From: a virus
Taxonomy: Duplodnaviria > Heunggongvirae > Uroviricota > Caudoviricetes
Length of the DNA: 64,000 bases
Direction: 5' to 3' (one strand)
Virus record (IMG/VR): IMGVR_UViG_3300029305_004380
Coordinates: 2,042-66,041 of that record
Shown: positions 1 to 64,000 of the stretch, piece after piece
Position numbering within the stretch: the first letter of the stretch is position 1
Layout: each line of letters begins with the position of its first letter
Notes under the pieces: model-generated
Database searches by the model: none
The model's input: only the letters and a program-made list of their open reading frames with translations
Told to the model about the DNA's origin: nothing
Made by a program: the position numbers and the translations under genes

Positions 1-530
1 ATTTTAACATAAACTGTATCTTCAAATTCTTCACCAAATTGTTTTATATAATACAAATCATGTTGTTTATTAGTGAGTACTTCGTGAAAAATACAGTCAC
101 TGTTTATATCTTGCCCACAATAATGAATTAAATCATTGACCGTTTTACATTGGAGTTTGGCTCTTACTGTTATTGAACAATCAGAGCCATAATGTACAGA
201 CTCAATAATATAGTCTTTCCATTTCTCTGATTCTTTAAGCACCTGTGTAATAGTTATATCTGCAAAACAATCTTTATCTAGACCTTTTTTCATACCTCGG
301 TACATATATGGACGCCTAATAAGGAGTGTATGAAAATTATCGCATGTATTTTGGTCATATTCGTAAGCTCTTTTACAAAAGTCTACAAGAGATTCACCGG
401 CATGTTCAAGAGGTTTAAACTTTATTTTCTCTTTATTTTCTGTTTCAATATAATTAATAAGTATTCTTTCTACATCAGAAGATGTAAATTTTCTACCTTT
501 AACTATAAAGTCATTATCTCTAATAATCAT
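1..530 (-). CDS. hypothetical protein, 5'-partial in window (runs off left edge)
   Basis: Open minus-strand frame of at least 176 codons with no stop from the ATG at 530 down to position 1. Its ATG overlaps the stop of the upstream gene in an ATGA arrangement at 527-530. It falls below the ORF-track length cutoff only because it is truncated by the window edge. Confidence 0.5.
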   Translation of the reverse strand, partial: MIIRDNDFIVKGRKFTSSDVERILINYIETENKEKIKFKPLEHAGESLVDFCKRAYEYDQNTCDNFHTLLIRRPYMYRGMKKGLDKDCFADITITQVLKESEKWKDYIIESVHYGSDCSITVRAKLQCKTVNDLIHYCGQDINSDCIFHEVLTNKQHDLYYIKQFGEEFEDTVYVK

Positions 531-871
531 TCTGCCACCGTCCCATATCTTTTTCCAAGGTCATTTAATGTATCTACCAATTTAGGAGGTACTCCTACCA
601 ATCTTACCGGACCGAAATATCCTTCATAAAATCTATGTCTTCCCCAAGTACAATATAACTTATGCTCTTTATCATATCGAGCAATAAGAGGTTTAGTTAC
701 ATAATGTCCATCATCTGTTATACAATGAATTTGTAAAGTCATCGCTGGTCTTTCACCGTATTTACCAGGAATATCACATCTTGTAACATGTACAATGTGT
801 AATGGATATAACTGAGAAGATGACTCATTATAACAATTGGACACCTGATAAATAGGTATATCATTACACAT
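527..871 (-). CDS. hypothetical protein (114 aa)
   Basis: ORF track. An AAGGAGG ribosome-binding site lies 8 nt upstream of the ATG at 871. Confidence 0.55.
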   Translation of the reverse strand: MCNDIPIYQVSNCYNESSSQLYPLHIVHVTRCDIPGKYGERPAMTLQIHCITDDGHYVTKPLIARYDKEHKLYCTWGRHRFYEGYFGPVRLVGVPPKLVDTLNDLGKRYGTVAE

Positions 872-955
872 TAAACATCATGCCTCCTTTTTTATATCTA
901 CTCTTTAACAATATGTTCGATTATCTCTACACTAAGATTTTCATATTATTTAAAT

Positions 956-1186
956 TTATCTCTTCTTCCAATTATGTTCTGTTTTTACTATTCTTTTCTT
1001 ACAATATCTACAATTGCTTACGTGACCTATAGACTCGTTTTGCCATTCTTCAGGCACGCATTGATGTAACATATCATGAAAAAATATTTTAAACCAACCC
1101 AATTGTACATATCCAATATATAGTACATTTATAAATGGAATACCAAGCATTATAGCAATTAACAAACCTACAAATAATCTAATCAC
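956..1186 (-). CDS. small membrane protein with C-terminal Cys/His cluster (76 aa)
   Basis: ORF track. Hydrophobic N-terminal 40 aa followed by a CxxC...C motif. Confidence 0.45.
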   Translation of the reverse strand: MIRLFVGLLIAIMLGIPFINVLYIGYVQLGWFKIFFHDMLHQCVPEEWQNESIGHVSNCRYCKKRIVKTEHNWKKR

Positions 1187-1250
1187 CTATTATCACTTCT
1201 TTCCACGCTCAATATTAATATATAACTTTATTCTTTTGTCCGTAGGTTAA

Positions 1251-1502
1251 TTATACCTCTTTATCGTTATATATTTCTCCAACCACACCTATTATTCTAC
1301 CAATGAGTTGCCAATCTAATACTTTAGCTACATCGTTTAATTCAAGCAATTGAGCTATACTAAGTTTATTGAGATATTCTGCAATGATATCTATATTAGG
1401 TACATCATCTAAATTCATGCTATAGAATATCTTATCTCTCAGTTCATTCTTCAATCGTCTATTAATTTCGTCATTCATTCCTGTATATACCAAATTGGTC
1501 AT
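1251..1502 (-). CDS. hypothetical protein (83 aa)
   Basis: ORF track; compact minus-strand gene array. Confidence 0.5.
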   Translation of the reverse strand: MTNLVYTGMNDEINRRLKNELRDKIFYSMNLDDVPNIDIIAEYLNKLSIAQLLELNDVAKVLDWQLIGRIIGVVGEIYNDKEV

Positions 1503-1540
1503 AAAATCACCTTCTAATCACTTTACATTAAAAATTATAT

Positions 1541-1774
1541 TTATTTTCTTTTTGGAATAAATGTGCATCTATCTTTCATTACATCTAATAATATTCCTGC
1601 AGTAACTGTTTCGGAAACATATTCCCATTTACCATACACTTTTTTATATAAAGCAAAACTATATATATCATCTAATTCAAATTTATATGTTTTACTTGTA
1701 ATATCATCGCCATATTTTATAACAAATTCATCACCATATTTTATACAAAATGAATTTAAAATATTATTCAGCAT
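1541..1774 (-). CDS. hypothetical protein (77 aa)
   Basis: ORF track. Confidence 0.5.
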   Translation of the reverse strand: MLNNILNSFCIKYGDEFVIKYGDDITSKTYKFELDDIYSFALYKKVYGKWEYVSETVTAGILLDVMKDRCTFIPKRK

Positions 1775-1787
1775 ATTAATATCTCCT

Positions 1788-2087
1788 TCACATAATTTTT
1801 ATATTAAGTAATAATTCTTCTAAAAAATCTTTCAATAAACTGTCTCTCATATCATCTAAAGTATCACAACTTAAACCCCATGAAGTATGTTTATTATTCA
1901 TTTCATATAAATCATAATTATTATCATAACATTTACAACGAAATATAAAATTATCGCCGTCTGAATTAGTAACTTTTACAATAGTTCCAGGTGTAATATC
2001 ATAAATAGTATTTACTATTCTTAATATTTTATTCTTATGAGACTCCATATAATTTCCTCTTTTCAATTTAATATAATAAATTAGCAC
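1788..2087 (-). CDS. hypothetical protein (99 aa)
   Basis: ORF track. Confidence 0.5.
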   Translation of the reverse strand: MLIYYIKLKRGNYMESHKNKILRIVNTIYDITPGTIVKVTNSDGDNFIFRCKCYDNNYDLYEMNNKHTSWGLSCDTLDDMRDSLLKDFLEELLLNIKIM

Positions 2088-2099
2088 GACTATTATTAT

Positions 2100-2699
2100 T
2101 TATTGTTTATCTATGAACATTTTATTTTCCAAAGAAACACCTTCAGATACTTTAATACTATTAGGAACATAATGATAAAATTCATGAATCATAGATTCTG
2201 CATCAGCTTGAGTATAAGCTATAACATTGGTTGTTTTAGTTAAAGGAAATCCATCAACTTTACTTTTTTCATATTTAGAATCCCAGGTCACTGTAAACAA
2301 TTTTAACTCAGGTTGTACAACTTTAGAATATATAGTTTCTGTATCACATACATTTGCATTAGGGTGGGTTGTATCACAATGATAACAAGTGATATCATCT
2401 CCTTCATCCCAAATAGTTAACACTCCGAGTAATAATCCGCATTTAGGACATCTATATACTCTTTCTGTTTTCTTTAATATATTAATATCAACTAAACTAT
2501 CTAATATAGGTGTAGCATTTTCAGGTGATAAATCCATATATTTTGCAAATTGACTTATTCTGATTTTATCATTTTCACCACATTCACTTATAAATCTTAT
2601 AACTCTAGATAAACGTTTTAATGAATGTACATTATCCTGCATAGATGCTGTTATTGATGATAAATTTCCAAGTAATTGTATCATTTGTTCTTTTTGCAT
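2100..2699 (-). CDS. hypothetical protein, possible DNA-binding regulator with CPKC...CYHC zinc ribbon (199 aa)
   Basis: ORF track; internal CxxC-x20-CxxC motif. Confidence 0.5.
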   Translation of the reverse strand: MQKEQMIQLLGNLSSITASMQDNVHSLKRLSRVIRFISECGENDKIRISQFAKYMDLSPENATPILDSLVDINILKKTERVYRCPKCGLLLGVLTIWDEGDDITCYHCDTTHPNANVCDTETIYSKVVQPELKLFTVTWDSKYEKSKVDGFPLTKTTNVIAYTQADAESMIHEFYHYVPNSIKVSEGVSLENKMFIDKQ

Positions 2700-2920
2700 A
2701 ACGTCAACAACCTTTCCTTATCCTGAATATATGAATTTAATTCCATATCTAATAATTTTACTTCACTCATTAAATAACTTAAAATTCTAAAACTATCATA
2801 ATTTGAATCATTAATTGAAGTTTTCTTTATTTGAGTTATTTTGGTTTTAATGTTTATAAGTTTTTTATTTATTGATTTTATTCTTATACTAACATAGAAA
2901 AGCTTTATTCGATTTATCAT
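2681..2920 (-). CDS. hypothetical protein (79 aa)
   Basis: ORF track. Confidence 0.4.
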   Translation of the reverse strand: MINRIKLFYVSIRIKSINKKLINIKTKITQIKKTSINDSNYDSFRILSYLMSEVKLLDMELNSYIQDKERLLTLCKKNK

Positions 2921-2936
2921 ATATGTACTCCTTTAA

Positions 2937-3230
2937 TTATTCTAATTTATCTATATGAATTTCATGAGCATGTTGCAATGATTCATATATCATTGTTAAT
3001 ATAGACTCCCATCCTAATATATTAGCATCATCTATATAAGAATGTAATAATTCATAATGACATCCATTTATGTAATCTTTTACATCAGTCATTGAATACA
3101 TTCCTGAATGTATTATATCTACACTTACAAGTTTACCAATTACATATGATCTTAAATCAGATATAACTAAATCTCTCATATGACATTTTACACTTCTTCT
3201 GTGATTTAATTTATTTAAATCCAATTTCAT
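2937..3230 (-). CDS. hypothetical protein (97 aa)
   Basis: ORF track. Confidence 0.5.
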   Translation of the reverse strand: MKLDLNKLNHRRSVKCHMRDLVISDLRSYVIGKLVSVDIIHSGMYSMTDVKDYINGCHYELLHSYIDDANILGWESILTMIYESLQHAHEIHIDKLE

Positions 3231-3307
3231 ATAATAACCTCCAATATAAATCTATTTGTAAATTTATTTAAAGTCATCTGTGTTAGTTTTTTAATTCAGA
3301 AAACCAT

Positions 3308-3478
3308 TTAAATGTTAATAGATATTCTATTTAATTCTGATTCTAAATATTTTACTTTATTCAACATAAATCTATATTCGTATGGCAAATACAATTTACC
3401 AGAATTTAAACAACCTTTTAATTTTTGTATTTTCTTTTTTATAACAAATGATTTAAATAAATAATAAATTTTTTTCAT
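3308..3478 (-). CDS. small basic protein (56 aa), not in ORF track
   Basis: Manual translation gives MKKIYYLFKSFVIKKKIQKLKGC... A GGAG ribosome-binding site lies 8 nt upstream. It fills an otherwise empty 250 nt gap. Confidence 0.35.
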   Translation of the reverse strand: MKKIYYLFKSFVIKKKIQKLKGCLNSGKLYLPYEYRFMLNKVKYLESELNRISINI

Positions 3479-3482
3479 GATA

Positions 3483-3668
3483 TTACTCCTTTGTATTTTC
3501 TACTTCTTGAATATCTATATCATACAGCTTTCCTACAAAAGTTCTATTATTACTTATAAATTCTCTTACTTTCTTTTTATTATTTTCTACTATAACTTCT
3601 GTCACTTCTTTGTGCTTGTTATTATCGTCTAATATTGTGTATTTACATTTAAACGTCTTCATAATCAT
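3483..3668 (-). CDS. hypothetical protein (61 aa)
   Basis: ORF track. Confidence 0.45.
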   Translation of the reverse strand: MIMKTFKCKYTILDDNNKHKEVTEVIVENNKKKVREFISNNRTFVGKLYDIDIQEVENTKE

Positions 3669-3680
3669 TTCCTCCTTTAG

Positions 3681-3878
3681 TTAGTTAATATCATTTAAAT
3701 CACTTACTATCTTTCTTATCTTTTTTGATGTAATAGTTAATCTATAATACAGTTTATTTATCATGTTATAATTAACAGCTGTTACTGATGTATATTCTAA
3801 TTTATGTAAGGTGAATTCATATTTTTTTCTTAATCTGTTATATCTATGTTGCAGCCATATTCGTTTTACTTTATTCAT
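3681..3878 (-). CDS. hypothetical protein (65 aa)
   Basis: ORF track. Confidence 0.45.
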   Translation of the reverse strand: MNKVKRIWLQHRYNRLRKKYEFTLHKLEYTSVTAVNYNMINKLYYRLTITSKKIRKIVSDLNDIN

Positions 3879-3942
3879 TGTTTACTCCAATCATTATAAT
3901 ATCTAGACTATCTTCTTCTATATATTATAATTAAATATCGCT

Positions 3943-4380
3943 TTAAATATTATTTATTTCTTTTGCGACTAATTTGTATTTAAAATTATCATTTTTATAT
4001 AATAACTGAATTGTTTGTAAAGCTTCATCATAACTCATCAGTTTTGCCTTTTCTTTATCTCTGGTCCAAATAACTTCATTGCAATCATTTAAATTAACAT
4101 TTTGAAATATAGATTGTATATTAAACAAATATAAAATTTCATCTGTATTAGCAGTATTCACTACGCAATATGATTTACCTTCTTTTTCTTCTATTGGTTC
4201 ATCATTTATATTATTTTTCAATATTAGTTGTTTTATGTTATTCAATATATTTAATGTTTTATTGAGTGACTCTAATTCAGTTTGAGCAACATTAGGTTTA
4301 ACCATTGCTCTTTCAATAGATATGTTTATCTTTTTTAATTGTTTATTTATATAATTAAGTTCTTCATTAAAATTTATCAT
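3943..4380 (-). CDS. hypothetical protein (145 aa)
   Basis: ORF track. Confidence 0.5.
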   Translation of the reverse strand: MINFNEELNYINKQLKKINISIERAMVKPNVAQTELESLNKTLNILNNIKQLILKNNINDEPIEEKEGKSYCVVNTANTDEILYLFNIQSIFQNVNLNDCNEVIWTRDKEKAKLMSYDEALQTIQLLYKNDNFKYKLVAKEINNI

Positions 4381-4406
4381 TTTTTATTCCTCCACATAAT
4401 AATTAT

Positions 4407-4607
4407 TTATATTCTTTCCCACCAATTTTCAGGAATTTTATAGTGCCATTTACAATTAGAACAATTTTCTTTATTTTTACAATTAAGACAAATGATGTTT
4501 GAAGCTTCCTGTAATAAACTTGCTATATCTAATAGAATACCTGAATCAGGAGGACTAACATCATCAAAATCTTTTTCTAAATAATTTATTGCTTCTTCAA
4601 CTTTCAT
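4407..4607 (-). CDS. small Cys-rich protein (66 aa)
   Basis: ORF track; CLNCKNKENCSNCKWH cluster. Confidence 0.45.
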   Translation of the reverse strand: MKVEEAINYLEKDFDDVSPPDSGILLDIASLLQEASNIICLNCKNKENCSNCKWHYKIPENWWERI

Positions 4608-4818
4608 GTTTTTCTCTATATTCCTTTATATCATTTTCTGATATGCCCAAAACAGCACTTATTCCATCCAGCATAGAGTCAGTTAATATTTTACTTACCT
4701 CTGCTACGGTAATTCTTCTAACAAGATATTCTGTTCCATCTTTTATTGTTATTACATCAAAATAAATTCCGTCAATCATTGTTTCTTTCTCCTTAATAAA
4801 TATAATTAATTTTAGCAT
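4597..4818 (-). CDS. hypothetical protein (73 aa)
   Basis: ORF track. Confidence 0.45.
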   Translation of the reverse strand: MLKLIIFIKEKETMIDGIYFDVITIKDGTEYLVRRITVAEVSKILTDSMLDGISAVLGISENDIKEYREKHES

Positions 4819-5341
4819 CTATTTTTATTTTTCTAATAGATACTTTCATCTTACTATATATTTTGGCTTGTCTTGCTTGTTCTTCAGCTTCAACCTCTCT
4901 ATTATACAATATAGCATCTTTAATATCGGTAGATAAAAACGTATCAAAACTTTTTACATCTTTTTGACTAAAATATTTTAACATTCCATGTTCCACCGTT
5001 GTAAGAATATATCTTGTCATCTCTGTATTAATATTACCTGAAGATACTTCTCTTGGAATTAATTCTACTTTATCCATAAGATATTGTCTATTTGTTTCTG
5101 AAAGCCAAAGATTAATAAGCCCATAAGTTTTAGAATCTTCAACCACTAATTTTTCAATAGGCTTAATAAATCTTTGTATGCCATTTAAAAATTTAGAATT
5201 AATGGTTTCTATTTCGTATTCTTGAATAGTATGTTTAGCATCATCAATTGTCTTACACCATACTACTTCATCAAGATTATTTTGAAGATTAGGTACTTCA
5301 TTTGATATCCAAATTGTTTGTGTATGTTCTATAGTATTCAT
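4793..5341 (-). CDS. hypothetical protein (182 aa)
   Basis: ORF track. Confidence 0.5.
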   Translation of the reverse strand: MNTIEHTQTIWISNEVPNLQNNLDEVVWCKTIDDAKHTIQEYEIETINSKFLNGIQRFIKPIEKLVVEDSKTYGLINLWLSETNRQYLMDKVELIPREVSSGNINTEMTRYILTTVEHGMLKYFSQKDVKSFDTFLSTDIKDAILYNREVEAEEQARQAKIYSKMKVSIRKIKIDAKINYIY

Positions 5342-5608
5342 TTAATTAAGTCCCCATTTCTTATAAAATTTATTTAAATCATCGTCTGTAATTTTAATTT
5401 TATGTCTAATAAAGTCGCTAGTTACATCATTCATTGCTTCTTTTATTTCATTTATAGTTTTAAACACTTTTCTTAAACGTCCGTTACTATCAAATGCATA
5501 CCGCTCATTGAGAGTAACAATATACAATGGATTTGTTTTATAAATAACAACTTCTATCTTTTTAACTCGTTTATCATCTTTATATAAATCACGCATTAAC
5601 ATTAACAA
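5342..5608 (-). CDS. hypothetical protein (88 aa)
   Basis: ORF track. Confidence 0.5.
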   Translation of the reverse strand: MLMLMRDLYKDDKRVKKIEVVIYKTNPLYIVTLNERYAFDSNGRLRKVFKTINEIKEAMNDVTSDFIRHKIKITDDDLNKFYKKWGLN

Positions 5609-5614
5609 ACACCT

Positions 5615-5968
5615 CTAATTTATTTCCATCCAACCATTCCGTTGAATAATCATCCTCATGTTTTGAACTCCTACTGGATTCATGCTATGAATTCTAATAG
5701 GATAGTTACGTTTAGTTCCTTCAAGCCATTTGAGAAGTTCAATATAATTACCTCCTTGTGATACATACTCTCCAGCATCATGGTCTATATCTATAACTTC
5801 TAATTCAGTTAGTGGGAATTTTAACCCCCATGATTCTTCTTTTATATATCTATTTTCATTTTCCATCTTCATAATGATAGACTTTGCTTTGTTCACGGTC
5901 TTTACCCAAACATACCCTTTTGGTGCAGGCCTTATATCATCAACCCAAATCTTCATAATTTTCCTCAC
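5615..5968 (-). CDS. hypothetical protein (117 aa)
   Basis: ORF track. Confidence 0.5.
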   Translation of the reverse strand: MRKIMKIWVDDIRPAPKGYVWVKTVNKAKSIIMKMENENRYIKEESWGLKFPLTELEVIDIDHDAGEYVSQGGNYIELLKWLEGTKRNYPIRIHSMNPVGVQNMRMIIQRNGWMEIN

Positions 5969-6146
5969 ATACTTTTAATCTATCACATTTATCTACACTT
6001 TTACATATGCATTTAGGTTTACTGTCTACTTCATTAATATATGCTCTCAATGTGCATGCATATACTCCTACAGCATGCGGTATTAATTCTGAAAATAAAC
6101 AATCTCTTGGAGTTTCAGGTAATTTATCTACAACTATTTTCATCAT
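5940..6146 (-). CDS. small Cys-rich protein (68 aa)
   Basis: ORF track. Confidence 0.4.
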   Translation of the reverse strand: MMKIVVDKLPETPRDCLFSELIPHAVGVYACTLRAYINEVDSKPKCICKSVDKCDRLKVCEENYEDLG

Positions 6147-6148
6147 AC

Positions 6149-6853
6149 TTATCCTCCAACGTTATTTTCAGCCATATCTTCTAAAATCATTTTAGCAAAT
6201 TCTTCATGCTGTTTTATAGTTAACATTTTGTTACATGTGTTTGTTCGTCCACAATGTTTATACCAATTAATCATGGTACCTGATAGTTTATGAAGAATAT
6301 ACCACTCATCATTATTATACCAACCTTTAAAGTCATCTGTTTCATACCAAGATTCATTCATAAGAACTTCTGAAACATCTCCATATATTCTTACAAACTC
6401 ATCTCTATCTAAACCATATTGAGGAAGTGTTTCGAATGGACTTTCAGAATTAGCTGTTCTAAGAAGCACATTATATCGTTTTTTAAAATCTTCAAAAGTT
6501 TTCAATTTATCTTTATATTGATGTTCAATAGCTGTTACTACAGACATTTCTAAATCATTAGCAATACTTGTTAACGTTATTGCAGCAATGTACATATTAT
6601 CTACAAATTTCCAAAGGTCTGAATCTTTACACGATGTCCAACCATACATACCGATATATTTCTTTTTACATATAATCTGCTTTAAAACATTTTCGGCTTC
6701 ATTAAAACTTTCATATATTGTAGCATCTCCCAAATTCACAGGAAATTTAATATGTTGAACTTTAAATTCTTTTTCAGATTTAGCTCCACTTCTTATTTCA
6801 TATCCGTATACATTTACGAACTCAGTGTCATTTATTGCAATCACATATGACAT
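6149..6853 (-). CDS. hypothetical protein (234 aa)
   Basis: ORF track. Confidence 0.55.
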   Translation of the reverse strand: MSYVIAINDTEFVNVYGYEIRSGAKSEKEFKVQHIKFPVNLGDATIYESFNEAENVLKQIICKKKYIGMYGWTSCKDSDLWKFVDNMYIAAITLTSIANDLEMSVVTAIEHQYKDKLKTFEDFKKRYNVLLRTANSESPFETLPQYGLDRDEFVRIYGDVSEVLMNESWYETDDFKGWYNNDEWYILHKLSGTMINWYKHCGRTNTCNKMLTIKQHEEFAKMILEDMAENNVGG

Positions 6854-7070
6854 CGTATTCTTTACCTCCTATAATTTTTTTAATAAACCATCTTTCAGGA
6901 CCAGGATTAAATCCAATAATGTATTCTTCATCATTCATATAAACTCTCTTTTTATATTCAAAAGTTAAAGCATTGCTATTATGAAAAATATCTCCAACAT
7001 TTCTAAATACCCAAGGAAGTGGTTGATGATAATTATTAGTCAATTCATTTGCAAATATAATGTATCTCAT
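6828..7070 (-). CDS. hypothetical protein (80 aa)
   Basis: ORF track. Confidence 0.45.
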   Translation of the reverse strand: MRYIIFANELTNNYHQPLPWVFRNVGDIFHNSNALTFEYKKRVYMNDEEYIIGFNPGPERWFIKKIIGGKEYDVICDCNK

Positions 7071-7084
7071 TTTTTGACCTCCAA

Positions 7085-7267
7085 TTATTTCTTAGACACC
7101 CATGTTTCAGAGTCTAATAAGATTACATTTTGTACTATTAACTCATCATTTTCAGAAATAATTACTAGATTTCCATCTGTATAATACCAATGGGTAACGT
7201 TGTCAAAAATATCTTTATGAATTTCACATTCAGAATAATAAGTAATTTTTAAAGTCATTTTTACCAC
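7085..7267 (-). CDS. hypothetical protein (60 aa)
   Basis: ORF track. Confidence 0.4.
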   Translation of the reverse strand: MVKMTLKITYYSECEIHKDIFDNVTHWYYTDGNLVIISENDELIVQNVILLDSETWVSKK

Positions 7268-7695
7268 TCCATATCTAAAAGTTTGAAAATATATTTATTG
7301 AGATGTAAATCGTCATCGGTGATTTTATCATATACCACCATTCCAATTAAAGCTGATGCTAAACTATGAAATGCTCTCGAAATTGATTTATATTTAATAT
7401 GTGGATAATATAAACCATCTTCACCTTTAATAATCTGGTATCTATTACTAATAGCAATATATTCATCAACTTTATGAAAACGTCTAAATTCCGAAACAGC
7501 ATATTCTTTACCGTTAGCTGAACCAGCAATTTTTACTTCATCTTCCGGATTTTCAACAGTTGCTAATTCTTCTTCATAATAAGAGCCATAACCTGCAGGA
7601 TAAAACTTATAAATCGTATTTCCATTATGTTTCTTTTCAATAAGTTTTCCAACTTTATCTTTATATACTACTATATCTTTATAAATATTATCCAT
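7261..7695 (-). CDS. hypothetical protein (144 aa)
   Basis: ORF track. Confidence 0.5.
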   Translation of the reverse strand: MDNIYKDIVVYKDKVGKLIEKKHNGNTIYKFYPAGYGSYYEEELATVENPEDEVKIAGSANGKEYAVSEFRRFHKVDEYIAISNRYQIIKGEDGLYYPHIKYKSISRAFHSLASALIGMVVYDKITDDDLHLNKYIFKLLDMEW

Positions 7696-8221
7696 TCAAT
7701 GCACTCTCCATTTCATCTAATTCATGCACTATCTGTTCATATAACTCATTATTTATAATCTGTTTAATATCTAAATTATTATCAAAGAATTTATTTTTTA
7801 CATTGATAAATAAATCTATAATAGCTCCGTCAAAATTAAATCCAAATGCTCTTTCAGCCTCTATAGGTGATACTAATCTCGATAAACAAAGTAAATAATT
7901 CAATATTGCAGTAATTATAATTCTTTCATCATTATTTATTTCTTTTTCTTCAGAAATAACATTATCCGGATGAGTAAAGTAAGCATATATCTTATCATCA
8001 AGTTTAATACCACCAGGTGCAATATCAGGTTTTGTTCTTAATTCATATCTATAACCCATATTTTGAAATTTTAAAATATATTTAGCAAATGACCCACAAC
8101 CGGTTTCTGTAAATTCAACATTAAATCTATGTTTATTAGCATATTCAAAATCATCTTCATCTAAAAAACAAGAGTTTACAAATAGTGTTTCATTATCTTC
8201 TAACAATTTATAATTATGCAT
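7688..8221 (-). CDS. hypothetical protein (177 aa)
   Basis: ORF track. Confidence 0.5.
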   Translation of the reverse strand: MHNYKLLEDNETLFVNSCFLDEDDFEYANKHRFNVEFTETGCGSFAKYILKFQNMGYRYELRTKPDIAPGGIKLDDKIYAYFTHPDNVISEEKEINNDERIIITAILNYLLCLSRLVSPIEAERAFGFNFDGAIIDLFINVKNKFFDNNLDIKQIINNELYEQIVHELDEMESALNG

Positions 8222-8223
8222 AC

Positions 8224-8565
8224 TTAAACCTCCTTAGCTTCTTCATTACATACTCTTATATAAGCATTTAATTTATCTACTAGCTCTTTTGCTCTTTTAA
8301 GATTTTCCATAACCTTATTTTCTTCTTCCAAATTAAGAGTACCATAACCTGAAAAACAAACCGCAAATCTATCTATAATATACTCATTCATGTTATATTC
8401 ATCATTTAATAATTTACTATATATTTCAGGTTTCCACCAATTTTCTTTATTTTTATCTTCATCATCGGTAAATATTTTATTAACGTATAATTGATATCCA
8501 CTGTTACGAGCATTATATCCGTATGGTTCGCACATGCTCTTAATTGTTTCTATATTATATTTCAT
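8224..8565 (-). CDS. hypothetical protein (113 aa)
   Basis: ORF track. Confidence 0.5.
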   Translation of the reverse strand: MKYNIETIKSMCEPYGYNARNSGYQLYVNKIFTDDEDKNKENWWKPEIYSKLLNDEYNMNEYIIDRFAVCFSGYGTLNLEEENKVMENLKRAKELVDKLNAYIRVCNEEAKEV

Positions 8566-8861
8566 TGTTTGTTCCTCCTATGCACAACTAATATTTCACC
8601 ATTAATTAAATCTGTAAGATTTTTAAGTTCTTCATCAGTTTTAGCTACACGAGTATAAAATCTTACATCTGTTAATGAACCATCTTCAGCATATTCTCTG
8701 GTTGCATAAACTACATGTTCTGCTCCTGAAATTTTAAGATATTCTTCAGCTTCTTTTCTAAAATGATTTAATTCATCCGGTAAATTACGAATAGGCATTT
8801 GACCTGTAATAATTCCTCGATTTAAACCATCGCTTTGTGTCCATCTAATCCAATTATTCAT
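8562..8861 (-). CDS. hypothetical protein (99 aa), first gene behind promoter P4
   Basis: ORF track. A GAGGAG ribosome-binding site precedes the ATG at 8861. Confidence 0.5.
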   Translation of the reverse strand: MNNWIRWTQSDGLNRGIITGQMPIRNLPDELNHFRKEAEEYLKISGAEHVVYATREYAEDGSLTDVRFYTRVAKTDEELKNLTDLINGEILVVHRRNKQ

Positions 8862-8910
8862 AATTGCTCCTCATTTAATGAATTATTTATAATAGTTATT
8901 TACAGTTATA

Positions 8911-8939
8911 ATTATAACATAAATTTTTATAAATGTAAA
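8911..8939 (-). promoter_or_regulatory. sigma-A-type promoter P4 (-35 TTTACA, 17 bp spacer, extended -10 TGTTATAAT)
   Basis: Read on the minus strand: TTTACA at 8939-8934, a 17 bp spacer ending TGT, and TATAAT at 8916-8911. It lies inside a 140 bp AT-rich intergenic region about 45 nt upstream of the start of gene 8861. Confidence 0.6.
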
Positions 8940-9020
8940 TAGATTTTTTATAATTAAATAAAAAATTGTTATAATTATATAAAAATACAAATTATATTTA
9001 TATAATTATAACAATAATAT

Positions 9021-9251
9021 TTAAATATGTTCTATAGAAGAATTATCTTTAAAAAAATCAACCAATATATTTCTTACATATAAATCTTTTTTGTAATATG
9101 AATCATATCCTTTTTCTTTAGCCTTTTTATTTTTATGTACATAATATTCATTCCATACTTTATCTAACGCTTCTTTTTTAGAATTTGCTTTTACTATATA
9201 TTTATCATTATCACCACAAGGAACTATACATTCTACCAAATAAATACTCAC
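9021..9251 (-). CDS. hypothetical protein (76 aa)
   Basis: ORF track. Confidence 0.45.
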   Translation of the reverse strand: MSIYLVECIVPCGDNDKYIVKANSKKEALDKVWNEYYVHKNKKAKEKGYDSYYKKDLYVRNILVDFFKDNSSIEHI

Positions 9252-9266
9252 TCATATTCACTCCTA

Positions 9267-9488
9267 ACTAATCTATAAAATAAACAGTTTTACCTTTTTC
9301 ATATGCTAATGCTATATTTTTAACTAGTGTTTCAGCTTCTTTAGATGAATTAAATGAACCTATAATGGCTCTATTTGAATTATAGTCACTAAATGCTCTA
9401 ACATCTACATGATTTTCATTTTCCTCAATTGTAATAGAAAATTATCATAATTTATGTCTTTTCCATATTTTAAACTTATTACTCTCAT
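9267..9488 (-). pseudogene. small gene interrupted by an apparent -1 frameshift (27-codon start frame, then about 50 codons in the -1 frame)
   Basis: The ATG at 9488 overlaps the stop of gene 9488..9976 (TAATG). That frame stops after MRVISLKYGKDINYDNFLLQLRKMKIM. The -1 frame then continues with no start codon as ...ENENHVDVRAFSDYNSNRAIIGSFNSSKEAETLVKNIALAYEKGKTVYFID to a stop at 9267. Protein-like sequence persists across the break. Confidence 0.3.
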
Positions 9489-9976
9489 TATAAATCTCCT
9501 TTATCACTTATGTAATTGTCCCATATCATTTGTAGATAATCATAATAATCATATTGCATTGCCCATTCTACATCAGATTCTTTATTCCATGAAAATGCTT
9601 TTTTATTTGCAAATAACGCAAGAAATTTATTAAAATACTCTTTTTGACTTAAATTACCATTTATAGGTTCTCCATTAGGAAATAACGTTTTACATACAGG
9701 AACTATAGTTGCAAAATATGTATGAATATCTTTTATATCCATTTCTCTCTGAAACATTAACATCCAAGCAGCTTGATTTAAGTCTTGAATATTCTTACTT
9801 GTAATCTTAATAATATTAGATACTATATCATTAATATAAAGTGATAAATTTTGAGCATTTTCAAGTGAATTAGCAGAATATTTACTGATCATCGTTTTCA
9901 TTATAAATTCTGCATTTTTATCATTAAGTAAATCATTAATTTTTTGTTCATTTTCATCAGATATATATTTATTCAT
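9488..9976 (-). CDS. hypothetical protein (162 aa)
   Basis: ORF track. Confidence 0.5.
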   Translation of the reverse strand: MNKYISDENEQKINDLLNDKNAEFIMKTMISKYSANSLENAQNLSLYINDIVSNIIKITSKNIQDLNQAAWMLMFQREMDIKDIHTYFATIVPVCKTLFPNGEPINGNLSQKEYFNKFLALFANKKAFSWNKESDVEWAMQYDYYDYLQMIWDNYISDKGDL

Positions 9977-9977
9977 A

Positions 9978-10289
9978 TTAATATCCTCCTAATAAATCTC
10001 TTGTTACTTTTCCAGTTAATAAGTCACAAACTGTATTCATATTATGAGTTTTACTTACTAATTCTTTTATATCTTCAGAAGATAAATTAGTTAACTTATT
10101 TAATTCTTCTATAGCTTTATTAGCATGTTCCAATTTAGTTTTAAGTATTTCATTTTCTTTAATAAGTGAATATTTTTCATCCAACAATTCATCTCTACTT
10201 TTTGTTAATGTTTTGATAGTTTTATTTTTAGAATCTATAATTCCTTGAAAATGTTTTTCAGCGGCTGAAAATTTCTTTCCTTTTGACAT
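9978..10289 (-). CDS. coiled-coil protein (103 aa)
   Basis: ORF track; heptad-like K/E/L-rich sequence. Confidence 0.5.
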   Translation of the reverse strand: MSKGKKFSAAEKHFQGIIDSKNKTIKTLTKSRDELLDEKYSLIKENEILKTKLEHANKAIEELNKLTNLSSEDIKELVSKTHNMNTVCDLLTGKVTRDLLGGY

Positions 10290-10294
10290 TTTAC

Positions 10295-10552
10295 TTACAC
10301 CTCTTCCAACACTAAACGTTTAAAATTATTATTTAAAAAACTAACAACTACATTATCCTCGTGAAAATCTGTATATATTTCATCTCTTGTCACGTGTTCA
10401 AGTATTGCGTCGGTAACTATAATACGTCCATACTCTTCTTTTGTTATAAACCTTTTTATTCTAAAAAGTCTTAGATAACTAAATCTATTTTCAGGATTTA
10501 TCCCAATTATAATATCATCACGTTTAAAATTACAATTATAAAATTCATTCAT
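10295..10552 (-). CDS. hypothetical protein (85 aa)
   Basis: ORF track. Confidence 0.5.
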   Translation of the reverse strand: MNEFYNCNFKRDDIIIGINPENRFSYLRLFRIKRFITKEEYGRIIVTDAILEHVTRDEIYTDFHEDNVVVSFLNNNFKRLVLEEV

Positions 10553-10563
10553 TTAAATTCACC

Positions 10564-10938
10564 TCAAAATTGATATTCAGATGCACACTTGTTACAAACC
10601 TTTACTACTTCATTTTCTGAATCTACCGGTTCACCGCAACATTCACATATATTTCCATTAAATCTTTTAGATGGTCTTGTAATAGTTTTCTGTGAAAAAG
10701 TTGCTACTGGTTCTTCAATAGGAACTTCATGATAATCAATTCCTAATATTGTTTCTTCTTCATTTAGCTCTAATTCTCTATCAATAGGAGCTAAACGAAG
10801 TGAATATTTTAACTGATTTTTAGGGTGTCCATTAGTATGTGTAGCAATAGACGTAATATTAGCATCTCCGTGCATATACAAATAATTTCCAATAATTTGA
10901 TGTAATTCTGATAATTTTACTACTCTTTTAGTTTTCAT
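10564..10938 (-). CDS. protein with C-terminal zinc ribbon (124 aa)
   Basis: ORF track; CECCGEP...CNKC motif. Confidence 0.5.
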   Translation of the reverse strand: MKTKRVVKLSELHQIIGNYLYMHGDANITSIATHTNGHPKNQLKYSLRLAPIDRELELNEEETILGIDYHEVPIEEPVATFSQKTITRPSKRFNGNICECCGEPVDSENEVVKVCNKCASEYQF

Positions 10939-11161
10939 TGTATCATCTCCTTTTAATCAATATTGTCAAGTGCATCGATTAATCTTTCATACGACAATGA
11001 TCTTTCAACTCCAAAAACTTCTACGTCATCATCACTTCTTTTTCCACTACTTAATTTTTCAATTGATTCATTTAGCATCGATATTATATTTTTTGCATCT
11101 TCTATTGATAGTGTTATATTTTTCATATTTAGTATCTCCTTTACAACTATAATCTATTACA

Positions 11162-11190
11162 ATTATAACACATTCTTTTATAATTGTAAA
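11162..11190 (-). promoter_or_regulatory. sigma-A-type promoter P1 inside a conserved approximately 70 bp cassette
   Basis: Read on the minus strand: TTTACA at 11190-11185, a 17 bp spacer ending TGT, and TATAAT at 11167-11162. The cassette (about 11150-11225) also carries the upstream direct repeat TTACAATTATAA. Confidence 0.6.
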
Positions 11191-11271
11191 CCGTTTTTTT
11201 ATAATTGTAATTAAACTGTAATATTATTTATCTATTAGCTTTTCAATATTTTTATTATTTGACATAATTAC

Positions 11272-12525
11272 TCACTCCGATGACTTAAAATTATATACAG
11301 GCTTAATAAGCTTTATAATCTCTACTGTATCTTCAATATTATTTACAATATCATTAATATTCTTATATGCTTGAGGAGATTCATCGAGAGTACCTTCATT
11401 AATACATGTAGAATAAATACCTGTCATAGATTCTGCAAAATCAGAAAGACTAATAGTTTCTTTAGCTTTACCTCTACTCATTAATCTACCAGCACCATGA
11501 GGAGCTGAATTATTGTAATCCTCGTTTCCTTTACCTTTACAAATAAGAACTCCATCTCTCATATTAATAGGAATAACTAACATTTGTCCTTCATAAGCAG
11601 CGACCGCACCTTTTCTAATTATGTTATCATCTCCAATATAATTATGAATCGTATCAAACCATTCGGTCTTAATATTATATTTCCCTTTTTGTTTAATTCT
11701 TAACTTTCCACTAGTAGATAATTGAACTTGACAATCATTGAAATAATTCTTTATAAGTTCTTCAGCGATTGTAAATCTATTCAGTGCAGCGTATTTCTGA
11801 CAAATTCTCATATCATGTAAATATTTATCTTTATCTTCACCAATAAGATAAAGTAAATTTTTAGGAATCTTATCTAACTTTGACTTATAATTATTTATGG
11901 CTTCTTGAATATCAGATTCCCTTCCAGATGCTTTCATTTCTGCTATTAAGGAATTTATATTATTCTTATCTTCTTCCTTTCCAGCTTTATTTTGATAATA
12001 CTTACATACGTCTAATCCTAAATGTCTAGAACCAGTATGAATCATAAGATATTTGTTTCCTTCAAAATCTTCATCAATTTCACAAAAATGATTCCCCGAA
12101 CCAAGCGAGCCGATAGCTCTTAATACTTTATCATATTGATGTTTTACCACATCTTTATAACAATACATATTTTCAAGTTCGTCAAATTTCTTTTTCTGTT
12201 TTGAATTAACTTCAAATCCGAAAGCAACATTTTCACGAAGTATTTTATCAAATCTCTTATAATCTATATCAACATTTCCTAATGGAATTGTTAGTACACC
12301 ACAACCAATATCGACTCCAACTAAATTAGGAACTACTTTATCTCCTAAATTAGCTGTAAATCCTATAACACATCCTGCTCCAGCGTGACAATCAGGTTGA
12401 ATTCTTATTTTACAACCTTCAACAAAAGGCTGATTTAATAATTGTATTATCTGACATATACACTCATCTTCTATAACATCTGTAAATACTTTAGCAGTAC
12501 CATATTTTCCTTTAAGTTCTAACAT
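11272..12525 (-). CDS. rtcB: RtcB-family RNA 3'-phosphate/5'-OH ligase (417 aa after start trimming)
   Basis: RtcB signatures QPDCHAGAGCVIG, VGVDIGCGV and GSGNHFCEID. The start is reassigned to the ATG at 12525 (MLELKGK...), which has a GGAGG ribosome-binding site and overlaps the stop of the upstream gene. The ORF-track N-terminus at 12570 is a read-through artefact. Confidence 0.85.
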   Translation of the reverse strand: MLELKGKYGTAKVFTDVIEDECICQIIQLLNQPFVEGCKIRIQPDCHAGAGCVIGFTANLGDKVVPNLVGVDIGCGVLTIPLGNVDIDYKRFDKILRENVAFGFEVNSKQKKKFDELENMYCYKDVVKHQYDKVLRAIGSLGSGNHFCEIDEDFEGNKYLMIHTGSRHLGLDVCKYYQNKAGKEEDKNNINSLIAEMKASGRESDIQEAINNYKSKLDKIPKNLLYLIGEDKDKYLHDMRICQKYAALNRFTIAEELIKNYFNDCQVQLSTSGKLRIKQKGKYNIKTEWFDTIHNYIGDDNIIRKGAVAAYEGQMLVIPINMRDGVLICKGKGNEDYNNSAPHGAGRLMSRGKAKETISLSDFAESMTGIYSTCINEGTLDESPQAYKNINDIVNNIEDTVEIIKLIKPVYNFKSSE

Positions 12526-12526
12526 T

Positions 12527-12838
12527 TTATTCCTCCACTTTTGTAGGTTTATAAAGAGTAGCATCTTCAAGTTCTTCTAAATCGTAAATAATGCTATTAA
12601 GTTTATCTATTACAAGTTCATTAACTTTAAATCCATTTTTATCAATAATACGTTTATCATAACTTATATGATGAATAGCTTCATCTATTCGGCTATATGC
12701 TTCTTTTATTAACCCTTTATATTTTTTATTTTCATTTTCATCTCTTGGAGTTATTTCATAAGCTTTCATAATGTTAATCCTCTCTATAATAAATTCTATA
12801 ATTTTTAAATATAACTCTATTAATAAGTTTAGTCCCAA
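12527..12838 (-). CDS. hypothetical protein (103 aa)
   Basis: ORF track; its stop abuts the rtcB start. Confidence 0.5.
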   Translation of the reverse strand: MGLNLLIELYLKIIEFIIERINIMKAYEITPRDENENKKYKGLIKEAYSRIDEAIHHISYDKRIIDKNGFKVNELVIDKLNSIIYDLEELEDATLYKPTKVEE

Positions 12839-13530
12839 TATGCGTTAATATTTTCATAATCAGGATAATTTTCTTTCATATAAGCGTCTAACTTTACTCT
12901 TAAAGCATCTTTTATCTTATTATCACTGTCATAATCACCTACAGGTGGTATACACTCTGTACTAAAAATAACTATTTCACCATCTTTTACAATTCCTTGA
13001 TAATCTGAATTTTTCCACACTTCATAATCAGAACTTTCATCTGCAACACGAGTCACAATAGTTTGATATCTTGTATTAAAGTTGATAAATGCATCTCTAT
13101 CATAAAATGCAGCTTTATAAAAGAAATCTGCTCTCTTTTTTCCCTTATTGTCAAATAAATTATTCCACATTGAATGGTCCGTTGCTTCAATTTTCCAACC
13201 TTCAGGAAGTACTACATTATAAAATAAATCGTCGCACTCATCAACAATAACAATTCCCATTTTCTCATATTGTTGTCTTGTGTATTTAATGTTATTTTGC
13301 ATAATAATCTTGTGTCTTTCTTCCCATTCCATTGAATCCTCTACACCGTTCCATCTTACCTCATTTGGCAGACAAACGTCATTTAACTTCTTTGGTAGTC
13401 TTTGATTTCTTACAACTGATTGTTGACCTCTTCTTTCCTGATTTTCAATAGCTTTAGAAGGATTTTCACCTTCCATTGCATATAGTATTGCATCCATAAA
13501 AGTAATCATATTATCATTATTCATTTTCAT
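12829..13530 (-). CDS. hypothetical protein (233 aa)
   Basis: ORF track. Confidence 0.5.
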   Translation of the reverse strand: MKMNNDNMITFMDAILYAMEGENPSKAIENQERRGQQSVVRNQRLPKKLNDVCLPNEVRWNGVEDSMEWEERHKIIMQNNIKYTRQQYEKMGIVIVDECDDLFYNVVLPEGWKIEATDHSMWNNLFDNKGKKRADFFYKAAFYDRDAFINFNTRYQTIVTRVADESSDYEVWKNSDYQGIVKDGEIVIFSTECIPPVGDYDSDNKIKDALRVKLDAYMKENYPDYENINAYWD

Positions 13531-13536
13531 TCTCCT

Positions 13537-13821
13537 TTAATTAAAATTAGGTTCGTATTTGACAGCTTTTTGTTCTTTAGTATATTCTACTTTACCACAT
13601 TTCTTACAAGTTCTACTCCATCTATCCACTTTCTTTTCAGTATGACCAACTAATTCAGGATAATAATCTGATCCTTGGAATCTTGTCTCATATCTTGGTT
13701 CTTTTACTATTTCCGGGTCAAACTTTACTTTATCCCATTCATGACAACAATTAGATTGTTCTCTATGTAGTTCTCTTAATTCTCTTTCATATCTAGCTCT
13801 TATTTCTTCTTCTCTTGTCAT
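13537..13821 (-). CDS. zinc-ribbon protein (about 94 aa, start trimmed to the second ATG)
   Basis: CCHEW...CKKCGK motif. A GGAGG ribosome-binding site lies 8 nt upstream of the ATG at 13821. The upstream 18 nt of the ORF-track call is the ribosome-binding region. Confidence 0.5.
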   Translation of the reverse strand: MTREEEIRARYERELRELHREQSNCCHEWDKVKFDPEIVKEPRYETRFQGSDYYPELVGHTEKKVDRWSRTCKKCGKVEYTKEQKAVKYEPNFN

Positions 13822-13835
13822 AATTAAACCTCCAA

Positions 13836-13955
13836 TCATATATATTTACATTTTCTAAAGTTTTGACATTTTCGACATCTAACCCAGTATAAATATTCTT
13901 TACCTTTGGTTATTTTACTTAATTCTTTACAAGATTTATTCATCATATCTTTCAT
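13836..13955 (-). CDS. 39 aa Cys-rich miniprotein (MKDMMNKSCKELSKITKGKEYLYWVRCRKCQNFRKCKYI)
   Basis: Manual translation; the start follows a tandem TAA TAA stop of the upstream small gene. The stop TGA lies in the ribosome-binding-site region of the next gene. Confidence 0.3.
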   Translation of the reverse strand: MKDMMNKSCKELSKITKGKEYLYWVRCRKCQNFRKCKYI

Positions 13956-13959
13956 ATTA

Positions 13960-14127
13960 TTATTCATCAAATTCATCAAATTCATTCACTTCTTCTTTTA
14001 ATTCTTCTAAACAATTTCTACATAATGGAATTCTAATACCATTTACTATCAAAACACCTTTAGTGGTGTTTCCACATATATCGTAGTTTTCATCAAAGTA
14101 ATCTTTTACTTCTAATTTAATAGACAT
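13960..14127 (-). CDS. 55 aa zinc-ribbon miniprotein with acidic FDEFDE tail
   Basis: Manual translation gives MSIKLEVKDYFDENYDICGNTTKGVLIVNGIRIPLCRNCLEEL... A GGAGG ribosome-binding site lies 8 nt upstream. The ATG follows the stop of gene 14131..14349. Confidence 0.35.
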   Translation of the reverse strand: MSIKLEVKDYFDENYDICGNTTKGVLIVNGIRIPLCRNCLEELKEEVNEFDEFDE

Positions 14128-14130
14128 GAT

Positions 14131-14349
14131 TTATTCCTCCAATTCATAATTATGTACTCTACTATAATCTATATTTTCACCCAACCATGACAACATTGTA
14201 GAAGTTAATTCTCCATCAATATATAGATTTACTATCCCGCTATGAATACTTCCATCACTAGCAATTGCAACTTTTTCAAAATTAAATATTTCAAACGTTC
14301 GTCCATCTTTTAAATAACCTTTTGAATTTACGTTTATAATTACCGTCAT
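14131..14349 (-). CDS. hypothetical protein (72 aa)
   Basis: ORF track. Confidence 0.45.
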   Translation of the reverse strand: MTVIINVNSKGYLKDGRTFEIFNFEKVAIASDGSIHSGIVNLYIDGELTSTMLSWLGENIDYSRVHNYELEE

Positions 14350-14412
14350 ATGATACTCCTTATTTGAATAACTGCTTTCTAAGATTTTTATTATTTAAAT
14401 ATTTTTCTTATA

Positions 14413-14688
14413 TTAATAAAATTCTTTTTCAAGACGAATATTATTTTCTTTTACTAATAAACTGAGTTTTTCTTTTTCACAAACCAATTTATTATATTTA
14501 TCTTCAAACATCTTATATTTTTCACAAGTTTTATCGTACGAATTAAAACATTTTATTGCATCGCCTGCCCATTCAATATCTTCATTAATCTTTTTAATCT
14601 GATTTAAAAGTCTCTCTTGACTTCTAATTAATTTTTCAAATTCTTCAAATGAACCATTCTTCCATTTTAACATTTGTTCTAAAGTCAT
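14413..14688 (-). CDS. hypothetical protein (91 aa after trimming; first gene behind P2)
   Basis: Start moved to MTLEQMLKWKNG at 14688, which has an AAGGAGG ribosome-binding site. The upstream 50 codons of the ORF-track call run through promoter P2 and a terminator hairpin. Confidence 0.5.
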   Translation of the reverse strand: MTLEQMLKWKNGSFEEFEKLIRSQERLLNQIKKINEDIEWAGDAIKCFNSYDKTCEKYKMFEDKYNKLVCEKEKLSLLVKENNIRLEKEFY

Positions 14689-14719
14689 TTTATTAACCTC
14701 CTTTATATTTTCTAATATA

Positions 14720-14748
14720 ATTATAACATAAAAATTTATAATTGTAAA
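14720..14748 (-). promoter_or_regulatory. sigma-A-type promoter P2 inside the conserved cassette
   Basis: Read on the minus strand: TTTACA at 14748-14743, a 17 bp spacer ending TGT, and TATAAT at 14725-14720. The start of gene 14688 lies about 30 nt downstream. Confidence 0.65.
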
Positions 14749-14784
14749 CCCTTTTCTTATAATTGTAATAAAACTGTAAAAATA

Positions 14785-14815
14785 AAAGGAGTCTCTTATG
14801 AGACTCCTTTTTATA
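14785..14815 (-). terminator. intrinsic terminator hairpin (GGAGTCTC / GAGACTCC) with flanking A and T runs
   Basis: An 8-10 bp GC-containing stem and a 6 nt loop. A-run on one side and T-run on the other, so it is bidirectional. It is immediately upstream (in transcription order) of the P2 cassette. Confidence 0.6.
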
Positions 14816-15137
14816 TTAATAATATTTAAACTATACACTATATTTTTAATAACTTATCATATAAACAAAACAAACAAATAACTAAAAATCTAATTTATAC
14901 TCATTTTTACTCGGCACAATACATTTACATTCACTTCATAATAAACTTTAAAGAGGTAATCTATATCAAATAGTTTAAATATTATGATTATATTTTATTA
15001 TTAATTTTATCTATTAATAACTGTTTACAAATATTTAATGCAATCACCCATTCAGAATTTATATATTCATCCGATTCAATATAATCATTTATTAATCTTA
15101 TAATTTCTTGATAAGTCATTTCATATCACATCTTTCA

Positions 15138-15659
15138 TCATAATTGAGGTAACATTTCCAATAATTCTTCAATCTTATTTTTAGTATTATCAGATAATAT
15201 CATTTTATCTTTATTATTATCATACCAATGCTTTGCAGTACTTTTAGGATTATTATATTTAAATGATGACCAATCACATAACATTTCTATAATACAATTT
15301 AAAGGCATATCTAATATTTTTTGTTCACCTGAATCTTTTTGTAAAATCCAATATTGCCAATGATGATCATTACATTTTTGATGATGGTTCCAAGCTTCAT
15401 CATATAATGCTTCATTATCGGCACCTGCTTTAGATGGATAAAAATGATGCAAATATGGATAAAATTCTACATCATCATACTTAGATGCATCATGATTATT
15501 TATTTTATGTTCTAATTCATGCTCATTAAAATCAAACATTGTTAAAAGATCATCTTTTATAGATTCATAAGATTTCTTAACGCCATCTATATGATTTTCT
15601 AAATATTTATAATATTCTTCAGATCTATCAGATACTCTTTCAGTTAATATTTTCAACAT
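15138..15659 (-). CDS. HD-like metal-dependent hydrolase family protein, paralogue A (173 aa)
   Basis: Shares the motifs HD-x-SK, LHH, HHW(Q/E)YW and (L/I)CDW with 18677..19219. Confidence 0.5.
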   Translation of the reverse strand: MLKILTERVSDRSEEYYKYLENHIDGVKKSYESIKDDLLTMFDFNEHELEHKINNHDASKYDDVEFYPYLHHFYPSKAGADNEALYDEAWNHHQKCNDHHWQYWILQKDSGEQKILDMPLNCIIEMLCDWSSFKYNNPKSTAKHWYDNNKDKMILSDNTKNKIEELLEMLPQL

Positions 15660-15674
15660 TTATTTTCTCCTTTA

Positions 15675-15716
15675 AAAAATAAACATGAGACATTTTAATC
15701 ATGTCTCATGTTTAAT
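15675..15716 (-). terminator. intrinsic terminator, 13 bp stem (AAACATGAGACAT / ATGTCTCATGTTT)
   Basis: Perfect inverted repeat flanked by A and T runs. It sits between the HU gene and the next gene. Confidence 0.6.
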
Positions 15717-15720
15717 AAAA

Positions 15721-15996
15721 TTATTCATTTATAAGTTTTCTTACAGTAGGTGAAAATCTAAATTTAGGATTTTTCTTAGCAGGACTTACTTTTTCTTCAC
15801 CTGTTTTTGGGTTTCTTACTACTCTTTCAGGTTGATCTATTGCTTCAAATTTTCCAAAACTATAAATTTCTACCTTTTCACCATTCTTTAAATTTTCATT
15901 TACTAATTGTACAAATGTATCAATAACCCCTGTAACAGTGTTAATTGATTCTCCTGTAGATATTGCAATCTTTTCGATTAATTCTTGTTTTTTCAT
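15721..15996 (-). CDS. HU/IHF-family histone-like DNA-binding protein (91 aa after start trimming)
   Basis: MKKQELIEKIA...FGKFE...RNPKTGEE is a classic HU signature. A GGAG ribosome-binding site precedes the ATG at 15996. Confidence 0.8.
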   Translation of the reverse strand: MKKQELIEKIAISTGESINTVTGVIDTFVQLVNENLKNGEKVEIYSFGKFEAIDQPERVVRNPKTGEEKVSPAKKNPKFRFSPTVRKLINE

Positions 15997-16022
15997 AATA
16001 TTTCTCCTTTTATTTAATAATA

Positions 16023-16325
16023 TCACTGCTTATTATATTCATCTAATGCTTTATAAATAGCAGTTTCAAACTTAACACGTGTATCAGCTGTAATAGGATG
16101 ATATATATCAAAAAATCCAGAAACCGGATTATTTTTTTCATCCAATGCAGTGATTTTTTGTGATGGAAATGCAATAAACTTTTTCTTATTTCCATTTTCT
16201 ATTTTTTCAATAACCCTAATATTATGCAAAACCATTTCATTGTCTATTAATACTGAAACTAATGCTTTAACAGGTTTAGTAGGATCATTATAAACTTTTT
16301 TTACTTGAACGCTTGTAATTATCAT
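16023..16325 (-). CDS. spoVG: SpoVG-like protein (100 aa)
   Basis: The pattern VxVL(I)DNEMVLHNIRVIE...FIAFPS...DIYHPIT(A)DTR matches the SpoVG family consensus. Confidence 0.7.
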   Translation of the reverse strand: MIITSVQVKKVYNDPTKPVKALVSVLIDNEMVLHNIRVIEKIENGNKKKFIAFPSQKITALDEKNNPVSGFFDIYHPITADTRVKFETAIYKALDEYNKQ

Positions 16326-16388
16326 GTCTTTTTATCTCCTTAATTATTTTTATATTTATATTTTATTATTTTAAATGTAAAAACGTAT

Positions 16389-17045
16389 TTAATAAATTAA
16401 TTCATTAATAGGAGTGTTATATTTACATATTTTCCAATTTGAACAAAATTTAGAATTATAATTACGTTTTAAACATAATATAGCTGCTTCATTTTCAGTG
16501 CAATTAACATTATATACTTCATTATAAAAGTCTATATTATTAATATTACTAATACTTATTTTATATGAATTATTTGAATTTTTAGTCTTATTAGCAAATC
16601 CTATATGAGTTCTATTAGTAGATATATAATAAAAAGTCCAATAATCTTTATATTTAGTAGTCGGATATAATAGTTCCCATATATATGAACTAAATTTATT
16701 TATTTTATTAGAAATTTTAGCATTATATTCATTAAGTTTAGTATCTATTTCATTATTATTTACGATATTTTGCTGCATAAAATAATTATCATTAATATTT
16801 AAACTAATAAATCTCATATCTTTACTTATTTTTAAAATATAATACAATTTACCATTTCTAAAATTACAATTAAAATATTTGTTTATTTTTCTTAAATCCG
16901 ATATATTCATTAATCTATAAAATAATATGTTAATACAATCTTCTTTCTCTTCTATAATCATATTTCGTACATTATCTATTTTTGTATTTAAACTTATACC
17001 AATTAATATTTTTAAATATTTTAAATTGTTTGCACTTATATTCAT
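16389..17045 (-). CDS. Asn/Ile-rich low-complexity protein (218 aa), unknown
   Basis: ORF track. Extremely AT-rich codons. Lies directly downstream of the MTase-like gene. Confidence 0.4.
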   Translation of the reverse strand: MNISANNLKYLKILIGISLNTKIDNVRNMIIEEKEDCINILFYRLMNISDLRKINKYFNCNFRNGKLYYILKISKDMRFISLNINDNYFMQQNIVNNNEIDTKLNEYNAKISNKINKFSSYIWELLYPTTKYKDYWTFYYISTNRTHIGFANKTKNSNNSYKISISNINNIDFYNEVYNVNCTENEAAILCLKRNYNSKFCSNWKICKYNTPINELIY

Positions 17046-17097
17046 AATAATTCTCCTCTAATGCTTATTTAATGTAATTTGGAATTATATAGTATAT

Positions 17098-18258
17098 TTA
17101 AATTAATTTATCTACATGTTGAAATTCATCTAATGTAAATTCATAAACTTTATTTTGAGTATGATTTTGAAATACAACATCTTTATCACTTATTATATTA
17201 TAATCGTTTGTAAATGTGTTCATTATTTCTTTAGAAATCCATTCTATAAATTTAACCGGAACACCTTGAGCTAAACATTGAATTGTAGGAATTTTACATT
17301 CATTAGGATAAAATATAAAATCATCCGGATAGCCCATTATTCTAGCATATTCTCTTATATATAAATCTCTATTTTCTACAGGATGAATAAATTGAGCTAA
17401 ACTAGTCATTGAAGGAGCCACTCCGTCAAAATCAAGTCTATATGAAGATTTATCCCATAATCTTTCTCCATTATTTTTCTTTTCAATAAAAGATTTTACT
17501 TGTTTTTTATGTTCATTCGGAATTTTTTCAATGTCTAGATTATTTAAATTGTTGTATAATCCACACATTAAAGATTCATTATGTTTTACATATCTATAAA
17601 ATTCTTCCATATTTTTAATAGCTCTGTTATTATCAAATTCCATATTGGGTGTGTCAGGAGTTAAACCTTCAAATATTTCTTTTATTGTTGTTTTATTTTG
17701 TTTAACAAATTTTATTTCAGGTATTTTTTCATATTTATTTTTATTCCAACCTACAATCATAGTTCTTAATCTTCTCATACTTACACCATGATTTCCAGCC
17801 ATATCTCGTATGATTGTAAATTTATACTTTTCACCTAATATATTCACCATATCTTTTAAAATAGGTAATCCTAAAGTCACGACTGTTGGTGCATTTTCTA
17901 TTAAAAATGTATCAGGATTTAAATGATTTATAATATCAAATACTTCATAAAATCTATTATTTACTTTATTATCTACTTTTGCATTTTTATTTATAGAACT
18001 TAATCCAGAGCATGGATTATTTGAATATAATAAGTTATAATGTTTTTCTTTTAAAGTGTCTAAGAATGCATTTTGAGACCACTCTGATGGTCTCTTAATA
18101 TTTATATTAGGATAATTCTTACAAAAATGATACGCATTAGTATCTGTCATATCTTCAGTCATTTCTAAAACAGTATCTATTTTCCATCCTGTATTTAAAT
18201 GTCCTATGGTCTGACTCCCAGAAAATATATATGCACCTATAGCTGATAATTCATTCAT
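17098..18258 (-). CDS. divergent C5-cytosine methyltransferase-fold protein (386 aa)
   Basis: C5-MTase motif order is recognisable: motif I-like IFSGSQTIG (glycines replaced), motif II LEMTED, motif IV NPCSGLS (PCQ becomes PCS), motif VI FLIENAPTV (ENV), motif VIII RRLRTMIVGW and C-terminal motif X-like QGVPVKFI. Confidence 0.7.
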   Translation of the reverse strand: MNELSAIGAYIFSGSQTIGHLNTGWKIDTVLEMTEDMTDTNAYHFCKNYPNINIKRPSEWSQNAFLDTLKEKHYNLLYSNNPCSGLSSINKNAKVDNKVNNRFYEVFDIINHLNPDTFLIENAPTVVTLGLPILKDMVNILGEKYKFTIIRDMAGNHGVSMRRLRTMIVGWNKNKYEKIPEIKFVKQNKTTIKEIFEGLTPDTPNMEFDNNRAIKNMEEFYRYVKHNESLMCGLYNNLNNLDIEKIPNEHKKQVKSFIEKKNNGERLWDKSSYRLDFDGVAPSMTSLAQFIHPVENRDLYIREYARIMGYPDDFIFYPNECKIPTIQCLAQGVPVKFIEWISKEIMNTFTNDYNIISDKDVVFQNHTQNKVYEFTLDEFQHVDKLI

Positions 18259-18282
18259 ATTTTATATTACTCCTTTTTAATT

Positions 18283-18657
18283 TCAATCTAACTCTATTCT
18301 ACCTATAAGATTTGGATGAATAATCATTTCCTTCATATAAGGAGTTAGATCGTAAAAATCATCTTCTCTTAATTTTTTAAATGGACTACACTCCATGCCT
18401 GCAAATAAAAATACACAAATTTCACTGTTATTATCACCTATAGGTTTTAATTTAATATCAGGCTTATTAGATCTACATGTAAAAATTAATCTATATTTTC
18501 TAAACCATTTGGTCATAAATTTAGGACCTTTAATAGTCATAAGATGTTTAATATTATTCTCTTTAGCAGTCCAATCACAAGTATGTATTATGTAATCTTC
18601 ATATATTTTTATTTCGTGTCCATTTGCACCCATGTGAGTATTTATTATTTTATCCAT
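18283..18657 (-). CDS. hypothetical protein (124 aa)
   Basis: ORF track. Confidence 0.5.
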   Translation of the reverse strand: MDKIINTHMGANGHEIKIYEDYIIHTCDWTAKENNIKHLMTIKGPKFMTKWFRKYRLIFTCRSNKPDIKLKPIGDNNSEICVFLFAGMECSPFKKLREDDFYDLTPYMKEMIIHPNLIGRIELD

Positions 18658-18676
18658 GTTTTCTCCTTAGTTAATT

Positions 18677-19219
18677 TCATTTTTCATATGTTTTTTCATA
18701 TTTTTTAATAATATCTTTTAACTTAAATCTACCAGAGCTATAATCATGTAATACATTAAATAAAAATGTATAAGTATCTAAATGTATTTTTATTTTACCA
18801 CTATTGTATAATCTATTAAAAGTTTTAAAAGGAATATCACAGGTCCAATTATCTTTATTATATGCTTTTCCAGCTCCTATCCAATCACATATCATTTCTT
18901 TAACATATTTAATTGGCATTTTTAATGCTTCTCCACCTGAAGAAAGATTATCAATCCAATATTCCCAATGATGTGGATTTCTTCCTCTATGATGTAACCA
19001 TGCGTATGAATATCCTTTTTCATCTTTTTCATTATCAATTGGACTTCTATCACCTGTATAATATTTAGCAGAATTAAAAAATTCAGAAAAACTAAATTTA
19101 GACCAATCATGCATAAATCCTCTAAAAGGAATTCCAGCTTCAACAGATGCTAAAAACACATAATATTTATGTCTGTTTATTATAGCAAAATGTTTTAATA
19201 ATTTTTTATAATATTTCAT
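18677..19219 (-). CDS. HD-like metal-dependent hydrolase family protein, paralogue B (180 aa)
   Basis: H-x25-HD-x-SK, WLHH, HHWEYW and ICDW motifs shared with 15138..15659. Confidence 0.5.
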   Translation of the reverse strand: MKYYKKLLKHFAIINRHKYYVFLASVEAGIPFRGFMHDWSKFSFSEFFNSAKYYTGDRSPIDNEKDEKGYSYAWLHHRGRNPHHWEYWIDNLSSGGEALKMPIKYVKEMICDWIGAGKAYNKDNWTCDIPFKTFNRLYNSGKIKIHLDTYTFLFNVLHDYSSGRFKLKDIIKKYEKTYEK

Positions 19220-19731
19220 TTAGTTCTCCCATTTAACTCATTCATCTTATTTTTAGCATTGTCTATATCAAAAAATATTCTTAATCCCATTGATCTTGAT
19301 AATCTATATGCAGTTTTAATATATGAATTTTTTGTCTGCAACATAACTTTCCAACCTAAACTCGATCTATAGTAAATTTTATCTATGTAAGCTTCTTCAA
19401 TTGTGTATTTACCATTTTTAATTTTCTTAATAACGAATACTGTAAGTCTTTTATTTTGAATATCTATCAAATGTGGAATCGTTAAATAAGCAATTGTATT
19501 GTCATAATTATTTATTCTATCAAGTTTTCTTAAATAATCTAAAGGACCCATACAATTATCCCATAGTAGATCCGAGTAATAATGTTTCTTTTTTAATGAT
19601 TTTTTAAAAGTATTAACTTCTAATTCATTCTTACATTTTTCTATGTACACTTCTGCAGATATTCCATTCACCATGTCTAATGCATACATCTTTGCTTCTT
19701 TTTTAATTTTCTTTAAATTTGTTAAGTTCAT
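19216..19731 (-). CDS. hypothetical protein (171 aa)
   Basis: ORF track. Confidence 0.5.
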   Translation of the reverse strand: MNLTNLKKIKKEAKMYALDMVNGISAEVYIEKCKNELEVNTFKKSLKKKHYYSDLLWDNCMGPLDYLRKLDRINNYDNTIAYLTIPHLIDIQNKRLTVFVIKKIKNGKYTIEEAYIDKIYYRSSLGWKVMLQTKNSYIKTAYRLSRSMGLRIFFDIDNAKNKMNELNGRTK

Positions 19732-19814
19732 AATTTATTTCTCCTTTATATTAAATTTTTATAAATAAACTTCCTATTATTTATAATAGTACACGTATTA
19801 AAATATTATTTTTA

Positions 19815-19848
19815 TTAAAAAAACTCCAAATTTTATTTGGAGTTTTTT
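19815..19848 (-). terminator. intrinsic terminator (AACTCCAAA / TTTGGAGTT) overlapping the stop of the SpoIIID-like gene
   Basis: A 9 bp stem and 5 nt loop, followed by a T7 run in the minus-strand reading. Confidence 0.6.
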
Positions 19849-20093
19849 AGTATTAAATATTTGTGTTTAGTTGCCATGCCACCACGAATATGTTTATCTT
19901 TAAAATTTGATGCAACTAATTTTCTAACTTTTTGATATAATCTTTTATCAATGTATGGTAATTTATAAAGAAAATCGTATGACAATGTAGATTTACCAAT
20001 TCCAAACACTTTAGCAGTTTTTCGTATTGTAGATTTATTATCTACGTAATAAATTGCACAAGCTTTTATTCTATTCTCAAGTTGTTCGTTCAT
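19833..20093 (-). CDS. spoIIID: SpoIIID-like HTH transcriptional regulator (about 86 aa, start trimmed)
   Basis: AKVFGIGKSTLSYD...LP...KHIRGGMATKHKY matches the SpoIIID family (AKEFGVSKSTVHKD...IRHxRGGxATKxKY). A GGAG ribosome-binding site lies 9 nt upstream of the ATG at 20093. Confidence 0.7.
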   Translation of the reverse strand: MNEQLENRIKACAIYYVDNKSTIRKTAKVFGIGKSTLSYDFLYKLPYIDKRLYQKVRKLVASNFKDKHIRGGMATKHKYLILKNSK

Positions 20094-20142
20094 ATAAATC
20101 AACTCCTTTAATTATATTTTATTAAAGGAATCAATAAATATA

Positions 20143-21183
20143 TTATTCTTCATCGTCTTCAAATTTTGGATTTTCTAATAATAAATTATCCACTTTTAAT
20201 TTTATACTATTAAACAATTCAATATCATTATTTAAAGCATCTAACACCTTAGCTTGTCCTTGCCATTTATATTCTTTTTCATTTACTTTTGCATCAAACC
20301 ACGCTCCACCTTTATGAATCACTCCGAATTTAAGAGCTAAATCTAATAAATCTATATCTGTTCTTATTCCATTTCTGTAAAATAAAGAGCATTTAGATAT
20401 TCTTCTATCTGAAGGACATGTTTTTGATTTTACCAATTTTACTTCTATTAAATGACCTTGAGGATTTTCAGATGAACTTGAAATTTCATTGCCTTTTTCA
20501 TCAAGAAATTTTCCTTTACGAGTCATATAACGTTGAGAACATGCAAACTTCCAAGCTCTACCTCCAGGAGTAGTGATAGGATTGTACATATTACCTATAT
20601 TTTCTCTAACTTGATTTATTCCTATAAAACAAATATTATTCCTCTTTATAATAGGTGTGCACTGGTTTACAAATTGTGTTAATGGTAATGCTATTCCACC
20701 ATATGTTTTATCTTCAAATGATTTTTCAGAAGCTTGTTTAGAAAACATTGCTCCTATAGAATCTAAAATCATTAATCCGAAAGCTTCAGTTTCCATAGCT
20801 GCTTTTACTTGATCGAATATTTCTTCAGCGTATTGTCCTATACAATTTAATATAATAACTTTACTAGAATCAACGCCCATATGAGAAGCCCATTTTGCAT
20901 CATAAGTGCCTTCAACATCTATATATAAAATATATTCGTCCGGCCACAATTTTTGAAAATTAGCCATAATATCTAAACACAAGGTTGATTTTCCAGATGA
21001 TTCTTCACCATAAAATTCTATAATTCTTCCTCTTGGAACACCACCATAACTCATATAGTTTAATCTTAAACTGGAAAACGGAATTAAATCTAATTCTTTT
21101 TCTTCCATACCTAATTGTACAATTTCAGAACCATATTGTTTATTTACTTTTTTCATCCAATCCATTAAATTTGTATTAGTCAT
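20143..21183 (-). CDS. recA: RecA recombinase (bacterial type, 346 aa)
   Basis: Walker A GEESSGKST and Walker B ILDSIGA motifs. The L2-region FIGINQVRENIG...TPGGRAWKF and C-terminal HKGGAWF motifs align along the whole length with bacterial RecA. Confidence 0.9.
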   Translation of the reverse strand: MTNTNLMDWMKKVNKQYGSEIVQLGMEEKELDLIPFSSLRLNYMSYGGVPRGRIIEFYGEESSGKSTLCLDIMANFQKLWPDEYILYIDVEGTYDAKWASHMGVDSSKVIILNCIGQYAEEIFDQVKAAMETEAFGLMILDSIGAMFSKQASEKSFEDKTYGGIALPLTQFVNQCTPIIKRNNICFIGINQVRENIGNMYNPITTPGGRAWKFACSQRYMTRKGKFLDEKGNEISSSSENPQGHLIEVKLVKSKTCPSDRRISKCSLFYRNGIRTDIDLLDLALKFGVIHKGGAWFDAKVNEKEYKWQGQAKVLDALNNDIELFNSIKLKVDNLLLENPKFEDDEE

Positions 21184-21258
21184 GTATTTGTAACTCCTTT
21201 ATAAGATAATTTTAAATAAAATCTTTATAATATTTATAATCATTTATTTTAAAATTGT

Positions 21259-21882
21259 TTATTTAAACCTCTTATCTTTTTGTTTACGCGATTTTAATAT
21301 ATATTTTTTATAATCATTATAATCTTTAAATTTGATATATTCACCAGAATAAACATCAAAACATGAATTATCTGCACATAATTCATATGAATTTGTTGAA
21401 CACACAATGAACACATCTTTATCCTTATTATGTTCATCTTCCATAATTGTTTTAAATAAATATTCTTTTATTTCAATAGCATTATCTATGCTTAAACCTG
21501 AATCTATAGCATCAAATAAAATCCATAATTCTTTACTATTTTTATGTTGCTGTACAAACCTTGCAATTTTGCCTGCTATAATACCAAGATTAATATATAT
21601 TTGTTCACCTTCAGATGATTGCATCAGTGTAGCTGCAGTAGTTATATCATCCTCATAAACTCTTTCAGATATTGATGTTGCTCCACCTTCATATTCATTA
21701 CTATAATATATTACTGGGATTTTAGATGATTGCAAAGACTCTTTAATTGATTGTAATAAAGTAGTTTTTCCAGATCCATTGCATCCTATTAAAATAGTAA
21801 CACCTGGATTTATTTCGATTTCTGATTTTTTATAAATGATATCATCGTATGGTTTTCTTGTAATTTTAAAAAATCTACTCAT
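21259..21882 (-). CDS. small ABC-type/SMC-like P-loop ATPase (207 aa)
   Basis: Walker A GCNGSGKTT, ABC-signature-like SEGEQ and Walker B ILFDAID motifs. Confidence 0.55.
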   Translation of the reverse strand: MSRFFKITRKPYDDIIYKKSEIEINPGVTILIGCNGSGKTTLLQSIKESLQSSKIPVIYYSNEYEGGATSISERVYEDDITTAATLMQSSEGEQIYINLGIIAGKIARFVQQHKNSKELWILFDAIDSGLSIDNAIEIKEYLFKTIMEDEHNKDKDVFIVCSTNSYELCADNSCFDVYSGEYIKFKDYNDYKKYILKSRKQKDKRFK

Positions 21883-21894
21883 TTTATGGACTCC

Positions 21895-22221
21895 TTATTC
21901 AATTCTTATAGCTCTATCATCCCAATATTCATTAGCAAAAATTTTAGGACTATTCATTGGAACTTCTGGATTTTCATTATAATATTTAGGAATAATAGTT
22001 ATAGGCATATTCATTATGCACCATTCTTTAGCAGCATTTAATGTTTCACCACTTCTACAAGTCCATAAAATAATTACTAATTCTTGTCCTCGTTTATTTA
22101 CTTCAACATTTTTATCTAACAAATGTTTAATAGTATTTTCTTTTATATTTCCTATTGCAGGATAGTTATGTTCTACTAATGTTCCATCAAAATCAAGAGC
22201 TATATAATATTTATCATACAT
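21895..22221 (-). CDS. small HAD-superfamily phosphatase-like protein (108 aa)
   Basis: N-terminal ALDFDGTL matches the DxDGT HAD motif I; a C-terminal DDR is also present. Confidence 0.4.
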   Translation of the reverse strand: MYDKYYIALDFDGTLVEHNYPAIGNIKENTIKHLLDKNVEVNKRGQELVIILWTCRSGETLNAAKEWCIMNMPITIIPKYYNENPEVPMNSPKIFANEYWDDRAIRIE

Positions 22222-22828
22222 TTTTTACAATCTCTCCTATCATTTCAATCCACCTATTATAGGTTTTTAAATATTCTTCATTAGATATTTCAGTGTATAA
22301 ATCTATTTCTCTTTTACGTTGTCCAGAGTTATCCATTAAATTACAAAACCAACCTATGCTTTCAGTATGAAGTGAAAAAATTTCTTCATACATGTTTTTA
22401 CTCTTAAATGATTTTATAGGAAGATTAAAAACCAAAGTATTCATTTTATATGGATTATTTTCTTCAACATTTAAAATCTTATAATATGCAATAGTTTCTT
22501 CATTTATAAGTCTTTTAAATGTTTTTCCAATATATTCTATATTATTAGCTATATCTTTTTTAGTTTGTTCACAATAATATTTATTAATTTGTTCATTTAA
22601 TTCATCTCTCTGTTTTTCTAAAATTTTAATATCTACTTCATCTTCATCTATCAAATTAATATCTTCTATAAGTTTTGTATTTCCATTTTCTAAAATAATT
22701 AGTTCCGATTTTGATACCCATTTAATCCAGCGATTACATTTTTGACAGTATAATCCAGTGTGAAAATCACCATAACTTAAACGTCCAAGTGTGGGTCCAC
22801 ACTTTTTACATATAGTTTCAATATTCAT
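22214..22828 (-). CDS. zinc-finger protein (204 aa)
   Basis: N-terminal CKKCGP...CQKCNRW motif. Confidence 0.5.
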   Translation of the reverse strand: MNIETICKKCGPTLGRLSYGDFHTGLYCQKCNRWIKWVSKSELIILENGNTKLIEDINLIDEDEVDIKILEKQRDELNEQINKYYCEQTKKDIANNIEYIGKTFKRLINEETIAYYKILNVEENNPYKMNTLVFNLPIKSFKSKNMYEEIFSLHTESIGWFCNLMDNSGQRKREIDLYTEISNEEYLKTYNRWIEMIGEIVKNV

Positions 22829-22842
22829 AATTACTCATTCCT

Positions 22843-23163
22843 TTAATACTTTATTTCATCAGGTGTTAATTTAACAGCTTTTTCTTTTAATTTTTTCACA
22901 TATCGTATTCCTTTATCGTTTACTTTTATTTTAAGTAAACTATCATCTTCTGAAAGTTTCCGCATTTGTTCAGTAATTGGAATTCTATAAGCCATATATA
23001 AATTTTTATAAAATACACTTTCCGAACATTCATCTGCTTTATCACCAGTATAATTTTCAAAAGATTCTGCAGTGCAATCGAATGTTTCTACTTCATAATC
23101 ACCTGAAGGAATACCGATTAATACTTTAGTATTTCTTTTAAATAAAATATCAATAATCTTCAT
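22843..23163 (-). CDS. hypothetical protein (106 aa)
   Basis: ORF track. Confidence 0.5.
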   Translation of the reverse strand: MKIIDILFKRNTKVLIGIPSGDYEVETFDCTAESFENYTGDKADECSESVFYKNLYMAYRIPITEQMRKLSEDDSLLKIKVNDKGIRYVKKLKEKAVKLTPDEIKY

Positions 23164-23179
23164 AATATATATTCCTCAT

Positions 23180-24181
23180 TTACTTATTGAATTTAATAGC
23201 ATTTTCATTAAATAAAGTATTATCACATTCCACAAAATAGTCAAATAGTGGTAACGCTAACTCTCTCATTTGAGGATGAGCAGCTTTGTCACATCTTAAT
23301 TCAAAGAAATGTCCCCATTCATAATTATGAGCAGTCATTATAATTTCAGTTTTTAAACTGTTACCAAGTACACTTCTAGCTTCTTGAGGAGTAGCTCCTA
23401 ATTCTAATAACTCAAAGTATGCTTTTTCTGAAGCTTTTATTGCATCTCTCCAAACATGATACTTGTTTCTTTCAACACTTTGAAGTTCTGCTTCACCATC
23501 AAACATTAATGGGTCAATCACCGTGATATTATTATCAAATTTATCTTTAGAATAATTACAATATCTTGTAGATTCTTGAGCATATGAAGAATCCCTATGT
23601 CTAACGATTTCATGTGATACACCTCTATCACAAATAAATTTAATAGATTTCCATCCGTGCATCCATTGTTCTTCTGGAATTAATGTATTAATATCATCGA
23701 TTTTAGTCCAATTATTTCTATGTACTTTTTTAAATTTATTACCAAATAATTCATCACAATCATAATCTAAGACTATTTGCTCACATAATTCAATTAAATG
23801 TTCTTTCATATAACTATTAGTCTTATAAGCTTCTAATAAATCTAAAAGAGACCTTGCGCTAAACGACAATATATATCTTAATTTTGTTTCAAAATTACCT
23901 TCATCATTACATGAAATAATTTCTGTCGTACTAGATGTTATATATTTTTCATTACTTAATATTTTAAAAAATAAATTATTAGGAGTATTACATTGATATA
24001 CAAATATAAAATGTTCTAACATCGCCCAATGTTTTTTATCATATAAATTTTTAATCATTTTTTTATGACTTTCATCAGTTATTAAATCTTCTGATTTATA
24101 ACAAATTCTTGCAATTTTTTCAATATGTTTTTGAGGATTGTCATCATACATTTCTTTAAATGACGGCTTTATAATTTTCAT
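23180..24181 (-). CDS. thyX: flavin-dependent thymidylate synthase ThyX (333 aa)
   Basis: ThyX signature RHRDSSYAQESTRY (RHR-x6-QESTRY). A GGAG ribosome-binding site is present. Confidence 0.85.
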   Translation of the reverse strand: MKIIKPSFKEMYDDNPQKHIEKIARICYKSEDLITDESHKKMIKNLYDKKHWAMLEHFIFVYQCNTPNNLFFKILSNEKYITSSTTEIISCNDEGNFETKLRYILSFSARSLLDLLEAYKTNSYMKEHLIELCEQIVLDYDCDELFGNKFKKVHRNNWTKIDDINTLIPEEQWMHGWKSIKFICDRGVSHEIVRHRDSSYAQESTRYCNYSKDKFDNNITVIDPLMFDGEAELQSVERNKYHVWRDAIKASEKAYFELLELGATPQEARSVLGNSLKTEIIMTAHNYEWGHFFELRCDKAAHPQMRELALPLFDYFVECDNTLFNENAIKFNK

Positions 24182-24195
24182 AATTTATCTCTCCT

Positions 24196-24900
24196 TTATA
24201 TTAATTCTGTTATATTTCCATTATCTAAATTTACATGTATCTTACATTCATTTATTAACTCGTTATGAACAACTTGTAATTGTGAAGTATTTAGTAAAAT
24301 ACTTTTATAAATACTTAATACATTATCTACAAAAATCACAATATCTACTTTATTCCAAACTTTCTTATGTGACATTAACATATAATTCATAAAAGTTGTT
24401 AAAGTTATACATAATAAATATGGAAAATTATCTGTTGTTGATTTTATAATTACATCATCCATATTATTTGTTCTAACCTCATTAGAATTTAATTGAGGTA
24501 AATCTTTACATTTATCTAATATAGATACTCCATAATCACGATTAAAATCATCCAGTAACATATTTAAGTCTCTGTTACTATTTCCAATAGTGATAATAAA
24601 TCTTTTTAATTTTTCTGCAAACTCTATTATTTGATGTGTATTTAAATTAAATTTTTTATTAATAACTTTTATACTACATAATAATGCTATTACTGAACAT
24701 TTAGTTAAAATTTTATTATCTATACTTTTTCTTATTCTATATACTTCTAACATTTTCTTAGATGATTTTGTTAATTCATTATATCCAGAATCTCTAGCAT
24801 ACTTATTTATATCATCCCAAGTTTTATTTATTTTTTGTTTTTTAATTTCTTCTTTTATTTGCTTTCTTTTTTTCTTTAATTGCAATGCAGTTTTATCCAT
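24196..24900 (-). CDS. hypothetical protein (234 aa)
   Basis: ORF track. Confidence 0.5.
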   Translation of the reverse strand: MDKTALQLKKKRKQIKEEIKKQKINKTWDDINKYARDSGYNELTKSSKKMLEVYRIRKSIDNKILTKCSVIALLCSIKVINKKFNLNTHQIIEFAEKLKRFIITIGNSNRDLNMLLDDFNRDYGVSILDKCKDLPQLNSNEVRTNNMDDVIIKSTTDNFPYLLCITLTTFMNYMLMSHKKVWNKVDIVIFVDNVLSIYKSILLNTSQLQVVHNELINECKIHVNLDNGNITELI

Positions 24901-24963
24901 TTCTTTTTATCCTTTTTATTTCTTTTCTTATATAATATAATAGACTAAATTATAAAAAATTAT

Positions 24964-25332
24964 TTAATGATAACCATATTCACTATCTATTTTTAAATCA
25001 GAAGATATACATTCATTATCATATAATTTATTTAAAGAGTTTATTTGTTCCTTAGTTATTTTTTTAGGATTAATATATGTGTTATACCAAACTGAAATAC
25101 ATCCTGTCATATTGACGAGTTCTAACATTACATCACACCAAATATCTAAAATATCAAATAATACTTCTCTTTCATAACATGTAAGATTAATTAATTTTTC
25201 TTGATGACTTGGAATTGCATATGATATATCTCCATCAGGATGAATTAATACTTCACAATAGTTTATATAATTTTCATTGTGATACTTTATAAATTCATCT
25301 ATTTTCATTTTATCAGTTCTCATAATAATCAT
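24964..25332 (-). CDS. hypothetical protein (122 aa)
   Basis: ORF track. Confidence 0.5.
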   Translation of the reverse strand: MIIMRTDKMKIDEFIKYHNENYINYCEVLIHPDGDISYAIPSHQEKLINLTCYEREVLFDILDIWCDVMLELVNMTGCISVWYNTYINPKKITKEQINSLNKLYDNECISSDLKIDSEYGYH

Positions 25333-25997
25333 CCTTCTTTTATAGCGGTTGTTCCAAATCTCTTACCTTCTGTATAACCATTTAATTCTGCATGTACACT
25401 AGTTGATTTATTTTTTATTACTCTTTCTTTTTGTGCAAAATCTTTAGTAAAATTAGAAAAATTAGTTTGTACTTCTTTATCAACCTGAACCATTAATGCA
25501 TATTTTTCTTGTTTGTTTTGTTCTTCATATTTTGCTTGAATGCCTGCAACAAATCCATTAAACCAAGAATATTTAATTCCTTTAGCGGTCCCAAATATAT
25601 CTCTATATTCTCTTGCATATTTTTCTGCTTTTTCTTCTGCAATTTCATATGCACAGTTTATAATTTCTGTAACACATTCAACATCTGTTTTAAAACCAAA
25701 TAATGTAACTCTATGAATTTTGCCATGAGTTGTAATATATTTAAGTACTCCGAAATTTTTAGTAAATACATCTATTAACATGTATATCCAAGGAATAGTT
25801 GCATTGTAATTATTTAATTCCATTTTGACGATTTCTTTATCATCTTCTTTTAAAATATCTTTTTCTTCAAGTTTATGTTTTAACATTAATTTTCTCGCAG
25901 TTGTTAAAGCACTTAATGCTTCAGCTTCAGTACAACCATTTTCAACAGTTTTATTCAATAAATGTTTTATTTTGTTTAATATAGAATTATCACACAT
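25329..25997 (-). CDS. DUF2786-like phage protein (222 aa)
   Basis: The N-terminal pattern IKHLLNKTVENGCTEAEALSALTTARKLMLKHKL is typical of the DUF2786 N-terminal helix. Confidence 0.5.
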   Translation of the reverse strand: MCDNSILNKIKHLLNKTVENGCTEAEALSALTTARKLMLKHKLEEKDILKEDDKEIVKMELNNYNATIPWIYMLIDVFTKNFGVLKYITTHGKIHRVTLFGFKTDVECVTEIINCAYEIAEEKAEKYAREYRDIFGTAKGIKYSWFNGFVAGIQAKYEEQNKQEKYALMVQVDKEVQTNFSNFTKDFAQKERVIKNKSTSVHAELNGYTEGKRFGTTAIKEG

Positions 25998-26015
25998 ACT
26001 TTTTTCTCCTTATAA

Positions 26016-26189
26016 TTATTTTGCAGGCCAATTAACTATCATATAATGAAGCCAATTCCAATCACTATAATGAGGATCGATACTTCCACTTTTTACTGAC
26101 ATTTCCAAAAAACATAAGATAAATGATATCAAAAATATCATTGATACAATATAGAGCATGTTTTCTAAAAATTTAAATAATTTCTTCAT
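26016..26189 (-). CDS. 57 aa hydrophobic membrane miniprotein, not in ORF track
   Basis: Manual translation gives MKKLFKFLENMLYIVSMIFLISFILCFLEMSVKSGSIDPHYSDWNWLHYMIVNWPAK. An AAGGAG ribosome-binding site is present. It is the first gene behind P3. Confidence 0.35.
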   Translation of the reverse strand: MKKLFKFLENMLYIVSMIFLISFILCFLEMSVKSGSIDPHYSDWNWLHYMIVNWPAK

Positions 26190-26238
26190 AGTTATTTCTC
26201 CTTTTAAATAATTTTAGCTTTTGTTTTATTATGTTTTA

Positions 26239-26267
26239 ATTATAACATATTTTCTTACATTTGTAAA
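26239..26267 (-). promoter_or_regulatory. sigma-A-type promoter P3 inside the conserved cassette
   Basis: Read on the minus strand: TTTACA at 26267-26262, a 17 bp spacer ending TGT, and TATAAT at 26244-26239. Confidence 0.65.
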
Positions 26268-26295
26268 CCCTTTTCTTATAATTGTAATAAAACTG

Positions 26296-26332
26296 TAAAA
26301 AAGGATTAGACGTTTAATCTAATCCTTTTAAA
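26296..26332 (-). terminator. intrinsic terminator (AGGATTAGA / TCTAATCCT)
   Basis: A 9 bp stem and 7 nt loop with A and T runs. It lies at the stop of gene 26333..26971 and directly upstream of P3. Confidence 0.6.
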
Positions 26333-26971
26333 TTATCTCGGTTCTAAATACAATGAACTCCAATAATCACTATATTGTAATATCGTTAATAATTTATTCT
26401 GTTTAAAATTAACTTTTTCAACCTTATCATATGGTGAATTATGATATAATATTGCAACCCATTCGTCTTCATCTAAATCTATAAATTTTTGTAAAATATA
26501 TAATGATTCGGATTCATGTGGGTTATATTCTGCTTCATCAAACAAATACGGTGGAGTAGCTTTATAACCCGCAGCTTTTTGCTTTTCAGTTGGCTCATTT
26601 TCAATATAATCATCGTGTTTTCCTAAATCATGAAATAATGCATCTGTAATTACTTTATATATAGGAATATCACAATTGAGTGATTTATTTAAATTTAAAG
26701 CTGTTTTTGTAACTAAATTCGAATGTAAAAGCAAACCATGTCTTATACATAGATGATACTTTGTAGATGCAGGTGCTTGTATGAAATGACTTTCATTAAT
26801 AATAAATGTTATTAATTTTTCAAAATCGTTAAATCTTTTTTGTAATTTTTCTCTTAATGAAATATCTTCACAACCATTTATGTAAAGTTGTAAATTTGTT
26901 TGAGCTTTATTACAAAAATTTTCAAACGTTTTTATTTCTCTTTCAATTTCTTCTTGATTTAATTCTCTCAT
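26333..26971 (-). CDS. HD-domain phosphohydrolase (212 aa)
   Basis: H-x28-LFHDLGKH classic HD motif, with downstream conserved His and Asp residues. Confidence 0.65.
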   Translation of the reverse strand: MRELNQEEIEREIKTFENFCNKAQTNLQLYINGCEDISLREKLQKRFNDFEKLITFIINESHFIQAPASTKYHLCIRHGLLLHSNLVTKTALNLNKSLNCDIPIYKVITDALFHDLGKHDDYIENEPTEKQKAAGYKATPPYLFDEAEYNPHESESLYILQKFIDLDEDEWVAILYHNSPYDKVEKVNFKQNKLLTILQYSDYWSSLYLEPR

Positions 26972-27026
26972 AATTTATTTCTCCTTTTCTTTATTAACTA
27001 TAATTGCAAACTTAAACATTTATTAT

Positions 27027-27224
27027 TTATAAATTATCAATTTTATTTAAATTAAATGTTTTACCTCTTGGTCCTTTTTTGTATACAATGCATTTATCAT
27101 CTGCATCACAAGGTCTCATATGTCCTGTGAACAATATATATTCACATGTCCATGGAAACATAGATGATGCTCTATATATACAAGTATTGCATTTACATTT
27201 TTTATACTTATTCATATGCATCAA
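27027..27224 (-). CDS. small Cys-rich protein (65 aa)
   Basis: ORF track; CKCNTC...C...C...C pattern. Confidence 0.4.
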   Translation of the reverse strand: MMHMNKYKKCKCNTCIYRASSMFPWTCEYILFTGHMRPCDADDKCIVYKKGPRGKTFNLNKIDNL

Positions 27225-27232
27225 ATTCCTTT

Positions 27233-29830
27233 TTAATTTATTTTATCGATTTTGTATATATAATTATGTTTAATTTCTTTATAAATATATTTCTCTATAA
27301 TCGGATATATATATGTTTGAATATATAATAAATACAATAATTTGTAAAGTTTTTCATCACATGCATGTTCACTATAATATCTAAATTTTGAATTTCTCAT
27401 TTCATCAATAAATATATCTTTAATTTCATCATATCTTGTATGAGCAGTCTCAAAATTATTTATTACAAAACATGTAGTTTCAATAAATGTTAAAAACCAA
27501 TTTTCATTTTTAAAATCTTTATCATCAATATAAAATTCACCGTTATTCCACACATTGTGTTTTTTAGCATATGTCTTTATTTCATCTACAATATATCCTA
27601 ATTTTTTAATATCTAAAGCTTCTCGTTCATTTATTTCTTCAATTGATGTATCACTATCAAATGATTCTTCATAAAAAGATTTATCAACTTCATCATATGT
27701 TAATTCAGGATGAGTTACTAAATCACTTAATTTTGCAAATGTTCTTTTTGTAGATGGTCCACATACACATCTGATATGAGTGGCATAATATAAGTCAATG
27801 TTTAATTTATTAGGCTTTATTTTATCATAATTGTCATTAAATAAATTAGATAGTTTTAAATACTCACCGGCCATTAAATATTTAGCGAACTGTTTAGCTC
27901 GTCTGTCAGTAAAATTTCTAACATTATTAATTATTTTCCAATGTGAAATAAGTTCTTTCCAATTATATTTAGAAATATCATCTACATACTGTGTAATTAA
28001 TTGTTCTTCATAAAATTCTCTATCTGTTAAAAACTTATAAGCAATTTTAAAATATTTAATTAAATAACTATAATCTAATGATGAATAATATCCAGTTGTG
28101 CTATCTCTTGAAGAACCAAATTGACCAATCTTTTTAGTATCTATAAAATACTTCATCCATATAGAATTCATATATTCAAGATTAATAAATTCAGAAGTCT
28201 CTACTTCAAAATTAGCCTTATTTTTTCTTTCATTCCACCAATCGTCTTTTTTAACAGCTATAAAAATTCTATCATTTTCAATAAGATTAATTTTATAAAG
28301 TCCAGAAGATACTTTACAATCTCTTGTAGTATTCAATTCTCCTCGAGCTCTATTGGCACTATATGTCTTACCATTACTTTCTCGAATAGATTGAATAACT
28401 AAAATAGTATCTCCAACATGATTATATTCATTTATATTTTCTACAAAGTCGGCAAAATTTCCATATCTATTATCATCTAACCAAGCATTTGCATAATTAT
28501 GAATAATATATTTAGATGTAAATCTAATATCTACTTTTTCAGGTACAGTAAGTATTTCTCTATGTTCAATTAGTCCTTGAACTACACTTAAAGCAAAATA
28601 TCTCGAAACGGCTTCACCAATAGGAGTGTTAGGAGTTTTATCATTTTCATCTATTTGTTTTACTTCAGGTTTATATATTACATCTTCTATGAAAGATAAT
28701 TTATGCTCATCCATATCAGTTTTGTCATTATCCCATTCTTCTTCAAGCCAACCCACATATAAATTTTCACCATTTCTAACAACAAATCCAATTTTATTTC
28801 CATGCAACATATCGTATGACTCTAAAATATCATCATCACTGTTGTAAAAATAATTTTTATTTGTTTTAGAACATCTAAAAAATGATATACATTTTAGTTG
28901 AGGACAAAACATTTCCATAACGGAATCCGAATATTTAAGTACTTCTTCTAAAAGTTTATAATTGCCTTCAATATCATCAGTATATATACTCATGGTTTTA
29001 GCTAAATCTTCATTAAGATATAACATTTTTTGATTAAGCACTATAGGTGTTTCTTCTGATTCTTTTTTACCTTCTCTTAATTGAATTAATTCTACAGTTT
29101 CACCTGCAAAACATCTAATAGAATAAATGTTTGTTTTCAACATAAAGATTTGCTGTTTTAATGCTTTTAATTTTTCATTAAATTCAGCCATCTTTTCATC
29201 AAGTTCAGCTATCATTGCTTGTTTCTTAGCCTCAAGTAAATTCATCTTTTCATCTATTTCTTTTTGAATTTTGGCTAATTCATCAGTTTTAGCATTTTTT
29301 ACATTTTCTATTTGTGATTTTAAATTATCCATTAATGTTGTTACTTTCTTTTGCTCACTTTTAACATCATTAATAGATAAATTTGTAATTTCAGCCGGTA
29401 GTTTACTTTCGGTTGCAGGAGTATTTCCATTTATTAACATTCTCTTTACTTCATTTAATGAATACTGAGAATAATCTGTTTCAGGTATAAATTCAACAAA
29501 ATCTTCAAGAATAAATATAGATACTTTACCATAAGATACTACTACATATTTATCAATATGCATATCTACGTTCCATGTAAAATTATTTAATTTAATATAT
29601 GCATCTACAGTTTTAGCATTATCATATCTTAATATATTAACTCCATCTGGTTTAGAATTACAATACTGTTTATTTAATATATTATCAATTGCTTTTGAAA
29701 TAACTTGAGTATCTTTTTCATTCCATTTACCATAAAAATATTGCATATATTCATCGTTAAATTTTACAACATCAAAATTTTCAGATTGAATATACTCCAA
29801 ATATTCATTAAGTTTGATATTAGATTTCAT
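27233..29830 (-). CDS. large protein of unknown function with central coiled-coil (865 aa)
   Basis: ORF track. K/E/L heptad region around residues 150-230. No catalytic motif recognised. Confidence 0.6.
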   Translation of the reverse strand: MKSNIKLNEYLEYIQSENFDVVKFNDEYMQYFYGKWNEKDTQVISKAIDNILNKQYCNSKPDGVNILRYDNAKTVDAYIKLNNFTWNVDMHIDKYVVVSYGKVSIFILEDFVEFIPETDYSQYSLNEVKRMLINGNTPATESKLPAEITNLSINDVKSEQKKVTTLMDNLKSQIENVKNAKTDELAKIQKEIDEKMNLLEAKKQAMIAELDEKMAEFNEKLKALKQQIFMLKTNIYSIRCFAGETVELIQLREGKKESEETPIVLNQKMLYLNEDLAKTMSIYTDDIEGNYKLLEEVLKYSDSVMEMFCPQLKCISFFRCSKTNKNYFYNSDDDILESYDMLHGNKIGFVVRNGENLYVGWLEEEWDNDKTDMDEHKLSFIEDVIYKPEVKQIDENDKTPNTPIGEAVSRYFALSVVQGLIEHREILTVPEKVDIRFTSKYIIHNYANAWLDDNRYGNFADFVENINEYNHVGDTILVIQSIRESNGKTYSANRARGELNTTRDCKVSSGLYKINLIENDRIFIAVKKDDWWNERKNKANFEVETSEFINLEYMNSIWMKYFIDTKKIGQFGSSRDSTTGYYSSLDYSYLIKYFKIAYKFLTDREFYEEQLITQYVDDISKYNWKELISHWKIINNVRNFTDRRAKQFAKYLMAGEYLKLSNLFNDNYDKIKPNKLNIDLYYATHIRCVCGPSTKRTFAKLSDLVTHPELTYDEVDKSFYEESFDSDTSIEEINEREALDIKKLGYIVDEIKTYAKKHNVWNNGEFYIDDKDFKNENWFLTFIETTCFVINNFETAHTRYDEIKDIFIDEMRNSKFRYYSEHACDEKLYKLLYLLYIQTYIYPIIEKYIYKEIKHNYIYKIDKIN

Positions 29831-29867
29831 TAGTAAATCCTCCTTTGTATAAGTATAATAGTATCAT

Positions 29868-30032
29868 TTAATGAGTATTATCTACTATTATTTCACATAC
29901 ATTTGAAGGATAACTACTTCCAGCACAATACCAGCAATCATATTCTGGTTTATATAACCAAACACCATCAACTACATTTGCTCCTACTTTCATAGAACCT
30001 CTAAACATTTTATAACCTTCACACGTTAACAT
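29868..30032 (-). CDS. 54 aa Cys-rich miniprotein, first gene behind P7
   Basis: Manual translation gives MLTCEGYKMFRGSMKVGANVVDGVWLYKPEYDCWYCAGSSYPSNVCEIIVDNTH. An AGAAGGA ribosome-binding site is present. Confidence 0.3.
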   Translation of the reverse strand: MLTCEGYKMFRGSMKVGANVVDGVWLYKPEYDCWYCAGSSYPSNVCEIIVDNTH

Positions 30033-30064
30033 TTATTATTCCTTCTTTCAATTTTTGTATTATA

Positions 30065-30093
30065 ATTATATCAAATATAAATATAAATGTAAA
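30065..30093 (-). promoter_or_regulatory. sigma-A-type promoter P7 (TTTACA, 17 bp spacer, TGATATAAT)
   Basis: Read on the minus strand: TTTACA at 30093-30088, a 17 bp spacer, TGA then TATAAT at 30070-30065. It lies directly downstream of terminator 30130-30178. Confidence 0.55.
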
Positions 30094-30129
30094 CAAAAAA
30101 TTTATAATTATTTGCAAACTTATACATTT

Positions 30130-30178
30130 TTAACAAAAATCAAGAGTTGAATTGTAAAATGTATTCAACTCTTGATAT
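30130..30178 (-). terminator. intrinsic terminator, 14 bp stem (ATCAAGAGTTGAAT / ATTCAACTCTTGAT)
   Basis: Perfect 14 bp inverted repeat and 10 nt loop, with a T-run in the minus-strand sense. Confidence 0.6.
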
Positions 30179-30314
30179 ATTATGATTAATATTTTTTTAA
30201 TTCTCTTTTAAGTTTATTCACTATGTTATGATTTTCTTTCTTAGGTTGTCTACTTTCTAATAATGAAATTCTATTCATAATCATTAATTTTGTTTTCATA
30301 CTTATACTCTCCTT

Positions 30315-30668
30315 TTATTCTTTATAAAAAATTAATTTATACACACAAGTATGTGTAGTTAATTTATCAATATTTATGTCTTCTATTATTAATTCTATTC
30401 CCATATCTGCATATTGTGATATGAGTATTTTACCTATCTCCAACATGATATTTTGTATATCATCTATTTTTAATCTATAATTATCCAAATTAATAGTAAA
30501 AACATATGTGATTTGTCTTGATGATTTTAGGTTTACTTCTTTTTCATAATCTATAACATATTTATTATCAACTATAAGTTGAAAATTCATAGGTATTTTT
30601 AATTTCTTAGGATTATAAAAATTTATTTGCATATTAATCATTTCTCCATTCTTCACATTTGAATCCAT
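30315..30668 (-). CDS. hypothetical protein (117 aa)
   Basis: ORF track. Confidence 0.5.
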   Translation of the reverse strand: MDSNVKNGEMINMQINFYNPKKLKIPMNFQLIVDNKYVIDYEKEVNLKSSRQITYVFTINLDNYRLKIDDIQNIMLEIGKILISQYADMGIELIIEDINIDKLTTHTCVYKLIFYKE

Positions 30669-31005
30669 TTAATCTTAACCAATTAGATACAAGATGTCTA
30701 TGACAAAAATCTTCCGATTTTTCATAACAAATTAATGCAATATCATTTGATTGTTTGTCACATAATTGTTCTAATTCCATTACCACTTCTGAGGCATCCA
30801 GATTATCCAGAATTTCTTTTTTAAATTGTTCTATATAATAACCATTATCTTTATTTTTCTTCCATTCTATAAAAAATTGATATTTAGGAGCCAATCTTTT
30901 ATATTGTAATCCATCCCACCAATCTGGAGCTTTTCCACAAATAGATATTGGAATTATATTTTTAGGTAACTTTTTTAAATTTCCAAAATAACTAGTATAT
31001 ATCAC
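30634..31005 (-). CDS. hypothetical protein (123 aa)
   Basis: ORF track; GGAG ribosome-binding site. Confidence 0.5.
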   Translation of the reverse strand: MIYTSYFGNLKKLPKNIIPISICGKAPDWWDGLQYKRLAPKYQFFIEWKKNKDNGYYIEQFKKEILDNLDASEVVMELEQLCDKQSNDIALICYEKSEDFCHRHLVSNWLRLNGFKCEEWRND

Positions 31006-31019
31006 TCATATCATCTCCT

Positions 31020-31190
31020 TTAACATATATTTAAGATAATATAACTAATTATAAATATCAATCCAGTTAGTATATATGCTCCAATTGGTAAAAATACTAA
31101 ACGTCCAAAATATGAATAATCATTTTTAAATACAAATATAAAACTTATTCCTATAATTAATAATATAACACCAAAAATTAAAATATCCAT
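31020..31190 (-). CDS. 56 aa two-TM membrane miniprotein immediately downstream of the flotillin gene
   Basis: Manual translation gives MDILIFGVILLIIGISFIFVFKNDYSYFGRLVFLPIGAYILTGLIFIISYIILNIC. Not in ORF track (under 60 aa). Confidence 0.35.
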   Translation of the reverse strand: MDILIFGVILLIIGISFIFVFKNDYSYFGRLVFLPIGAYILTGLIFIISYIILNIC

Positions 31191-31208
31191 TTCAACCCAA
31201 CTTATTTA

Positions 31209-32786
31209 TTATTCATCAATATTATCTTCAAGATATGGATTTACTACTTCAGGAAGAGATTCCTTTTCATCATTATTAATAACTGTATTATTTTCAGATG
31301 TACTTAATACACCTAAACCTTTAAGAGGTTCTGCAACTGCTTTAACGGCCTCTGAAACTGAATCATTAAATGATTTACCATTAAGAGCATTATTAGAAAC
31401 ATCTAAATGTTTCATAAGAGTAGGAATTTGTGCAAGAGTATCAAATAATACATTGTTGCCCATACCTGTTCCTGAACCACCAATGTTTACAAATTCTGCA
31501 TTCTTTCCAACTTCAGCCATTACAGTAGCCATATTTGTTGCAATCTGTACTCTTGCTTCATTTTCAATCTTAATTTTTTCAATTTCAAAATTAACCTTAC
31601 CATTTCCTGCTCTTGCTTCAGCTAATGCTTTTTCACCTTCAGCTTCGGCAAGTTTTTTCGCTTTAATTGCTTCAGCTTCTGCAATACCTTGTTTAGTAGT
31701 AATTTCAGCTTGAGTTTCACCTTCAAGTTTTATTTTATTTGCATTAGCTTGAGCTTCTCTTTCAATTGCATTTGCTTTACCAATAGCTTCTTGCTCTAAT
31801 ACTTTAGCTCTTGCTTCTGCATTAATAGTGGAAACGTTTGCTGTTTCTTGAGCTTTAATTTCCGCTTGAACTTTTTCAGCTTCAGCTCTAGTTTTAATAA
31901 CTTCCTTTTCTTTAATTGCGGCTAGATTAGCTTGTTCTTGTCTGACAACTTCAACTTTACCTTCTTGTGCAGCAACTTCTTGCATACGAATAGTTTTCTG
32001 AAGTTCACCTGCAATTGCAGCGTCTGCATTGGCTTTATCTGTTTCCGCTTTGAATTCGGCAATTTTTAAATTATTATTTTTAGTTTTTTCAGCAATTTCA
32101 AGTTCTGTATCAAGTTCACTTTGTTTAGCTATTTTTTCTGATTCTGCATTTTGTTGTCTGATTTGCTGATCAGCCATAGCTCTTACTTGTTCAGCTTCTT
32201 TTCTCTTTTCTTCTCTATCTTTAGCAGCAATATCTTCATAATAACCATTGTTATCTGTAACTTCACCTATATTAAGTGAGATTAATTTAAGACCCATATC
32301 TTTAAGTTCATCTGCAACAGCTTCTTGCACCGTTTGTTTAAACTGTTCTTTTTTAGTAGCTACTTCTTCTGGAGTCATAGTTGCAACAGTGCCAAGTACA
32401 CATCCAGCCAATGTTCTTTTAACATCTTCTTTAATACCATCACTTTTACGTTCTTTAAAAGATACTATTGCTTTAGCAAGAACTTCAGTATCAGATGAAT
32501 CAGGTCTAATTTGAGCAGTCCAATTAATAACGATAGGTACACCTGTCTTTGTCATAATTTCATCTTTATCAGCTGTAACAGTTAACATACATAAATCGAA
32601 TGTATCTGCTCTTCTAAAAATAGGAATTACAAGTCCACCTCCAGAAACTTTATAGATAGGCTCTTTTCCGCCTGTTATTATTAATACTTTATCTACAGGC
32701 ACTGTTTTATATATTTTACAAAGTAAAATAATAAAAGCCACAATAAATAAAATTATTACCCCACCGATTATTAAATATTTTTCCAT
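31209..32786 (-). CDS. flotillin-like SPFH/band-7 protein, FloT-like (525 aa)
   Basis: N-terminal TM helix, an SPFH domain (VPVDKVLIITGG...IPIFRRADTFDL...) and a long Ala/Glu-rich coiled-coil flotillin domain. An AAGGAG ribosome-binding site is present. Local GC is visibly higher than the surrounding sequence. Confidence 0.8.
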   Translation of the reverse strand: MEKYLIIGGVIILFIVAFIILLCKIYKTVPVDKVLIITGGKEPIYKVSGGGLVIPIFRRADTFDLCMLTVTADKDEIMTKTGVPIVINWTAQIRPDSSDTEVLAKAIVSFKERKSDGIKEDVKRTLAGCVLGTVATMTPEEVATKKEQFKQTVQEAVADELKDMGLKLISLNIGEVTDNNGYYEDIAAKDREEKRKEAEQVRAMADQQIRQQNAESEKIAKQSELDTELEIAEKTKNNNLKIAEFKAETDKANADAAIAGELQKTIRMQEVAAQEGKVEVVRQEQANLAAIKEKEVIKTRAEAEKVQAEIKAQETANVSTINAEARAKVLEQEAIGKANAIEREAQANANKIKLEGETQAEITTKQGIAEAEAIKAKKLAEAEGEKALAEARAGNGKVNFEIEKIKIENEARVQIATNMATVMAEVGKNAEFVNIGGSGTGMGNNVLFDTLAQIPTLMKHLDVSNNALNGKSFNDSVSEAVKAVAEPLKGLGVLSTSENNTVINNDEKESLPEVVNPYLEDNIDE

Positions 32787-32986
32787 AATTTATTAATCTC
32801 CTTTTTATGTAACATATTTTTTAGTAACATCAACACCATTATCAAAAATGATATAATCTTTACTTTTGACAATTGTTTTAAATAAATTTATATCTTCGTA
32901 GTTTTGTTTGCATTTTAAATTAGTTAACTCATATTCTTTATAATAAATTTCAAATCTAAATTTTTCCACAACTAATATCTCCTAAT

Positions 32987-33262
32987 TTAATCTATAAAAT
33001 CATGTATCATCTCAATATAAGGTAATGTGCAATTACAAACATTTATGGAATGTTTATTATATTGTTCACACCCTATACAACACTTAGGAGTTTCGCCTGT
33101 ATGCAAATATGAATTATTATTTAAAGGAATAAAATTGTCATTTATTGTTTTGATAATTTTAACTGAATAATCTATTAACAATTGCTTTTCATTTTCCGTT
33201 TTATTGACTAATTCTTCATTTAAAGTTATTAAAATTTTATCTTTTACTTCATTAATATTCAT
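32987..33262 (-). CDS. small Cys-rich protein (91 aa)
   Basis: ORF track; CCIGCEQ...CNC motif. Confidence 0.45.
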   Translation of the reverse strand: MNINEVKDKILITLNEELVNKTENEKQLLIDYSVKIIKTINDNFIPLNNNSYLHTGETPKCCIGCEQYNKHSINVCNCTLPYIEMIHDFID

Positions 33263-33265
33263 AAA

Positions 33266-33535
33266 TTAAATTCCTTTTACTTTTATATATTTATTAAAAT
33301 TTTCATCTACATCAAAATGAGATTTTGCATCAAATTTAATATGATTCAATAACATACTTATTAATTCTCTTGCAATTACTTCACCATTAGGTATAGCTTT
33401 ATAACTATATATTGTCTCATCATCGACATTAATATAATATTCACATTCGCCAATTGTCAAATAAATTCTTTTTATTTTAAAAATATTTATAGCGCTGAGT
33501 CCATTATTATAAATCAAATATGAATTTTCAAACAA
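33266..33535 (-). CDS. hypothetical protein (89 aa)
   Basis: ORF track. Confidence 0.45.
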   Translation of the reverse strand: MFENSYLIYNNGLSAINIFKIKRIYLTIGECEYYINVDDETIYSYKAIPNGEVIARELISMLLNHIKFDAKSHFDVDENFNKYIKVKGI

Positions 33536-33538
33536 TTA

Positions 33539-34039
33539 TTATTCCTCCTTAGATATAAAAAATTTTTCTGCAAGTTGTTTATATATTGCAGTTTTTCTAT
33601 TTTTGTCGTATTTACAATACATTATTGCATCTACTAATGCTTCTTTATATATACTTTCTACATATAATAATTTTTCAAATAACAACATTTTATCATTTTC
33701 TTCTAAATCAGTATTGTTTATAATTTGCAAATATTGTTCTTTATACTTACGTGTCTTAAAAGCATTTATATCGCATGATTCATATTTATGAGGAACTATA
33801 GTTTTGCAATAATTATCTAATGAAATAATAAATTTTTTATAAGGTATGATTTCATATTTATTAATACTTTTAAGAGTATCATAAAATTCTTTAACTTCTA
33901 AATATGATTCATTATTACATTGGTTTAAATAACATACATTTAAGCCATTCAATATTTCATATAATTTATTTATACCATGTAATAATAATTCATTATTATG
34001 TTCTAAAATTCTTAATTTTAATTTACGTTTATTAAACAT
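33539..34039 (-). CDS. hypothetical protein (166 aa)
   Basis: ORF track. Confidence 0.5.
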   Translation of the reverse strand: MFNKRKLKLRILEHNNELLLHGINKLYEILNGLNVCYLNQCNNESYLEVKEFYDTLKSINKYEIIPYKKFIISLDNYCKTIVPHKYESCDINAFKTRKYKEQYLQIINNTDLEENDKMLLFEKLLYVESIYKEALVDAIMYCKYDKNRKTAIYKQLAEKFFISKEE

Positions 34040-34056
34040 TTAATTCACCTCCTTTT

Positions 34057-34512
34057 TTATAAACTTATGTTATTTGAAATAGCATTGCCTATGATAGTTA
34101 ATGATTCAGGTGTCTTAACAAATGAATCAGTCATTAAATAATAATTAGAATTAAAATCTTGTAACACAAGCCCGTCCATATATACTGTAAATCCATCAAA
34201 TTCAATTGGTCCTTTATAATATTTTACTATAAATTCACTCACTGAATCATCAAAATTCACACTTAATATATCATTACTGAATATAGGAGATTTATTTTTA
34301 TCAACTAATGATGTAATTTTACAAATATCATTTTCACTAACTGATATTTTATCATTTTCGGTTGTTAAATAATATAATATACTTTCATCGTCTATTATTT
34401 TTTCATAATCTCCATATACCCATTCATTGTTAATATATGCTTTACAAGTAATATTCATATTTTTTACTCCTCCATTAAACTTTATATATAATATAATTGT
34501 TTTTAAACGCAT
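34057..34512 (-). CDS. hypothetical protein (151 aa)
   Basis: ORF track. Confidence 0.5.
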   Translation of the reverse strand: MRLKTIILYIKFNGGVKNMNITCKAYINNEWVYGDYEKIIDDESILYYLTTENDKISVSENDICKITSLVDKNKSPIFSNDILSVNFDDSVSEFIVKYYKGPIEFDGFTVYMDGLVLQDFNSNYYLMTDSFVKTPESLTIIGNAISNNISL

Positions 34513-34527
34513 ATATTATTTAAAAAC

Positions 34528-34567
34528 AAAAAATAAACCTCATTTTATATGAGGTTTATTTTTTTGG
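34528..34567 (-). terminator. intrinsic terminator (AAACCTCAT / ATGAGGTTT) with A7 and T7 flanks
   Basis: A 9 bp stem and 5 nt loop. It is bidirectional and sits between the tRNA region and gene 34512. Confidence 0.6.
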
Positions 34568-34803
34568 ATAAATTGTAAGTGGATAACAGTTAGAGTCTTC
34601 AAGGTTTTAAGCCTTGAGCTATTGAGCATTAGCCGTATTTTTAACAAAGACTCATGTATAATGAATATTATGTGAAAGAATAAGTATAGCAAAGTAAAAA
34701 CCATAACTTATTTTAATACAAAAAATGGTTGTATGTTAAAACCACACAATGTTTATTTAGAAAGGAATGCAAAATAATGTATTTAAATCACATAATATTC
34801 ATT

Positions 34804-34930
34804 TGGTCGGAATTAAGAGATTCGAACTCTTCTTAATAAATTAATTGTCAAATACAAAATTTTTAAAGGGGAAGTTTCATTTAGTATATTTTAATTTATT
34901 AAGTGTATAACCACTTTATACCTAATTCCG
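34804..34930 (-). ncRNA. aberrant tRNA-like element: intact acceptor stem, D-arm and T-arm with CCA, but a 13 bp helix plus 46 nt loop where the anticodon arm should be
   Basis: Minus-strand read: CGGAATT-AG-GTAT-AAAGTGGTT-ATAC-A-[CTTAATAAATTAA ...46 nt... TTAATTTATTAAG]-AAGAG-TTCGAAT-CTCTT-AATTCCG-A-CCA. The 7 bp acceptor is perfectly paired and the T-loop is canonical. No 5+7+5 anticodon arm can be drawn. Confidence 0.4.
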
Positions 34931-35097
34931 AAATACCGTGTTTTATAAATGTTAAGTACTATGCATTCATATTTTTATTTAAAGTATAAAAACATACACG
35001 GTGATGAAAAACTCCATTTTTTAAAGTAAAAAATATGTAAAACTCAGTTTATTCTATACTTGTAAAAGATTTTCTTTGCGCAACCCGAAAACAGGTT

Positions 35098-35186
35098 TGG
35101 TGCAAGAGAAGGGATTCGAACCCTCAATTCCTCACGGACGACGGATTTTAAGTCCGTTGCATATACCAAAATTCTGCCACTCTTGC
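35098..35186 (-). tRNA. tRNA-Leu (anticodon UAA), type II with long variable arm, CCA encoded
   Basis: Manual cloverleaf. Acceptor GCAAGAG/CTCTTGC, 3 bp D-stem, anticodon stem ACGGA/TCCGT, loop CT-TAA-AA, 15 nt variable arm, T-arm GAGGG-TTCGAAT-CCCTT, discriminator A, CCA. Length 89 nt. Confidence 0.85.
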
Positions 35187-35359
35187 ATGTAAATCATAAG
35201 AATCACCCACTAATTATTAAATAATAACCACTACATTTATATTTAATAATTGCCCACTATCTTACATTAAATCTCTAAAGATTCTACCCGTATGCTTTAT
35301 TAATTAAAAAAGTTGAACAGAAAAAATGAAACAAAGCTATTCATATTACTATGAATATT

Positions 35360-35433
35360 TGGCTGGGGTAAATGGAATCGAACCAATACTCTAAGAATCA
35401 AAATCTTATGTACTACCGTTATACTATACCCCA
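35360..35433 (-). tRNA. tRNA-Gln (anticodon UUG), CCA encoded
   Basis: Manual cloverleaf. Acceptor TGGGGTA/TACCCCA, D-stem GTAT/GTAC, anticodon stem TAAGA/TCTTA, loop TT-TTG-AT, T-loop TTCGATT, discriminator G, CCA. Length 74 nt. Confidence 0.8.
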
Positions 35434-35662
35434 ATATATTAAATATTAAAGGTTGAAAATATATTAAATAATTAAGAAAAGAGGATTTACCAGGAACTCA
35501 ATTCTGGTAAAAAGGTAAATGTTATACTTTCGGAAAATTATTCGAAATGAATATTTTCAACCTTTAATAATTTAAACTAAGTTTAATTTATTCCATCTTA
35601 TATTTATTATAATAGTTTAACTCTAAAGTTATTATTTATTTTTATGATTTTTTTACGATTTT

Positions 35663-36181
35663 TTATGATCTTTTATATAAACCTAATTCTTCCATTCTTT
35701 TTGATATTAATTTTTTACAAGAACTTAATAATTCCTGAGCAATATCCATTTTTTGAGAAATAATTTTAACTGATCGTTTCCATGTAGTTTCCAATAACAT
35801 TTCTTCTTTTATTGCTAATTCAGCACCTGATTTTTTATCAGCGATAGTACCTTCTTGTATAATAAATGCTTCGTTATAATTAGTTTGCTTTATTATTTTA
35901 GATAAATCTTCTTTAATACCAACTTTCATCAATACATTATTAAGTTCGTATATTAATATAGGCAATCTAATAATTAATTTCTCTAATTCTTTGTCAGATA
36001 TTTCATAATTTTCTTTATTTATCTTCTTATGCATTATATTCATAAGTTCATCTAATTCTAAAGTAAGCTCATTTATACGATCTATTATGGTTTTACCTAT
36101 TATAGATTCTGCATGTTCTAATAACTCATCGCAATTTTGTAATTTAATTTCACTAATAATGTCTTTTAAAAAATCGGCCAT
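35663..36181 (-). CDS. hypothetical protein (172 aa)
   Basis: ORF track. Confidence 0.5.
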   Translation of the reverse strand: MADFLKDIISEIKLQNCDELLEHAESIIGKTIIDRINELTLELDELMNIMHKKINKENYEISDKELEKLIIRLPILIYELNNVLMKVGIKEDLSKIIKQTNYNEAFIIQEGTIADKKSGAELAIKEEMLLETTWKRSVKIISQKMDIAQELLSSCKKLISKRMEELGLYKRS

Positions 36182-36192
36182 AATTATTTCCT

Positions 36193-36735
36193 TTATTTAC
36201 CTGAATTTCCAAATCCAGTATCTCCTCGATTGGTATTCATAATTTCTTCTTTTGTCAAACCAGTTTCTTTCATATAATCTTCTAGAGATACCCATTCAAT
36301 GCTGTAAGTTTTATAAATATCTAAACTGCACGGTCTTTCTCCTTTTTCAATGGTAATATCTTTGTCTGTCACATTGTACAAAAGAGCATTGATACAACCA
36401 CGATAATTCAAATCTACATGCGCAGGTCCCACTAATAAACCTTCAAGCCATCTACCACCTCTTGTTCTACATGCAATACCAAAACCTTCAGGAATAATAG
36501 TTCCAATACCAAGTGATACTTTAGCTGAACCATGAGCTGGAATCGTTACTGTTTCATGAGCATATGCATCATATCCAATATCACCTTCTTTATTTCTCTT
36601 AGGAAGCATTAATTCACCATCTCCTGAAAAATCAAGATATGGTACCTGTATTGTATTTTCAGTACAATTCATTGTTTCCATCATATGTTCCAATGTTGTT
36701 ATCCTATTTTCTAATTGTGCTAATACTTTATTCAT
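36193..36735 (-). CDS. dUTPase-family (trimeric dUTPase/dCTP-deaminase fold) enzyme with N-terminal coiled-coil extension (180 aa)
   Basis: dUTPase motifs: IGYDAYA (motif 1), RTRGG (motif 2-like) and GPAHVDLNYRG (motif 3, D...YRG). Confidence 0.65.
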   Translation of the reverse strand: MNKVLAQLENRITTLEHMMETMNCTENTIQVPYLDFSGDGELMLPKRNKEGDIGYDAYAHETVTIPAHGSAKVSLGIGTIIPEGFGIACRTRGGRWLEGLLVGPAHVDLNYRGCINALLYNVTDKDITIEKGERPCSLDIYKTYSIEWVSLEDYMKETGLTKEEIMNTNRGDTGFGNSGK

Positions 36736-36854
36736 ATTATGTACTCTCCTTTGTTTTTTCTTATTTATTATAATATGTTATCAGATTAAATATTATTTAA
36801 AAGATAATAATTTATATTATGTTTTAATTTAAATGTCTTAGAATGCATTCTGAA

Positions 36855-38135
36855 TTACACGTTTATATAATTATTTTTAGCATCTTCTAATAATTGACCA
36901 TCTCTCCAAATATTAAAACAATGATTTTCAGTGAGATCAATAATATTCTTATTTTTAAATTGTTCTCTTACTTTTCTCCAATTTATACCTACATTATCTA
37001 AACCTCTTTGATGAATCCATTTAATATATTCTATATGACCAAAATTATTTTTCATTTCCTGTTGTTGCTGAGTAAATCTTTCTTGAATACTATCAAAATT
37101 CATAGTACCCATTGCAACTGAACTGTATGTCATCCATCTAAATTCACAATTTATAAGACCTGCTTCTAATCCTCTAATAAGTAAATCTAAATCATCATGT
37201 CCATTGCCTATAAGAGTTCTATAATTTAAACCAGACTCTTTAAGTCTCTTTAAATTTAAACAAACAGTTCCTGTAGGAAGTCCTGATAATAATCTCATTG
37301 ATTTTTCTACATTTATAAAATCAGGAACCCAACTAAATCCTTGCATCATACCTGTGGTAAACATCACATTATATTTTTTAGCAACATATTCCATACCAAT
37401 CTGCCACATTGCCATAGTTTTTCCAAAGTTTTGTGTAGTAACTCCTTGAGCTTTTGGTTCACCATTTGCTCTAAACCAAGGAACCGTATGACAAAAATTA
37501 GTAATATCATCGTCACACATAAATATAAAATCATATTTCTTAGAAAAAGCATTTACAATTTGTTCTCTAGTTTTTCCAATGTCATCTATTAATTCATCAG
37601 GAAATGCTTTTATATGTATATAATCATTATATTTTATATACTCTGATGCTTCATACAGTTCTTTTTGAGATTGTCTCACAATAATATAAATTGGATATTC
37701 ATAACCAGGAACAACTATGTCTTTAATCCATTTTACAAAACCACAATTAGGTCTATTATATGATGGAATTACTATAGGGAATAATCTATCCTTTACAATA
37801 TCATACGCTGCTTCATAAAGTTTGTTACTCCAACAATCAACTGCTAATAGCTCTTCAGTTGTAACTTTCGGAGCTTTAACTCTTGGAGTTTTTTCATATT
37901 TCATTTTTTTACCTTCAATATATTGCTCTAAAGATATATTTTTTTTATTTAATTCATCTTTTAATTTTATTACCTCCTCCCAACATTTTTTACACTTTTC
38001 ATCGACACAATCATTACATTCTTTATCACAATTTATAACCGCTTCAACATATGAACTCATGTTTGAAATATTTTTAGGACATTTAAATTCATTTGCTAAA
38101 ACATTTAATATTGTGTCAGTTTTTAATTTTGCCAT
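36855..38135 (-). CDS. putative glycosyltransferase (GT-A-like) with N-terminal Cys-rich zinc-binding region (426 aa)
   Basis: PIVIPSYNRP resembles the GT2 N-terminal strand motif. An acidic DDD (FMCDDDITNF) lies about 85 residues downstream, as a DxD motif would. N-terminal CxxC-x-CxxC cluster. This is a tentative fold assignment. Confidence 0.35.
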   Translation of the reverse strand: MAKLKTDTILNVLANEFKCPKNISNMSSYVEAVINCDKECNDCVDEKCKKCWEEVIKLKDELNKKNISLEQYIEGKKMKYEKTPRVKAPKVTTEELLAVDCWSNKLYEAAYDIVKDRLFPIVIPSYNRPNCGFVKWIKDIVVPGYEYPIYIIVRQSQKELYEASEYIKYNDYIHIKAFPDELIDDIGKTREQIVNAFSKKYDFIFMCDDDITNFCHTVPWFRANGEPKAQGVTTQNFGKTMAMWQIGMEYVAKKYNVMFTTGMMQGFSWVPDFINVEKSMRLLSGLPTGTVCLNLKRLKESGLNYRTLIGNGHDDLDLLIRGLEAGLINCEFRWMTYSSVAMGTMNFDSIQERFTQQQQEMKNNFGHIEYIKWIHQRGLDNVGINWRKVREQFKNKNIIDLTENHCFNIWRDGQLLEDAKNNYINV

Positions 38136-38151
38136 TTTTATTCCTCCTTTT

Positions 38152-38874
38152 TTAATATCCCATTTTGTCTGTTAATGTTTCATCATTTATTATCCAATCA
38201 TTAACTTCTTTTATAATAAAATTATCATTAGGCCTTGCAAACACCACATATTTAATACCTGCATTAATGATTATTTTTTTACACATTTGACACGATTCTA
38301 AATTCTCTATAATATTTCCATCAATATCACTTCCATATAAATATAAAGTAGAATCAATCATTTTTTCTCTTTCAGCATTTATAATTGCATTCATTTCACT
38401 ATGAACACTTCTACATAATTCATATCTTTCTCCTCTTGGAATATTCATTTGTTCTCTTCTACAATATCCTAAATCGATACAATTCATAGTTAATCTGGGA
38501 GAGCCATTATATCCTGTAGAAATTATAGTGTCATTTTTAACAATAACAGAACCATATTTTTTCCTTAAACAGGTAGATCTAGTAGATACTTCTTTTGCAA
38601 TATTTAAATAATATACATGCTTAGAAGGTCTTTCACATGTTTTATCATTTAATTTGTTGTATTGTTCACTGCATTTATTGCAATAATGATGTTTTTCATA
38701 TACATTCCATCCAGATTCATTATATGCACCAACTAAAAGTTTAAAATTATTTATACCTTTAAAAATCATCTTTTTATCACATATATAACATTTAAAATTT
38801 ATGCAATTTTCATTTTTATATTTACTATCTAAATATTTTTTATTCAAACTATTTATTAAATCTATATTTTTCAT
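38152..38874 (-). CDS. dCMP deaminase with N-terminal zinc-finger extension (240 aa)
   Basis: Cytidine/dCMP deaminase zinc motifs HSEMNAI (H-x-E) and SCQMCKK (PCxxC-type) with correct spacing. Confidence 0.8.
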   Translation of the reverse strand: MKNIDLINSLNKKYLDSKYKNENCINFKCYICDKKMIFKGINNFKLLVGAYNESGWNVYEKHHYCNKCSEQYNKLNDKTCERPSKHVYYLNIAKEVSTRSTCLRKKYGSVIVKNDTIISTGYNGSPRLTMNCIDLGYCRREQMNIPRGERYELCRSVHSEMNAIINAEREKMIDSTLYLYGSDIDGNIIENLESCQMCKKIIINAGIKYVVFARPNDNFIIKEVNDWIINDETLTDKMGY

Positions 38875-38954
38875 TAAACACTCATTCCTTCATTAATTAT
38901 AAACTATAATACACAATAAATATAATTGTATTTACGTAATGTTATTATTTCTAT

Positions 38955-40721
38955 TTATGAAATTTCTATAGAAGATATTTGATTTTTATCTTTAGTAACC
39001 GTAATCATATGATCCATTGCTATTTCTTTAATATCTCTATGAGAAATTATAAATGTTGTTTCAACGTCTTGCATTTCATTACAAATTAAATCTAATATGA
39101 TATTAAATGATATTTCATCACATCCATCAAATATTTCATCTAATATTAATATATTTGATGAAATAGAATTCATTAATTGTGCTAAAAATCTCTGAGCAAT
39201 TATAATAGCTATATCTACTTTTTTTCTTTCACCACCTGATAATTGTTCGTATGTTTTTTCGTTAAGATAAATATCTAATTTGTTATCTCCTTCAATAACT
39301 ATTGTTTCATTTTCAAACAACAAACTTGATAATTCTTTTAATTTTGTATTAAGTCCAATAATGACATTATTTAACAAATATGATTTAAAATGTGTTGTAG
39401 ATAATCTCACACAATGCTGAATTAATGATAATTCTCTATTTAAATCTTTTAATTTATCATTATTTTTATTTATATTTTCTGCGTATGAACATACTTCATC
39501 ACTTAGTTCATAAATTTTATTTTGAAATTCAAAAACGTTATTTCTTAAACTTGCAATTTTTGTATCTTTTTGCAACTCTTGTTCATATTCAGCATGCAAT
39601 AAATTTAAATTATTTTTTAATTCATTCAATGAACTTGACATACTATTTAATTTAGTATACATGTTATTAGATATAATGTTTTGTGTTTCATAATCTTTTT
39701 GTTTACATTCTATTTCATTTGTTAATCTTGTGATTTCGTCATTTAATTCAGTGATATGATTTTTTATATGTTCATTTGATGAATAATCTTCTAATACAGT
39801 TCCGCACGTAGGACAAATCTTATTGTTCGAATACTTATTTACTTCTATTTTTAAATTTTTAATTTTATTATTATTTTCATCAATTGCATGTTTTAATGTA
39901 AATAATAATTGTTGTTGTTTATTAAATTTATCATTCACTGCTTCTTTTTGTGTTTCTAATGTCTTTATTTTTTTATTAATCTCATCAATATCATTTTGGC
40001 TAATATTAGATTTTTGATTAATCAACTCTCTTATTTGTTGTTGTGCATTCACCATCGATTGTTGAGTATCATCTGCTAATTTAAGTTGCATATCCATTTT
40101 AGCTCTTAATTCAGTCGTAGATAATTCATTATTCTTAATATTATAAATAACTTTACCTTCTTTAGTTTTAAGATTATTTACGAAATCTTCTAATCTATCA
40201 TTTATATGATACAATGACTCCAAAAGTTCTTTTCTTTCTTTAGGAGAATAAGTTGCAAATTTATTATTAAATCCTTGTGATAAAAATATAATTTGTGAAA
40301 ATATTTCATTGTCTATTTTTATAATATCTTTTATGATTTTATCTGAATCAGTTTTATTTCTTCCTGAAATATCTTCATTGTTTTTTAAAATAGTTAAATT
40401 AGTTTTATATTCTTTATGTTTCTGTGAACGCCGTATGATATAATTAGTATTGTCTACATCAACATTTAATTCCACAAAACAGCCATTTTTATAAAATTTA
40501 TTAACTACATCATTTGTAACTCCTGCTGGAGTTTTACCAAATAAGCACCAACATATACTTGATAATAATGAAGATTTACCAGCTCCATTAGATTTAGTTT
40601 TAGAATCATATTTATTAATACCTTTGATAAAACATGTTCCTAAATTATTAAAAGCAATTTCAGCTTTACCTAATGATTGAAAGCCTTCTAATCTCATAGA
40701 ATTGAATTTTAAATTAATCAT
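38955..40721 (-). CDS. sbcC: SbcC/Rad50-like ATPase, T4 gp46-like (588 aa)
   Basis: N-terminal Walker A GAGKSSLL, a long central coiled-coil with CPTCG zinc hook, and C-terminal LSGGERKK signature plus D-loop ILDEIFDG. Confidence 0.8.
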   Translation of the reverse strand: MINLKFNSMRLEGFQSLGKAEIAFNNLGTCFIKGINKYDSKTKSNGAGKSSLLSSICWCLFGKTPAGVTNDVVNKFYKNGCFVELNVDVDNTNYIIRRSQKHKEYKTNLTILKNNEDISGRNKTDSDKIIKDIIKIDNEIFSQIIFLSQGFNNKFATYSPKERKELLESLYHINDRLEDFVNNLKTKEGKVIYNIKNNELSTTELRAKMDMQLKLADDTQQSMVNAQQQIRELINQKSNISQNDIDEINKKIKTLETQKEAVNDKFNKQQQLLFTLKHAIDENNNKIKNLKIEVNKYSNNKICPTCGTVLEDYSSNEHIKNHITELNDEITRLTNEIECKQKDYETQNIISNNMYTKLNSMSSSLNELKNNLNLLHAEYEQELQKDTKIASLRNNVFEFQNKIYELSDEVCSYAENINKNNDKLKDLNRELSLIQHCVRLSTTHFKSYLLNNVIIGLNTKLKELSSLLFENETIVIEGDNKLDIYLNEKTYEQLSGGERKKVDIAIIIAQRFLAQLMNSISSNILILDEIFDGCDEISFNIILDLICNEMQDVETTFIISHRDIKEIAMDHMITVTKDKNQISSIEIS

Positions 40722-41839
40722 TTGTTTCCTCCCAACAGTGTAATATACTCATCTATGTTTCCTTTTAAATCATCTCTATTTGAAAGAAATTTAATAAACT
40801 CAGATTCAATATCTACATCCTTATTTATGTGCATATAATTATCATTCTGGACTTCTTTATTATATGTAAATATAAATCTATATTTTATAATATTTGGAAT
40901 ATCTGAAAGGGCTTTTTCAATATCTTCTTTTAAACTAAAATCACATTTAATTTTAACTATTATTTGATTATTTGTAGACTTTAAATCTTTACAAACAGAT
41001 TGTATATCTTCAAGACCATTTATATTATAACTCTTAAATAAAATTGAATGTGGATTTACAAACTGTTCAATATCCCCATTATCTGTATCAAATATATAAC
41101 ATGCAGGAACATGATTATTGCTGTCTGCAAAACTATGACTGGTCAATGATCCAACATTATATATCTTTTTATCATTTTTATTATATATTAATTCGTGACA
41201 ATGTATGTGACCATTTATTATTACATCAAAATGTTCAGCTAAATAATCTGTTGGAATATGATTTTCTATTTTTTTACTACCAAATAAAGTAGATCCATTT
41301 ATATCTCCATGCATAAATAATATTGCTTTAGAATTTAATCTCGGATATTCTATTAACATTTCATCTACAACTTTTATAAAATCTTTAGCTTCTTGAAAAT
41401 TAACAGCATAACAATCCCAAGCACCGCATGTATCAGATGGATTAGTATTAAAATACATATATTTATCAACCAATTGAGTATATCCACATAATTTTAAAAA
41501 TTCTAAAGAATTAAAAGTGTCATTTAATTTATCATGATTTCCAACAATACTAACATCTAATGAAGGATACCATGATAAAATTTCATATGGCTTATATATA
41601 TCATTTATAGTATGAACCAAAGTATGCATTTCATCAGAACTTATAACATGTGAGTCATATAAATCTCCACAATTTACTACTGTGTCTACTTTATTTTTTG
41701 CAAATATATCATAAGCCCATTTAATTGATTTTTTACACATATCTAATCTAGTTGTATATATTTCATTTTCTAAATAAGTAGGCATATTCCCGCTGTTATG
41801 TGAAATATGTACATCTGAATAAATTCCTATTTTTGCCAT
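40718..41839 (-). CDS. sbcD: SbcD/Mre11-like nuclease, T4 gp47-like (373 aa)
   Basis: Calcineurin-like phosphoesterase motifs DVH, GDLYD, GNHD, HGD and GHIH in canonical order. Overlaps sbcC by 4 nt. Confidence 0.8.
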   Translation of the reverse strand: MAKIGIYSDVHISHNSGNMPTYLENEIYTTRLDMCKKSIKWAYDIFAKNKVDTVVNCGDLYDSHVISSDEMHTLVHTINDIYKPYEILSWYPSLDVSIVGNHDKLNDTFNSLEFLKLCGYTQLVDKYMYFNTNPSDTCGAWDCYAVNFQEAKDFIKVVDEMLIEYPRLNSKAILFMHGDINGSTLFGSKKIENHIPTDYLAEHFDVIINGHIHCHELIYNKNDKKIYNVGSLTSHSFADSNNHVPACYIFDTDNGDIEQFVNPHSILFKSYNINGLEDIQSVCKDLKSTNNQIIVKIKCDFSLKEDIEKALSDIPNIIKYRFIFTYNKEVQNDNYMHINKDVDIESEFIKFLSNRDDLKGNIDEYITLLGGNK

Positions 41840-41857
41840 TTATAAACTTCCTTTCAT

Positions 41858-43159
41858 TTAAAAATCAATATTTCTATCTTTAAGTGATTTTTTTATTAAA
41901 TATTTTCTATTAGATAATTGTTTAGGTGTTATATTTAATGTTCCACATATAGTATCAACATCATACGTATTACAATCGTTTAGAAATTGTTTTAATCCTT
42001 CTATGTCATCATATTTAATAGTTGGCTGCCAGTTCTTTGGTCTTTTACCTTTTTTCTTATTTTTATCAGAGACTAATAGTTTATCATTATTCATTTCATT
42101 TTTAGTGTCTACCTCTGGTTTATTTTTTTCGTTATCTATTAAATCTTTATAATTAATACCTTTTCTTTTTAAAAATGATTGTATTGCACTTTTTTTATCA
42201 TAAAGTTTTTGAATATTTTCTAAGTTGTATTTTTTCATACAAGATGCTTTACTCATACTATAATAATCTTTTATAAATTGTGTTGAAAATTCAATTGTAT
42301 ATCTTACCGTGTTTGCTTTTCTATTATCTTTTTTCTCAATATCTTCTTCTTTGATTGCTTCATTTGAAGATTTAATTGATTGTTCAAATATATTTTTCGC
42401 AGGAGTTAATGTATTTCCAATAGATTTGTATAAATATATTAAAGAATTTAAAATATCATCTAATTTTTTAGAATTAGCAACATATAAATCTTTTACTATT
42501 TTTAAATCCTCATGAAATGAAACGGTTGACTTATTTGTTTCATCTATCATTGATTTTAAGTTGGTTATATTATCATTTGTGGTTATAAACTTATTTTGTA
42601 TGTCTGTAAAAGAATTAATATAATTAACAGTGTCTCTACTATTCACATTGTTAACGTGTTCTTCATATTTAGTAAATTTATCTTCAATATATTTATCAAA
42701 CTTAGCAGTTTTTTGTTTGATAATTAAATTTAAAGTAGATTCCAGTTTATTTAAAAAATCAAGAGAAGATAATTCCCGTTCTGATATATTTAAATCAAAT
42801 TCTACAGCAAGGGCTATATCTATTTTTTTCATAACTAATTCAGATAATCTACCTATATATTCACCTAAATCATGTTTATTAATACACCTACATTGTTCTA
42901 ATAAAATTACTTGCGGTCTACCTTCAAATTCATAATAAACTTGATATGGTCCTACTGAAGATTTAGGTCTGGTGGTTATAGGAGCTATAGTTACTACATC
43001 ACCTTTTTTATTTCCTATATCATTTGATATAATAACTACTGGTCTTTTTTTACCTTCAATTCTATTAGGTTGTATATCTCCTAAATCATAATAATAAACA
43101 TTTCCTCTACTAAATACGTCCAACATTAATCTTTCTCCTTTGTATAACAATTTATCCAT
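41858..43159 (-). CDS. MazF/PemK/EndoA-family endoribonuclease domain fused to about 300 aa C-terminal extension (433 aa)
   Basis: Residues about 15-125 match the EndoA/MazF family closely: RGNVYYYDLG...GKKRPVVIISNDIGN...VAPIT...VILLEQCRCINK...KIDIALAVEF. The rest is coiled-coil, Lys-rich, with a possible C-terminal HTH. Confidence 0.7.
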   Translation of the reverse strand: MDKLLYKGERLMLDVFSRGNVYYYDLGDIQPNRIEGKKRPVVIISNDIGNKKGDVVTIAPITTRPKSSVGPYQVYYEFEGRPQVILLEQCRCINKHDLGEYIGRLSELVMKKIDIALAVEFDLNISERELSSLDFLNKLESTLNLIIKQKTAKFDKYIEDKFTKYEEHVNNVNSRDTVNYINSFTDIQNKFITTNDNITNLKSMIDETNKSTVSFHEDLKIVKDLYVANSKKLDDILNSLIYLYKSIGNTLTPAKNIFEQSIKSSNEAIKEEDIEKKDNRKANTVRYTIEFSTQFIKDYYSMSKASCMKKYNLENIQKLYDKKSAIQSFLKRKGINYKDLIDNEKNKPEVDTKNEMNNDKLLVSDKNKKKGKRPKNWQPTIKYDDIEGLKQFLNDCNTYDVDTICGTLNITPKQLSNRKYLIKKSLKDRNIDF

Positions 43160-43262
43160 TTTATTAACTTCCTATATAATATAATAGCAGTAATATAAGT
43201 TTATTATTTAATAATTCATAAATTTATAATTATACTTATATTTCTTATAATTCTATTTATAC

Positions 43263-43296
43263 AAAAAATAAAGCGATGAAAAACATCGCTTTATAA
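43263..43296 (-). terminator. intrinsic terminator (AAAGCGATG / CATCGCTTT)
   Basis: A 9 bp stem and 5 nt A loop, with A and T runs both sides. Confidence 0.55.
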
Positions 43297-43483
43297 TAAA
43301 TATGTGTTATATAATTTATTTTCAAGAAATTTAGGAATTTTTATTTTCTTAATTGTTATATAATTCCTATAATTTTCATCTTTAATTCTATATTTTACGT
43401 TTTTGTGTAACACTGTTTTTGTGTTTATATCAAAATATCTTCGATTAAATACCAAACATTTTATCATATTTGCAAACTCCCAA

Positions 43484-44221
43484 TTATATCAATTTATTAT
43501 GTAATTGTTTCATATGTTTCTTTACCATTCCTGCCCAATCAGAACCATCGGGACAGTATTTTGATTCAATAGAGTCAATTGAAGTTCTAGAGCCATAGCT
43601 ATTATGTATTAATTTTCCAAAATACATTATACATTCATGTTGGCTACTAAATTTCATCCACCCTGACTTTCCTCTAAAACCAAAATAATTATGAGTATTA
43701 GCTTTCTTAGTACCGTAAGCTGATTCATGCATTGCAACCGCCATAGCAAATAATGCATTCACTTCATGTTCATTTTCCATTTGAAAAAATGATTCACCAG
43801 TATTTGCTAATCCTGTACCTTCAAGCATTTTATTTAATTGTTTTATTGAATATCCACTTTTAGAATGAGGATTATAGTTAATCGTATTAGGAATGTTATC
43901 AACATTGTTAATATCATCTAACTGTAATTTTAATTGTTCTATTTCAGCTTTTAATTGTTGTATTTGAGTTTCATATTCTGCATTTTGTGTTTTTAAGTCG
44001 TTTATAATATCGTTTTGTTCATTATAAACAAGTCTTGTATTAAAAAAATATGAATTACGTAAAGGTAATTGTAAATCATCAATCAATCTATATCTAAACG
44101 GCATAATATCTACCGATTGAGATTGTGAAGCGCTGCATACCATAGATGAATTTATAGTCCAAATTAAAATAATCATAACACACATTAATATTTTTATAAT
44201 TTTACTTCTTAATAATTTCAT
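43484..44221 (-). CDS. secreted GH73-type glucosaminidase (peptidoglycan hydrolase) with signal peptide and coiled-coil linker (245 aa)
   Basis: N-terminal signal/TM. C-terminal AMAVAMHESAYG...NYFGFRG resembles the FlgJ/LytD glucosaminidase core. Confidence 0.6.
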   Translation of the reverse strand: MKLLRSKIIKILMCVMIILIWTINSSMVCSASQSQSVDIMPFRYRLIDDLQLPLRNSYFFNTRLVYNEQNDIINDLKTQNAEYETQIQQLKAEIEQLKLQLDDINNVDNIPNTINYNPHSKSGYSIKQLNKMLEGTGLANTGESFFQMENEHEVNALFAMAVAMHESAYGTKKANTHNYFGFRGKSGWMKFSSQHECIMYFGKLIHNSYGSRTSIDSIESKYCPDGSDWAGMVKKHMKQLHNKLI

Positions 44222-44293
44222 TTACTTTAACTCCTTACTTAGTTAATTATGTTGATTGCTAACATAAGGATAATTTCAATTAATTTTAATTAA

Positions 44294-44584
44294 TTATTCA
44301 ATTATTGCCAATATCTCAGATTGTTTAACTATCCTATAATTTTCGTTTTCAATGTTTATTTCACTGCCTATCCATTCAGGCACTATAACCTTATCTCCAG
44401 GTTTTACTACAATTTTAACATCAACATCATTTATTATTCCACCAGGTCCAACTTCTATAACCTCGTGTATATATTTATTAATATCATTTTTTGCGTTGTT
44501 TGTTAATATGATAGATGTTTTTTGTATTTCTTCGAATTTACATTTCTTAATAATTACTCTATCTAATGTAGGATTAATATTCAT
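44294..44584 (-). CDS. groES: GroES-family co-chaperonin (96 aa after start trimming)
   Basis: INPTLDRVIIKK...SIILT...EVIEVGPG...VKPGDKVIV...YRIVKQSEILAIIE aligns along the full length with bacterial GroES. Confidence 0.75.
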   Translation of the reverse strand: MNINPTLDRVIIKKCKFEEIQKTSIILTNNAKNDINKYIHEVIEVGPGGIINDVDVKIVVKPGDKVIVPEWIGSEINIENENYRIVKQSEILAIIE

Positions 44585-44704
44585 AAGTGTTACACTCTCC
44601 AAATCATGTTATTTATTTCAGTATAAATAAATTACCTAATAATCATGTAAAAATTTCATTATATCACCTCCAAATTAAATACTATTTATATTTTATAGGT
44701 TTAA

Positions 44705-44757
44705 TAAAAAATTTGAATTCATTATTTAAAATTTAATTATAATGAATTCAAATTTTT
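44705..44757 (-). terminator. intrinsic terminator, 13 bp stem (TTTGAATTCATTA / TAATGAATTCAAA)
   Basis: Perfect inverted repeat with A and T runs. It follows the SSB gene. Confidence 0.55.
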
Positions 44758-44778
44758 AACATTATTTTAAATATTAGA

Positions 44779-45828
44779 TTATACGCATTCTGAATCCCAC
44801 GGACATGCTGCGCACTCTTCATTATATTTATTATCACCATAACATGGTGGTCTTTCACCTAAAGGTTTAGATGTACTAACTGCATCAATATTACTTAAAT
44901 CTTCAGTCACACTTAAATTTATCTGCTCAGGTGTTACAGTAGACGCTAATAAATCAACTGAAGATGAAGTATTCACCGTTTGTTGAGGTTGATTTTGTAC
45001 TGGATTAGGTACACTCATAGGAGCAGCTTGCATATGTGCTTTTGTTACATCAACATTTCCAAAATATTGATTATTTATTGCTTCTACTATAGTTTTTTGA
45101 ATTTTTACATATTCATCTGTAGGTTTTGATGCAAACTTTACTTCTCTTAAATCTGGCATTTTAGACATAAATTCATTAAATGCACTTTCATCCGGTTCTC
45201 CTGATTCAGTTACACATAATGTAGAACTTGTACCTTTTGGATAAAAAGTATATTCTGGAAAACCATTAGCTTGTGTACCAACTTTAAGAGTAATATTTCT
45301 TGTTGTATTATTAACAAATAAGGTTTCAATTTCATCTTGAAATTCAACAATGAGTTTACTTAATTCATTTATAACTGATTTTGGAAACATGAATAATACT
45401 ATATCTCCTGATTTAGGAGTATTATTTCCATCTCCAAAATAATTATCAGGAGAATAACCAATCAATTTAGCAAACATTATTCCTCTTTTCTTAAAGCCAT
45501 ATGTTCTAAATACGTTTTTGTCATCTAATGTATTTTGAACATTTTCTATTGCATTACATATAGGACAATCCATACCATACATATGACGAAAACAAGGAAC
45601 TGATATTTTTTTATTATCAGCTTTATAATCATGAAATGTTAATTCTCGGTATAATAAACCTGATGGTTCATTACCAATAAATTTAAGTTCCAATCTACCA
45701 TTTGCATATGGATATAATGTTTTATATCCTAATCCTCCGCCGCTAGATGTATTAGATGCATCTGCTTGTTTTTGCATTTCTTTTGCTACAAGGTCTGTAA
45801 AATTAAATGCCATTTTAAATTCCTCCAT
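44779..45828 (-). CDS. T4 gp32-like single-stranded DNA-binding protein (349 aa)
   Basis: The LKFIGNEPS...FHDYK...PCFRH...DCPICN His/Cys zinc-site arrangement and an acidic Asp/Glu-rich C-terminus are typical of gp32-family SSBs. Confidence 0.55.
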   Translation of the reverse strand: MEEFKMAFNFTDLVAKEMQKQADASNTSSGGGLGYKTLYPYANGRLELKFIGNEPSGLLYRELTFHDYKADNKKISVPCFRHMYGMDCPICNAIENVQNTLDDKNVFRTYGFKKRGIMFAKLIGYSPDNYFGDGNNTPKSGDIVLFMFPKSVINELSKLIVEFQDEIETLFVNNTTRNITLKVGTQANGFPEYTFYPKGTSSTLCVTESGEPDESAFNEFMSKMPDLREVKFASKPTDEYVKIQKTIVEAINNQYFGNVDVTKAHMQAAPMSVPNPVQNQPQQTVNTSSSVDLLASTVTPEQINLSVTEDLSNIDAVSTSKPLGERPPCYGDNKYNEECAACPWDSECV

Positions 45829-45872
45829 TTGTTTTATAATTTTTATATTAATTAAAATTAATACCTATATTA

Positions 45873-46823
45873 TTAATAATCAAAATACGATAAAATATTA
45901 TTTAGTGTACTATTTATAAATGGTAATTTCTTATATTCACAATATTCTTTAAATTCTTTTTCACCCATATCTGCAGGATCTCTATCTTCAGGAAGTTTTA
46001 TATTATATATGTTACTTTGAGTATATTTATTTAATGCATTCATTAATTTCATATTTCCTAATTGTCCTGTTTCGTCTCCATCTAAACAACAATATATTTC
46101 TTCAAATTCATAATCACTTATTAATTTTATTTGTCTATCAGATATACTTGAACCAAAAATACTTATTACATCTTTTCCAGCTAAAATTGCACTAAATACA
46201 CCTTCTACAATATAAATTCTTTTTTGTTTTTTATTTTGATTATGCAAATTAAATACTATATTACTTTTATCTACATCTTCAGGATTTAAATATTTAGGTT
46301 CCATATTTAAATAGCTACGTCCTTGATAAAAATCAGTCCATTTTGAAATTATCATGTTAGGAACAACTATTCTACCAAAATATTCATTTATTCCATTCAT
46401 TATATTATAATACATTATATGTTCGTCTGTTATTTTTCTATTTTGTAAATATTCATATCCTACGCTATCTTTTTTTAATTCCATCACATTATTAAGTTCT
46501 AATAATTTATTACTATCTAAATGTTCTTCATTATTTTCTTCTATAAAATAATCGGTAATTAAAGGAATTATTTTTTCTGAATTACTAAGTTTATGTTTTA
46601 CAATTATTCCACTTGTATTACATTTAAAACAATGATATATAGTAGTTTTAACATCTACTACAAACTTATGAGATTTATCAGATTTTCCTCTAACTGATTC
46701 ACAAAATGGACAATTATAATCTAAATTCCCTTTTGCGTTAATTCTGTAATCATTTCCAAATTTATTTATAATTTTATCTATATTTATTTTTTCAATTTCA
46801 CTGTAATTAAAATATGACTTCAT
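45873..46823 (-). CDS. DnaG-type DNA primase with zinc ribbon and TOPRIM domain (316 aa)
   Basis: CPFC...CFKC zinc ribbon. TOPRIM motifs EG (IVEGVFSAI) and DGDETG. Confidence 0.75.
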   Translation of the reverse strand: MKSYFNYSEIEKINIDKIINKFGNDYRINAKGNLDYNCPFCESVRGKSDKSHKFVVDVKTTIYHCFKCNTSGIIVKHKLSNSEKIIPLITDYFIEENNEEHLDSNKLLELNNVMELKKDSVGYEYLQNRKITDEHIMYYNIMNGINEYFGRIVVPNMIISKWTDFYQGRSYLNMEPKYLNPEDVDKSNIVFNLHNQNKKQKRIYIVEGVFSAILAGKDVISIFGSSISDRQIKLISDYEFEEIYCCLDGDETGQLGNMKLMNALNKYTQSNIYNIKLPEDRDPADMGEKEFKEYCEYKKLPFINSTLNNILSYFDY

Positions 46824-46883
46824 AACTATTCTCTTTATCTTATATTATTTCTTTATTATTATAATAGTGTTTTTATTTGTTTT

Positions 46884-48473
46884 TTATTTTATATCTTCCC
46901 ATTCTTTAAATTTTTCTTCTAATTGTACTATAGTACAATTTTTTATCATGTCATCTGAATTATTAATTCCTAATACTTTTTTATATTTTACCATTCTTTC
47001 TCTGAATTGTTTATTTAACATATTATCTTCTAAATCATTAAAATCTACAATATATGCATATTTACCAGTTTTTGATCTTCTAAGAGCTCTACCTACAGAT
47101 TGAAGAGTAGTACGATCGCTTTTACCTCCTTGAGCTAATATACATACGTCTACTTTACTCAAGTCCAATCCTTCTTGTATACAACTACTACCTATGATTA
47201 TTTTAACTTTATCTTTATCAAATAATTTTAATGCACTATTAAAGTCTTTTTCAATTTTACCATTTCTTTTATTTACTTTTTCATATGTTTGTCCACCAAA
47301 ACAAGTTCTAGCTATATCTCCATATCCTAAATTATATATTTCTTGTAAAATATTTCTGCCCCAATCAAGTATATTCATTAAAATTATAACTTTACGATTA
47401 TATTTTGCAAATGTAACAGCAGCCTCTGCTATTAATTTTGTTCTTTTTTCAGATTGTAATCTAATCTTTCGAACATTATGCCATGTATAATCTATTTTTT
47501 CTTCATCAATAATTTCATTTGCATCATTGTGAATAACACATAATTTAGGATATGCAAGCTGATTATTTTCTATTAATTCATCGCCGTCTACTTTCATTAT
47601 TATAGGTCCGCAATTACCTATTCTTTTTAATTCTTCATAATTAAAGTCATCTATGCACTTACCATCTACGTGATAATGCGAAATGAATGTAGCAGACAGT
47701 CCTATAGAATATATTAAATTACCCATATGATAAGTAGGTAATGACCAAGTAGTACTACCGCCATGATGAGATTCATCTATAAATTGAACTTCAACTTTAT
47801 CTAATACATGTTTACTATTTTTTAAATCATTACATAAACTCATAGGATGAGCTAAATTTACTTTATTGGACATTATCATTCTTGTCTCTCTATAATCATT
47901 AACAGGAATTTTATATTTTTTAAATCTACGTTTTATACCATTTAATAACTCTATAGTAGGTTCTAAAACTAAAGTAGTTGGATATTTTTCATTCTTTGAT
48001 TTCATTATTTGCAAAGTTGCACACATTATCTCTGTTTTACCGAATCCAGTAGCGGCTTGTATAATTCCTCGTTTGTATTGAAAAATTCTCTTAATTGCTT
48101 CTATTTGATTATCATACAATGATATTCCTGGTAAAATGTTTCTATAATTTTCAATATTATCTATTATGTCTACAACATCATATAATGCATGTTGTTTATT
48201 TGTGCAATTTTCAACATCACTATTTATAAATAAATATTTCACATATTTTAATAAACCGAATGGAACATACATCCAATTATCTTTTACTTCATATAATTGT
48301 TTACTAACTGTAATACTTGAATGTTTTTGTGTTAATCTCTTTAAATCTCTGTCATATACTTTCTTAACTTGTAATTCTTTTTCAACAATTGTCAATAAAT
48401 CTTTCATATCATAATAACTTGGATCATCTTCACTTATCATGATCCAATTATTTTTATTTATTTTTACACTCAT
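46884..48473 (-). CDS. SF2 DNA helicase, DEAD/DEAH-like, UvsW-like (529 aa)
   Basis: Walker A AATGFGKTE, motif II DESHH, motif III SAT, and motif VI QSVGRALR. Confidence 0.75.
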   Translation of the reverse strand: MSVKINKNNWIMISEDDPSYYDMKDLLTIVEKELQVKKVYDRDLKRLTQKHSSITVSKQLYEVKDNWMYVPFGLLKYVKYLFINSDVENCTNKQHALYDVVDIIDNIENYRNILPGISLYDNQIEAIKRIFQYKRGIIQAATGFGKTEIMCATLQIMKSKNEKYPTTLVLEPTIELLNGIKRRFKKYKIPVNDYRETRMIMSNKVNLAHPMSLCNDLKNSKHVLDKVEVQFIDESHHGGSTTWSLPTYHMGNLIYSIGLSATFISHYHVDGKCIDDFNYEELKRIGNCGPIIMKVDGDELIENNQLAYPKLCVIHNDANEIIDEEKIDYTWHNVRKIRLQSEKRTKLIAEAAVTFAKYNRKVIILMNILDWGRNILQEIYNLGYGDIARTCFGGQTYEKVNKRNGKIEKDFNSALKLFDKDKVKIIIGSSCIQEGLDLSKVDVCILAQGGKSDRTTLQSVGRALRRSKTGKYAYIVDFNDLEDNMLNKQFRERMVKYKKVLGINNSDDMIKNCTIVQLEEKFKEWEDIK

Positions 48474-48500
48474 TATATATCACATCATTTCAATTACAAA

Positions 48501-49511
48501 TTATACTGCATCTTTTATATTATGTCTTGTTAACGCCAATGCTTCAAATATTATATTTGTATTAATTGTTTTTATTTCATATCTGTTTAATAACGCTAAT
48601 ACATCATTTACATTTTTATTTTTGTATACTTTTCTTATAGCCTCATATATTGCATTTTCATTTATTTCAAAATCTTGTATTCTATTTAAATCTATCAATT
48701 CCATATTGATTAGAAACTGATTTTCATTAAAATTCATATATGCTTTCTTAAATTTAAGATTATTGTTTTTACAAAATTCTTTTAACTTATTTTCATCACT
48801 TATTATATTTACACAATCATGTTTTTTCAATAAATCATATAATTCAAAAAATTCTTTTGCTGTTTTTTCTCCCACCCTAAAACATGCTCCAGGTATATTA
48901 TCAGAATCATCTCCACATAAAGCTTTAGTTCTAATAAAATCATGAATAGTACTAAAATTATGTTCATGTAAAAAACTATGTAATTCAACGCTTGTATTTT
49001 TCATAGGTTGCCTTACTTTACAATTTTCACTCAATAACTGAAGCAAATCTCTATCATCGGTAATGACTTTTGATTTTTCACAATGTTTAGATAACCAATA
49101 CATTAAATCATCACCTTCAGTTTTTTTAAACAATAATGAAGGTATACCGAACAAATTTAATATTTCAATTAATTTTTTTCTTTGTAATTTATAATTATAT
49201 ACATAATCTTCATCTAATTCATCATCTGTCATTTGATAAAATGGTTTTATTGAAGGATCGTTTAATTTATCTTTATGTTGTTTATAATTATCATAAGCAC
49301 TTAATCTTCTATCGGATAATCCATCATCCCAACACACTATAGGAAAGTAATTCTCATTTAATCTAATCTCTTTTTGAAACATATTAAGAAAAGAATAAAT
49401 ACCACCTGTTCTTTCTAATTTTGAATTTCTAAGATCAAATAAATGTTGTTGTTTTAATCCTCTATGAAGCATGTATGAACCATCAAAAATCAATAATCTT
49501 TTTAATTGCAT
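48501..49511 (-). CDS. 5'-3' exonuclease / flap endonuclease (T4 RNase H-like, 336 aa)
   Basis: N-terminal LLIFDGSYMLHRG PIN-like 5'-nuclease signature, conserved acidic clusters, and a C-terminal helix-hairpin-helix region. Confidence 0.8.
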   Translation of the reverse strand: MQLKRLLIFDGSYMLHRGLKQQHLFDLRNSKLERTGGIYSFLNMFQKEIRLNENYFPIVCWDDGLSDRRLSAYDNYKQHKDKLNDPSIKPFYQMTDDELDEDYVYNYKLQRKKLIEILNLFGIPSLLFKKTEGDDLMYWLSKHCEKSKVITDDRDLLQLLSENCKVRQPMKNTSVELHSFLHEHNFSTIHDFIRTKALCGDDSDNIPGACFRVGEKTAKEFFELYDLLKKHDCVNIISDENKLKEFCKNNNLKFKKAYMNFNENQFLINMELIDLNRIQDFEINENAIYEAIRKVYKNKNVNDVLALLNRYEIKTINTNIIFEALALTRHNIKDAV

Positions 49512-49524
49512 TAATTACTCTCCT

Positions 49525-50451
49525 TTAATGAATAAATTTACTAACATTCATGTTATTTAACATATATATTAGTTCTTCATTTTTTAATAGTTTATTATCC
49601 AAAATTTCATTTTTAGATTTATTACTTAAAATATCAAAATCATGCATTATTTCACTTAATATGTCTCTATAATTTCTATCATCATAATATTCAAAATAAT
49701 ATATATCTTCTTTTCCTTTTTTATATATTTCATTCATAGTTGTAATATATTTTTCATTATCTGTTATAAAATTTTCTTTATAACAATGCAAACTACCGAA
49801 TAGATGCGTATAAGTTCCCATTTCAACATTCAATTCTTTTGCCATCATCATTTGCCAAATAATAAATTGTGTCATATCATTAGGTAATCCGAACCAAATA
49901 TCACAACTTCTCATATACACAATACAATTTAATTTATTATCTCTAAGTAAAAATTGTATTGATGATGTACAAGGAGTATCATCATCTTGTCTATGCTTCA
50001 TTATAGGTATTTGCCAAATAGCTTGTCTAGAATATGGGTCTCTTTTTAATAATTCAACTGTTGCATCAAAAACTGTTAATTCTGGATTTTTATTATCTTT
50101 TTGAACAAATATATAATGTCCATAATTAGAATTAACAAGACCTTTTTCATCACCATCTTTATTAACTAAATCGTTCCAAATATTTGCAGGTGCATCTTTC
50201 ACATCTCTACTTCCATTTAAATACCACATGCATTCTTTTGCAAGATAAATAGGACTTAACTTTCTAATAGGTGACCACATTAAACAATTTTGTGGTTCCA
50301 ATATTCTAAACCCAATACCTACACTTTCATTAGTAACTCTACCACGAGCACATGAATTATAGAAATTATCAATAGAATGATCAACGTCGGTGTGTCCTAA
50401 TTCATCATATAATACACTCCAAGCTTCTACTGCAGTTTTAAAATTATACAT
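49525..50451 (-). CDS. ThyA-family pyrimidine C5-hydroxymethylase/methylase with dCMP-hydroxymethylase-type active site (308 aa)
   Basis: Whole-length ThyA-fold match (NSNYG, YMRSCDIWFG). The catalytic Cys is in PCT rather than PCH. The ThyA Asn177 position is Asp (LPNDMTQF versus ThyA LPFNIASY). That is the substitution that distinguishes dCMP hydroxymethylase from thymidylate synthase. Confidence 0.7.
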   Translation of the reverse strand: MYNFKTAVEAWSVLYDELGHTDVDHSIDNFYNSCARGRVTNESVGIGFRILEPQNCLMWSPIRKLSPIYLAKECMWYLNGSRDVKDAPANIWNDLVNKDGDEKGLVNSNYGHYIFVQKDNKNPELTVFDATVELLKRDPYSRQAIWQIPIMKHRQDDDTPCTSSIQFLLRDNKLNCIVYMRSCDIWFGLPNDMTQFIIWQMMMAKELNVEMGTYTHLFGSLHCYKENFITDNEKYITTMNEIYKKGKEDIYYFEYYDDRNYRDILSEIMHDFDILSNKSKNEILDNKLLKNEELIYMLNNMNVSKFIH

Positions 50452-50493
50452 AATTTTTATTTCTCCTTTATATCATATATAAATATATAATAA

Positions 50494-51072
50494 TTATTTG
50501 TAATTCATTTTATTTTTATCCTGTAAAACGCTTTTATCAAATCTTAATACTTCTGATATGCAAATTGCATCTGCTAAATCTGCATTCAATTCATATATTA
50601 TTTCTTTTTTTCTTGTTTTTATAATTTTATCAATAAGATCTACATGTTTATATTTATGTCTAACATATCTTAATGCATCATTTTTGTCACATTTAGCAGA
50701 ACCTAAAACTTTTGCTTTCCAACTTCTTACATCTACTTGATAAATATCAAATAAATCACTAAATTCATTAATAATAGTTGTTTGCACTTTATTTAATGAT
50801 AATATGGTGGGCAATTGAATTTTTCCATAACTAAATAATCTTATAGATTCAAATATTAAAATGTCCACACCATATTTATCATTAAAACAAGTAATAATCT
50901 CAAGCATCTTTTTTCTATGTTCCAAATTGTTTTTTACATTACTTGGATGAATACTTTTATAATCAATAAGTGTTTTAGCTTCATTATCATATAATGCAAA
51001 TCCCATACGAGTACTACCACCTATGTCAACAGCTAAAACTTTATTATATTCTTTTTCTTTTTTTCGTCTCAT
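50494..51072 (-). CDS. RuvC-like Holliday junction resolvase (192 aa)
   Basis: N-terminal VLAVDIGGSTRMGFA (RuvC/YqgF-type first acidic motif), plus downstream acidic residues. Confidence 0.6.
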   Translation of the reverse strand: MRRKKEKEYNKVLAVDIGGSTRMGFALYDNEAKTLIDYKSIHPSNVKNNLEHRKKMLEIITCFNDKYGVDILIFESIRLFSYGKIQLPTILSLNKVQTTIINEFSDLFDIYQVDVRSWKAKVLGSAKCDKNDALRYVRHKYKHVDLIDKIIKTRKKEIIYELNADLADAICISEVLRFDKSVLQDKNKMNYK

Positions 51073-51075
51073 TAC

Positions 51076-51372
51076 TTATTTATTCAATAACTCCCTATTT
51101 ATTTTTTTCTTAAAATTATCTGACGGAATAAATTTCAATTTAACATTCTTAATAACTTCACCTGACTTAGTGCCTTGATGCTTTATTTCTGAAGTTATAT
51201 AACCAATATCTCCAATCCATAATTCTTTTCTATTGAGTAATGCATCTTCTACTTCTCTAGCAAATTCTTTTTTATACTTGTCATATAATGCATTATCAAT
51301 AAACTTTTCATCATTAATAACGTCTTTTAATTTTTCATATAAAATTCCTTGAATAATTGTTGTATCTTGCAT
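51076..51372 (-). CDS. hypothetical protein (98 aa)
   Basis: ORF track. Confidence 0.45.
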   Translation of the reverse strand: MQDTTIIQGILYEKLKDVINDEKFIDNALYDKYKKEFAREVEDALLNRKELWIGDIGYITSEIKHQGTKSGEVIKNVKLKFIPSDNFKKKINRELLNK

Positions 51373-51434
51373 AATCTATTAATCTCCTTTTTAATATTAT
51401 AATTATATTTTAATTGTATCACACATACAAATAA

Positions 51435-53450
51435 TTATAGTATGTGTTTAGTAGAATAGTGAGAATTTTTATCATCGATAATATTTCTAATATCTTGTTC
51501 TGTTATTTTTTCAATACCCAATTCATCTGCTTTTACATTTTTACTTGATCCACTATTAGGATTATCAGTTACTAGATATTTAATATCTTTAGTAATTGAT
51601 GATTTAATTTCATATCCATTATCATTCAAATATTTCTCAAATTCTTTTCTTGGAACAGATAATTTTCCAGTTATAACGACAGGAATCATTATTTCTTTTT
51701 CTTCAACTTTAAAATCAACTCTATGTTCTACATAAAATGCATTTTTAAATTTAGATAAACCATCTGGAGTATTGAACATTATATTGGTCAATGCAGGACC
51801 TACTAAATTTTCAGTCAACTTTAATCCTTCACATCTAAATAAATCAATATCTTTAATTTCCATAAATTCTTCAAACAAACCTATAAATTCTTCATTAGAT
51901 GCTAATTTTTCTGCATTCTTAATGCCTAAAGACTTAATATTTAAAGCTACTAATAAATCTTTAAATGATATTTTTTGATTAAATAACTTATCTAACACTA
52001 GATTAAATTTACCTTTATGAGTATTTGAAGCCATTCCAGAATACTCTAAATCCATATAAGTTTTATCATACAATTCATTTAATGAATTTATATTAAGTTC
52101 TTTAAAAAATGAATCTGTAAGGGTTTCTGAAATTCCTTCAATAGGTGCTATTGTTCTAACCCATACTTTAAGATTTTGTTCATCTCTATTTGAACACTCT
52201 TTATTTTTACATACTAAATCTACACCATCCCATTCTAACTTAGAATTACAGAATGGACATAACATTTCATCTAATTTTTTTCTACCATTTCCATTAGAAC
52301 CAGAAATAACTTTAATGATATATGGAATAACTTCTCCGCTTCTAGTAAGTACTATTTTAGCTCCAACATCTAAATCATTTTCATATACATATTTAGCATT
52401 AAAAGCGGTTGCATTACTTACTGTCGCTCCTGATAATTCAACTGGGGCTACATTTATAACAGGAATCGCTTTATTACCTTTTGACATTTTCCATCTAATA
52501 TTTTCTATTACTGTTTCAGCTGTTTCAGTTATAAATTTATAAGCAATTTCATTATTATTTATAACAATATTAATATAATTTTTATTTTTATCAAATTCAA
52601 TATTTCTATTTCTTTTACTAATTACAATACCATCACATAAATACTTAGTATTAAACTTTTTATATATGTCTTCTAATGATTCTTGTGAAATTAAAGAACC
52701 ATTATCTTCTATATAATCAACAATAAACTCCGGCTTTATAAACTTTCTTAAAAATTTAATATCATATTTATTTGCATTCATGACATTGTCTATATAAATT
52801 TTATTGTATATAAGTGAAGAATTATCAGCACAACCAACTACTTTGTAAAACACCAAATCAATATACTCTAAATCAGTAGTTAATTCATCTCTTCCTATTA
52901 TTCCTGCTGCAACATTTCTTTGATTTTGATCTTCAGTTACAATTCCTTTAGATAACATTTTATTCCAATTTTCATTTGAAATACAAAGTTCACCTCTAAT
53001 TGCACCTGTAAAATCAAATTCATTCGGAATGTTAAATTCTTTTTCAACAATTTTTAACACTTTATCTGTTCTATTTATACCAATTTCTCCATTACCTCTT
53101 GTAAGAGCTTTTACAAGTTTTCCATCAACAAAGTAACAAACCATTGACAAGCCATCTAACTTCGCACTTAATAAAATATCTTCATTTATAAATTCTTTAG
53201 GAATATCTTGTATGCTTCTTGGCTTTTTATCAATTCCAGATACTTTTCCGTATATATGATTTTCTTTTTCTCCAACATTTTTGAGTGGATCATAACCCCA
53301 CCCTACAGATTTTAAAATTCTAGAATTAGGATTAGCACCCTTTAAATATTCTATCAATGCGTCAAATTCATTATCACTCATTATAGGAGTTCCTGAATAA
53401 TAATTTTGAGATGCTTCTATGATTTTAGCTTCAAGTTGTTCTATAGTCAT
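51435..53450 (-). CDS. ligA: NAD-dependent DNA ligase LigA (671 aa)
   Basis: Adenylation motif KLDG (SAKLDGLSM), OB-fold, a Zn finger CPFC...C...C, HhH and C-terminal BRCT-like region. GGAGG ribosome-binding site. Confidence 0.9.
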   Translation of the reverse strand: MTIEQLEAKIIEASQNYYSGTPIMSDNEFDALIEYLKGANPNSRILKSVGWGYDPLKNVGEKENHIYGKVSGIDKKPRSIQDIPKEFINEDILLSAKLDGLSMVCYFVDGKLVKALTRGNGEIGINRTDKVLKIVEKEFNIPNEFDFTGAIRGELCISNENWNKMLSKGIVTEDQNQRNVAAGIIGRDELTTDLEYIDLVFYKVVGCADNSSLIYNKIYIDNVMNANKYDIKFLRKFIKPEFIVDYIEDNGSLISQESLEDIYKKFNTKYLCDGIVISKRNRNIEFDKNKNYINIVINNNEIAYKFITETAETVIENIRWKMSKGNKAIPVINVAPVELSGATVSNATAFNAKYVYENDLDVGAKIVLTRSGEVIPYIIKVISGSNGNGRKKLDEMLCPFCNSKLEWDGVDLVCKNKECSNRDEQNLKVWVRTIAPIEGISETLTDSFFKELNINSLNELYDKTYMDLEYSGMASNTHKGKFNLVLDKLFNQKISFKDLLVALNIKSLGIKNAEKLASNEEFIGLFEEFMEIKDIDLFRCEGLKLTENLVGPALTNIMFNTPDGLSKFKNAFYVEHRVDFKVEEKEIMIPVVITGKLSVPRKEFEKYLNDNGYEIKSSITKDIKYLVTDNPNSGSSKNVKADELGIEKITEQDIRNIIDDKNSHYSTKHIL

Positions 53451-53462
53451 AATTTTCCTCCT

Positions 53463-54164
53463 TTATTTTTCATTATCTGCATTAGTACAACTCTGTTCAA
53501 TTGCATAAGGTATATTGTTTTTTATTTCTCCTGCTCTTACTATTGCTTCTGCCAATTCATTAATTCTTGCTTCTCTTGCTTCTTTTTCTTTTTTAGCAAT
53601 ATATTTCATCAATCTTTCATGATTCTTTTTACGCTTTGCTTCAATTCTAGCTTCCTCTTCTTTAGCTTTTTCTTCAGCTTTAATCTTATTATTGTATAAC
53701 TTTAAAGCTTTTGAAATTAGATTATTAAACTTAGCACCACCTAAAAGATGTTTCGCAATGCAAACCATAATTGCTGTTTCCAAATTAAATTCATCGTCTT
53801 CATGACAAATAGATTTTTCAATAGTGTCATCATCAAATGTGACTTGCACCACTTTATTAGGTATTATGATTTCAACATCTTTAATTTTCATATTGCGATT
53901 CACCGCTGTTATACAATCTTTTGTCATTTCTACATTTAAATACTGAGGTCTACAAATAACACTATTTGAGCAAATATGCTCTATATCATTAATATTGGTA
54001 TATAAATTATTTATAACAGCAGTACCAGTGCTAATATTTTCATCATAACTCAATCCACGTTGATTATAAAATGCATTATTTGTAGTGGTTGATAAAGATG
54101 ACATGACAGCTTCACCATATCGTTTATTAATTTCTGTTTTATTAGGATTACTCATAAATTTCAT
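53463..54164 (-). CDS. hypothetical protein with C-terminal K/E/A coiled-coil (233 aa)
   Basis: ORF track. Confidence 0.5.
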   Translation of the reverse strand: MKFMSNPNKTEINKRYGEAVMSSLSTTTNNAFYNQRGLSYDENISTGTAVINNLYTNINDIEHICSNSVICRPQYLNVEMTKDCITAVNRNMKIKDVEIIIPNKVVQVTFDDDTIEKSICHEDDEFNLETAIMVCIAKHLLGGAKFNNLISKALKLYNNKIKAEEKAKEEEARIEAKRKKNHERLMKYIAKKEKEAREARINELAEAIVRAGEIKNNIPYAIEQSCTNADNEK

Positions 54165-54170
54165 TCTCCT

Positions 54171-54554
54171 TTATTTATCAAAATTTCTTATTTCATTTAT
54201 ACTAAATCCACTAACATCGCAATTAGGATTATCAGTAGGAGTATATTTAGCACCCTCAATGGACGGATTCATAAACTCTAACATTGCAAAATTTGCTACA
54301 TCAGCTAAATATTCAGTGTTTCCAGTTTCTAAATATTTATCTAATCTTATTTTTAAATTTTCAATAGCATTCATACACTTATAAGTTCCATAATTATCTT
54401 TTAAAGGACCATATTTATAGTATGACATAATCATCATATCTTTACGAATTTTATCAAACTGTTCAGAATATTCAGTTTTTAATATTTTTTCTCTATATTG
54501 TGCAAGTGCTAAACTTGCTTCAAATCCCTCATGTTTTCCGTATGCATTACTCAT
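54171..54554 (-). CDS. hypothetical protein (127 aa)
   Basis: ORF track. Confidence 0.45.
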   Translation of the reverse strand: MSNAYGKHEGFEASLALAQYREKILKTEYSEQFDKIRKDMMIMSYYKYGPLKDNYGTYKCMNAIENLKIRLDKYLETGNTEYLADVANFAMLEFMNPSIEGAKYTPTDNPNCDVSGFSINEIRNFDK

Positions 54555-54909
54555 TTACATCAACTCCGTTTTTATCGCAATAATTTACACATTGCATCAT
54601 ATATTTAAAAGTATTACTATCAATAACGAAATAATCTTTTCCTTCTGGAGAAAAACGAAAAGCTAAAGTACCATAATCTTTCATCTGTTCGAATGTTTGT
54701 TCTTTTAATTTTTCAAGTATTGATTTTTTTACACTATAACTATCCTTTTCAGTGGTTACAGTCTTACATTCAAAAAACCAATTATCGGTTAATACATCTC
54801 CGCCGCCAGTGGGAGTTCCCCCACTGGCGACTTGCACTTGACCATTTACTAAATTTGCTACTTGTTTTTCTTGTAATAAACTAGCTTCTTTTTTTGTATA
54901 CTCTTTCAT
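54547..54909 (-). CDS. small protein with possible PD-(D/E)xK nuclease motif (120 aa)
   Basis: GGDVLTDNWFFECK contains D...ExK-like spacing. Weak. Confidence 0.35.
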   Translation of the reverse strand: MKEYTKKEASLLQEKQVANLVNGQVQVASGGTPTGGGDVLTDNWFFECKTVTTEKDSYSVKKSILEKLKEQTFEQMKDYGTLAFRFSPEGKDYFVIDSNTFKYMMQCVNYCDKNGVDVNE

Positions 54910-54912
54910 ATA

Positions 54913-55299
54913 TTACTCCTCATCTTCTGAGTCTATTTTGACATCTAATGTAATCGTACTATTCAGAGGATATAATTCTCCTGTATATTCTTTTGCATCA
55001 ATTACTTCAAACAATTTTAAATCATCAATAATGTCTAAAGATACATCTTTTGGATTTTCTGGGTTTATTTCTGTTTCATAATCACTCCATACATGATTAC
55101 ATTCTTTATTACGCTTTATTTCATAAAGAGTTGTAATAGCATCATGAATTTGAGAAAAACAAGTTACATTATATCTTATTAAATCTGTTATTATTGTATA
55201 AGTCTTATTAATTCCAAGTCCCATAAACACTGAACCAGGCATTACATCTGTTTCTATTATATGAACAGGCTGATTTTTATCTATTCCAATAAACCACAT
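54913..55299 (-). CDS. hypothetical protein (128 aa)
   Basis: ORF track. Confidence 0.45.
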   Translation of the reverse strand: MWFIGIDKNQPVHIIETDVMPGSVFMGLGINKTYTIITDLIRYNVTCFSQIHDAITTLYEIKRNKECNHVWSDYETEINPENPKDVSLDIIDDLKLFEVIDAKEYTGELYPLNSTITLDVKIDSEDEE

Positions 55300-55302
55300 T
55301 CT

Positions 55303-56328
55303 TTAAAACTCCTTCTTATAATTAATTCTCTTGAGTTCATACATTTTTCCAAGACCAGGAACCATTGTGGTTTGACAATATTTTTCTTTTGTTCTTGGAA
55401 TTTTTACCATTTCTGACCAATCATAATTTCCTTTTGTTTTAGAACTTTCAATTGCAAATACTACACATCTGTTGATGAATCTTAAATTTCTAAGTTTTTT
55501 ATTGATTTCTTTTTTAACTTTAGAAGCCTCAATTATATTTACACATTTATTAATATATTCGCTAATAACTTCATCTTCATTTTTAATCTCATATACCACA
55601 CATTCGCAAAGAATTTTATCACCTTTTCTTTCTTCACCAAGATAAGGTTCATTATAGTATATACTATCTTCAGAAAATTCTGGAATAATTTGTCCTTCTT
55701 CTTTAAATTTCTTAATAATCTTATTTACTTCTTTAAGTGTATTAGAAAGCTTATTTTCCATATCCATATTTTCATAAAGTCCAATCTGTAATGGTTGAGC
55801 CCACGCATAAGATATAATAGGTAACTCATTTAATTTAACTTTATAAAGAAAATCAGGTACGTAAGAATGATTATTTGCAACTTCTATTCCATTATAATAA
55901 AGTACTCCCGCATTTCTTAAATCATTAAATGTTTCTTCCGATAATTTAGCGATAATATAATCTATTGTCAACTGTCCATCTCTTATTATTGTATATGTTC
56001 TAAATATCTTTTTAGGTTCTAATCTTATTGAACCATCTTCATTCTCAAATTCTACATATACATCTACTTCTCCGGTCACCGAAATATTAAATCTTTCCTG
56101 ATTAGATTGAATTGCAGTAATTGCAATTGTTTTACCTGCTTCAATAGGATTAAAGTGAATTCTTGAATCAGTTGTTGTTTTCTTTTCAGCTGAATAACTT
56201 AAAGGAATATAACAAATACAATTTTCATCTTCAATAAGACTTCTTAAAATATTAATTACATTTGCATTAGGTGAACCTTTAACTAATCCTCTAATACCTT
56301 TACCAATAAATTGTTTTTCATTTTTCAT
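55303..56328 (-). CDS. hypothetical protein (341 aa), first gene behind P5
   Basis: ORF track; AAAGGAGAATG ribosome-binding site. Confidence 0.5.
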   Translation of the reverse strand: MKNEKQFIGKGIRGLVKGSPNANVINILRSLIEDENCICYIPLSYSAEKKTTTDSRIHFNPIEAGKTIAITAIQSNQERFNISVTGEVDVYVEFENEDGSIRLEPKKIFRTYTIIRDGQLTIDYIIAKLSEETFNDLRNAGVLYYNGIEVANNHSYVPDFLYKVKLNELPIISYAWAQPLQIGLYENMDMENKLSNTLKEVNKIIKKFKEEGQIIPEFSEDSIYYNEPYLGEERKGDKILCECVVYEIKNEDEVISEYINKCVNIIEASKVKKEINKKLRNLRFINRCVVFAIESSKTKGNYDWSEMVKIPRTKEKYCQTTMVPGLGKMYELKRINYKKEF

Positions 56329-56359
56329 ATTTCATTCTCCTTTGTGATTTGATATTATA

Positions 56360-56388
56360 ATTATAACATAATTTTTTATATTTGTAAA
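56360..56388 (-). promoter_or_regulatory. sigma-A-type promoter P5
   Basis: Read on the minus strand: TTTACA at 56388-56383, a 17 bp spacer ending TGT, and TATAAT at 56365-56360. Confidence 0.6.
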
Positions 56389-56461
56389 TAGTTATTTTTA
56401 CAATTAATTTAATTTTGTAACAATTTAACAATATGCTATTATATTTATTAGTCATTTTTTT

Positions 56462-56510
56462 ACAATTAAAAAGTCCTTCAATATAATTATTAAAGGACTT
56501 GTATATTTTT
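56462..56510 (-). terminator. hairpin (AAGTCCTT / AAGGACTT, 14 nt loop) following the sigma-factor gene
   Basis: An 8 bp stem and a T-rich tract. It lies immediately after the stop of the sigma gene. Confidence 0.45.
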
Positions 56511-56513
56511 TAA

Positions 56514-57230
56514 TTAATATGCATATAATTCATACAGAAGATCTTTTATATCTTGTCGAATCAACGTGGTGCAATTATCTGTTGCTCTCATGCCTAAACA
56601 TTTATAAACAGCATTATATGTGAATTTTGTCATGCTATCCAGAATGCCTCTTTTTTCATCATCGAGTGAATTATAAAATTCATTATAAATGCTTCTTATC
56701 TTTGTAGATGGACCATCAAACTCTTTAATGTACCGCGTTGCGATAAGATATTTAACTTTATTATCAAAAATATCATCTAATAATTCTTCTAATGATATTC
56801 TTAATATAATACTGTCTGTTTCATTTAATTTATGAGAAGATGCTTTATATTCTATTTTTTGTTTTTCAGTGTTTAATGCTGAAGTATATCCTCTATCATG
56901 ACCGTTAAATATTTCAGTACTAAAATCATCAATATTTTCCATTTGTTTAGATACGTACATGCATTTTGCAAGTATTGCATTTTGTGCAACTCTTATTAAA
57001 TAAGAAAGTTCTAATTCATTTCCTCTTAGTTTATATTTATCAATCGCTTCATATATTTTAAGCCAAGCTTCTTGTTTTAAATCATCGACTTGAAAATACG
57101 GATTTGTTGCTACATATTTTAATGCTATATTATTTATAACTTGATTAAGCTTTCTATGCACCTCCTTATTATATACTCCATCTAATGTAATTAATACATT
57201 ATTTTTGTTTACTTTTGTAGTGGTTTCCAT
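56514..57230 (-). CDS. phage-encoded sigma-70-family sigma factor (238 aa)
   Basis: The region-2-like segment DDLKQEAWLKIYEAIDKYK...YLIRVAQNAI resembles sigma-70 region 2.1-2.4. Its position between the structural and replication modules is typical of a late or middle sigma factor. Confidence 0.55.
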   Translation of the reverse strand: METTTKVNKNNVLITLDGVYNKEVHRKLNQVINNIALKYVATNPYFQVDDLKQEAWLKIYEAIDKYKLRGNELELSYLIRVAQNAILAKCMYVSKQMENIDDFSTEIFNGHDRGYTSALNTEKQKIEYKASSHKLNETDSIILRISLEELLDDIFDNKVKYLIATRYIKEFDGPSTKIRSIYNEFYNSLDDEKRGILDSMTKFTYNAVYKCLGMRATDNCTTLIRQDIKDLLYELYAY

Positions 57231-57281
57231 TTTTTCTTTTTCCTTTCATCATATTTTTTAAGGTGTGTTAATCACAGTTTG

Positions 57282-57310
57282 AATTATAACATATATTTTT
57301 TTAGTTGTAA
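57282..57310 (-). promoter_or_regulatory. sigma-A-type promoter P6 upstream of the sigma-factor gene
   Basis: Read on the minus strand: TTTACA at 57310-57305, a 17 bp spacer ending TGT, and TATAAT at 57287-57282. Confidence 0.6.
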
Positions 57311-57384
57311 ATAAAAATTTTGTAATTTTTTGGAATATTGTATAAGTTGTATCAATGATGGTTATAATATTAGGTTAAATTTAA

Positions 57385-57420
57385 TAAAAAATAAAGACGC
57401 TTAATCATAAAGCGTCTTCA
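57385..57420 (-). terminator. intrinsic terminator (AAGACGCTT / AAGCGTCTT) after the tail-fibre gene
   Basis: A 9 bp stem and 7 nt loop, followed by TTTATTTTTTATT in the minus-strand sense. Confidence 0.6.
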
Positions 57421-57444
57421 TATATTTAAAATTATATATTTATT

Positions 57445-60400
57445 TTATTGTGTCATAATCAATGCTAATACTTTATATTGATTATCTTCTTCAAAATATT
57501 TAGGTTCACATAATGCTTTTCCTATCATAGTACCCATTGTATTATAAACTGATTTAGTAGCTTTACCTTTTTCTATAGAAGATGTCAACATGTCTCCAGG
57601 TCTTATATTAGAATTTTCAACAACATTTACCCATACTTTTCCCACCACAGCAACTGTAAAATATTCATTTTGTAAATCAATAATATCTTGACTCTTATTA
57701 ATTCTATTACCACCTGCAAGAAATGCATATGAATTAGATTGAACACCTACTACTAATTTATTTTCAAATCCATCACAAATAGTATATTTACCTGTTTCAG
57801 GATTTAAAGCAATTAAAGTTCCAGGAGTAGCGATTTCTTCTATATTATCTTTTTCAAATGTTTCAGCAAAATCATTATATACTGCATTATAAACTCTACC
57901 ATGACAAATAGTAACACCTAAATGATTATTTGCATTTAATCCATCTCCTACTAGTGACGGATTATTTATATCTCCTGATATAGATAAACCTGCATTCTCT
58001 AATAAAAGAAAGTCTCTAATTTTATTTGTAGGATTATAATGAGTATATCCATTGTGGTCCATATATGTTTCAAATACTCCATTGTTATCTACATTTGAAT
58101 ATTTAGTAGCAAGTCCTTGATCCGAATTCATATTATCATGTACATATGATAAAACCACAGGTGGAGTATTTTCTAATGTTTCTGAATTTGTTTTTCCAAC
58201 AGAACCATTATATCTCCATATAATTTGATTAGCACGTTGATTTGCAACAGTAGTATTAAATTCTATATTATAAGTACTACCTAATTTTCTACCATCATTT
58301 TTATCATGTTCTTCATCATAAGAGCCACCATTTGTGACATCTTTATCATTATCATATCTAAATTTTGTAAATCTTACCCATTCTTTGTCATCAGTATATG
58401 CATTATATGAATCACTTATATCATCATTTGTAGATAATAAATCCGAACATCCAATATTACCGGCTGAAACGATACCTGCTATTTCTTTATAAGTAGGAAA
58501 TTCATGTCCACTTATAGGAGTAGACATTTTGTTAAATACCGAAATATTATCTACTGTTTGTTCCAAATAAGTATATATATCTTTAGACTTTAATAAAAGT
58601 TTATGATTAGTATTTAATTCAGCATTATTATTTATAAAATCATTCTCTTTTTCAGTACCAATTTGAATACTTTTTTCTACTATAGATTTACTAGTATAAA
58701 TTCCAGGCTGAACATTTATATAAGAAATTTTATTGTTATTATCTCCTTCATTTAAGATTTCAATAGTATTTAATTTAACATTTGATTCATTTCCTAATGA
58801 AGTAGATTTAATTCTTAAATTTCCTAAAGTCAAATATGGATCGGTATACCCACCAATTAAATTGTTATGATAGTTATGCCATGCATTTTTACCAATACCT
58901 AATGTAAAATGCAATGTATCATTTGTATTACCCAATTGTTGAGTACCTCTAGTTCCTGTTCTATGAGCTTCATATGCGTGATCAGCCATACTAATTACAT
59001 TATTATCTACTCTAAAATCTATGTTACGTCCATTTTTAGACGCTGAAAATAATTGTATACCTGAGCCATAATGAAATCCTTCAAATTCATCTTCATTGTC
59101 TATAAACTTAGTATTATCAGATACTTTATCATTATATGAATCTATAAATATTTCACCATTTTTAAAGTTAATAGATGATTTTCTATTACTATTATCAGAA
59201 TTTTCAATAATAAATTTAGAACTATTTACATTGTCTGTTTTCTCTTTATCATAAATCAATCCAGAATCATTTTCATTATAGTGCACCATACGAGTATAAT
59301 TTGATATATTATTATCTGTAACAGAATCACCACTATGAATTCTTAAGCCTGTATCTCCATATTTTTGTGATATAAGAGCTGCATGAATACCTGTATAACC
59401 GTAATTAAAATCTGTAGTATGTTTATATGTTCCAGGAACTATTGTCATTATAGTTCCACCAACATTATAATCAAAATTGTTATTTTTTACACTCGCATTA
59501 TTATCTCTTACTAAATCACCATATGTTCTTGGACTAATAAGAACACTATCTTGAAAATTATCATGTGTTCCATCTTTTATATAATCATATTCATCAAAAT
59601 ATTCTCTAAGTGCATCAATAGATAAATTATTAAATCTTAAAGCTCCAGTCATATAATCTCCATATTTAGAAACTAACCAATCAGGAATATGGCTTATATA
59701 ATCTTGTAAATCAGTTGTATGACTAGCAGGTTTTGTTCTTTGTCCTCTATTTAACTCAATCGGATTATGCGCAGTATCATAACTATACAAAGATGTATGA
59801 ATTTGACTCATATTATCTCTCAATGTATCATATTTTGTAGTTTTATGACCATAAACATCAATTTCAACTGAATCTCCAGAGTACTTATGATTTTTCAATG
59901 GATCTTGTTCAAACCCGTGATATATAATTCTATCTCCAAACTGCGTACCATCTCTAACAATAGAACCATTTTGAACCCAAGCTCTACCTAAAATCAATAT
60001 ATTATCATAATTGCATTCTAACTGACAATCATCAAACCATTTTAAATAAATACCTGATAATATTTCTGATTCACCTACATGAGCTTCTTTATTTACTACA
60101 TCACCTAATATATGATTACTAGCATCATATGAAATTGAAATTCCTAATGTATATTGTGATATAATACCAGAACTATAAGTACCATCATCATTCATTATTC
60201 TATTATCAGGAACTTTAATTTCAATGCTGTTTTTAGTTACAAATCTATACCCATTGATAACTGCTTCACCTGGTGAAATTGTAACAGCTGTTCTGTTTGC
60301 ATTAACTGCTAATGCAAAATGATTATATTTTAAAACAAAATTTTTATCAAATATATCTCTATAGATATTTCTTAGATTTTCTTCTGTGGTAAGTTTTCCT

Positions 60401-60555
60401 TCATCTAAAGCATTACTAGATGGGAATACTTGGGCATCTTTAGCAAAATAATAATATGAATCATCTCTTAATTCCCAATTTCCAAATTCCATTATTTCAC
60501 CCACTTTAAATAAATTTATTTTATATTTGTATTTTAAAAATAATAGGTAACTCAA
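57445..60555 (-). CDS. tail fibre / receptor-binding protein (up to 1036 aa; true start may be the internal MEFGNWE at about 60492)
   Basis: A very long Asn/Gly/Ser/Thr/Tyr-rich beta-structure-like sequence. The C-terminal approximately 150 aa (NDFAETFEK...LIALNPETGKY...) resembles intramolecular chaperone domains of phage fibres. It sits in a structural cluster. Confidence 0.6.
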   Translation of the reverse strand: MSYLLFLKYKYKINLFKVGEIMEFGNWELRDDSYYYFAKDAQVFPSSNALDEGKLTTEENLRNIYRDIFDKNFVLKYNHFALAVNANRTAVTISPGEAVINGYRFVTKNSIEIKVPDNRIMNDDGTYSSGIISQYTLGISISYDASNHILGDVVNKEAHVGESEILSGIYLKWFDDCQLECNYDNILILGRAWVQNGSIVRDGTQFGDRIIYHGFEQDPLKNHKYSGDSVEIDVYGHKTTKYDTLRDNMSQIHTSLYSYDTAHNPIELNRGQRTKPASHTTDLQDYISHIPDWLVSKYGDYMTGALRFNNLSIDALREYFDEYDYIKDGTHDNFQDSVLISPRTYGDLVRDNNASVKNNNFDYNVGGTIMTIVPGTYKHTTDFNYGYTGIHAALISQKYGDTGLRIHSGDSVTDNNISNYTRMVHYNENDSGLIYDKEKTDNVNSSKFIIENSDNSNRKSSINFKNGEIFIDSYNDKVSDNTKFIDNEDEFEGFHYGSGIQLFSASKNGRNIDFRVDNNVISMADHAYEAHRTGTRGTQQLGNTNDTLHFTLGIGKNAWHNYHNNLIGGYTDPYLTLGNLRIKSTSLGNESNVKLNTIEILNEGDNNNKISYINVQPGIYTSKSIVEKSIQIGTEKENDFINNNAELNTNHKLLLKSKDIYTYLEQTVDNISVFNKMSTPISGHEFPTYKEIAGIVSAGNIGCSDLLSTNDDISDSYNAYTDDKEWVRFTKFRYDNDKDVTNGGSYDEEHDKNDGRKLGSTYNIEFNTTVANQRANQIIWRYNGSVGKTNSETLENTPPVVLSYVHDNMNSDQGLATKYSNVDNNGVFETYMDHNGYTHYNPTNKIRDFLLLENAGLSISGDINNPSLVGDGLNANNHLGVTICHGRVYNAVYNDFAETFEKDNIEEIATPGTLIALNPETGKYTICDGFENKLVVGVQSNSYAFLAGGNRINKSQDIIDLQNEYFTVAVVGKVWVNVVENSNIRPGDMLTSSIEKGKATKSVYNTMGTMIGKALCEPKYFEEDNQYKVLALIMTQ

Positions 60556-60576
60556 TTATTGTCAAGTTACCTATTA
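60530..60576 (-). terminator. hairpin (ATAGGTAACT / AGTTACCTAT) with downstream T-run
   Basis: A 10 bp stem and 12 nt loop, lying between the structural genes. Confidence 0.45.
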
Positions 60577-60599
60577 GTGAATATAAAGTTAATAAGCAA

Positions 60600-61496
60600 T
60601 TATATTTTTCTCAACTTAAATGGAGTGTCAGAAACAAAATCCATAGTTAATTCTTGCGGTCCGCTTTCGCCGTCTCCATCATCGATATAAGTTACTTCAA
60701 AATAAGATATATATTTATTTAACTTTTCATCATAAGTTAAAAACTTTATAGCCATTTTACCATCTTCTTCTACTTCTTCACCTTCGCCAATGATATAATA
60801 TTTTTTATTGTTATATATTATTCTATTTATTGCTTCAGACGGATCAATTGCAAGATTATAGTTATTTTCATCTTCATCTTTATAATTAGCTATTTTTTGT
60901 TTAATATCTTCATCAGATAAATTTTCCATTTTTATAGTTTTAGGAATTAAATCTATTGATTTAGTAGTATAAGCGCCACCTATACCCGAAGTAGCCTCAT
61001 TCATTGAACTTGTATATTCATAAATAGAATCAATAATGTGATATATTTCACATAATGATTCTCCGATATTTGCAGGAATTGCACCATTTTTATTAACATA
61101 TAATTCTAATGAATCTAAACCATCTCTAATATATTCTATTTTTTGAATAACGTCTTTTCCATCCATAGATTCTACTTTTATATTTTTACGTTCATGTAAT
61201 CCAAAACAGGTTGCATTAATTTCTTCAGAAATATCATTTAAAATATTAACGTTTTCAATGTTTTTAGGTTCTACATCCCAACTACCTAAATAATTATCTT
61301 TAATATAAAATGTTAAAGTATAAATTTCTCCATCATATTCACTAACACCTGTTATTTCATTGTCTAAATCATCAAGAATAATATCTAGTGCTTTATCTCC
61401 TAATTCATCCATTTCTTGTACAAATTGTCTACGTTCATCAATACTAGTTTCAACAATTTTTTTCTTACAATTATCTTTTAATATCATGATATTCAC
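60600..61496 (-). CDS. acidic structural/assembly protein (298 aa)
   Basis: ORF track; located in the virion gene cluster. Confidence 0.45.
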   Translation of the reverse strand: MNIMILKDNCKKKIVETSIDERRQFVQEMDELGDKALDIILDDLDNEITGVSEYDGEIYTLTFYIKDNYLGSWDVEPKNIENVNILNDISEEINATCFGLHERKNIKVESMDGKDVIQKIEYIRDGLDSLELYVNKNGAIPANIGESLCEIYHIIDSIYEYTSSMNEATSGIGGAYTTKSIDLIPKTIKMENLSDEDIKQKIANYKDEDENNYNLAIDPSEAINRIIYNNKKYYIIGEGEEVEEDGKMAIKFLTYDEKLNKYISYFEVTYIDDGDGESGPQELTMDFVSDTPFKLRKI

Positions 61497-61500
61497 TCCT

Positions 61501-61743
61501 TTAATTTATTATTTCATAATTAGTATCAAAACATTTATTTCTTTTCCATACTATAGAACCGTCTTTATATTTAACAGCCCACCAACCTATTCTTGTATGC
61601 AAAGTGTTCATATTTATTTGATTAGAACCTGCTAATAAACTTTGTAAGTCTTTTATGCTATTTGCGGTTCCGTCAAAATGCACAGCTTTAACATTTTCAT
61701 TGAACATTATATCTTTACAATTTTTAAATGCCATTTTACTCAC
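61501..61743 (-). CDS. small structural-cluster protein (80 aa)
   Basis: ORF track. Confidence 0.4.
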   Translation of the reverse strand: MSKMAFKNCKDIMFNENVKAVHFDGTANSIKDLQSLLAGSNQINMNTLHTRIGWWAVKYKDGSIVWKRNKCFDTNYEIIN

Positions 61744-61745
61744 CT

Positions 61746-63971
61746 TTATTTTCTATTATCATTTCTTATAAATTCAGGTCTTACAAAAAATTCATCGTTG
61801 TTAAAGTTAGCATAACGTGAATAAGTAAGCTTGTTGACTTTAAACATTATTTTTATTGATGTAGGAATTTTATTTAATTTAAATTGAACATGTCCTGTGC
61901 TATAATCTATACTTCCTTGTCCATTTAAAAGACCAGGTGTACCATTTATATTGCCTGAACCTGTATCTGCTAATATTTCTTCATCTCCATTAATGTATAT
62001 AAATAAACTATACGGTTTAATAGGATAAGCTTTAATAATATTACCTATTGAATCTTTAATAGGATTTCCATTAAAATCTTGTCCTAAGAAAAAATTAAAT
62101 TCAGTTTGATCATCATGAATATCATATAATTGTATATATTCACCTGTTATATCTTCTCTACATGCAGGTTCAAATATAAAACTATCATTTTCAACAATGG
62201 GTTCACCGTACATGTCTGATATAACTCCTGTATTTTCATCATATGATCTTCCTTTACTATACCAATATTCTCCTCTTTTTATGAATATTTCACCTGTTAA
62301 TCTATCAATTATTTCTCCTGTAGATTCATTATATATATTATCCACAATATCCCATACTTCTCTTATAACATTTAAATCTACATATTGTTTAATAACGTCA
62401 TCTGATAACTTTAATATATCATCATAAGATAGTTTTGGATCTAATTTACATAAATCGTCTATTTGTCTATATGATAATTTTAATTTTCTATGAGCATCAG
62501 AACCATCAGGCATATACATTCTTGAATCATATTCTATAGTATAATTAGTATCTTCTAATTCTCCTAATAAATTATATTTTTGTATTTTGAATTGTGCATC
62601 ATCTGTGTTTATAACATAACCAGTAAATACAGGTGTTAAACCCGTCCAATTATAAATTCTTTTATTGTATATTTCATATTCTCTTGGCTCATACACACCG
62701 AATAATCCAATAGTGTAATCCAATCCATCTTCTCTTATTATTCTATTACCTGCATTTTTTCCATATCCATCTCCACCAGGAGTTATATTATTATCATTTT
62801 CATTGTCATTTTCAACTTCAACTTTTATATTAGTAGTACTATTAGGCTTAAAAATAGGTTCTGATGAATTATCATATACATCTTTATATACATCTTCATA
62901 TTCAGATAATTTTTCTAATTCTACTGAAGTACATCCAAGAGATGTCATATAATATCCAGTATATTCATGATTTTCATTATAAATCATATATTTATTCTTA
63001 ATAACAAATCCTGTAGGATTTCCAAATATTGATCTTTTAATCCTTCTATATTGAACCGCAGATGTATTTAAATCTACATGCCAAATATTTTTATCTGTTT
63101 TCATTATGCATTCAATAACATCCATATAATTTACGGGTTCATTAAAATCTAATGTCTCACAATTAAATCGTTTTATCAGATTATCATTTATTCTATTCAT
63201 TAATGAATTATTATCTTCTATATTAATAGGCTTCCTTAAAAATATCTGTCCATTTATAGACCAATCTATCCAATCAACATAATTTTCTAAATATACATTA
63301 ATATTAGTAGGAATAGTCTTATATGATTGTAATTCACCTATGATATTTTCTTTAAATAATTCATCTTTATTTATTATGCCTACATCACTGAATGCATAAA
63401 TGTAATCACTGCCGTAATCATTATAATCATTTTTTCTAACAATATATAAATTAACCTGATTTTCAGTCATTTCATTTGCATAAGGATCAGTTTGTATATC
63501 TGTAGCTATAACATTAGCAACTGATTCAATTCTATTAACCGCTTTTTCAAAATCTCTCAATATGACTAAAGTGTCTATGGTATTTATGTAATTTTCTGCA
63601 TTTTTTCTAGCTTCTATACATGTTTCAGGATTACATCCATATGTAGAAGCTGTATTAAATAATGTTACATTTTCTAAAGCAGTAGATATATTTACATTTT
63701 CATCCATTACATAACATGATGATGAATCCATTTGAGTTAATACGTTTTCTTCAATTTCTCCATTTTTACCATCTGAAACTACAGCAAATATTTTAAATTT
63801 AGTAATAACGTACTTTGTATTCCAATATGTAGGTAATATAATAAAAGGTATTCCTGAAACATCTACATCTAACTCAAATACTTTATCCATAGTAGTTGAT
63901 AAATTTATATTTTCAACCAAAGTCCATTCATTATTAGCAAAAGGTGTTTCATCATTATCTACTAACATCAC
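61746..63971 (-). CDS. large tail/baseplate protein (741 aa)
   Basis: ORF track; Asn/Tyr/Gly-rich, adjacent to the fibre gene. Confidence 0.5.
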   Translation of the reverse strand: MMLVDNDETPFANNEWTLVENINLSTTMDKVFELDVDVSGIPFIILPTYWNTKYVITKFKIFAVVSDGKNGEIEENVLTQMDSSSCYVMDENVNISTALENVTLFNTASTYGCNPETCIEARKNAENYINTIDTLVILRDFEKAVNRIESVANVIATDIQTDPYANEMTENQVNLYIVRKNDYNDYGSDYIYAFSDVGIINKDELFKENIIGELQSYKTIPTNINVYLENYVDWIDWSINGQIFLRKPINIEDNNSLMNRINDNLIKRFNCETLDFNEPVNYMDVIECIMKTDKNIWHVDLNTSAVQYRRIKRSIFGNPTGFVIKNKYMIYNENHEYTGYYMTSLGCTSVELEKLSEYEDVYKDVYDNSSEPIFKPNSTTNIKVEVENDNENDNNITPGGDGYGKNAGNRIIREDGLDYTIGLFGVYEPREYEIYNKRIYNWTGLTPVFTGYVINTDDAQFKIQKYNLLGELEDTNYTIEYDSRMYMPDGSDAHRKLKLSYRQIDDLCKLDPKLSYDDILKLSDDVIKQYVDLNVIREVWDIVDNIYNESTGEIIDRLTGEIFIKRGEYWYSKGRSYDENTGVISDMYGEPIVENDSFIFEPACREDITGEYIQLYDIHDDQTEFNFFLGQDFNGNPIKDSIGNIIKAYPIKPYSLFIYINGDEEILADTGSGNINGTPGLLNGQGSIDYSTGHVQFKLNKIPTSIKIMFKVNKLTYSRYANFNNDEFFVRPEFIRNDNRK

Positions 63972-64000
63972 ACTTGTCTCATCTATATTATATTGATTAA

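Follow-up and report, generated by a model that had tools for sequence, protein, structure and literature searches.

Distributed through the 64,000-nucleotide stretch of phage DNA analysed here (the window) is a set of closely similar promoter-like elements; the question they raise is which polymerase reads them, and whether they answer to a common regulator. Beginning with the core of the element, we see that the pattern TTTACA-N14-TGN-TATAAT has seven exact matches in 64 kb, where 0.02 would be expected by chance; none of 100 shuffled windows reached seven. An independent run of a repeat finder returned the same seven copies as its largest family (D1), and a weight matrix derived from the sites scores its members at 31–44 bits, with the next-best site in the window reaching 18 bits, a gap that marks the family as discrete. 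In DNA of 25% GC such as this, sigma-70-like matches of a generic kind are no more frequent than expected (179 found, 182 expected), so that the signal resides in the specific seven-site set. The initial annotation had described seven sites sharing one architecture, and all three approaches bear this out across the window; six of its positions are exact, whilst the seventh, given as 57282–57310, lies one base away from the true core (57283–57311; Table 1).

The seven cores all lie on the minus strand, co-oriented, as had been claimed, with the genes of the window, every one of which is encoded on that strand. Each is intergenic, and is followed 31–52 nt downstream by an ATG with a GGAG-type ribosome-binding site. 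The -35 hexamer, TTTACA, agrees with the consensus TTGACA at five of six positions in all seven sites, and is always combined with a 17-bp spacer and a -10 hexamer that is perfect (TATAAT, 6/6). The TGn of an extended -10 is likewise invariant; the longer TRTG, which Voskuil and Chambliss are said to have defined in 1998 as the Gram-positive ‘-16 motif’, is found in six, the exception being the 30093 promoter with TTTG. Over 81 nt, pairwise identity of the seven sites is 53–79%: the description ‘near-identical’ thus holds for the 29-nt core but not for the wider element, and the long conserved cassette that had been envisaged is real in P1–P3 but confined to those three.

Table 1. Promoter cores, upstream elements and neighbouring features in the window
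Feature	Position	Strand	Description
8939 promoter core	8911..8939	-	Box-less; A-block AAAAAA at -45; ATG of 99-aa ORF 49 nt downstream
P1 core	11162..11190	-	TTTACA, 17-bp spacer, TGTGT, TATAAT; ATG of 57-aa ORF 35 nt downstream
P1 A-block	11195..11200	-	AAAAAA, 10 bp upstream of -35 hexamer (~-45); resembles proximal UP subsite
P1 upstream direct repeat	11206..11222	-	ATTACA-N5-ATTACA; plus strand TGTAAT-N5-TGTAAT, exact TGTWAH-N5-TGTWAH
P2 core	14720..14748	-	ATG of 91-aa ORF 31 nt downstream
P2 direct repeat	14764..14780	-	TTTACA-N5-ATTACA; exact TGTWAH-N5-TGTWAH on plus strand
P2 upstream intrinsic terminator hairpin	14784..14811	-	12 pairs, -18.1 kcal/mol, then T run
P3 core	26239..26267	-	ATG of 57-aa ORF 49 nt downstream
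P3 direct repeat	26283..26299	-	TTTACA-N5-ATTACA; exact TGTWAH-N5-TGTWAH on plus strand
P3 upstream terminator hairpin	26299..26329	-	-14.1 kcal/mol, z = -6.7; T-tract enters distal box
30093 promoter core	30065..30093	-	TTTACA-17-TTTGA-TATAAT; without intact boxes
Terminator hairpin upstream of 30093 promoter	30139..30176	-	-16.7 kcal/mol, z = -5.5
56388 promoter core	56360..56388	-	Boxes degenerate, shifted
Hairpin between sigma-like gene and 56388 promoter	56471..56500	-	Terminator
Phage sigma-like gene (238 aa)	56514..57230	-	Pfam Sigma70_r2
57311 promoter core	57283..57311	-	Box-less; directly upstream of sigma-like gene
Terminator hairpin upstream of 57311 promoter	57391..57421	-	After 1036-aa ORF; from fold

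Beyond the core itself, five of the seven promoters (P2, also P14748; P3, also P26267; P30093, P56388 and P57311) have a terminator hairpin with a T-tract upstream, at z-scores of -5.5 to -7.1 and a distance of 30–80 nt from the -35 hexamer; the three that had been noted previously (P2, P3 and P7) are all genuine, the count of three being too low. P2 and P3 share ~42 identical nucleotides, a stretch that extends from the T-tract of the terminator to within the -35 hexamer, and on this basis may be recent copies of each other; in P2 the TTT of the distal upstream box (see below) is itself the T-tract of the terminator. The terminator–promoter cassettes flank blocks of small genes without known function, and a search of PHROGs could assign none to the gene standing first behind each promoter. 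The 30093 promoter is followed after 32 nt by the ATG of a 54-aa ORF and then by an 865-aa ORF, and the 56388 promoter heads a block extending from a 341-aa ORF to an NAD ligase.

A comparable arrangement is known from T4-type phages, where the PeSL (PMC2839356, PMC4122927) is likewise a repeated intergenic composite motif, of ~100 bp, with small ORFs of unknown function nearby; it combines an early sigma-70-type promoter with a stable stem-loop, a combination found here at five of the seven sites. Host type and phage lineage differ, however, and sequence homology is absent. Unlike in the PeSL, the hairpin is here always upstream, forming a separate T-tract terminator that does not overlap the promoter boxes, and PeSLs are not described as having a regulator-type direct repeat of the sort present here. 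A PeSL proper also mediates recombination, indels or mini-circles next to ORFans. Since the nearest protein relatives of the window are SP-15-like and Herelleviridae-like Firmicute phages, not T4-like ones, we regard the cassette as an analogue of the PeSL and not as a member.

Further upstream, P1–P3 carry a direct repeat, DTTACA-N5-DTTACA, positioned 21 and 32 bp from the -35 hexamer; the same element is present at 12 of 14 promoters in a relative phage. Across the 21 promoters of the two phages, offsets -21 and -32 each hold DTWACA in 15 cases, and no other upstream offset reaches three. The two boxes repeat with a period of 11 bp, each contains an invariant C, and together they reach to -67; the linkers between them vary across relatives whilst the boxes remain constant. 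Between the boxes and the core, at ~-45, lies an A-rich block, AAGAAA(A), the distal region being made up of boxes and not of T-tracts. Read on the plus strand, the window contains just three exact matches to TGTWAH-N5-TGTWAH; these are the P1–P3 sites, all in one register, and the other four promoters lack the motif. The repeat had previously been given as TTACAATTATAA in all three promoters, which is exact for P1 and P2; P3 has TTACAAATGTAA as its proximal copy. The divergent promoters that scans reported on the plus strand, where there are zero genes, are mirror images of these TTACAATTATAA repeats. By its sequence the window could also hold a tandem promoter, with the proximal ATTACA, a 17-bp spacer and a TACAAT that overlaps the -35 hexamer of the core; the corresponding hexamer of the relative reads only TACATT and lacks TG, and for the distal box there is no -10 to pair with, and we consider this a minor idea.

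The initial annotation had also proposed a shared repressor or activator, acting at the palindrome TTATAATTATAA. This occurs exactly only at 8906–8917 and 56355–56366 and is not conserved in the relative; it consists of the -10 hexamer plus a downstream TATAA and is thus a by-product, for which we reject the role of operator. A shared regulator of the promoters is nonetheless plausible, acting through the DTTACA direct repeat instead.

The relative has 39–72% protein identity to the phage of the window (about 55%) and shares its gene order; its 14 further promoter copies all lie on the gene strand. In all 21 promoters of the lineage the -35 hexamer is TTTACA, never TTGACA. The relative's promoter before the orthologous 341-aa gene has intact boxes, its counterpart in the window being the degenerate 56388 promoter, which indicates that promoter function does not require the boxes; the promoter of the sigma-like gene is box-less in both phages, suggesting a gene-specific distinction. 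Cassette positions vary between the two phages, one lying directly before the ligase gene in the relative only. Amongst deposited phages, megablast with 8 kb from the P8939–P14748 region found no match, and a sensitive (distant-mode) BLAST search with the P2 cassette returned AT-rich chance matches and no others; the 1036-aa ORF had no hit by tblastn, and the exact 38-nt P2/P3 pattern has no match in IMG/VR.

The same geometry extends beyond the phage lineage. Scans of sequence collections with the full box–promoter arrangement recovered 27 independent promoter families; as TTACA was fixed in these scans by design, conservation of the boxes amongst the matches is by construction, but the base preceding TTACA is C in only one of 54 cases. 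The boxes persist in contexts of 55–60% GC with no A-tracts nearby. With the box period set to 14 bp as a control, there were no viral matches; a box pair moved 5 bp further upstream still found four phage promoters, and the geometry is therefore not unique. Used alone as query, the upstream half identified 16 Clostridia MAGs, the match lying each time in the promoter of a gene for a D,D-carboxypeptidase (Peptidase_S11), although the proximal box in most of these is CTTACA, breaking TGTWAH. Other bacterial genes behind the same geometry encode SLH proteins (5 loci), GT2 with GtrA (by Pfam in L045 and by a near-identical N-terminus in L059), a MurA-like protein and a DnaE-like PHP-domain protein. 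Bacteria with matching promoters have a GC content of 44–61%, against 25% for the phage, and are consequently not its hosts. These comparisons indicate that selection, across relatives and unrelated promoters, keeps the DTTACA direct repeat with its 11-bp period.

What, then, might bind it? In B. subtilis, the Pho box of PhoP lies on the coding strand between -20 and -60; its TT[A/T/C]ACA repeats recur every 11 bp, and it comprises four TTHACA hexamers at that period, replacing the -35 hexamer. The orientation, the period and the TTTACA at -35 fit; the upstream boxes are mostly ATTACA or GTTACA, in which the first base misfits, and the third of the four positions is AAGAAA, not TTHACA; the element is not a Pho box of this kind. 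The sequence of the boxes is likewise unlike a PerR/Fur-type 7-1-7 box or a Spo0A box. TTACA half-sites are common to many regulators of the OmpR family, including PhoP, OmpR, RpaB and SaeR.

Of this family, we infer WalR to be the best match for the repeat. Its consensus is TGTWAH-N5-TGTWAH (PMC9210968, PMC4168254), and a site TGTAA-n6-TGTAA has been footprinted in four species (PMC3472324). The boxes of P1–P3 match the WalR/VicR (YycF) sites exactly, on the opposite strand. Both have two hexamers with an 11-bp period, and in both these lie upstream of the -35 hexamer, as the activator sites of the WalR family do (PMC4168254). The bacterial promoters of like geometry precede cell-envelope genes, and in C. 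difficile a D-Ala-D-Ala carboxypeptidase is induced when conditions are Wal-ON. Saying this, the generality of the TTACA half-site means that the motif does not fix the identity as WalR. The known WalR regulon is one of cell-wall metabolism; P1–P3 lie in phage promoters, putatively early, with downstream genes of no known function, and one promoter of the same geometry precedes the DnaE-like gene. A search of a paper collection for WalR in connection with phage early promoters found no such site described.

There is a precedent for the design in the Pho boxes of cyanophages (PMC10976474), where a phage promoter carries a direct-repeat site for a host OmpR-family regulator, thereby tying phage expression to a host sensory system. 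Regulator, signal, host phylum and motif are all different; moreover, control by host phoBR is reported there, with PhoB gel shifts amongst the methods (PMC10976474). We suggest that some of the putatively early promoters are modulated by an OmpR-family regulator, probably one supplied by the host and not a small protein of the phage.

As to the polymerase, large virulent phages such as SPO1, T5 and T4 have sets of early promoters of the sigma-70/sigma-A type, and in SPO1 an early promoter expresses the sigma-like factor gp28, setting off a cascade. Near-consensus, host-type promoters heading early blocks (in the window, putatively early) are common to those phages, the Kayvirus tgl early promoter (PMC7150955) and the present window, which differs in a -35 hexamer that is invariably TTTACA and not TTGACA, and in the phased DTTACA boxes upstream. 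An SPO1-like order is also apparent: the initial annotation had placed one promoter before a phage sigma gene, and the 238-aa product encoded there indeed matches Pfam Sigma70_r2 at 29.8 bits (cut-off 24); Pfam did not detect a region 4 in the protein. Promoters that depend on this protein are probably marked by another bipartite motif, AAATAAT-N17-ATTATAWTAWAT; a candidate eighth copy of the first family, at 43211–43262 (repeat family D2), has no -35/-10 match and belongs to this second class. The original assignment of the seven sites to host sigma-A gains support from their anatomy, which is that of strong sigma-A promoters, their positions at the heads of blocks, mostly behind terminators, and their recurrence in the relative.

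Our preferred reading, to which we give a probability of roughly 0.6, is that the seven sites serve host sigma-A as extended -10 promoters in a large virulent phage whose host is Firmicute-like, and that P1–P3 add to this a host OmpR/WalR-type module. Host primary-sigma (sigma-A) RNA polymerase would read the TTTACA, 17-bp spacer and TRTGnTATAAT, starting separate and probably early transcription units in a low-GC, Firmicute-like host; intrinsic terminators would insulate five of the seven from upstream transcription, producing the PeSL-analogous terminator–promoter cassettes. The phage sigma-like protein, made from one such unit, would probably redirect polymerase to the second promoter class. 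In P1–P3 and most promoters of the relative there is an upstream module presented on the same face of the helix, in two parts: the A-rich block at ~-45, whose UP-like character suggests contact with alpha-CTD, and the DTTACA-N5-DTTACA repeat, centred near -59 and putatively the binding site for a host response regulator of the OmpR family, acting as a dimer. Sitting upstream of the -35 hexamer, the regulator would help recruit polymerase, and this early subset would follow host cell-envelope/growth signalling; the box-less promoters, that of the sigma gene included, would fire regardless. A wider proposal, which we offer tentatively, with the odds somewhat against it, is that large gut-Firmicute phages have wired many early promoters to a host WalR/OmpR-type envelope regulator by means of a fixed module, the same module defining an undescribed envelope regulon of uncultured Clostridia (S-layer/SLH, D,D-carboxypeptidase, MurA, GT2/GtrA). 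On this proposal, the expression of early phage genes would report on whether wall synthesis is under way in the host.

The boxes might owe their conservation to copying and not to regulation, the cassettes being kept chiefly because recombination acts on them: a mobile terminator–promoter unit that, like a PeSL, shuffles ORFan modules, an idea compatible with promoter function. The ~42-nt identity of P2 and P3, the unequal cassette locations in the two phages (the ligase gene, for instance), the bordering blocks of small genes and the PeSL precedent would all be in keeping with this, but the linkers diverge freely around fixed boxes and 27 unrelated promoter families, bacterial ones too, have the boxes in common and not the remaining sequence; we rate copying as rather unlikely to be the main explanation. 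Alternatively, these could be plain strong sigma-A promoters whose TTACA boxes and A-block form an element of UP-like or curvature type that the polymerase itself reads, through alpha-CTD or DNA wrapping, with no dedicated transcription factor. Very high expression is typical of S-layer genes and phage early genes alike, which makes a generic strength element an alternative for an architecture that precedes SLH/S-layer-type genes; the A-block sits where a proximal UP subsite would be, in an upstream region that is AT-rich throughout and remains so at the four box-less promoters. Yet a UP element is an alpha-CTD site at -38 to -59, with A/T tracts matching AAAWWTWTTTTnnAAAAnnn, whereas the boxes have their invariant C, extend to -67 and survive at high GC without neighbouring A-tracts. 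The fixed C, together with the near-exclusion of C from the base in front of TTACA, where A, G and T are all accepted, argues for recognition of specific bases rather than of an A-tract. Nor did Rfam find an rRNA or tRNA gene at the 10 bacterial loci without a nearby ORF, or a ribosomal protein appear amongst the downstream ORFs identified; and the motif equals a footprinted regulator consensus. On balance, we think a generic enhancer unlikely.

A regulator encoded by the phage itself, an early shut-off repressor or an activator binding DTTACA repeats that include the -35 TTTACA, would account for a -35 hexamer that fits the box consensus throughout the lineage and for the amplification of boxes in these phages (3/7 and 12/14), and many small early ORFs are functionally unassigned. 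The same box geometry is, however, found at chromosomal promoters of phage-free bacteria, and amongst ~60 proteins scanned from the window (64 kb of genome) Pfam detects no OmpR-type winged helix, the lone hint of a regulator being a MarR match below cut-off; phage-borne operators are in our judgement distinctly improbable. Least credible of all is that the seven sites form a middle/late class read by the phage's own sigma-like protein in place of host sigma-A. The window does encode such a protein, but the motif is the canonical primary-sigma consensus common to bacterial chromosomal promoters, the sigma-like gene itself sits behind one such site, and the AAATAAT-N17-ATTATAWTAWAT motif is the better candidate for its target; with only region 2 detected, the protein moreover offers no evident reader for the -35 hexamer.

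Families of host-type early promoters and terminator–promoter cassettes are standard in large virulent phages, and to that extent the finding as first stated is ordinary; what is new is a regulator-type direct repeat, fused to the promoters in fixed register and common to promoters of envelope genes in uncultured Clostridia. Taken together, the seven sites and the second motif sort the promoters of an otherwise unannotated phage into two classes, in a map that can be tested. Should the repeat indeed be bound by a response regulator of the host, this would be the second documented use of a host two-component system by a phage, after PhoB in cyanophages, with a link to cell-wall growth and not, as with PhoB, to nutrient status; it would also supply a ready-made motif for reconstructing the envelope regulon of unculturable gut Firmicutes.

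Scanning the 64-kb window with the pattern TTTACA-N14-TGN-TATAAT returns exactly seven matches, all on the minus strand, against 0.02 expected by chance; a motif-blind repeat finder recovers the same seven sites as its largest family. The pattern search bears out the copy number and strand given in the initial annotation, save that the last coordinate, 57282–57310, was wrong by one base. A weight matrix built on the seven scores its members at 31–44 bits and the rest of the window at 18 bits or less, a clean separation that is meaningful because the DNA is only ~25% GC. Three scans for loose sigma-70-like matches found 179, 170 and 197, as compared to 182, 178 and 185 in shuffled sequence; i.e. 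no excess. The best match outside the family (18 bits) is a plus-strand site at 8947–8975, TTTATA-17-TGTTATAAT, divergent from the promoter at 8939 (named, like others here, by its upstream end); no plus-strand gene follows it. Every gene in the window lies on the minus strand, with GGAG-type ribosome-binding sites, and the proposed co-orientation of sites and genes holds for all seven; each is intergenic, with a ribosome-binding site and ATG 31–52 nt downstream. We consider it highly probable (roughly 0.85), judging from the sequence, that the seven sites are promoters. The description ‘near-identical’ fits the 29-nt core, whereas over 81 nt identity is 53–79%, and the long conserved cassette is present in P1–P3 but not at the other four sites in the 81-nt alignment. 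The palindrome put forward as a possible shared operator is not supported: it is exact at two sites only, where it consists of the −10 hexamer followed by TATAA, and is not conserved.

Coordinates of promoter motifs, tRNAs and nucleotide-metabolism genes in the window
Feature	Position	Strand	Basis
Core promoter	8911–8939	-	exact pattern match
Core promoter P1	11162–11190	-	exact pattern match
Core promoter P2	14720–14748	-	exact pattern match
Core promoter P3	26239–26267	-	exact pattern match
Core promoter	30065–30093	-	exact pattern match
Core promoter	56360–56388	-	exact pattern match
Core promoter	57283–57311	-	exact pattern match
Second motif	2066–2101	-	exact
Second motif	3920–3955	-	exact
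Second motif	24930–24965	-	exact
Second motif	34486–34521	-	exact
Second motif	35602–35637	-	exact
Second motif	36763–36798	-	exact
Second motif	43174–43209	-	exact
Second motif	17193–17228	-	1–2 mismatches
Second motif	19776–19811	-	1–2 mismatches
Second motif	26993–27028	-	1–2 mismatches
Second motif	38915–38950	-	1–2 mismatches
Second motif	44732–44767	-	1–2 mismatches
Second motif	46400–46435	-	1–2 mismatches
tRNA-Leu(taa)	35098–35186	-	
tRNA-Gln(ttg)	35360–35433	-	
C5 cytosine methylase	17098–18258		
ThyX	23180–24181		
dUTPase	36193–36735		
TAGT (TET-associated-type glycosyltransferase)	36855–38135		
dCMP deaminase	38152–38874		
Thymidylate-synthase homologue	49525–50451		

A relative of the phage, present as several contigs in IMG sample 3300000114, shares gene order with the window at 39–72% protein identity and carries 14 more unique copies of the core; all copies (7/7 in the window, 14/14 in the relative) lie on the gene strand. 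Aligning the 21 promoters, we see a module upstream of the −35, (A/G/T)TTACA-N5-(A/G/T)TTACA-N5-AAGAAA-N4-TTTACA. Counting from the first base of the −35, DTWACA occupies offset −32 in 15 of the 21 promoters and offset −21 likewise in 15, and any other upstream offset in fewer than three; the pair is found in 3/7 promoters of the window and 12/14 of the relative. The 5-nt linkers vary (gtttt, ttgtt, aattg, gattt and others) with the boxes unchanged, and conservation of the boxes is thus position-specific, going beyond mere recent copying. Intact boxes are missing from four of the seven window promoters; that of the 341-aa gene has them intact in the relative and degenerate in the window, and that of the sigma gene lacks them in both phages (loci L008/L086 of the relative, compared with window 56330–57444). 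The next promoter after the sigma gene carries boxes in the relative, where two additional ORFs (360 and 120 aa) intervene; the window has a terminator directly after the gene, then the 56388 promoter. A same-family cassette, ATTACA-N5-ATTACA-aatgaAGAAAAacta-TTTACA, is also seen in L096, a locus of the 226-kb GenBank contig JAEIGA010000013.1 (25% GC), which may be a more complete relative of the window phage (1 kb of contig compared).

A hairpin with T-tract precedes five of the seven sites, not three as first thought, with folding energies of −14 to −18 kcal/mol (z = −5.5 to −7.1). At P2 (14764–14811) and P3 (26283–26329) the terminator overlaps the distal box, TTTACA, whose first three bases (TTT) belong to the T-tract. 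These two promoters share ~42 identical nt, from terminator T-tract into the −35 hexamer, as copying or recombination could produce.

On the opposite strand ATTACA-N5-ATTACA reads TGTAAT-N5-TGTAAT, and the WalR/VicR consensus is TGTWAH-N5-TGTWAH (PMC9210968, PMC4168254), also given as TGTAA-n6-TGTAA and footprinted in four species (PMC3472324). WalR/VicR sites are bound on either strand, and in activated genes lie upstream of the −35 (PMC9210968, PMC4168254). Searching both strands of the window for the exact consensus finds only the boxes of P1–P3, in identical register; since three matches against 1.8 expected is not above chance, their evidential weight rests on coincident position rather than count. 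Several OmpR-family regulators use TTACA-type half-sites, so the boxes do not single out one regulator.

A scan of bacterial genomes, each species represented once, with just the upstream half (TTACA-N6-TTACA-N5-AARAAA-N4-TTTACA) gave 17 matches. Of these, 16 fall in MAGs of Clostridia (Oscillospiraceae, Ruminococcaceae and others) of 44–53% GC; far higher than the phage, so these bacteria are not its hosts. Where sequence reaches far enough, the 16 are one orthologous promoter, with a −10 TATAAT at 17–18 bp, mostly with TGn, located 81–120 nt upstream of dac, encoding a secreted Peptidase_S11 D-Ala-D-Ala carboxypeptidase of ~480–520 aa. In most, the proximal box is CTTACA, breaking the TGTWAH consensus. 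In C. difficile, a D-Ala-D-Ala carboxypeptidase is induced ~4-fold under Wal-ON conditions. The 17th match, from a Flavobacterium, lacks a recognisable −10 and appears to be fortuitous. Some 1.6 kb from the dac promoter, Oscillospiraceae MAGs carry five or six TGTAAC hexamers with an 11-bp period (locus L011, 1975–2035; also L016, 1837–1864, and L024, 4087–4114), upstream of a TACAAT −10 and a short ORF with a signal-peptide-like N-terminus; the arrangement resembles an oppositely oriented response-regulator array.

Viral and metagenomic collections were scanned for the full geometry, with TTACA fixed by design and either TTGACA or TTTACA accepted at the −35, yielding 69 unique sequences in 27 families whose common positions are essentially only those specified. 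The base ahead of TTACA, which the pattern did not impose, is C only once in 54 cases, the other 53 having A, G or T, matching the TGTWAH requirement. On bacterial-type contigs the downstream genes encode SLH-domain secreted proteins of ~1000 aa (five loci), one MurA-like enzyme and one DnaE-like PHP-domain protein; a GT2+GtrA glycosyltransferase also follows (Pfam-tested at L045, with a near-identical N-terminus at L059). As a control, changing the box period from 11 to 14 bp gave no matches in the viral collection. Shifting the pair 5 bp further upstream still gave four promoters; the register of the window is therefore preferred, not unique. One such shifted promoter (L123, 920–1013 and 4262–4326), from an unrelated large phage (IMGVR_UViG_3300035520_001075; 157 kb, 31% GC), consists of TTGACA-17-TGgTATAAT preceded by TTTACA boxes, four or five of them, phased at an 11-bp period and 5 bp off the window register. 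Read on the opposite strand, TTTACA at the −35 is TGTAAA and agrees with the half-site; TTGACA, which reads TGTCAA, disagrees with it, a difference that might explain why the lineage never has TTGACA. With 19 of the 27 box-bearing families using TTGACA, this is speculation.

The window belongs to a large phage, and an 8-kb piece of it found no close DNA-level kin among deposited phages; by protein, the nearest are SP-15-like and Herelleviridae-like Firmicute phages (~25–35% identity). It encodes RtcB ligase, NAD-dependent DNA ligase, SbcC, an SbcD-like protein, helicase, primase, 5′–3′ exonuclease and RecA, with a weak gp32-like match under the Pfam cut-off. The nucleotide-modification cluster and SP-15-like helicase suggest a hypermodified, possibly glycosylated DNA base. 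Elsewhere we see paralogous DUF5662 proteins 3 kb apart (15138–15659 and 18677–19219; Pfam 109 and 121 bits), a 525-aa SPFH/Band 7 protein amid the early and replication region (31209–32786; 81.8 bits), and a 433-aa protein (41858–43159) with a PemK/MazF-like toxin domain in its N-terminal ~120 residues (72.8 bits), the remaining ~300 being without match. Both tRNAs lie in a 1.2-kb ORF-free stretch (34459–35662), several hundred nt on each side being unexplained. The 238-aa product of 56514–57230 matches Pfam Sigma70_r2 at 29.8 bits (gathering cut-off 24), and the 57311 promoter does lie directly upstream of this sigma-like gene, as claimed. A second, bipartite and promoter-like motif, AAATAAT-N17-ATTATAWTAWAT, occurs seven times exactly and 15 times when up to two mismatches are allowed (1.44 expected), 14 of the 15 on the gene strand; all exact copies and most checked sites are intergenic, just upstream of a ribosome-binding site, with one preceding the tRNA cluster. 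The motif is a candidate for promoters read by the phage sigma-like protein, which would be of the middle or late class.

What we observe, then, is a set of sites that form a discrete family: they are intergenic, run with the genes, are insulated by terminators and carry the complete primary-sigma consensus, and a subset has a conserved, phased direct repeat upstream. We infer that these are host sigma-A promoters of the early class, because the motif is the host consensus, common with bacterial chromosomal promoters, and one site expresses a sigma-like protein; early timing is probable, and the second promoter class supports a two-stage reading. The A-block at about −45 would contact alpha-CTD, and a host response regulator of the OmpR family, WalR being the best match, could bind as a dimer to the box pair, centred near −59, and would then activate a subset of the early units from upstream. 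Binding of a regulator to the boxes we hold tentatively, at slightly less than even odds. An unconditional trigger of the cascade, with other early blocks modulated, fits the box-less sigma-gene promoter of both phages.

Early promoters of host type and near-consensus sequence are the norm among large virulent phages. Kayvirus is a case in point (PMC7150955). The promoter-early stem-loop cassettes (PeSLs) of T4-type phages are repeated ~100-bp sigma-70-type elements, AT-rich upstream, with a stem-loop and associated with ORFans (PMC2839356). Functionally, terminator plus early promoter is the same idea, but the window phage is not T4-like and its hairpin is a separate upstream terminator; its cassette is therefore a PeSL analogue, not a member. 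Precedent for a host response-regulator site in a phage promoter comes from cyanophages, with pho boxes under host PhoBR control (PMC10976474); in the literature searched, we saw no WalR-type boxes described for early promoters of phages. Saying this, the promoter family as first noted is correct and ordinary; it is the conserved regulator-type module that sets the promoters of this phage apart and merits a test at the bench.

What the first reader, a model, noticed from the sequence alone, without database searches (positions are those of the whole stretch)
11272..12525. RtcB RNA ligase in a phage carrying its own tRNAs: a likely tRNA-repair countermeasure
RtcB seals 2',3'-cyclic-phosphate and 5'-OH RNA ends, which are the products of anticodon nucleases (PrrC, RloC, colicin-like) and of MazF-type RNases. 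The phage encodes tRNAs, a tRNA-like element and its own MazF-domain protein. RtcB may repair tRNAs cleaved by host abortive-infection nucleases, or by the phage's own nuclease. This differs from the T4 Pnkp/Rnl1 solution.
Basis: partly seen in the sequence, partly recalled or inferred. Interest (0 to 1): 0.5.

Follow-up and report, generated by a model that had tools for sequence, protein, structure and literature searches.

The report
Ordinary RtcB RNA ligase in jumbo phage
The gene is a genuine, intact RtcB RNA-sealing enzyme in an uncultivated large gut phage, most likely used to repair RNAs cut by host defences; such genes are common in phages and this role has already been proposed, so the finding is sound but ordinary.

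Summary
Window 11272-12525 (minus strand) encodes a 417-aa RtcB. It scores 190.8 bits on Pfam PF01139 (cutoff 27) and 409 bits on PHROG 1075. The AlphaFold model (pLDDT 88.9) matches only RtcB structures. All metal ligands and the GMP-accepting histidine are present and invariant in relatives.

The gene is under purifying selection (dN/dS 0.14). It keeps its genomic slot across a lineage of roughly 180-260 kb gut-metagenome phages.

I also found a cRec "cyclic-phosphate processing" gene 5 kb away, RlaP plus a CCA-adding enzyme in the closest relatives, and a 16-tRNA array near rtcB in a 258-kb relative. The protein is closer to E. coli RtcB1 (tRNA repair) than to RtcB2 (rRNA repair), and there is no PrfH.

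RNA repair as a counter-defence is the best reading. The RNA target is inferred, not shown.

The MazF link is not supported, because the MazF fusion is almost unique to this phage while RtcB is conserved.

RtcB homologs occur in 683 phage records, and the repair hypothesis was published in 2021. This is a new member of a known kind, of low interest.

The parts
11272..12525 (-). rtcB coding sequence (417 aa plus stop): 3'-phosphate/2',3'-cyclic-phosphate to 5'-OH RNA ligase
   Evidence: ORF. Pfam PF01139 at 190.8 bits. PHROG 1075 at 409 bits. AF2 model pLDDT 88.9, and the top 16 Foldseek PDB hits are all RtcB. Catalytic residues D45, H47, D72, C75, N145, H146, H163, H294 and H343 are invariant. 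dN/dS is 0.14.
12532..12536 (-). Shine-Dalgarno GGAGG, 6 nt upstream of the rtcB ATG; the upstream gene's stop is at 12527-12529
   Evidence: Read directly from the sequence.
14720..14811 (-). Possible start of the transcription unit that ends with rtcB: a terminator-like 12-bp hairpin with a T-run (14811-14784), then TTTACA-17-TGnTATAAT (14748-14720). Weak inference.
   Evidence: Consensus scan. Promoter-like sites are not enriched over shuffles (59 found versus 50.4 +/- 6.9 expected), so this is only a suggestion.
5615..5968 (-). cRec (cyclic-phosphate processing Receiver) domain protein, 117 aa; a candidate RNA-end-processing partner. The association is inferred, not shown.
   Evidence: PF20274 at 61.6 bits against a cutoff of 27. 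PHROG 1479, function unknown. Iyer et al. 2021 predict the function and report operonic linkage to RNA ligases.
35360..35433 (-). tRNA-Gln(UUG), CCA encoded; the one tRNA found in all six sampled tRNA clusters of the lineage, the window's included
   Evidence: ARAGORN. Rfam 63 bits. Relatives.
35098..35186 (-). tRNA-Leu(UAA), CCA encoded
   Evidence: ARAGORN. Rfam 57.1 bits.
34804..34930 (-). tRNA-like element with a 7-bp acceptor stem, D arm, T arm (UUCGAAU loop), discriminator A and CCA, but a ~72-nt arm with a perfect 13-bp stem in place of the anticodon arm. No relation to RtcB has been shown.
   Evidence: Not called by ARAGORN or Rfam. The fold is a cloverleaf at -23.1 kcal/mol, z -2.7, with 0 of 200 shuffles folding as well. 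It is the only over-length hit with an encoded CCA in a structural-motif scan of the window plus 11 loci (the one other over-length hit, L002 8581-8732, lacks CCA and reuses the 3' half of a canonical tRNA). No copy was found in relatives or in JGI metagenomes.
41858..43159 (-). MazF/PemK-domain protein (N-terminal ~125 aa) fused to a ~310-aa tail of unknown function.
   Evidence: PF02452 at 71.7 bits. PHROG 1936. E 7e-15 to S. aureus and B. subtilis MazF, with Arg and Thr kept at the positions aligned to MazF RPV and AAIT. Only one distant full-length homolog.

Best explanation
The gene encodes a catalytically competent RtcB-type RNA ligase.

From the established chemistry of the family, His343 would be guanylylated by GTP with two Mn2+ ions. 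One ion would be held by Cys75, His163 and His294, and the other by Asp72, Cys75 and His146. GMP is then passed to an RNA 3'-phosphate, after a 2',3'-cyclic phosphate has been opened, and the 5'-OH end attacks to re-form a normal phosphodiester bond.

In this large phage the enzyme most likely acts during infection. It would re-seal translation RNAs, most probably tRNAs nicked in the anticodon loop, that metal-independent host defence RNases cut to abort infection. This complements the phage's own replacement tRNAs.

Shown here: enzyme identity, an intact active site, the fold, purifying selection, conservation in the lineage, and co-occurrence with other RNA-end-processing genes. Inferred: the activity itself, the timing, tRNA as the substrate, and which nuclease is countered.
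For: Identity. Pfam 190.8 bits and PHROG 1075 at 409 bits. The profile aligns to P. horikoshii RtcB at E 1e-24, mapping D65, H67, D95, C98, N202, H203, H234, H329 and H404 onto D45, H47, D72, C75, N145, H146, H163, H294 and H343. All of these are invariant in 16 homologs of 52-80% identity. The residue roles come from the RtcB review PMC10630183. The AF2 model has pLDDT 88.9 and pTM 0.88. Foldseek returns only RtcB structures as significant hits, at E 1e-21 to 1e-15 and TM 0.52-0.66.

Selection and conservation. dN/dS is 0.14 against the 80%-identical ortholog. Orthologs lie in the same HU / small-ORFs / RtcB slot in 201-kb and 258-kb relatives.

Repair context. There are two phage tRNAs and a cRec gene 5.3 kb downstream on the same strand. 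The closest relatives carry RlaP plus an HD-domain CCA-adding enzyme beside their tRNA cluster. A 16-tRNA array lies 5-9 kb from rtcB in L010. Lineage tRNA sets are rich in U34 species (Gln-UUG in all sampled clusters, plus Lys-UUU, Glu-UUC and Leu-UAA).

Subfamily. 139 bits to EcRtcB1 against 72 bits to EcRtcB2. EcRtcB1 repairs tRNAs and EcRtcB2 does not (PMC9304027).

The same role for phage RtcB is proposed in PMC7824862.
Against: - There is no biochemical or genetic evidence for any phage RtcB in the searched literature.
- The host and its nucleases are unknown.
- Every immediate neighbour of rtcB is an ORFan in Pfam and PHROGs, so no operon partner points to a substrate.
- cRec is 5 kb away, is not syntenic in L001, and its function is only predicted.
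- The U34-rich tRNA set could simply reflect AT-rich codon usage.
- The higher similarity to EcRtcB1 than to EcRtcB2 is only 28% versus 23% identity, and substrate choice cannot be read from that.
Confidence: 0.6

Rival explanations
1. Ribosomal RNA repair. The ligase would re-join 16S (or 23S) rRNA cut by ribosome-targeting toxins, as E. coli RtcB2 does together with PrfH.
For: RtcB paralogs can be strictly rRNA-specific (PMC9304027). The N-terminal half gives sub-threshold hits to the RtcB2-type NCBIfam models NF007153 (104.7 bits) and TIGR03073 (80.5 bits). Some homologs in C. difficile phages are annotated 'release factor H-coupled RctB'.
Against: Both NCBIfam scores are far below their cutoffs of 407 and 271.8. 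No release-factor/PrfH domain turned up in the Pfam scans of the predicted ORFs of at least 50 aa across the window. The protein scores twice as high against EcRtcB1 as against EcRtcB2.
Confidence: 0.1
2. A self-contained cut-and-reseal circuit. The phage's own MazF-domain RNase cuts host or phage RNAs, leaving 2',3'-cP and 5'-OH ends, and RtcB reverses or edits those cuts.
For: The MazF domain keeps the Arg and Thr aligned to the MazF RPV and AAIT motifs, so it is probably an active RNase. MazF cleavage products are the end types that RtcB joins (family knowledge). In relative L003 a PemK-family gene lies 2.4 kb upstream of rtcB.
Against: The MazF fusion has just one distant (34%) homolog among 5.8 billion proteins. 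RtcB, by contrast, has about 38 clusters at 54% identity or more, including on 201-258 kb genomes. RtcB is therefore retained without this MazF. The two genes are 30 kb apart. L003's PemK is unrelated in sequence to the window's. MazF-carrying isolate phages (Lactobacillus and gut Lachnospiraceae phages) and RtcB-carrying ones (Mycobacterium, Bacillus, Listeria and others) barely overlap.
Confidence: 0.05
3. RNA maturation rather than repair. RtcB would join ends produced during processing of a phage RNA, for example the unique long-arm tRNA-like element, or it would circularise an RNA.
For: RtcB is the tRNA-splicing ligase of archaea and animals (family knowledge). A tRNA-derived element with a 72-nt arm replacing the anticodon arm lies in the tRNA cluster.
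Against: The element is absent from every relative sampled, and those relatives still carry RtcB. No splicing endonuclease or Archease domain is in the window. ARAGORN in intron mode finds no intron-bearing tRNA. Removing the arm does not leave a canonical anticodon loop (my reading of the sequence).
Confidence: 0.05
4. Non-specific RNA or nucleic-acid end maintenance. The ligase would broadly seal any broken RNA during infection, or cap DNA 3'-phosphate ends, with no dedicated link to host defence.
For: RtcB enzymes have broad in vitro substrate range, and some paralogs cap DNA ends (family knowledge; M. xanthus RtcB3 is cited in PMC9304027). The gene sits in a region rich in DNA-metabolism genes.
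Against: Other tRNA- and RNA-end-specific genes (CCA-adding enzyme, RlaP, cRec, tRNA arrays) recur in the lineage. That points to translation RNAs rather than generic ends.
Confidence: 0.15

Closest known systems
Phage RtcB family (PHROG 1075), e.g. Bacillus Bastille-like phages (Deep Blue, Bcp1), Clostridioides phage phiCD211, Dulem virus 39
   Same: Full-length match at 409 bits. 44-50% identity over 97-100% of the protein. Same length class (about 395-425 aa) and the same catalytic motifs. Also carried by large phages that have their own tRNAs.
   Different: At most 50% identical to any isolate or GenBank phage protein, with no DNA-level match. It carries a ~22-aa insertion (CQVQLSTSGKLRIKQKGKYNIK) shared only with its own lineage and a few others. 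The host lineage is uncultivated.
E. coli RtcB1 (rtcBA operon, RtcR-regulated; tRNA repair shown in vitro)
   Same: 28% identity over the full length, E 2e-41. All catalytic residues align. Stand-alone ligase with no Archease.
   Different: No RtcA cyclase or RtcR regulator nearby. Carried by a phage rather than being a cellular stress operon.
E. coli RtcB2-PrfH ribosome rescue and repair pair
   Same: Same Pfam family and the same chemistry.
   Different: Only 23% identity and 72 bits. The NCBIfam RtcB2 models score far below cutoff. There is no PrfH.
Phage T4 Pnkp + Rnl1 tRNA repair against PrrC
   Same: Same proposed biological logic: the phage re-joins tRNA cut by an abortive-infection nuclease.
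   Different: Unrelated enzymes and chemistry. T4 heals the ends (kinase/phosphatase) and then seals 5'-P to 3'-OH with an ATP-dependent ligase. RtcB seals 3'-P or cyclic-P directly to 5'-OH using GTP. No Rnl or Pnkp domain is in the window.

Membership tests
RtcB 3'-phosphate RNA ligase (Pfam PF01139) | Sequence score above the family's curated threshold over most of the domain | tested here: met
   190.8 bits against a cutoff of 27; best stretch is residues 86-414 on profile positions 90-425 of 426. PHROG 1075 covers residues 1-416.
RtcB 3'-phosphate RNA ligase (Pfam PF01139) | RtcB fold | tested here: met
   AF2 model pLDDT 88.9 and pTM 0.88. The 16 significant Foldseek PDB hits are all RtcB (human, P. 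horikoshii, T. thermophilus, zebrafish), and the next hit has E 0.18.
RtcB 3'-phosphate RNA ligase (Pfam PF01139) | Two-metal site: Asp95, Cys98, His203, His234, His329 (P. horikoshii numbering) | tested here: met
   These align to D72, C75, H146, H163 and H294 and are invariant in 16 homologs. Roles are taken from PMC10630183.
RtcB 3'-phosphate RNA ligase (Pfam PF01139) | Guanylylated histidine (His404) in the HGAGR motif | tested here: met
   H343 lies in SAPHGAGRLMSR and aligns to H404. It is invariant.
RtcB 3'-phosphate RNA ligase (Pfam PF01139) | GTP/Mn2+-dependent joining of 3'-P or 2',3'-cP ends to 5'-OH ends | not testable with these tools
   Needs purified protein.
RtcB2-PrfH ribosome repair system | Equivalog-level match to the RtcB2 models (TIGR03073, NF007153) | tested here: not met
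   80.5 bits against 271.8, and 104.7 bits against 407. 72 bits to EcRtcB2 against 139 bits to EcRtcB1.
RtcB2-PrfH ribosome repair system | Adjacent prfH (release factor H) gene | tested here: not met
   No release-factor domain among the predicted ORFs of at least 50 aa in the window. The flanking genes are ORFans.
Cellular rtcBA-rtcR RNA repair operon | rtcA cyclase and the RtcR CARF/sigma54 activator next to rtcB | tested here: not met
   Neither domain is found in the window. Compare the E. coli locus.
Archaeal/eukaryal tRNA splicing pathway (endonuclease + RtcB + Archease) | Splicing endonuclease, Archease, and intron-containing tRNA genes | tested here: not met
   No such domains are present. 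ARAGORN intron mode finds none. The long-arm tRNA-like element is not a canonical intron-bearing tRNA.
T4-type Pnkp/Rnl1 tRNA repair | ATP-dependent Rnl1/Rnl2 ligase plus polynucleotide kinase-phosphatase | tested here: not met
   No Rnl or PNK domain is in the 64-kb window; the only other ligase is an NAD-dependent DNA ligase at 51435-53450. The rest of the genome was not visible.
Phage counter-defence against anticodon nucleases (functional class) | Loss of the gene sensitises the phage to a tRNA-cleaving host system | not testable with these tools
   Host unknown. No published test of any phage RtcB was found.

The most novel reading that the evidence does not exclude
In this phage, RtcB acts on the unique 127-nt tRNA-like RNA at 34804-34930. 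That RNA has acceptor, D and T arms and CCA, with a 72-nt hairpin replacing the anticodon arm. One version is cleavage-and-religation of the long arm to mature or switch the RNA, which would be protein-dependent tRNA splicing in a bacteriophage. Another is that the RNA serves as a decoy substrate that soaks up anticodon nucleases and is recycled by RtcB.
Probability: 0.03. Interest if true: 0.75.

Novelty: new member of a known kind. Interest (0 to 1): 0.18.

Why it matters
RtcB is a frequent but experimentally untested accessory gene of large phages. If phage RtcBs really undo tRNA cleavage, they are a general counter to a fast-growing list of tRNA-cutting defences (PrrC, RloC, PARIS, retron effectors, Cas13, Schlafen-like and OLD-family nucleases).

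This locus adds a divergent, well-conserved example from an uncultivated gut jumbo-phage lineage. That lineage also shuffles other RNA-end tools (cRec, RlaP, CCA-adding enzyme) and variable tRNA sets. This supports the picture of a "replace and repair" toolkit, but it does not change it. With no host and no isolate, this phage is not the best system for testing the idea.

Tried and rejected
1. A megablast of 9000-15000 against GenBank phages found nothing, so the phage has no close sequenced isolate.

2. The search for related loci with the single RtcB protein in IMG/VR found no relative.

3. The look-up of encoding contigs for the exact window protein found nothing on record.

4. I looked for partners next to rtcB. 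All seven flanking ORFs have no Pfam or PHROG family.

5. For whole-window Pfam scans I concatenated ORFs with linkers. The 'Serglycin' (GS linker) and 'PRIMA1', 'Mito_fiss_reg' and 'CR_prot_dom_plant' (poly-P linker) hits are artefacts of that and were discarded.

6. I tested whether the tRNA-like element is an intron-bearing tRNA or a conserved RNA. ARAGORN with intron and pseudogene options was negative. Rfam was negative. BLAST against 9 related loci was negative. A structure-aware pattern scan of JGI metagenomes gave 0 hits. That collection does not even contain the source contig, although the pattern does match the window. The element remains a singleton, so no covariation test was possible.

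7. I compared the element's arms with the tRNAs that relatives carry at that position. No ortholog was found.

8. The promoter scan was not informative in this AT-rich DNA (59 sites versus 50 expected).

9. I considered membership of the RtcB2/PrfH system and rejected it.

10. I considered a conserved MazF-RtcB module and rejected it.
Full report
**Observation**

The window is 25% GC, and all of its roughly 99 ORFs of 50 aa or more that tile the sequence lie on the minus strand. The ORF in question runs 11272-12570 on the minus strand.

The ATG at 12525 is the true start. A GGAGG lies 6 nt upstream, and the preceding gene ends with TAA at 12527-12529. PHROG 1075 aligns from residue 1 of the 417-aa form.

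**Identity**

- The protein matches Pfam RtcB (PF01139) at 190.8 bits, against a cutoff of 27.
- It matches PHROG 1075 "tRNA splicing ligase" at 409 bits.
- A single-sequence search of the PDB gave only weak hits. A profile built from 16 homologs (alignment A1) hits P. horikoshii, T. thermophilus and human RtcB at E 1e-24 to 1e-20.
- Counting along those alignments, P. horikoshii D65, H67, D95, C98, N202, H203, H234, H329 and H404 correspond to D45, H47, D72, C75, N145, H146, H163, H294 and H343. All nine are invariant across A1.
- According to the RtcB review PMC10630183, one Mn2+ is held by Cys98/His234/His329, the other by Asp95/Cys98/His203, and GMP is attached to His404.
- An AlphaFold2 model built from A1 is confident (pLDDT 88.9, pTM 0.88). 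Its only significant Foldseek PDB matches are 16 RtcB chains, at E 1e-21 to 1e-15 and TM 0.52-0.66. The next hit has E 0.18.

**Is the gene maintained?**

The exact protein is on a 114.6-kb JGI contig. About 38 clusters at 54-93% identity exist, some on contigs of 201, 208 and 258 kb.

Against the 80%-identical ortholog in L001, the nucleotide identity is 78.6% and Nei-Gojobori dN/dS is 0.14.

The gene order RecA - SpoIIID - DUF5662 - C5-methylase - SpoVG - HU - (DUF5662) - small ORFs - RtcB is kept in the 201-kb relative. It is largely kept in the 258-kb relative as well. RtcB is thus a conserved gene of this lineage.

**What the genome is**

Whole-window Pfam scans were run on concatenated ORFs, with linker artefacts discarded. 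They show:

- RecA, an AAA ATPase, ThyX, dUTPase and dCMP deaminase;
- a TAGT-like glycosyltransferase and a ThyA-like enzyme;
- SbcC/SbcD-like proteins, a Toprim primase, a helicase, a 5'-3' exonuclease and an NAD-dependent DNA ligase;
- a sigma factor, GroES, HU, SpoVG, SpoIIID and a C5 methylase.

PHROGs adds a gp32-like SSB and a RuvC-like resolvase.

A lineage-specific 172-aa marker protein has about 115 relatives, many on 177-258 kb contigs. One is labelled Caudoviricetes sp. and one was binned with Candidatus Onthovivens, a genus of Bacilli.

I conclude that this is an uncultivated jumbo-phage lineage of low-GC gut Firmicutes. No structural gene was recognised within the window itself.

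*tRNAs.* Leu(UAA) and Gln(UUG) are confirmed.

*tRNA-like element.* By reading the tRNA region I found an element at 34804-34930 (minus strand). It has these features:

- an acceptor stem CGGAATT/AATTCCG;
- a D arm;
- a T arm AAGAG-TTCGAAT-CTCTT;
- a discriminator A and an encoded CCA;
- a ~72-nt arm with a perfect 13-bp stem where the 17-nt anticodon arm should be.

It folds as a cloverleaf (-23.1 kcal/mol, z -2.7, 0 of 200 shuffles as good). ARAGORN (including intron mode) and Rfam both miss it.

A structural-motif scan of the window plus 11 related loci recovered most of the ARAGORN-called tRNAs. Apart from those, this is the only over-length element with an encoded CCA. One other over-length hit, L002 8581-8732, has no CCA and reuses the 3' half of a canonical tRNA. 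The element is therefore tRNA-derived and not a chance match.

It has no copy in any relative sampled or in JGI metagenomes. Its function cannot be assessed by covariation.

*MazF-domain protein.* The 433-aa ORF at 41858-43159 has an N-terminal PemK/MazF domain (71.7 bits; PHROG 1936). It aligns to S. aureus and B. subtilis MazF at E 7e-15. Arg and Thr are retained at the positions aligned to the MazF RPV and AAIT motifs. That these are the catalytic Arg and Thr is my own family knowledge.

1. The 117-aa ORF at 5615-5968 is a cRec "cyclic-phosphate processing Receiver" domain protein (PF20274, 61.6 bits). It has the acidic WVDDIRP and IDIDHDAG motifs. Iyer et al. 2021 predict that cRec opens 2',3'-cyclic phosphates, and they report operonic links to RNA ligases. 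The activity is untested. Here the gene is 5.3 kb from rtcB.
2. The two closest relatives at the tRNA locus (L008, L009) encode RlaP (PF10127) and a CCA-adding enzyme with an HD domain, right beside their tRNA cluster. RlaP is the RNA-ligase-associated nucleotidyltransferase (PMC12776372).
3. In the 258-kb relative, a 16-tRNA array lies 5-9 kb downstream of rtcB.
4. tRNA sets vary among relatives. Gln(UUG) is in every sampled cluster, and Lys(UUU), Glu(UUC) and Leu(UAA) recur. From general knowledge, these U34-modified tRNAs are the classic targets of PrrC-type and gamma-toxin-type anticodon nucleases. AT-rich codon usage is an equally simple explanation.

**Which RtcB subfamily?**

E. coli has two characterised paralogs. 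RtcB1 repairs tRNAs. RtcB2, together with PrfH, repairs only 16S rRNA cut in the decoding centre (PMC9304027). I retrieved both from E. coli genomes.

| Comparison | Bits | Identity |
|---|---|---|
| Phage RtcB vs EcRtcB1 | 139 | 28% (full length) |
| Phage RtcB vs EcRtcB2 | 72 | 23% |
| EcRtcB1 vs EcRtcB2 | 122 | 27% |

The RtcB2-type NCBIfam models score far below their cutoffs, and there is no PrfH in the window. This modestly favours an RtcB1-like enzyme, but it does not prove the substrate.

**The MazF alternative**

Several results argue that RtcB's conserved role does not depend on this MazF:

- The MazF fusion has only one distant (34%) homolog in the 5.8-billion-protein database. RtcB is conserved across the lineage.
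- In isolate phages only the N-terminal domain is found, mostly in Lactobacillus and gut Lachnospiraceae phages. RtcB is found mostly in Mycobacterium, Bacillus, Listeria and other phages.
- L003 has a PemK gene 2.4 kb from rtcB, but it is unrelated in sequence to the window's MazF domain.

**Mechanism proposed**

RtcB is an active GTP/Mn2+ 3'-phosphate RNA ligase. This is inferred from the intact site and fold. During infection it most likely re-seals translation RNAs nicked by metal-independent host RNases, tRNAs being the best candidate. It would work alongside phage-encoded replacement tRNAs, and in different members of the lineage alongside cRec, RlaP or a CCA-adding enzyme.

A terminator-like hairpin at 14811-14784 followed by an extended -10 promoter-like site at 14748-14720 may place rtcB at the end of a 3.4-kb unit of small ORFan genes. 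Promoter-like sites are not enriched in this AT-rich DNA, so this is weak.

**Comparison with what is known, and novelty**

RtcB homologs occur in 683 of 50,697 phage records and form a large PHROG. The proposal that phage RtcB ligases repair tRNAs cut by host RNases is in print (PMC7824862).

I found no experimental test of any phage RtcB. The biological role therefore remains an open but already well-posed question.

The window's protein is at most 50% identical to any GenBank phage protein, and it belongs to an undescribed jumbo-phage lineage. I file it as a new member of a known kind.

The items that are actually unusual in this window lie outside the finding: the singleton long-arm tRNA-like element, the near-unique MazF fusion, the cRec gene, and a conserved non-coding block in the tRNA cluster.

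Noticed in passing
window 34804-34930 (-): A tRNA-derived element with intact acceptor, D and T arms and an encoded CCA, but a ~72-nt arm (perfect 13-bp stem CUUAAUAAAUUAA/UUAAUUUAUUAAG) in place of the anticodon arm. ARAGORN and Rfam miss it. It is unique among the phages sampled. It could be a disrupted tRNA gene or a stable tRNA-like RNA comparable to the T4 species 1/2 RNAs (that comparison is from memory).
   Followed up: partly
window 5615-5968 (-): A cRec (cyclic-phosphate processing Receiver, PF20274, 61.6 bits) domain protein with WVDDIRP and IDIDHDAG acidic motifs. It is a predicted but never tested 2',3'-cyclic phosphodiesterase, reported to associate with RNA ligases.
   Followed up: partly
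window 41858-43159 (-): A MazF/PemK RNase domain, retaining the Arg and Thr aligned to the MazF RPV and AAIT motifs, fused to a ~310-aa C-terminal region with no family match. No obvious antitoxin gene is nearby. Only one distant (34%) full-length homolog exists in 5.8 billion proteins.
   Followed up: partly
window 35187-35292 (-); L002 7984-8072; L004 7756-7800; L008 9537-9647: A conserved non-coding block inside the tRNA clusters of four phages (74-82% identity). It has three TAGTGG-like repeats and a small hairpin showing two compensatory pair changes. It may be a small RNA or a protein-binding site.
   Followed up: partly
L008 5998-8470; L009 2242-4680: The closest relatives carry RlaP (PF10127) and a CCA-adding enzyme with an HD domain between the 172-aa marker gene and the tRNA cluster. 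The window has only intergenic DNA and tRNAs at that position.
   Followed up: no
window 36855-38135, 38152-38874, 49525-50451, 23180-24181, 36193-36735, 17098-18258: A gene set suggesting DNA base hypermodification: a TAGT-like glycosyltransferase, dCMP deaminase, a ThyA-like enzyme matching only part of the thymidylate synthase profile (possibly a dNMP hydroxymethylase), ThyX, dUTPase and a C5 methylase. Relatives swap in NTP-transferases and sugar enzymes (L003, L006, L007) or a queuosine/7-deazaguanine set (L011, 16723-21275).
   Followed up: no
window 16023-16325, 19833-20102, 15721-16026, 56514-57230: Phage copies of SpoVG, SpoIIID, HU and a sigma factor. These point to a Firmicute (possibly spore-forming) host and to phage meddling with host regulation. 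One relative contig was binned with Candidatus Onthovivens (Bacilli).
   Followed up: partly
window 15138-15659 and 18677-19219 (-): Two paralogous DUF5662 proteins (105 and 117 bits) that are histidine-rich (HHWQYW / HHWEYW motifs). Both copies are also present in the 201-kb relative L001.
   Followed up: no
window 30634-31005 (-): A DUF488-N3a ('active DUF488-N3 subclade') protein. It is also present in L001, where it sits next to an intein-containing ThyX.
   Followed up: no
L011 5198-6448 and 12494-13582: Two IS605 OrfB/TnpB (Cas12f-like) genes on the opposite strand flank the rtcB region in a 61%-identical relative.
   Followed up: no
L010 16576-20707 and 16673-17143: The 258-kb relative has a 16-tRNA array and a NADAR (ADP-ribose processing) gene just downstream of rtcB.
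   Followed up: no
window 57445-60555, 61746-63971, 27233-29830 (-): Three very large proteins (1036, 741 and 865 aa) with no Pfam or PHROG match at all. The first two may be structural or tail-fibre proteins of this lineage.
   Followed up: no
window 31209-32786 (-): A 525-aa membrane-anchored SPFH/Band-7 (flotillin-like) protein with a long Ala/Glu/Lys-rich coiled coil. This is unusual cargo for a phage.
   Followed up: no

Follow-up and report, generated by a model that had tools for sequence, protein, structure and literature searches.

Two small genes lying back to back in an uncultured gut phage encode a remodelled SpoVG-family protein and a protein of the HU/IHF family, and this pairing is retained across the phage lineage to which the DNA belongs. 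The genes were analysed in a stretch of 64,000 nucleotides (the window), positions 2,042 to 66,041 of IMG/VR record IMGVR_UViG_3300029305_004380, from a tailed phage of the class Caudoviricetes. SpoVG and HU are both already known from phages; the conserved SpoVG-HU operon is a new element, as is the SpoVG subtype found in it, which bears insertions, is shifted in charge and has an altered DNA-binding doublet. What the analysis establishes is the family membership of the two proteins, the anatomy of the operon, the fact that the pairing is conserved, and how SpoVG has changed in sequence; co-expression, nucleic-acid binding, a target and a cooperation of SpoVG with HU are inferred. Quite possibly, though this is put forward tentatively and from sequence comparison, the two proteins form a co-expressed nucleic-acid-binding pair that works for the phage itself on DNA and RNA, in replication and transcription.

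The window has a GC content of about 25%, all of its genes lie on the minus strand, and profile searches of its gene content identify a phage-type replication and nucleotide-metabolism module. Recombination and repair are represented by RecA, an SbcCD-like pair, an NAD-dependent ligase and a 5'-3' exonuclease (FEN), and replication by a primase-like Toprim protein, a superfamily-2 helicase and an SSB-like protein. The genes of nucleotide metabolism and modification are those for ThyX and for a possible DNA-modification set comprising a C5 methylase, a thymidylate-synthase (TS)-like enzyme, a dCMP deaminase, a dUTPase and a TAGT-like glycosyltransferase. RtcB, GroES and a MazF-domain protein are also encoded, and several large open reading frames match nothing in the family libraries. 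Identical or related proteins occur on contigs of 75-258 kb from human-gut metagenomes, Hadza samples among them. When 8 kb around SpoVG-HU were compared by megablast with 50,697 phage records, no match appeared, and thus there is no close sequenced relative among phage isolates. A scan of 185,579 GTDB species genomes with a lineage-only pattern did not find this type of SpoVG, and IMG/VR, scanned with the single protein, yielded no match either, so that there is no sign of a prophage or of a recent host copy. The window represents an uncultured large gut phage lineage with a presumed low-GC Firmicute host, a lineage that is possibly jumbo-sized and probably not a prophage; the phage is of the virulent, large gut-phage type, and the SpoVG-HU unit lies in its replication and nucleotide-metabolism module.

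The upstream gene of the pair (16023..16325, minus strand) encodes a SpoVG-family protein of 100 amino acids, here termed the long-hairpin subtype. The earlier note on this DNA had assigned it to SpoVG from a sequence pattern, of which the FIAFPS, HPI and ADTR elements are present while the DIRVI element is not, the protein reading NIRVI at that place; the assignment itself is borne out by a significant match to PF04026 (E=2.8e-18, 66.2 bits against a gathering cut-off of 29.6, profile positions 1-79 of 82), a family carried by all 25 of 25 homologue clusters. A phmmer search of the PDB with the protein returned SpoVG entries only (2i9x, 2i9z and 2ia9, E=4e-10 to 2e-8). An AF2 monomer model built with 23 homologues (pLDDT 83) predicts six strands and a helix at residues 80-99, and the top 10 Foldseek matches of this model in the PDB are all SpoVG chains, with probability 1.00 and target-normalised TM scores of 0.63-0.81. 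The bacterial proteins of known structure, from B. subtilis (2IA9) and S. epidermidis (2I9X/2I9Z), have the same fold, a beta-sheet with one C-terminal helix in about 100 amino acids, and the phage protein shares with them the hallmarks F-x-A-x-P-S and D-I-x-H-P-I as well as an arginine in the helix. The helix arginine (R83, equivalent to R69) is conserved. Specificity of SpoVG for DNA or RNA sites is set by six helix residues, and this segment reads T-A-D-T-R-V in the window as against S-D-M-R-Q-E in S. aureus. The His-Pro pair (H76-P77) is invariant in 23/23 lineage members; P63 of H62-P63 in B. subtilis is reported as functionally essential by Matsuno and Sonenshein (1999), as cited in PMC3362512. 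An old note likens SpoVG to a minor capsid protein of Streptococcus phage MM1 (PMC3362512). A virion-protein reading of the window gene was considered and rejected, the match to phrog_7673 ('internal head protein') being too weak at E=1.3e-3 and a BFVD fold search having returned two viral SpoVG proteins only and zero capsid proteins.

The downstream gene (15721..15996, minus strand) encodes a 91-residue HU/IHF-family protein, in agreement with its earlier assignment, as seen from a match over the full PF00216 profile (1-90/90; E=1.7e-24, 86.3 bits, cut-off 22.4) and from PDB matches to HU/IHF chains with E values down to 6e-15. The open reading frame drawn by the program opens with the GTG at 16026. 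A better start is the ATG at 15996, because it is preceded by AAAGGAGAAATATT, a good Shine-Dalgarno sequence, and because of the N-termini of the homologues, which all begin MKK(Q/P)EL in the lineage alignment. The motif at the tip of the arm reads R61-N62-P63-K64-T65-G66-E67, and N62, P63, T65, G66 and E67 are invariant in that alignment. P63 is the intercalating proline of HU/IHF-DNA structures. The proline of an I-P-A sequence was also considered as the intercalating residue and was rejected; it is lost in some relatives, and P63 of R-N-P fits and is invariant. Among the arm arginines (Bacillus HU numbering), R58 and R61 are kept and position 55 is Gln, with relatives varying at 55 and 58.

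The two genes lie head to tail on the minus strand, SpoVG first, as the back-to-back arrangement described earlier implies, and are separated by an intercistronic spacer of 26 nt (15997..16022, minus strand) that holds the HU ribosome-binding site AAAGGAGAAATATT and neither a terminator nor a hairpin. The corresponding spacers in relatives measure 1-57 nt, with a Shine-Dalgarno sequence in each. Upstream of SpoVG lies a promoter-like element (16350..16371, minus strand) with the sequence AAATAATAAAATATAAATATAA, a degenerate copy, with 4 mismatches, of a 22-nt motif found across the lineage, AAGAATTAAAATATAATTATAA, which includes a TATAAT box. The exact motif stands upstream of SpoVG in L003/L005, L100, L101 and L102, and occurs with 1 mismatch in L006, L108 and L107, within intergenic DNA that is otherwise unalignable between relatives; L110 and L111, although distant, still have the core TTAAAATATAATTA 39-69 nt before the SpoVG ATG. 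With up to 2 mismatches allowed, the 17-mer core is present in 9 copies in the window against 2.5 expected, a number reached in 0/100 shuffles, and a perfect 17-nt copy lies at 51413..51397. A scan of this AT-rich DNA for sigma-70 consensus promoters gave 25 sites against 30.6 expected, not above chance, and the element was called from cross-genome conservation instead of from that scan. Its conservation suggests that the motif acts as a promoter. Beginning 7 nt past the HU stop codon is an intrinsic-terminator-like hairpin (15670..15714, minus strand; hairpin and T run also placed at 15714..15680) with a 14-bp stem, a 7-nt loop and a following T run, with a folding energy of -19 kcal/mol; a terminator scan of the region gave 2 sites against 0.2 expected. 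Hairpins follow HU at the same position in 8/10 related loci, and their sequences are unrelated. Taken with the motif upstream, this arrangement points to a bicistronic SpoVG-HU unit that would be transcribed from a promoter, and end at a terminator, of its own.

The pairing is a property of the lineage. HU directly follows SpoVG in 11/12 distinct lineage members, these being the window and 10 relatives (P0014, P0024, P0015, P0016, P0005, L105, L106/L107, P0029, P0028 and P0176), and the arrangement is kept in the distant P0029, P0028 and P0176, where SpoVG identity has fallen to about 45-59%. The exception, L103, is a divergent contig of 1.4 kb on which HU is not downstream of SpoVG. Among 80 bacterial spoVG loci and 12 other IMG/VR SpoVG loci, HU was found within 4 kb of spoVG in 0/80 and 0/12, respectively, and the pairing was therefore neither inherited from bacteria nor is it general. 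The flanks of the pair vary, with RecA, the methylase and orf218 in most members, RecA and the methylase in L110, and a sigma-like gene and orf217 in L111.

Other sporulation-type genes are linked to the pair much more loosely. A SpoIIID-like gene (19833..20102, minus strand; PF12116, E=6.7e-23) lies 3.5 kb upstream of the pair, as had been noticed. In relatives its place changes: L003-5, L101 and L102 have it upstream of the pair, L099 and L100 have it downstream, and L006 lacks it. With SpoIIID mobile and the pair fixed, the conserved unit is SpoVG-HU and not SpoVG-HU-SpoIIID. A sigma-like gene was also found (56514..57230, minus strand; 238 amino acids), and the phage sigma factor of the earlier note stands to that extent; the match is to Sigma70_r2 alone, with E=5e-7 and 29.8 bits, and the gene is 40 kb away. 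The proposal that SpoVG, HU, SpoIIID and sigma make up one toolkit is not supported, or at least overstated, the link being loose. Spo0A_C-only genes are present in relatives, and together with SpoIIID they mark a lineage that collects sporulation-type regulators; when homologues of the Spo0A_C, Tad6, HPr, GGDEF and YodL genes of relatives were sought in the window, SpoIIID alone proved to be shared.

An alignment with the SpoVGs of 80 bacterial and 12 other viral loci shows that the phage protein departs from the family in several respects. Identity to any bacterial SpoVG is just 35-44%, and two insertions lengthen two beta-hairpins. The first, of 4 amino acids, extends the first hairpin into E-K-x-x-x-G-x-KKK, with a conserved K/R triplet (NGNKKKF in the lineage against GNSGLF in bacterial SpoVG); the second, of 8-9 amino acids, follows the P-S motif (PSQK). 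The basic doublet reads Q56-K57 within PSQK, Q-K for K-R, where the bacterial proteins have PSK[KR], so that a single basic residue is retained. K-[KR] was present in 80/80 bacterial loci, a count to be read with a retrieval pattern that permitted only [QK][KR] at these positions. Q56 is invariant in 23/23 close relatives, and distant relatives have P-A-N-K or P-A-K-Q, with one basic residue each. The lineage protein also lacks the acidic C-terminal tail of bacterial SpoVG and has a pI of about 9 where the bacterial proteins have about 5; values are 7.8-9.3 (basic) in close relatives against 4.3-6.3 in 80/80 bacterial SpoVGs, and intermediate, at 5.9-8.2, in distant relatives, so that the basic charge is not universal. 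Scanned in full with HMMER, 1.84 billion representative proteins yielded 335 matches at E<=1e-3, of which the long type accounts for 4 representatives, and the subtype is rare and isolated.

Work on SpoVG goes back to 1977 but has not led to a mechanism on which there is agreement, and the protein has been regarded as a DNA binder, an RNA binder and a regulator of septation. S. aureus SpoVG binds DNA site-specifically, is found on the nucleoid and behaves as a tetramer; K50A or R51A abolishes DNA binding and leaves oligomerisation unaffected, and each residue of the basic doublet, K50-R51 in S. aureus and R53-R54 in B. burgdorferi, is needed for DNA binding (PMC3688583). Since Gln replaces the first residue of this doublet in the phage protein, and K50A abolishes binding in S. 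aureus, classical DNA binding by the phage protein may be weakened. RNA is bound by Listeria and Borrelia SpoVG, and by the latter with higher affinity than DNA (PMC4959528, PMC11086051). In B. subtilis the protein holds back asymmetric septation and, at a later stage, promotes formation of the cortex, and B. anthracis needs the protein for sporulation (PMC10745906).

The earlier note held that such genes are not usually annotated in phages, which overstated the case. A 'putative SpoVG' has been annotated since 2012 in phi29-like podoviruses of C. perfringens (PMC3362512), and the podoviral set now includes phiCP7R, phiZP2, phiCPV4, CPS2 and the CPQ series (phrog_27338). Like the window SpoVG, these are small proteins (about 103 amino acids) with the SpoVG fold from phages of low-GC spore-formers, and one of them, I3PV27, is the best viral structural match to the window protein (BFVD, TM 0.73). 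They differ in having no detectable pairwise similarity to it, with only an E=0.009 match to the phrog_27338 profile, in lacking the proline of the His-Pro pair that the window lineage keeps (PMC3362512), and in coming from 18-kb genomes in which, unlike in the window, HU is not annotated. Other large IMG/VR contigs carry short SpoVGs of bacterial type among DnaX, ThyX, sigma-like, NrdG-like and helicase genes, and the variety of viral SpoVG types and contexts indicates that phages acquired SpoVG several times. In the survey of sporulation genes in gut phages by Schwartz et al. (2023), spoVG was listed with spoIIID, truncated spo0A and sigF/sigG-like sigmas, and the hypothesis was stated that phages target the regulation of sporulation (PMC10294663). 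Families in that list are shared with relatives of the window, including the Spo0A_C-only proteins as described there; spoVG itself was recorded by KEGG orthologue only, with neither the HU operon nor the insertion subtype nor the altered doublet. HU homologues, for their part, are common in phages, with matches in 127 records.

Phage HU proteins offer the nearest functional precedent. TF1 of Bacillus phage SPO1 binds and bends phage DNA, represses early promoters and supports replication. TF1 and YonN of SPbeta are type II DNA-binding proteins of about 90 amino acids, like the window HU, and the phages concerned are large, have Gram-positive hosts and encode a sigma-like factor of their own. 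YonN from SPbeta and the protein of Geobacillus virus E3 rank among the best HU matches in isolated phages, at 44-45% identity. Unlike the window HU, neither TF1 nor YonN is known to have SpoVG as a partner. An HU of the TF1 type binds selectively to phage DNA that contains hydroxymethyluracil or is otherwise modified; nothing in the sequence points to such a preference of the window HU, although the window does carry the possible DNA-modification gene set.

In the interpretation preferred here, SpoVG and HU would be made together and at the same time from one transcription unit. HU would bend or wrap DNA non-specifically, as expected from its family, and would most likely serve phage replication, recombination or a transcription switch, as does TF1 in SPO1. 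The remodelled SpoVG, the more constrained of the two, would most likely be the selective or regulatory half, acting on the same nucleic acid as HU, with phage DNA or transcripts, or possibly the host chromosome, as its target. Such a pair of nucleoid-associated or regulatory proteins could reprogramme gene expression and DNA transactions during infection, and an effect on host sporulation, if there is any, would be a consequence of the pair's activity and not of simple mimicry of host SpoVG. This interpretation is suggested by the fixed HU operon with its clear boundaries, absent from bacterial and other viral SpoVG contexts, by the strong constraint on SpoVG, by the shift in charge towards an HU-like basicity and the K/R triplet gained in the extended hairpin, by the placement among replication genes together with the loose SpoIIID linkage, and by the binding of DNA and RNA by SpoVG and its presence on the S. 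aureus nucleoid. That SpoVG takes part in the phage's own transactions is further argued by its being kept in the 18-kb virulent podoviruses of C. perfringens, which have little accessory room, and by its occurrence among replication and transcription genes in other viral contigs as well. The adjacency of SpoVG and HU shows co-regulation, not cooperation on one substrate. A stronger form of the proposal, which seems unlikely on present evidence, is that SpoVG and HU constitute a dedicated phage chromatin or regulatory system in which SpoVG has turned into a basic partner of HU, perhaps in physical contact with it; the two would then act on possibly hypermodified phage DNA and organise replication and the switch from early to late transcription.

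The main rival to a pair serving the phage's own nucleic acids is a hijacking of sporulation, in which the phage SpoVG would mimic host SpoVG on host targets so that an infected spore-former is kept vegetative or steered, in concert with SpoIIID, Spo0A_C and sigma-like proteins, and HU would be a mere neighbour expressed at the same time. This is a possibility of some standing, although it is judged improbable overall. SpoVG is not sporulation-specific, being present in Staphylococcus, Listeria and Borrelia, and the wording 'regulator of septation and sporulation' used previously for the window gene is here a name and not a demonstrated activity, given 35-44% identity and an altered nucleic-acid-binding face. 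The roles of the family in septation and sporulation nonetheless support a hijack (PMC10745906, PMC3362512), as does the retained His-Pro motif, and the presence of SpoIIID in the window, and of SpoIIID and Spo0A_C-only genes in relatives, fits it at least as naturally; spoVG is moreover listed with the sporulation genes for which gut phages infecting spore-formers are enriched (PMC10294663). What weighs against it is the protein itself, with its low identity, a different specificity helix, one essential basic residue replaced, two insertions and a reversed charge, for recognition of host SpoVG targets by so divergent a binding face is doubtful. In addition, no close copy exists in the 185,579 GTDB species genomes, hence there was no recent host capture, and the fixed HU operon and loose SpoIIID linkage would be left unexplained.

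Two further readings turn on what the altered face of SpoVG binds. The protein could be chiefly an RNA-binding regulator of the CsrA/Hfq kind that controls how phage or host mRNAs are translated or how stable they are, with HU independent of it or acting on RNA too. The precedent of Listeria and Borrelia SpoVG, the latter binding RNA more tightly than DNA (PMC4959528, PMC11086051), speaks in favour, and the altered phosphate-contact doublet could mean a change of ligand; the conserved coupling to a DNA-architectural HU and to a DNA-metabolism module, however, points to DNA, an Rfam scan of the window yielded two tRNAs only, with no RNA target or conserved structured leader, and this reading is considered rather improbable. 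Least probable would be a dominant-negative decoy, a phage SpoVG that co-assembles into host SpoVG oligomers and inactivates them. SpoVG is indeed oligomeric, K50A mutants multimerise without binding DNA (PMC3688583) and the residue equivalent to K50 is Gln in the phage lineage, but the new basic hairpin and positive charge argue for nucleic-acid binding that is retained or strengthened, and identity of about 40% together with two beta-hairpin insertions makes mixed oligomers uncertain. The phage-serving pair, the hijack, the RNA regulator and the decoy are not mutually exclusive.

A remodelled SpoVG, better conserved than its HU and on a par with RecA, in a two-gene operon with HU amounts to natural genetic evidence that ties SpoVG function to the nucleoid or to DNA architecture, and the case is compact and testable, with two proteins of about 100 amino acids in one operon. 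It also refines the picture of phages as carriers of sporulation genes, since these phage spoVG copies are not host-like and may serve phage nucleic-acid transactions rather than mimic host development. Were the pair to be a dedicated chromatin system, SpoVG would define a new class among the nucleoid-associated proteins of phages, and a long-enigmatic family would gain a defined architectural role. Practical impact is modest because both phage and host are uncultured.

The two halves of the unit have diverged to different degrees. Mean pairwise identity in the lineage is 72% for SpoVG against 50% for HU, with SpoVG the higher in 21/21 pairs; the conservation of SpoVG is similar to that of RecA (72-82%) and well above that of the methylase (47-51%), and SpoVG is under strong constraint. 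A word-indexed search with HU found 2 proteins only, because HU diverges too fast for such a search. Synonymous sites are saturated at the divergence of the lineage and at 25% GC.

A promoter-like motif, AAGAATTAAAATATAATTATAA, with the core TTAAAATATAATTATAA, is found lineage-wide, and upstream of the SpoVG gene it is conserved exactly in several of the related phages despite protein identity of only 50-80%. Copies in the window lie at 51397-51413, 16350-16371 and 14982-14998, all on the minus strand, and those in related phage contigs at 9905 in L003, 5918 in L100, 5935 in L101, and 5923 and 7696 in L102. The motif also occurs 5' of genes other than SpoVG and is enriched in the window, with 9 occurrences against 2.5 expected when two or fewer mismatches are allowed. 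The motif may represent a temporal promoter class, perhaps one that the sigma-like protein of the phage recognises.

The block comprising the methylase, orf218, SpoVG and HU genes is bracketed by two paralogous DUF5662 genes, one on each side (15138-15659 and 18677-19219, minus strand; E=1.6e-31 and 3.7e-35), and both copies are kept in most relatives. Directly 3' of HU, relatives carry an inserted Tad6-family gene (L005 10333-10611, L100 6779-7090, L101 6686-6982, L102 6660-6953). Relatives also encode Spo0A_C-only proteins, that is, the DNA-binding domain without the receiver (9509-9958 in L099 and L100, 10123-10530 in L101), and an HPr-like protein (L101 9075-9308); no Spo0A_C-only, HPr-like or Tad6-family gene was detectable in the window by tblastn. 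In the 258-kb relative L006, the SpoIIID position of other relatives is occupied by a gene for a GGDEF diguanylate-cyclase domain protein (6391-7086), and this contig additionally encodes a YodL-like protein (17758-18048) and a peptide deformylase (18067-18480).

The bacterial SpoVGs nearest the phage protein are 41-42% similar to it and have a helix motif in common with it (MFEEAI vs KFETAI). They come from GTDB metagenome-assembled genomes (loci L019-L027 and L067) of uncultured low-GC 'Bacilli' (26-28% GC) from Hadza and rabbit gut samples, a sample type that the phage contigs share, and these lineages may include the donor or the host. Among the SpoVG matches from the representative protein library (P0031-P0063), many proteins of about 200-280 aa contain two tandem SpoVG domains, and one of 3,891 aa has 12 stretches matching SpoVG; by their sequence matches, these are multi-domain SpoVG architectures.

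Six window genes (17098-18258, 23180-24181, 36193-36735, 36855-38135, 38152-38874 and 49525-50451, all minus strand) may make up a gene set for nucleotide metabolism and DNA hypermodification. Their products are a C5 cytosine methylase, ThyX, dUTPase, a glycosyltransferase, dCMP deaminase and a thymidylate-synthase-like enzyme. The glycosyltransferase is of the TET-associated type (PF20691, E=1.7e-7) and also matches phrog_842, beta-glucosyl-HMC glucosyltransferase. The thymidylate-synthase-like enzyme matches PF00303 only partially and may be a pyrimidine hydroxymethylase. The DNA of this phage may carry modifications, and these would be relevant to what the phage HU binds. In the relatives L003 and L004, the ThyX gene (2190-4504) contains an intein that bears an HNH endonuclease, making the product 650 aa long as compared with 330 aa elsewhere.

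Elsewhere in the window, a 433-aa protein (41858-43159, minus strand) consists of an N-terminal PemK/MazF-type toxin domain of ~120 residues (E=3e-20) followed by ~300 residues without a family match, a fusion that is unusual for a phage replication module. Three very large minus-strand ORFs (27233-29830, 57445-60555 and 61746-63971; 865, 1036 and 741 aa) had no match at all in Pfam or PHROG; orphans of this kind in large phages sometimes prove to be polymerases or RNA polymerase subunits in split or divergent form. A 525-aa SPFH/Band-7 protein (31209-32786), an RtcB RNA ligase (11272-12570), tRNA-Leu(UAA) and tRNA-Gln(UUG) (35098-35186 and 35360-35433), all minus strand, together with two further window proteins, one with a cREC_REC domain and one of the DUF488 family, hint at a theme of RNA repair and anti-defence.
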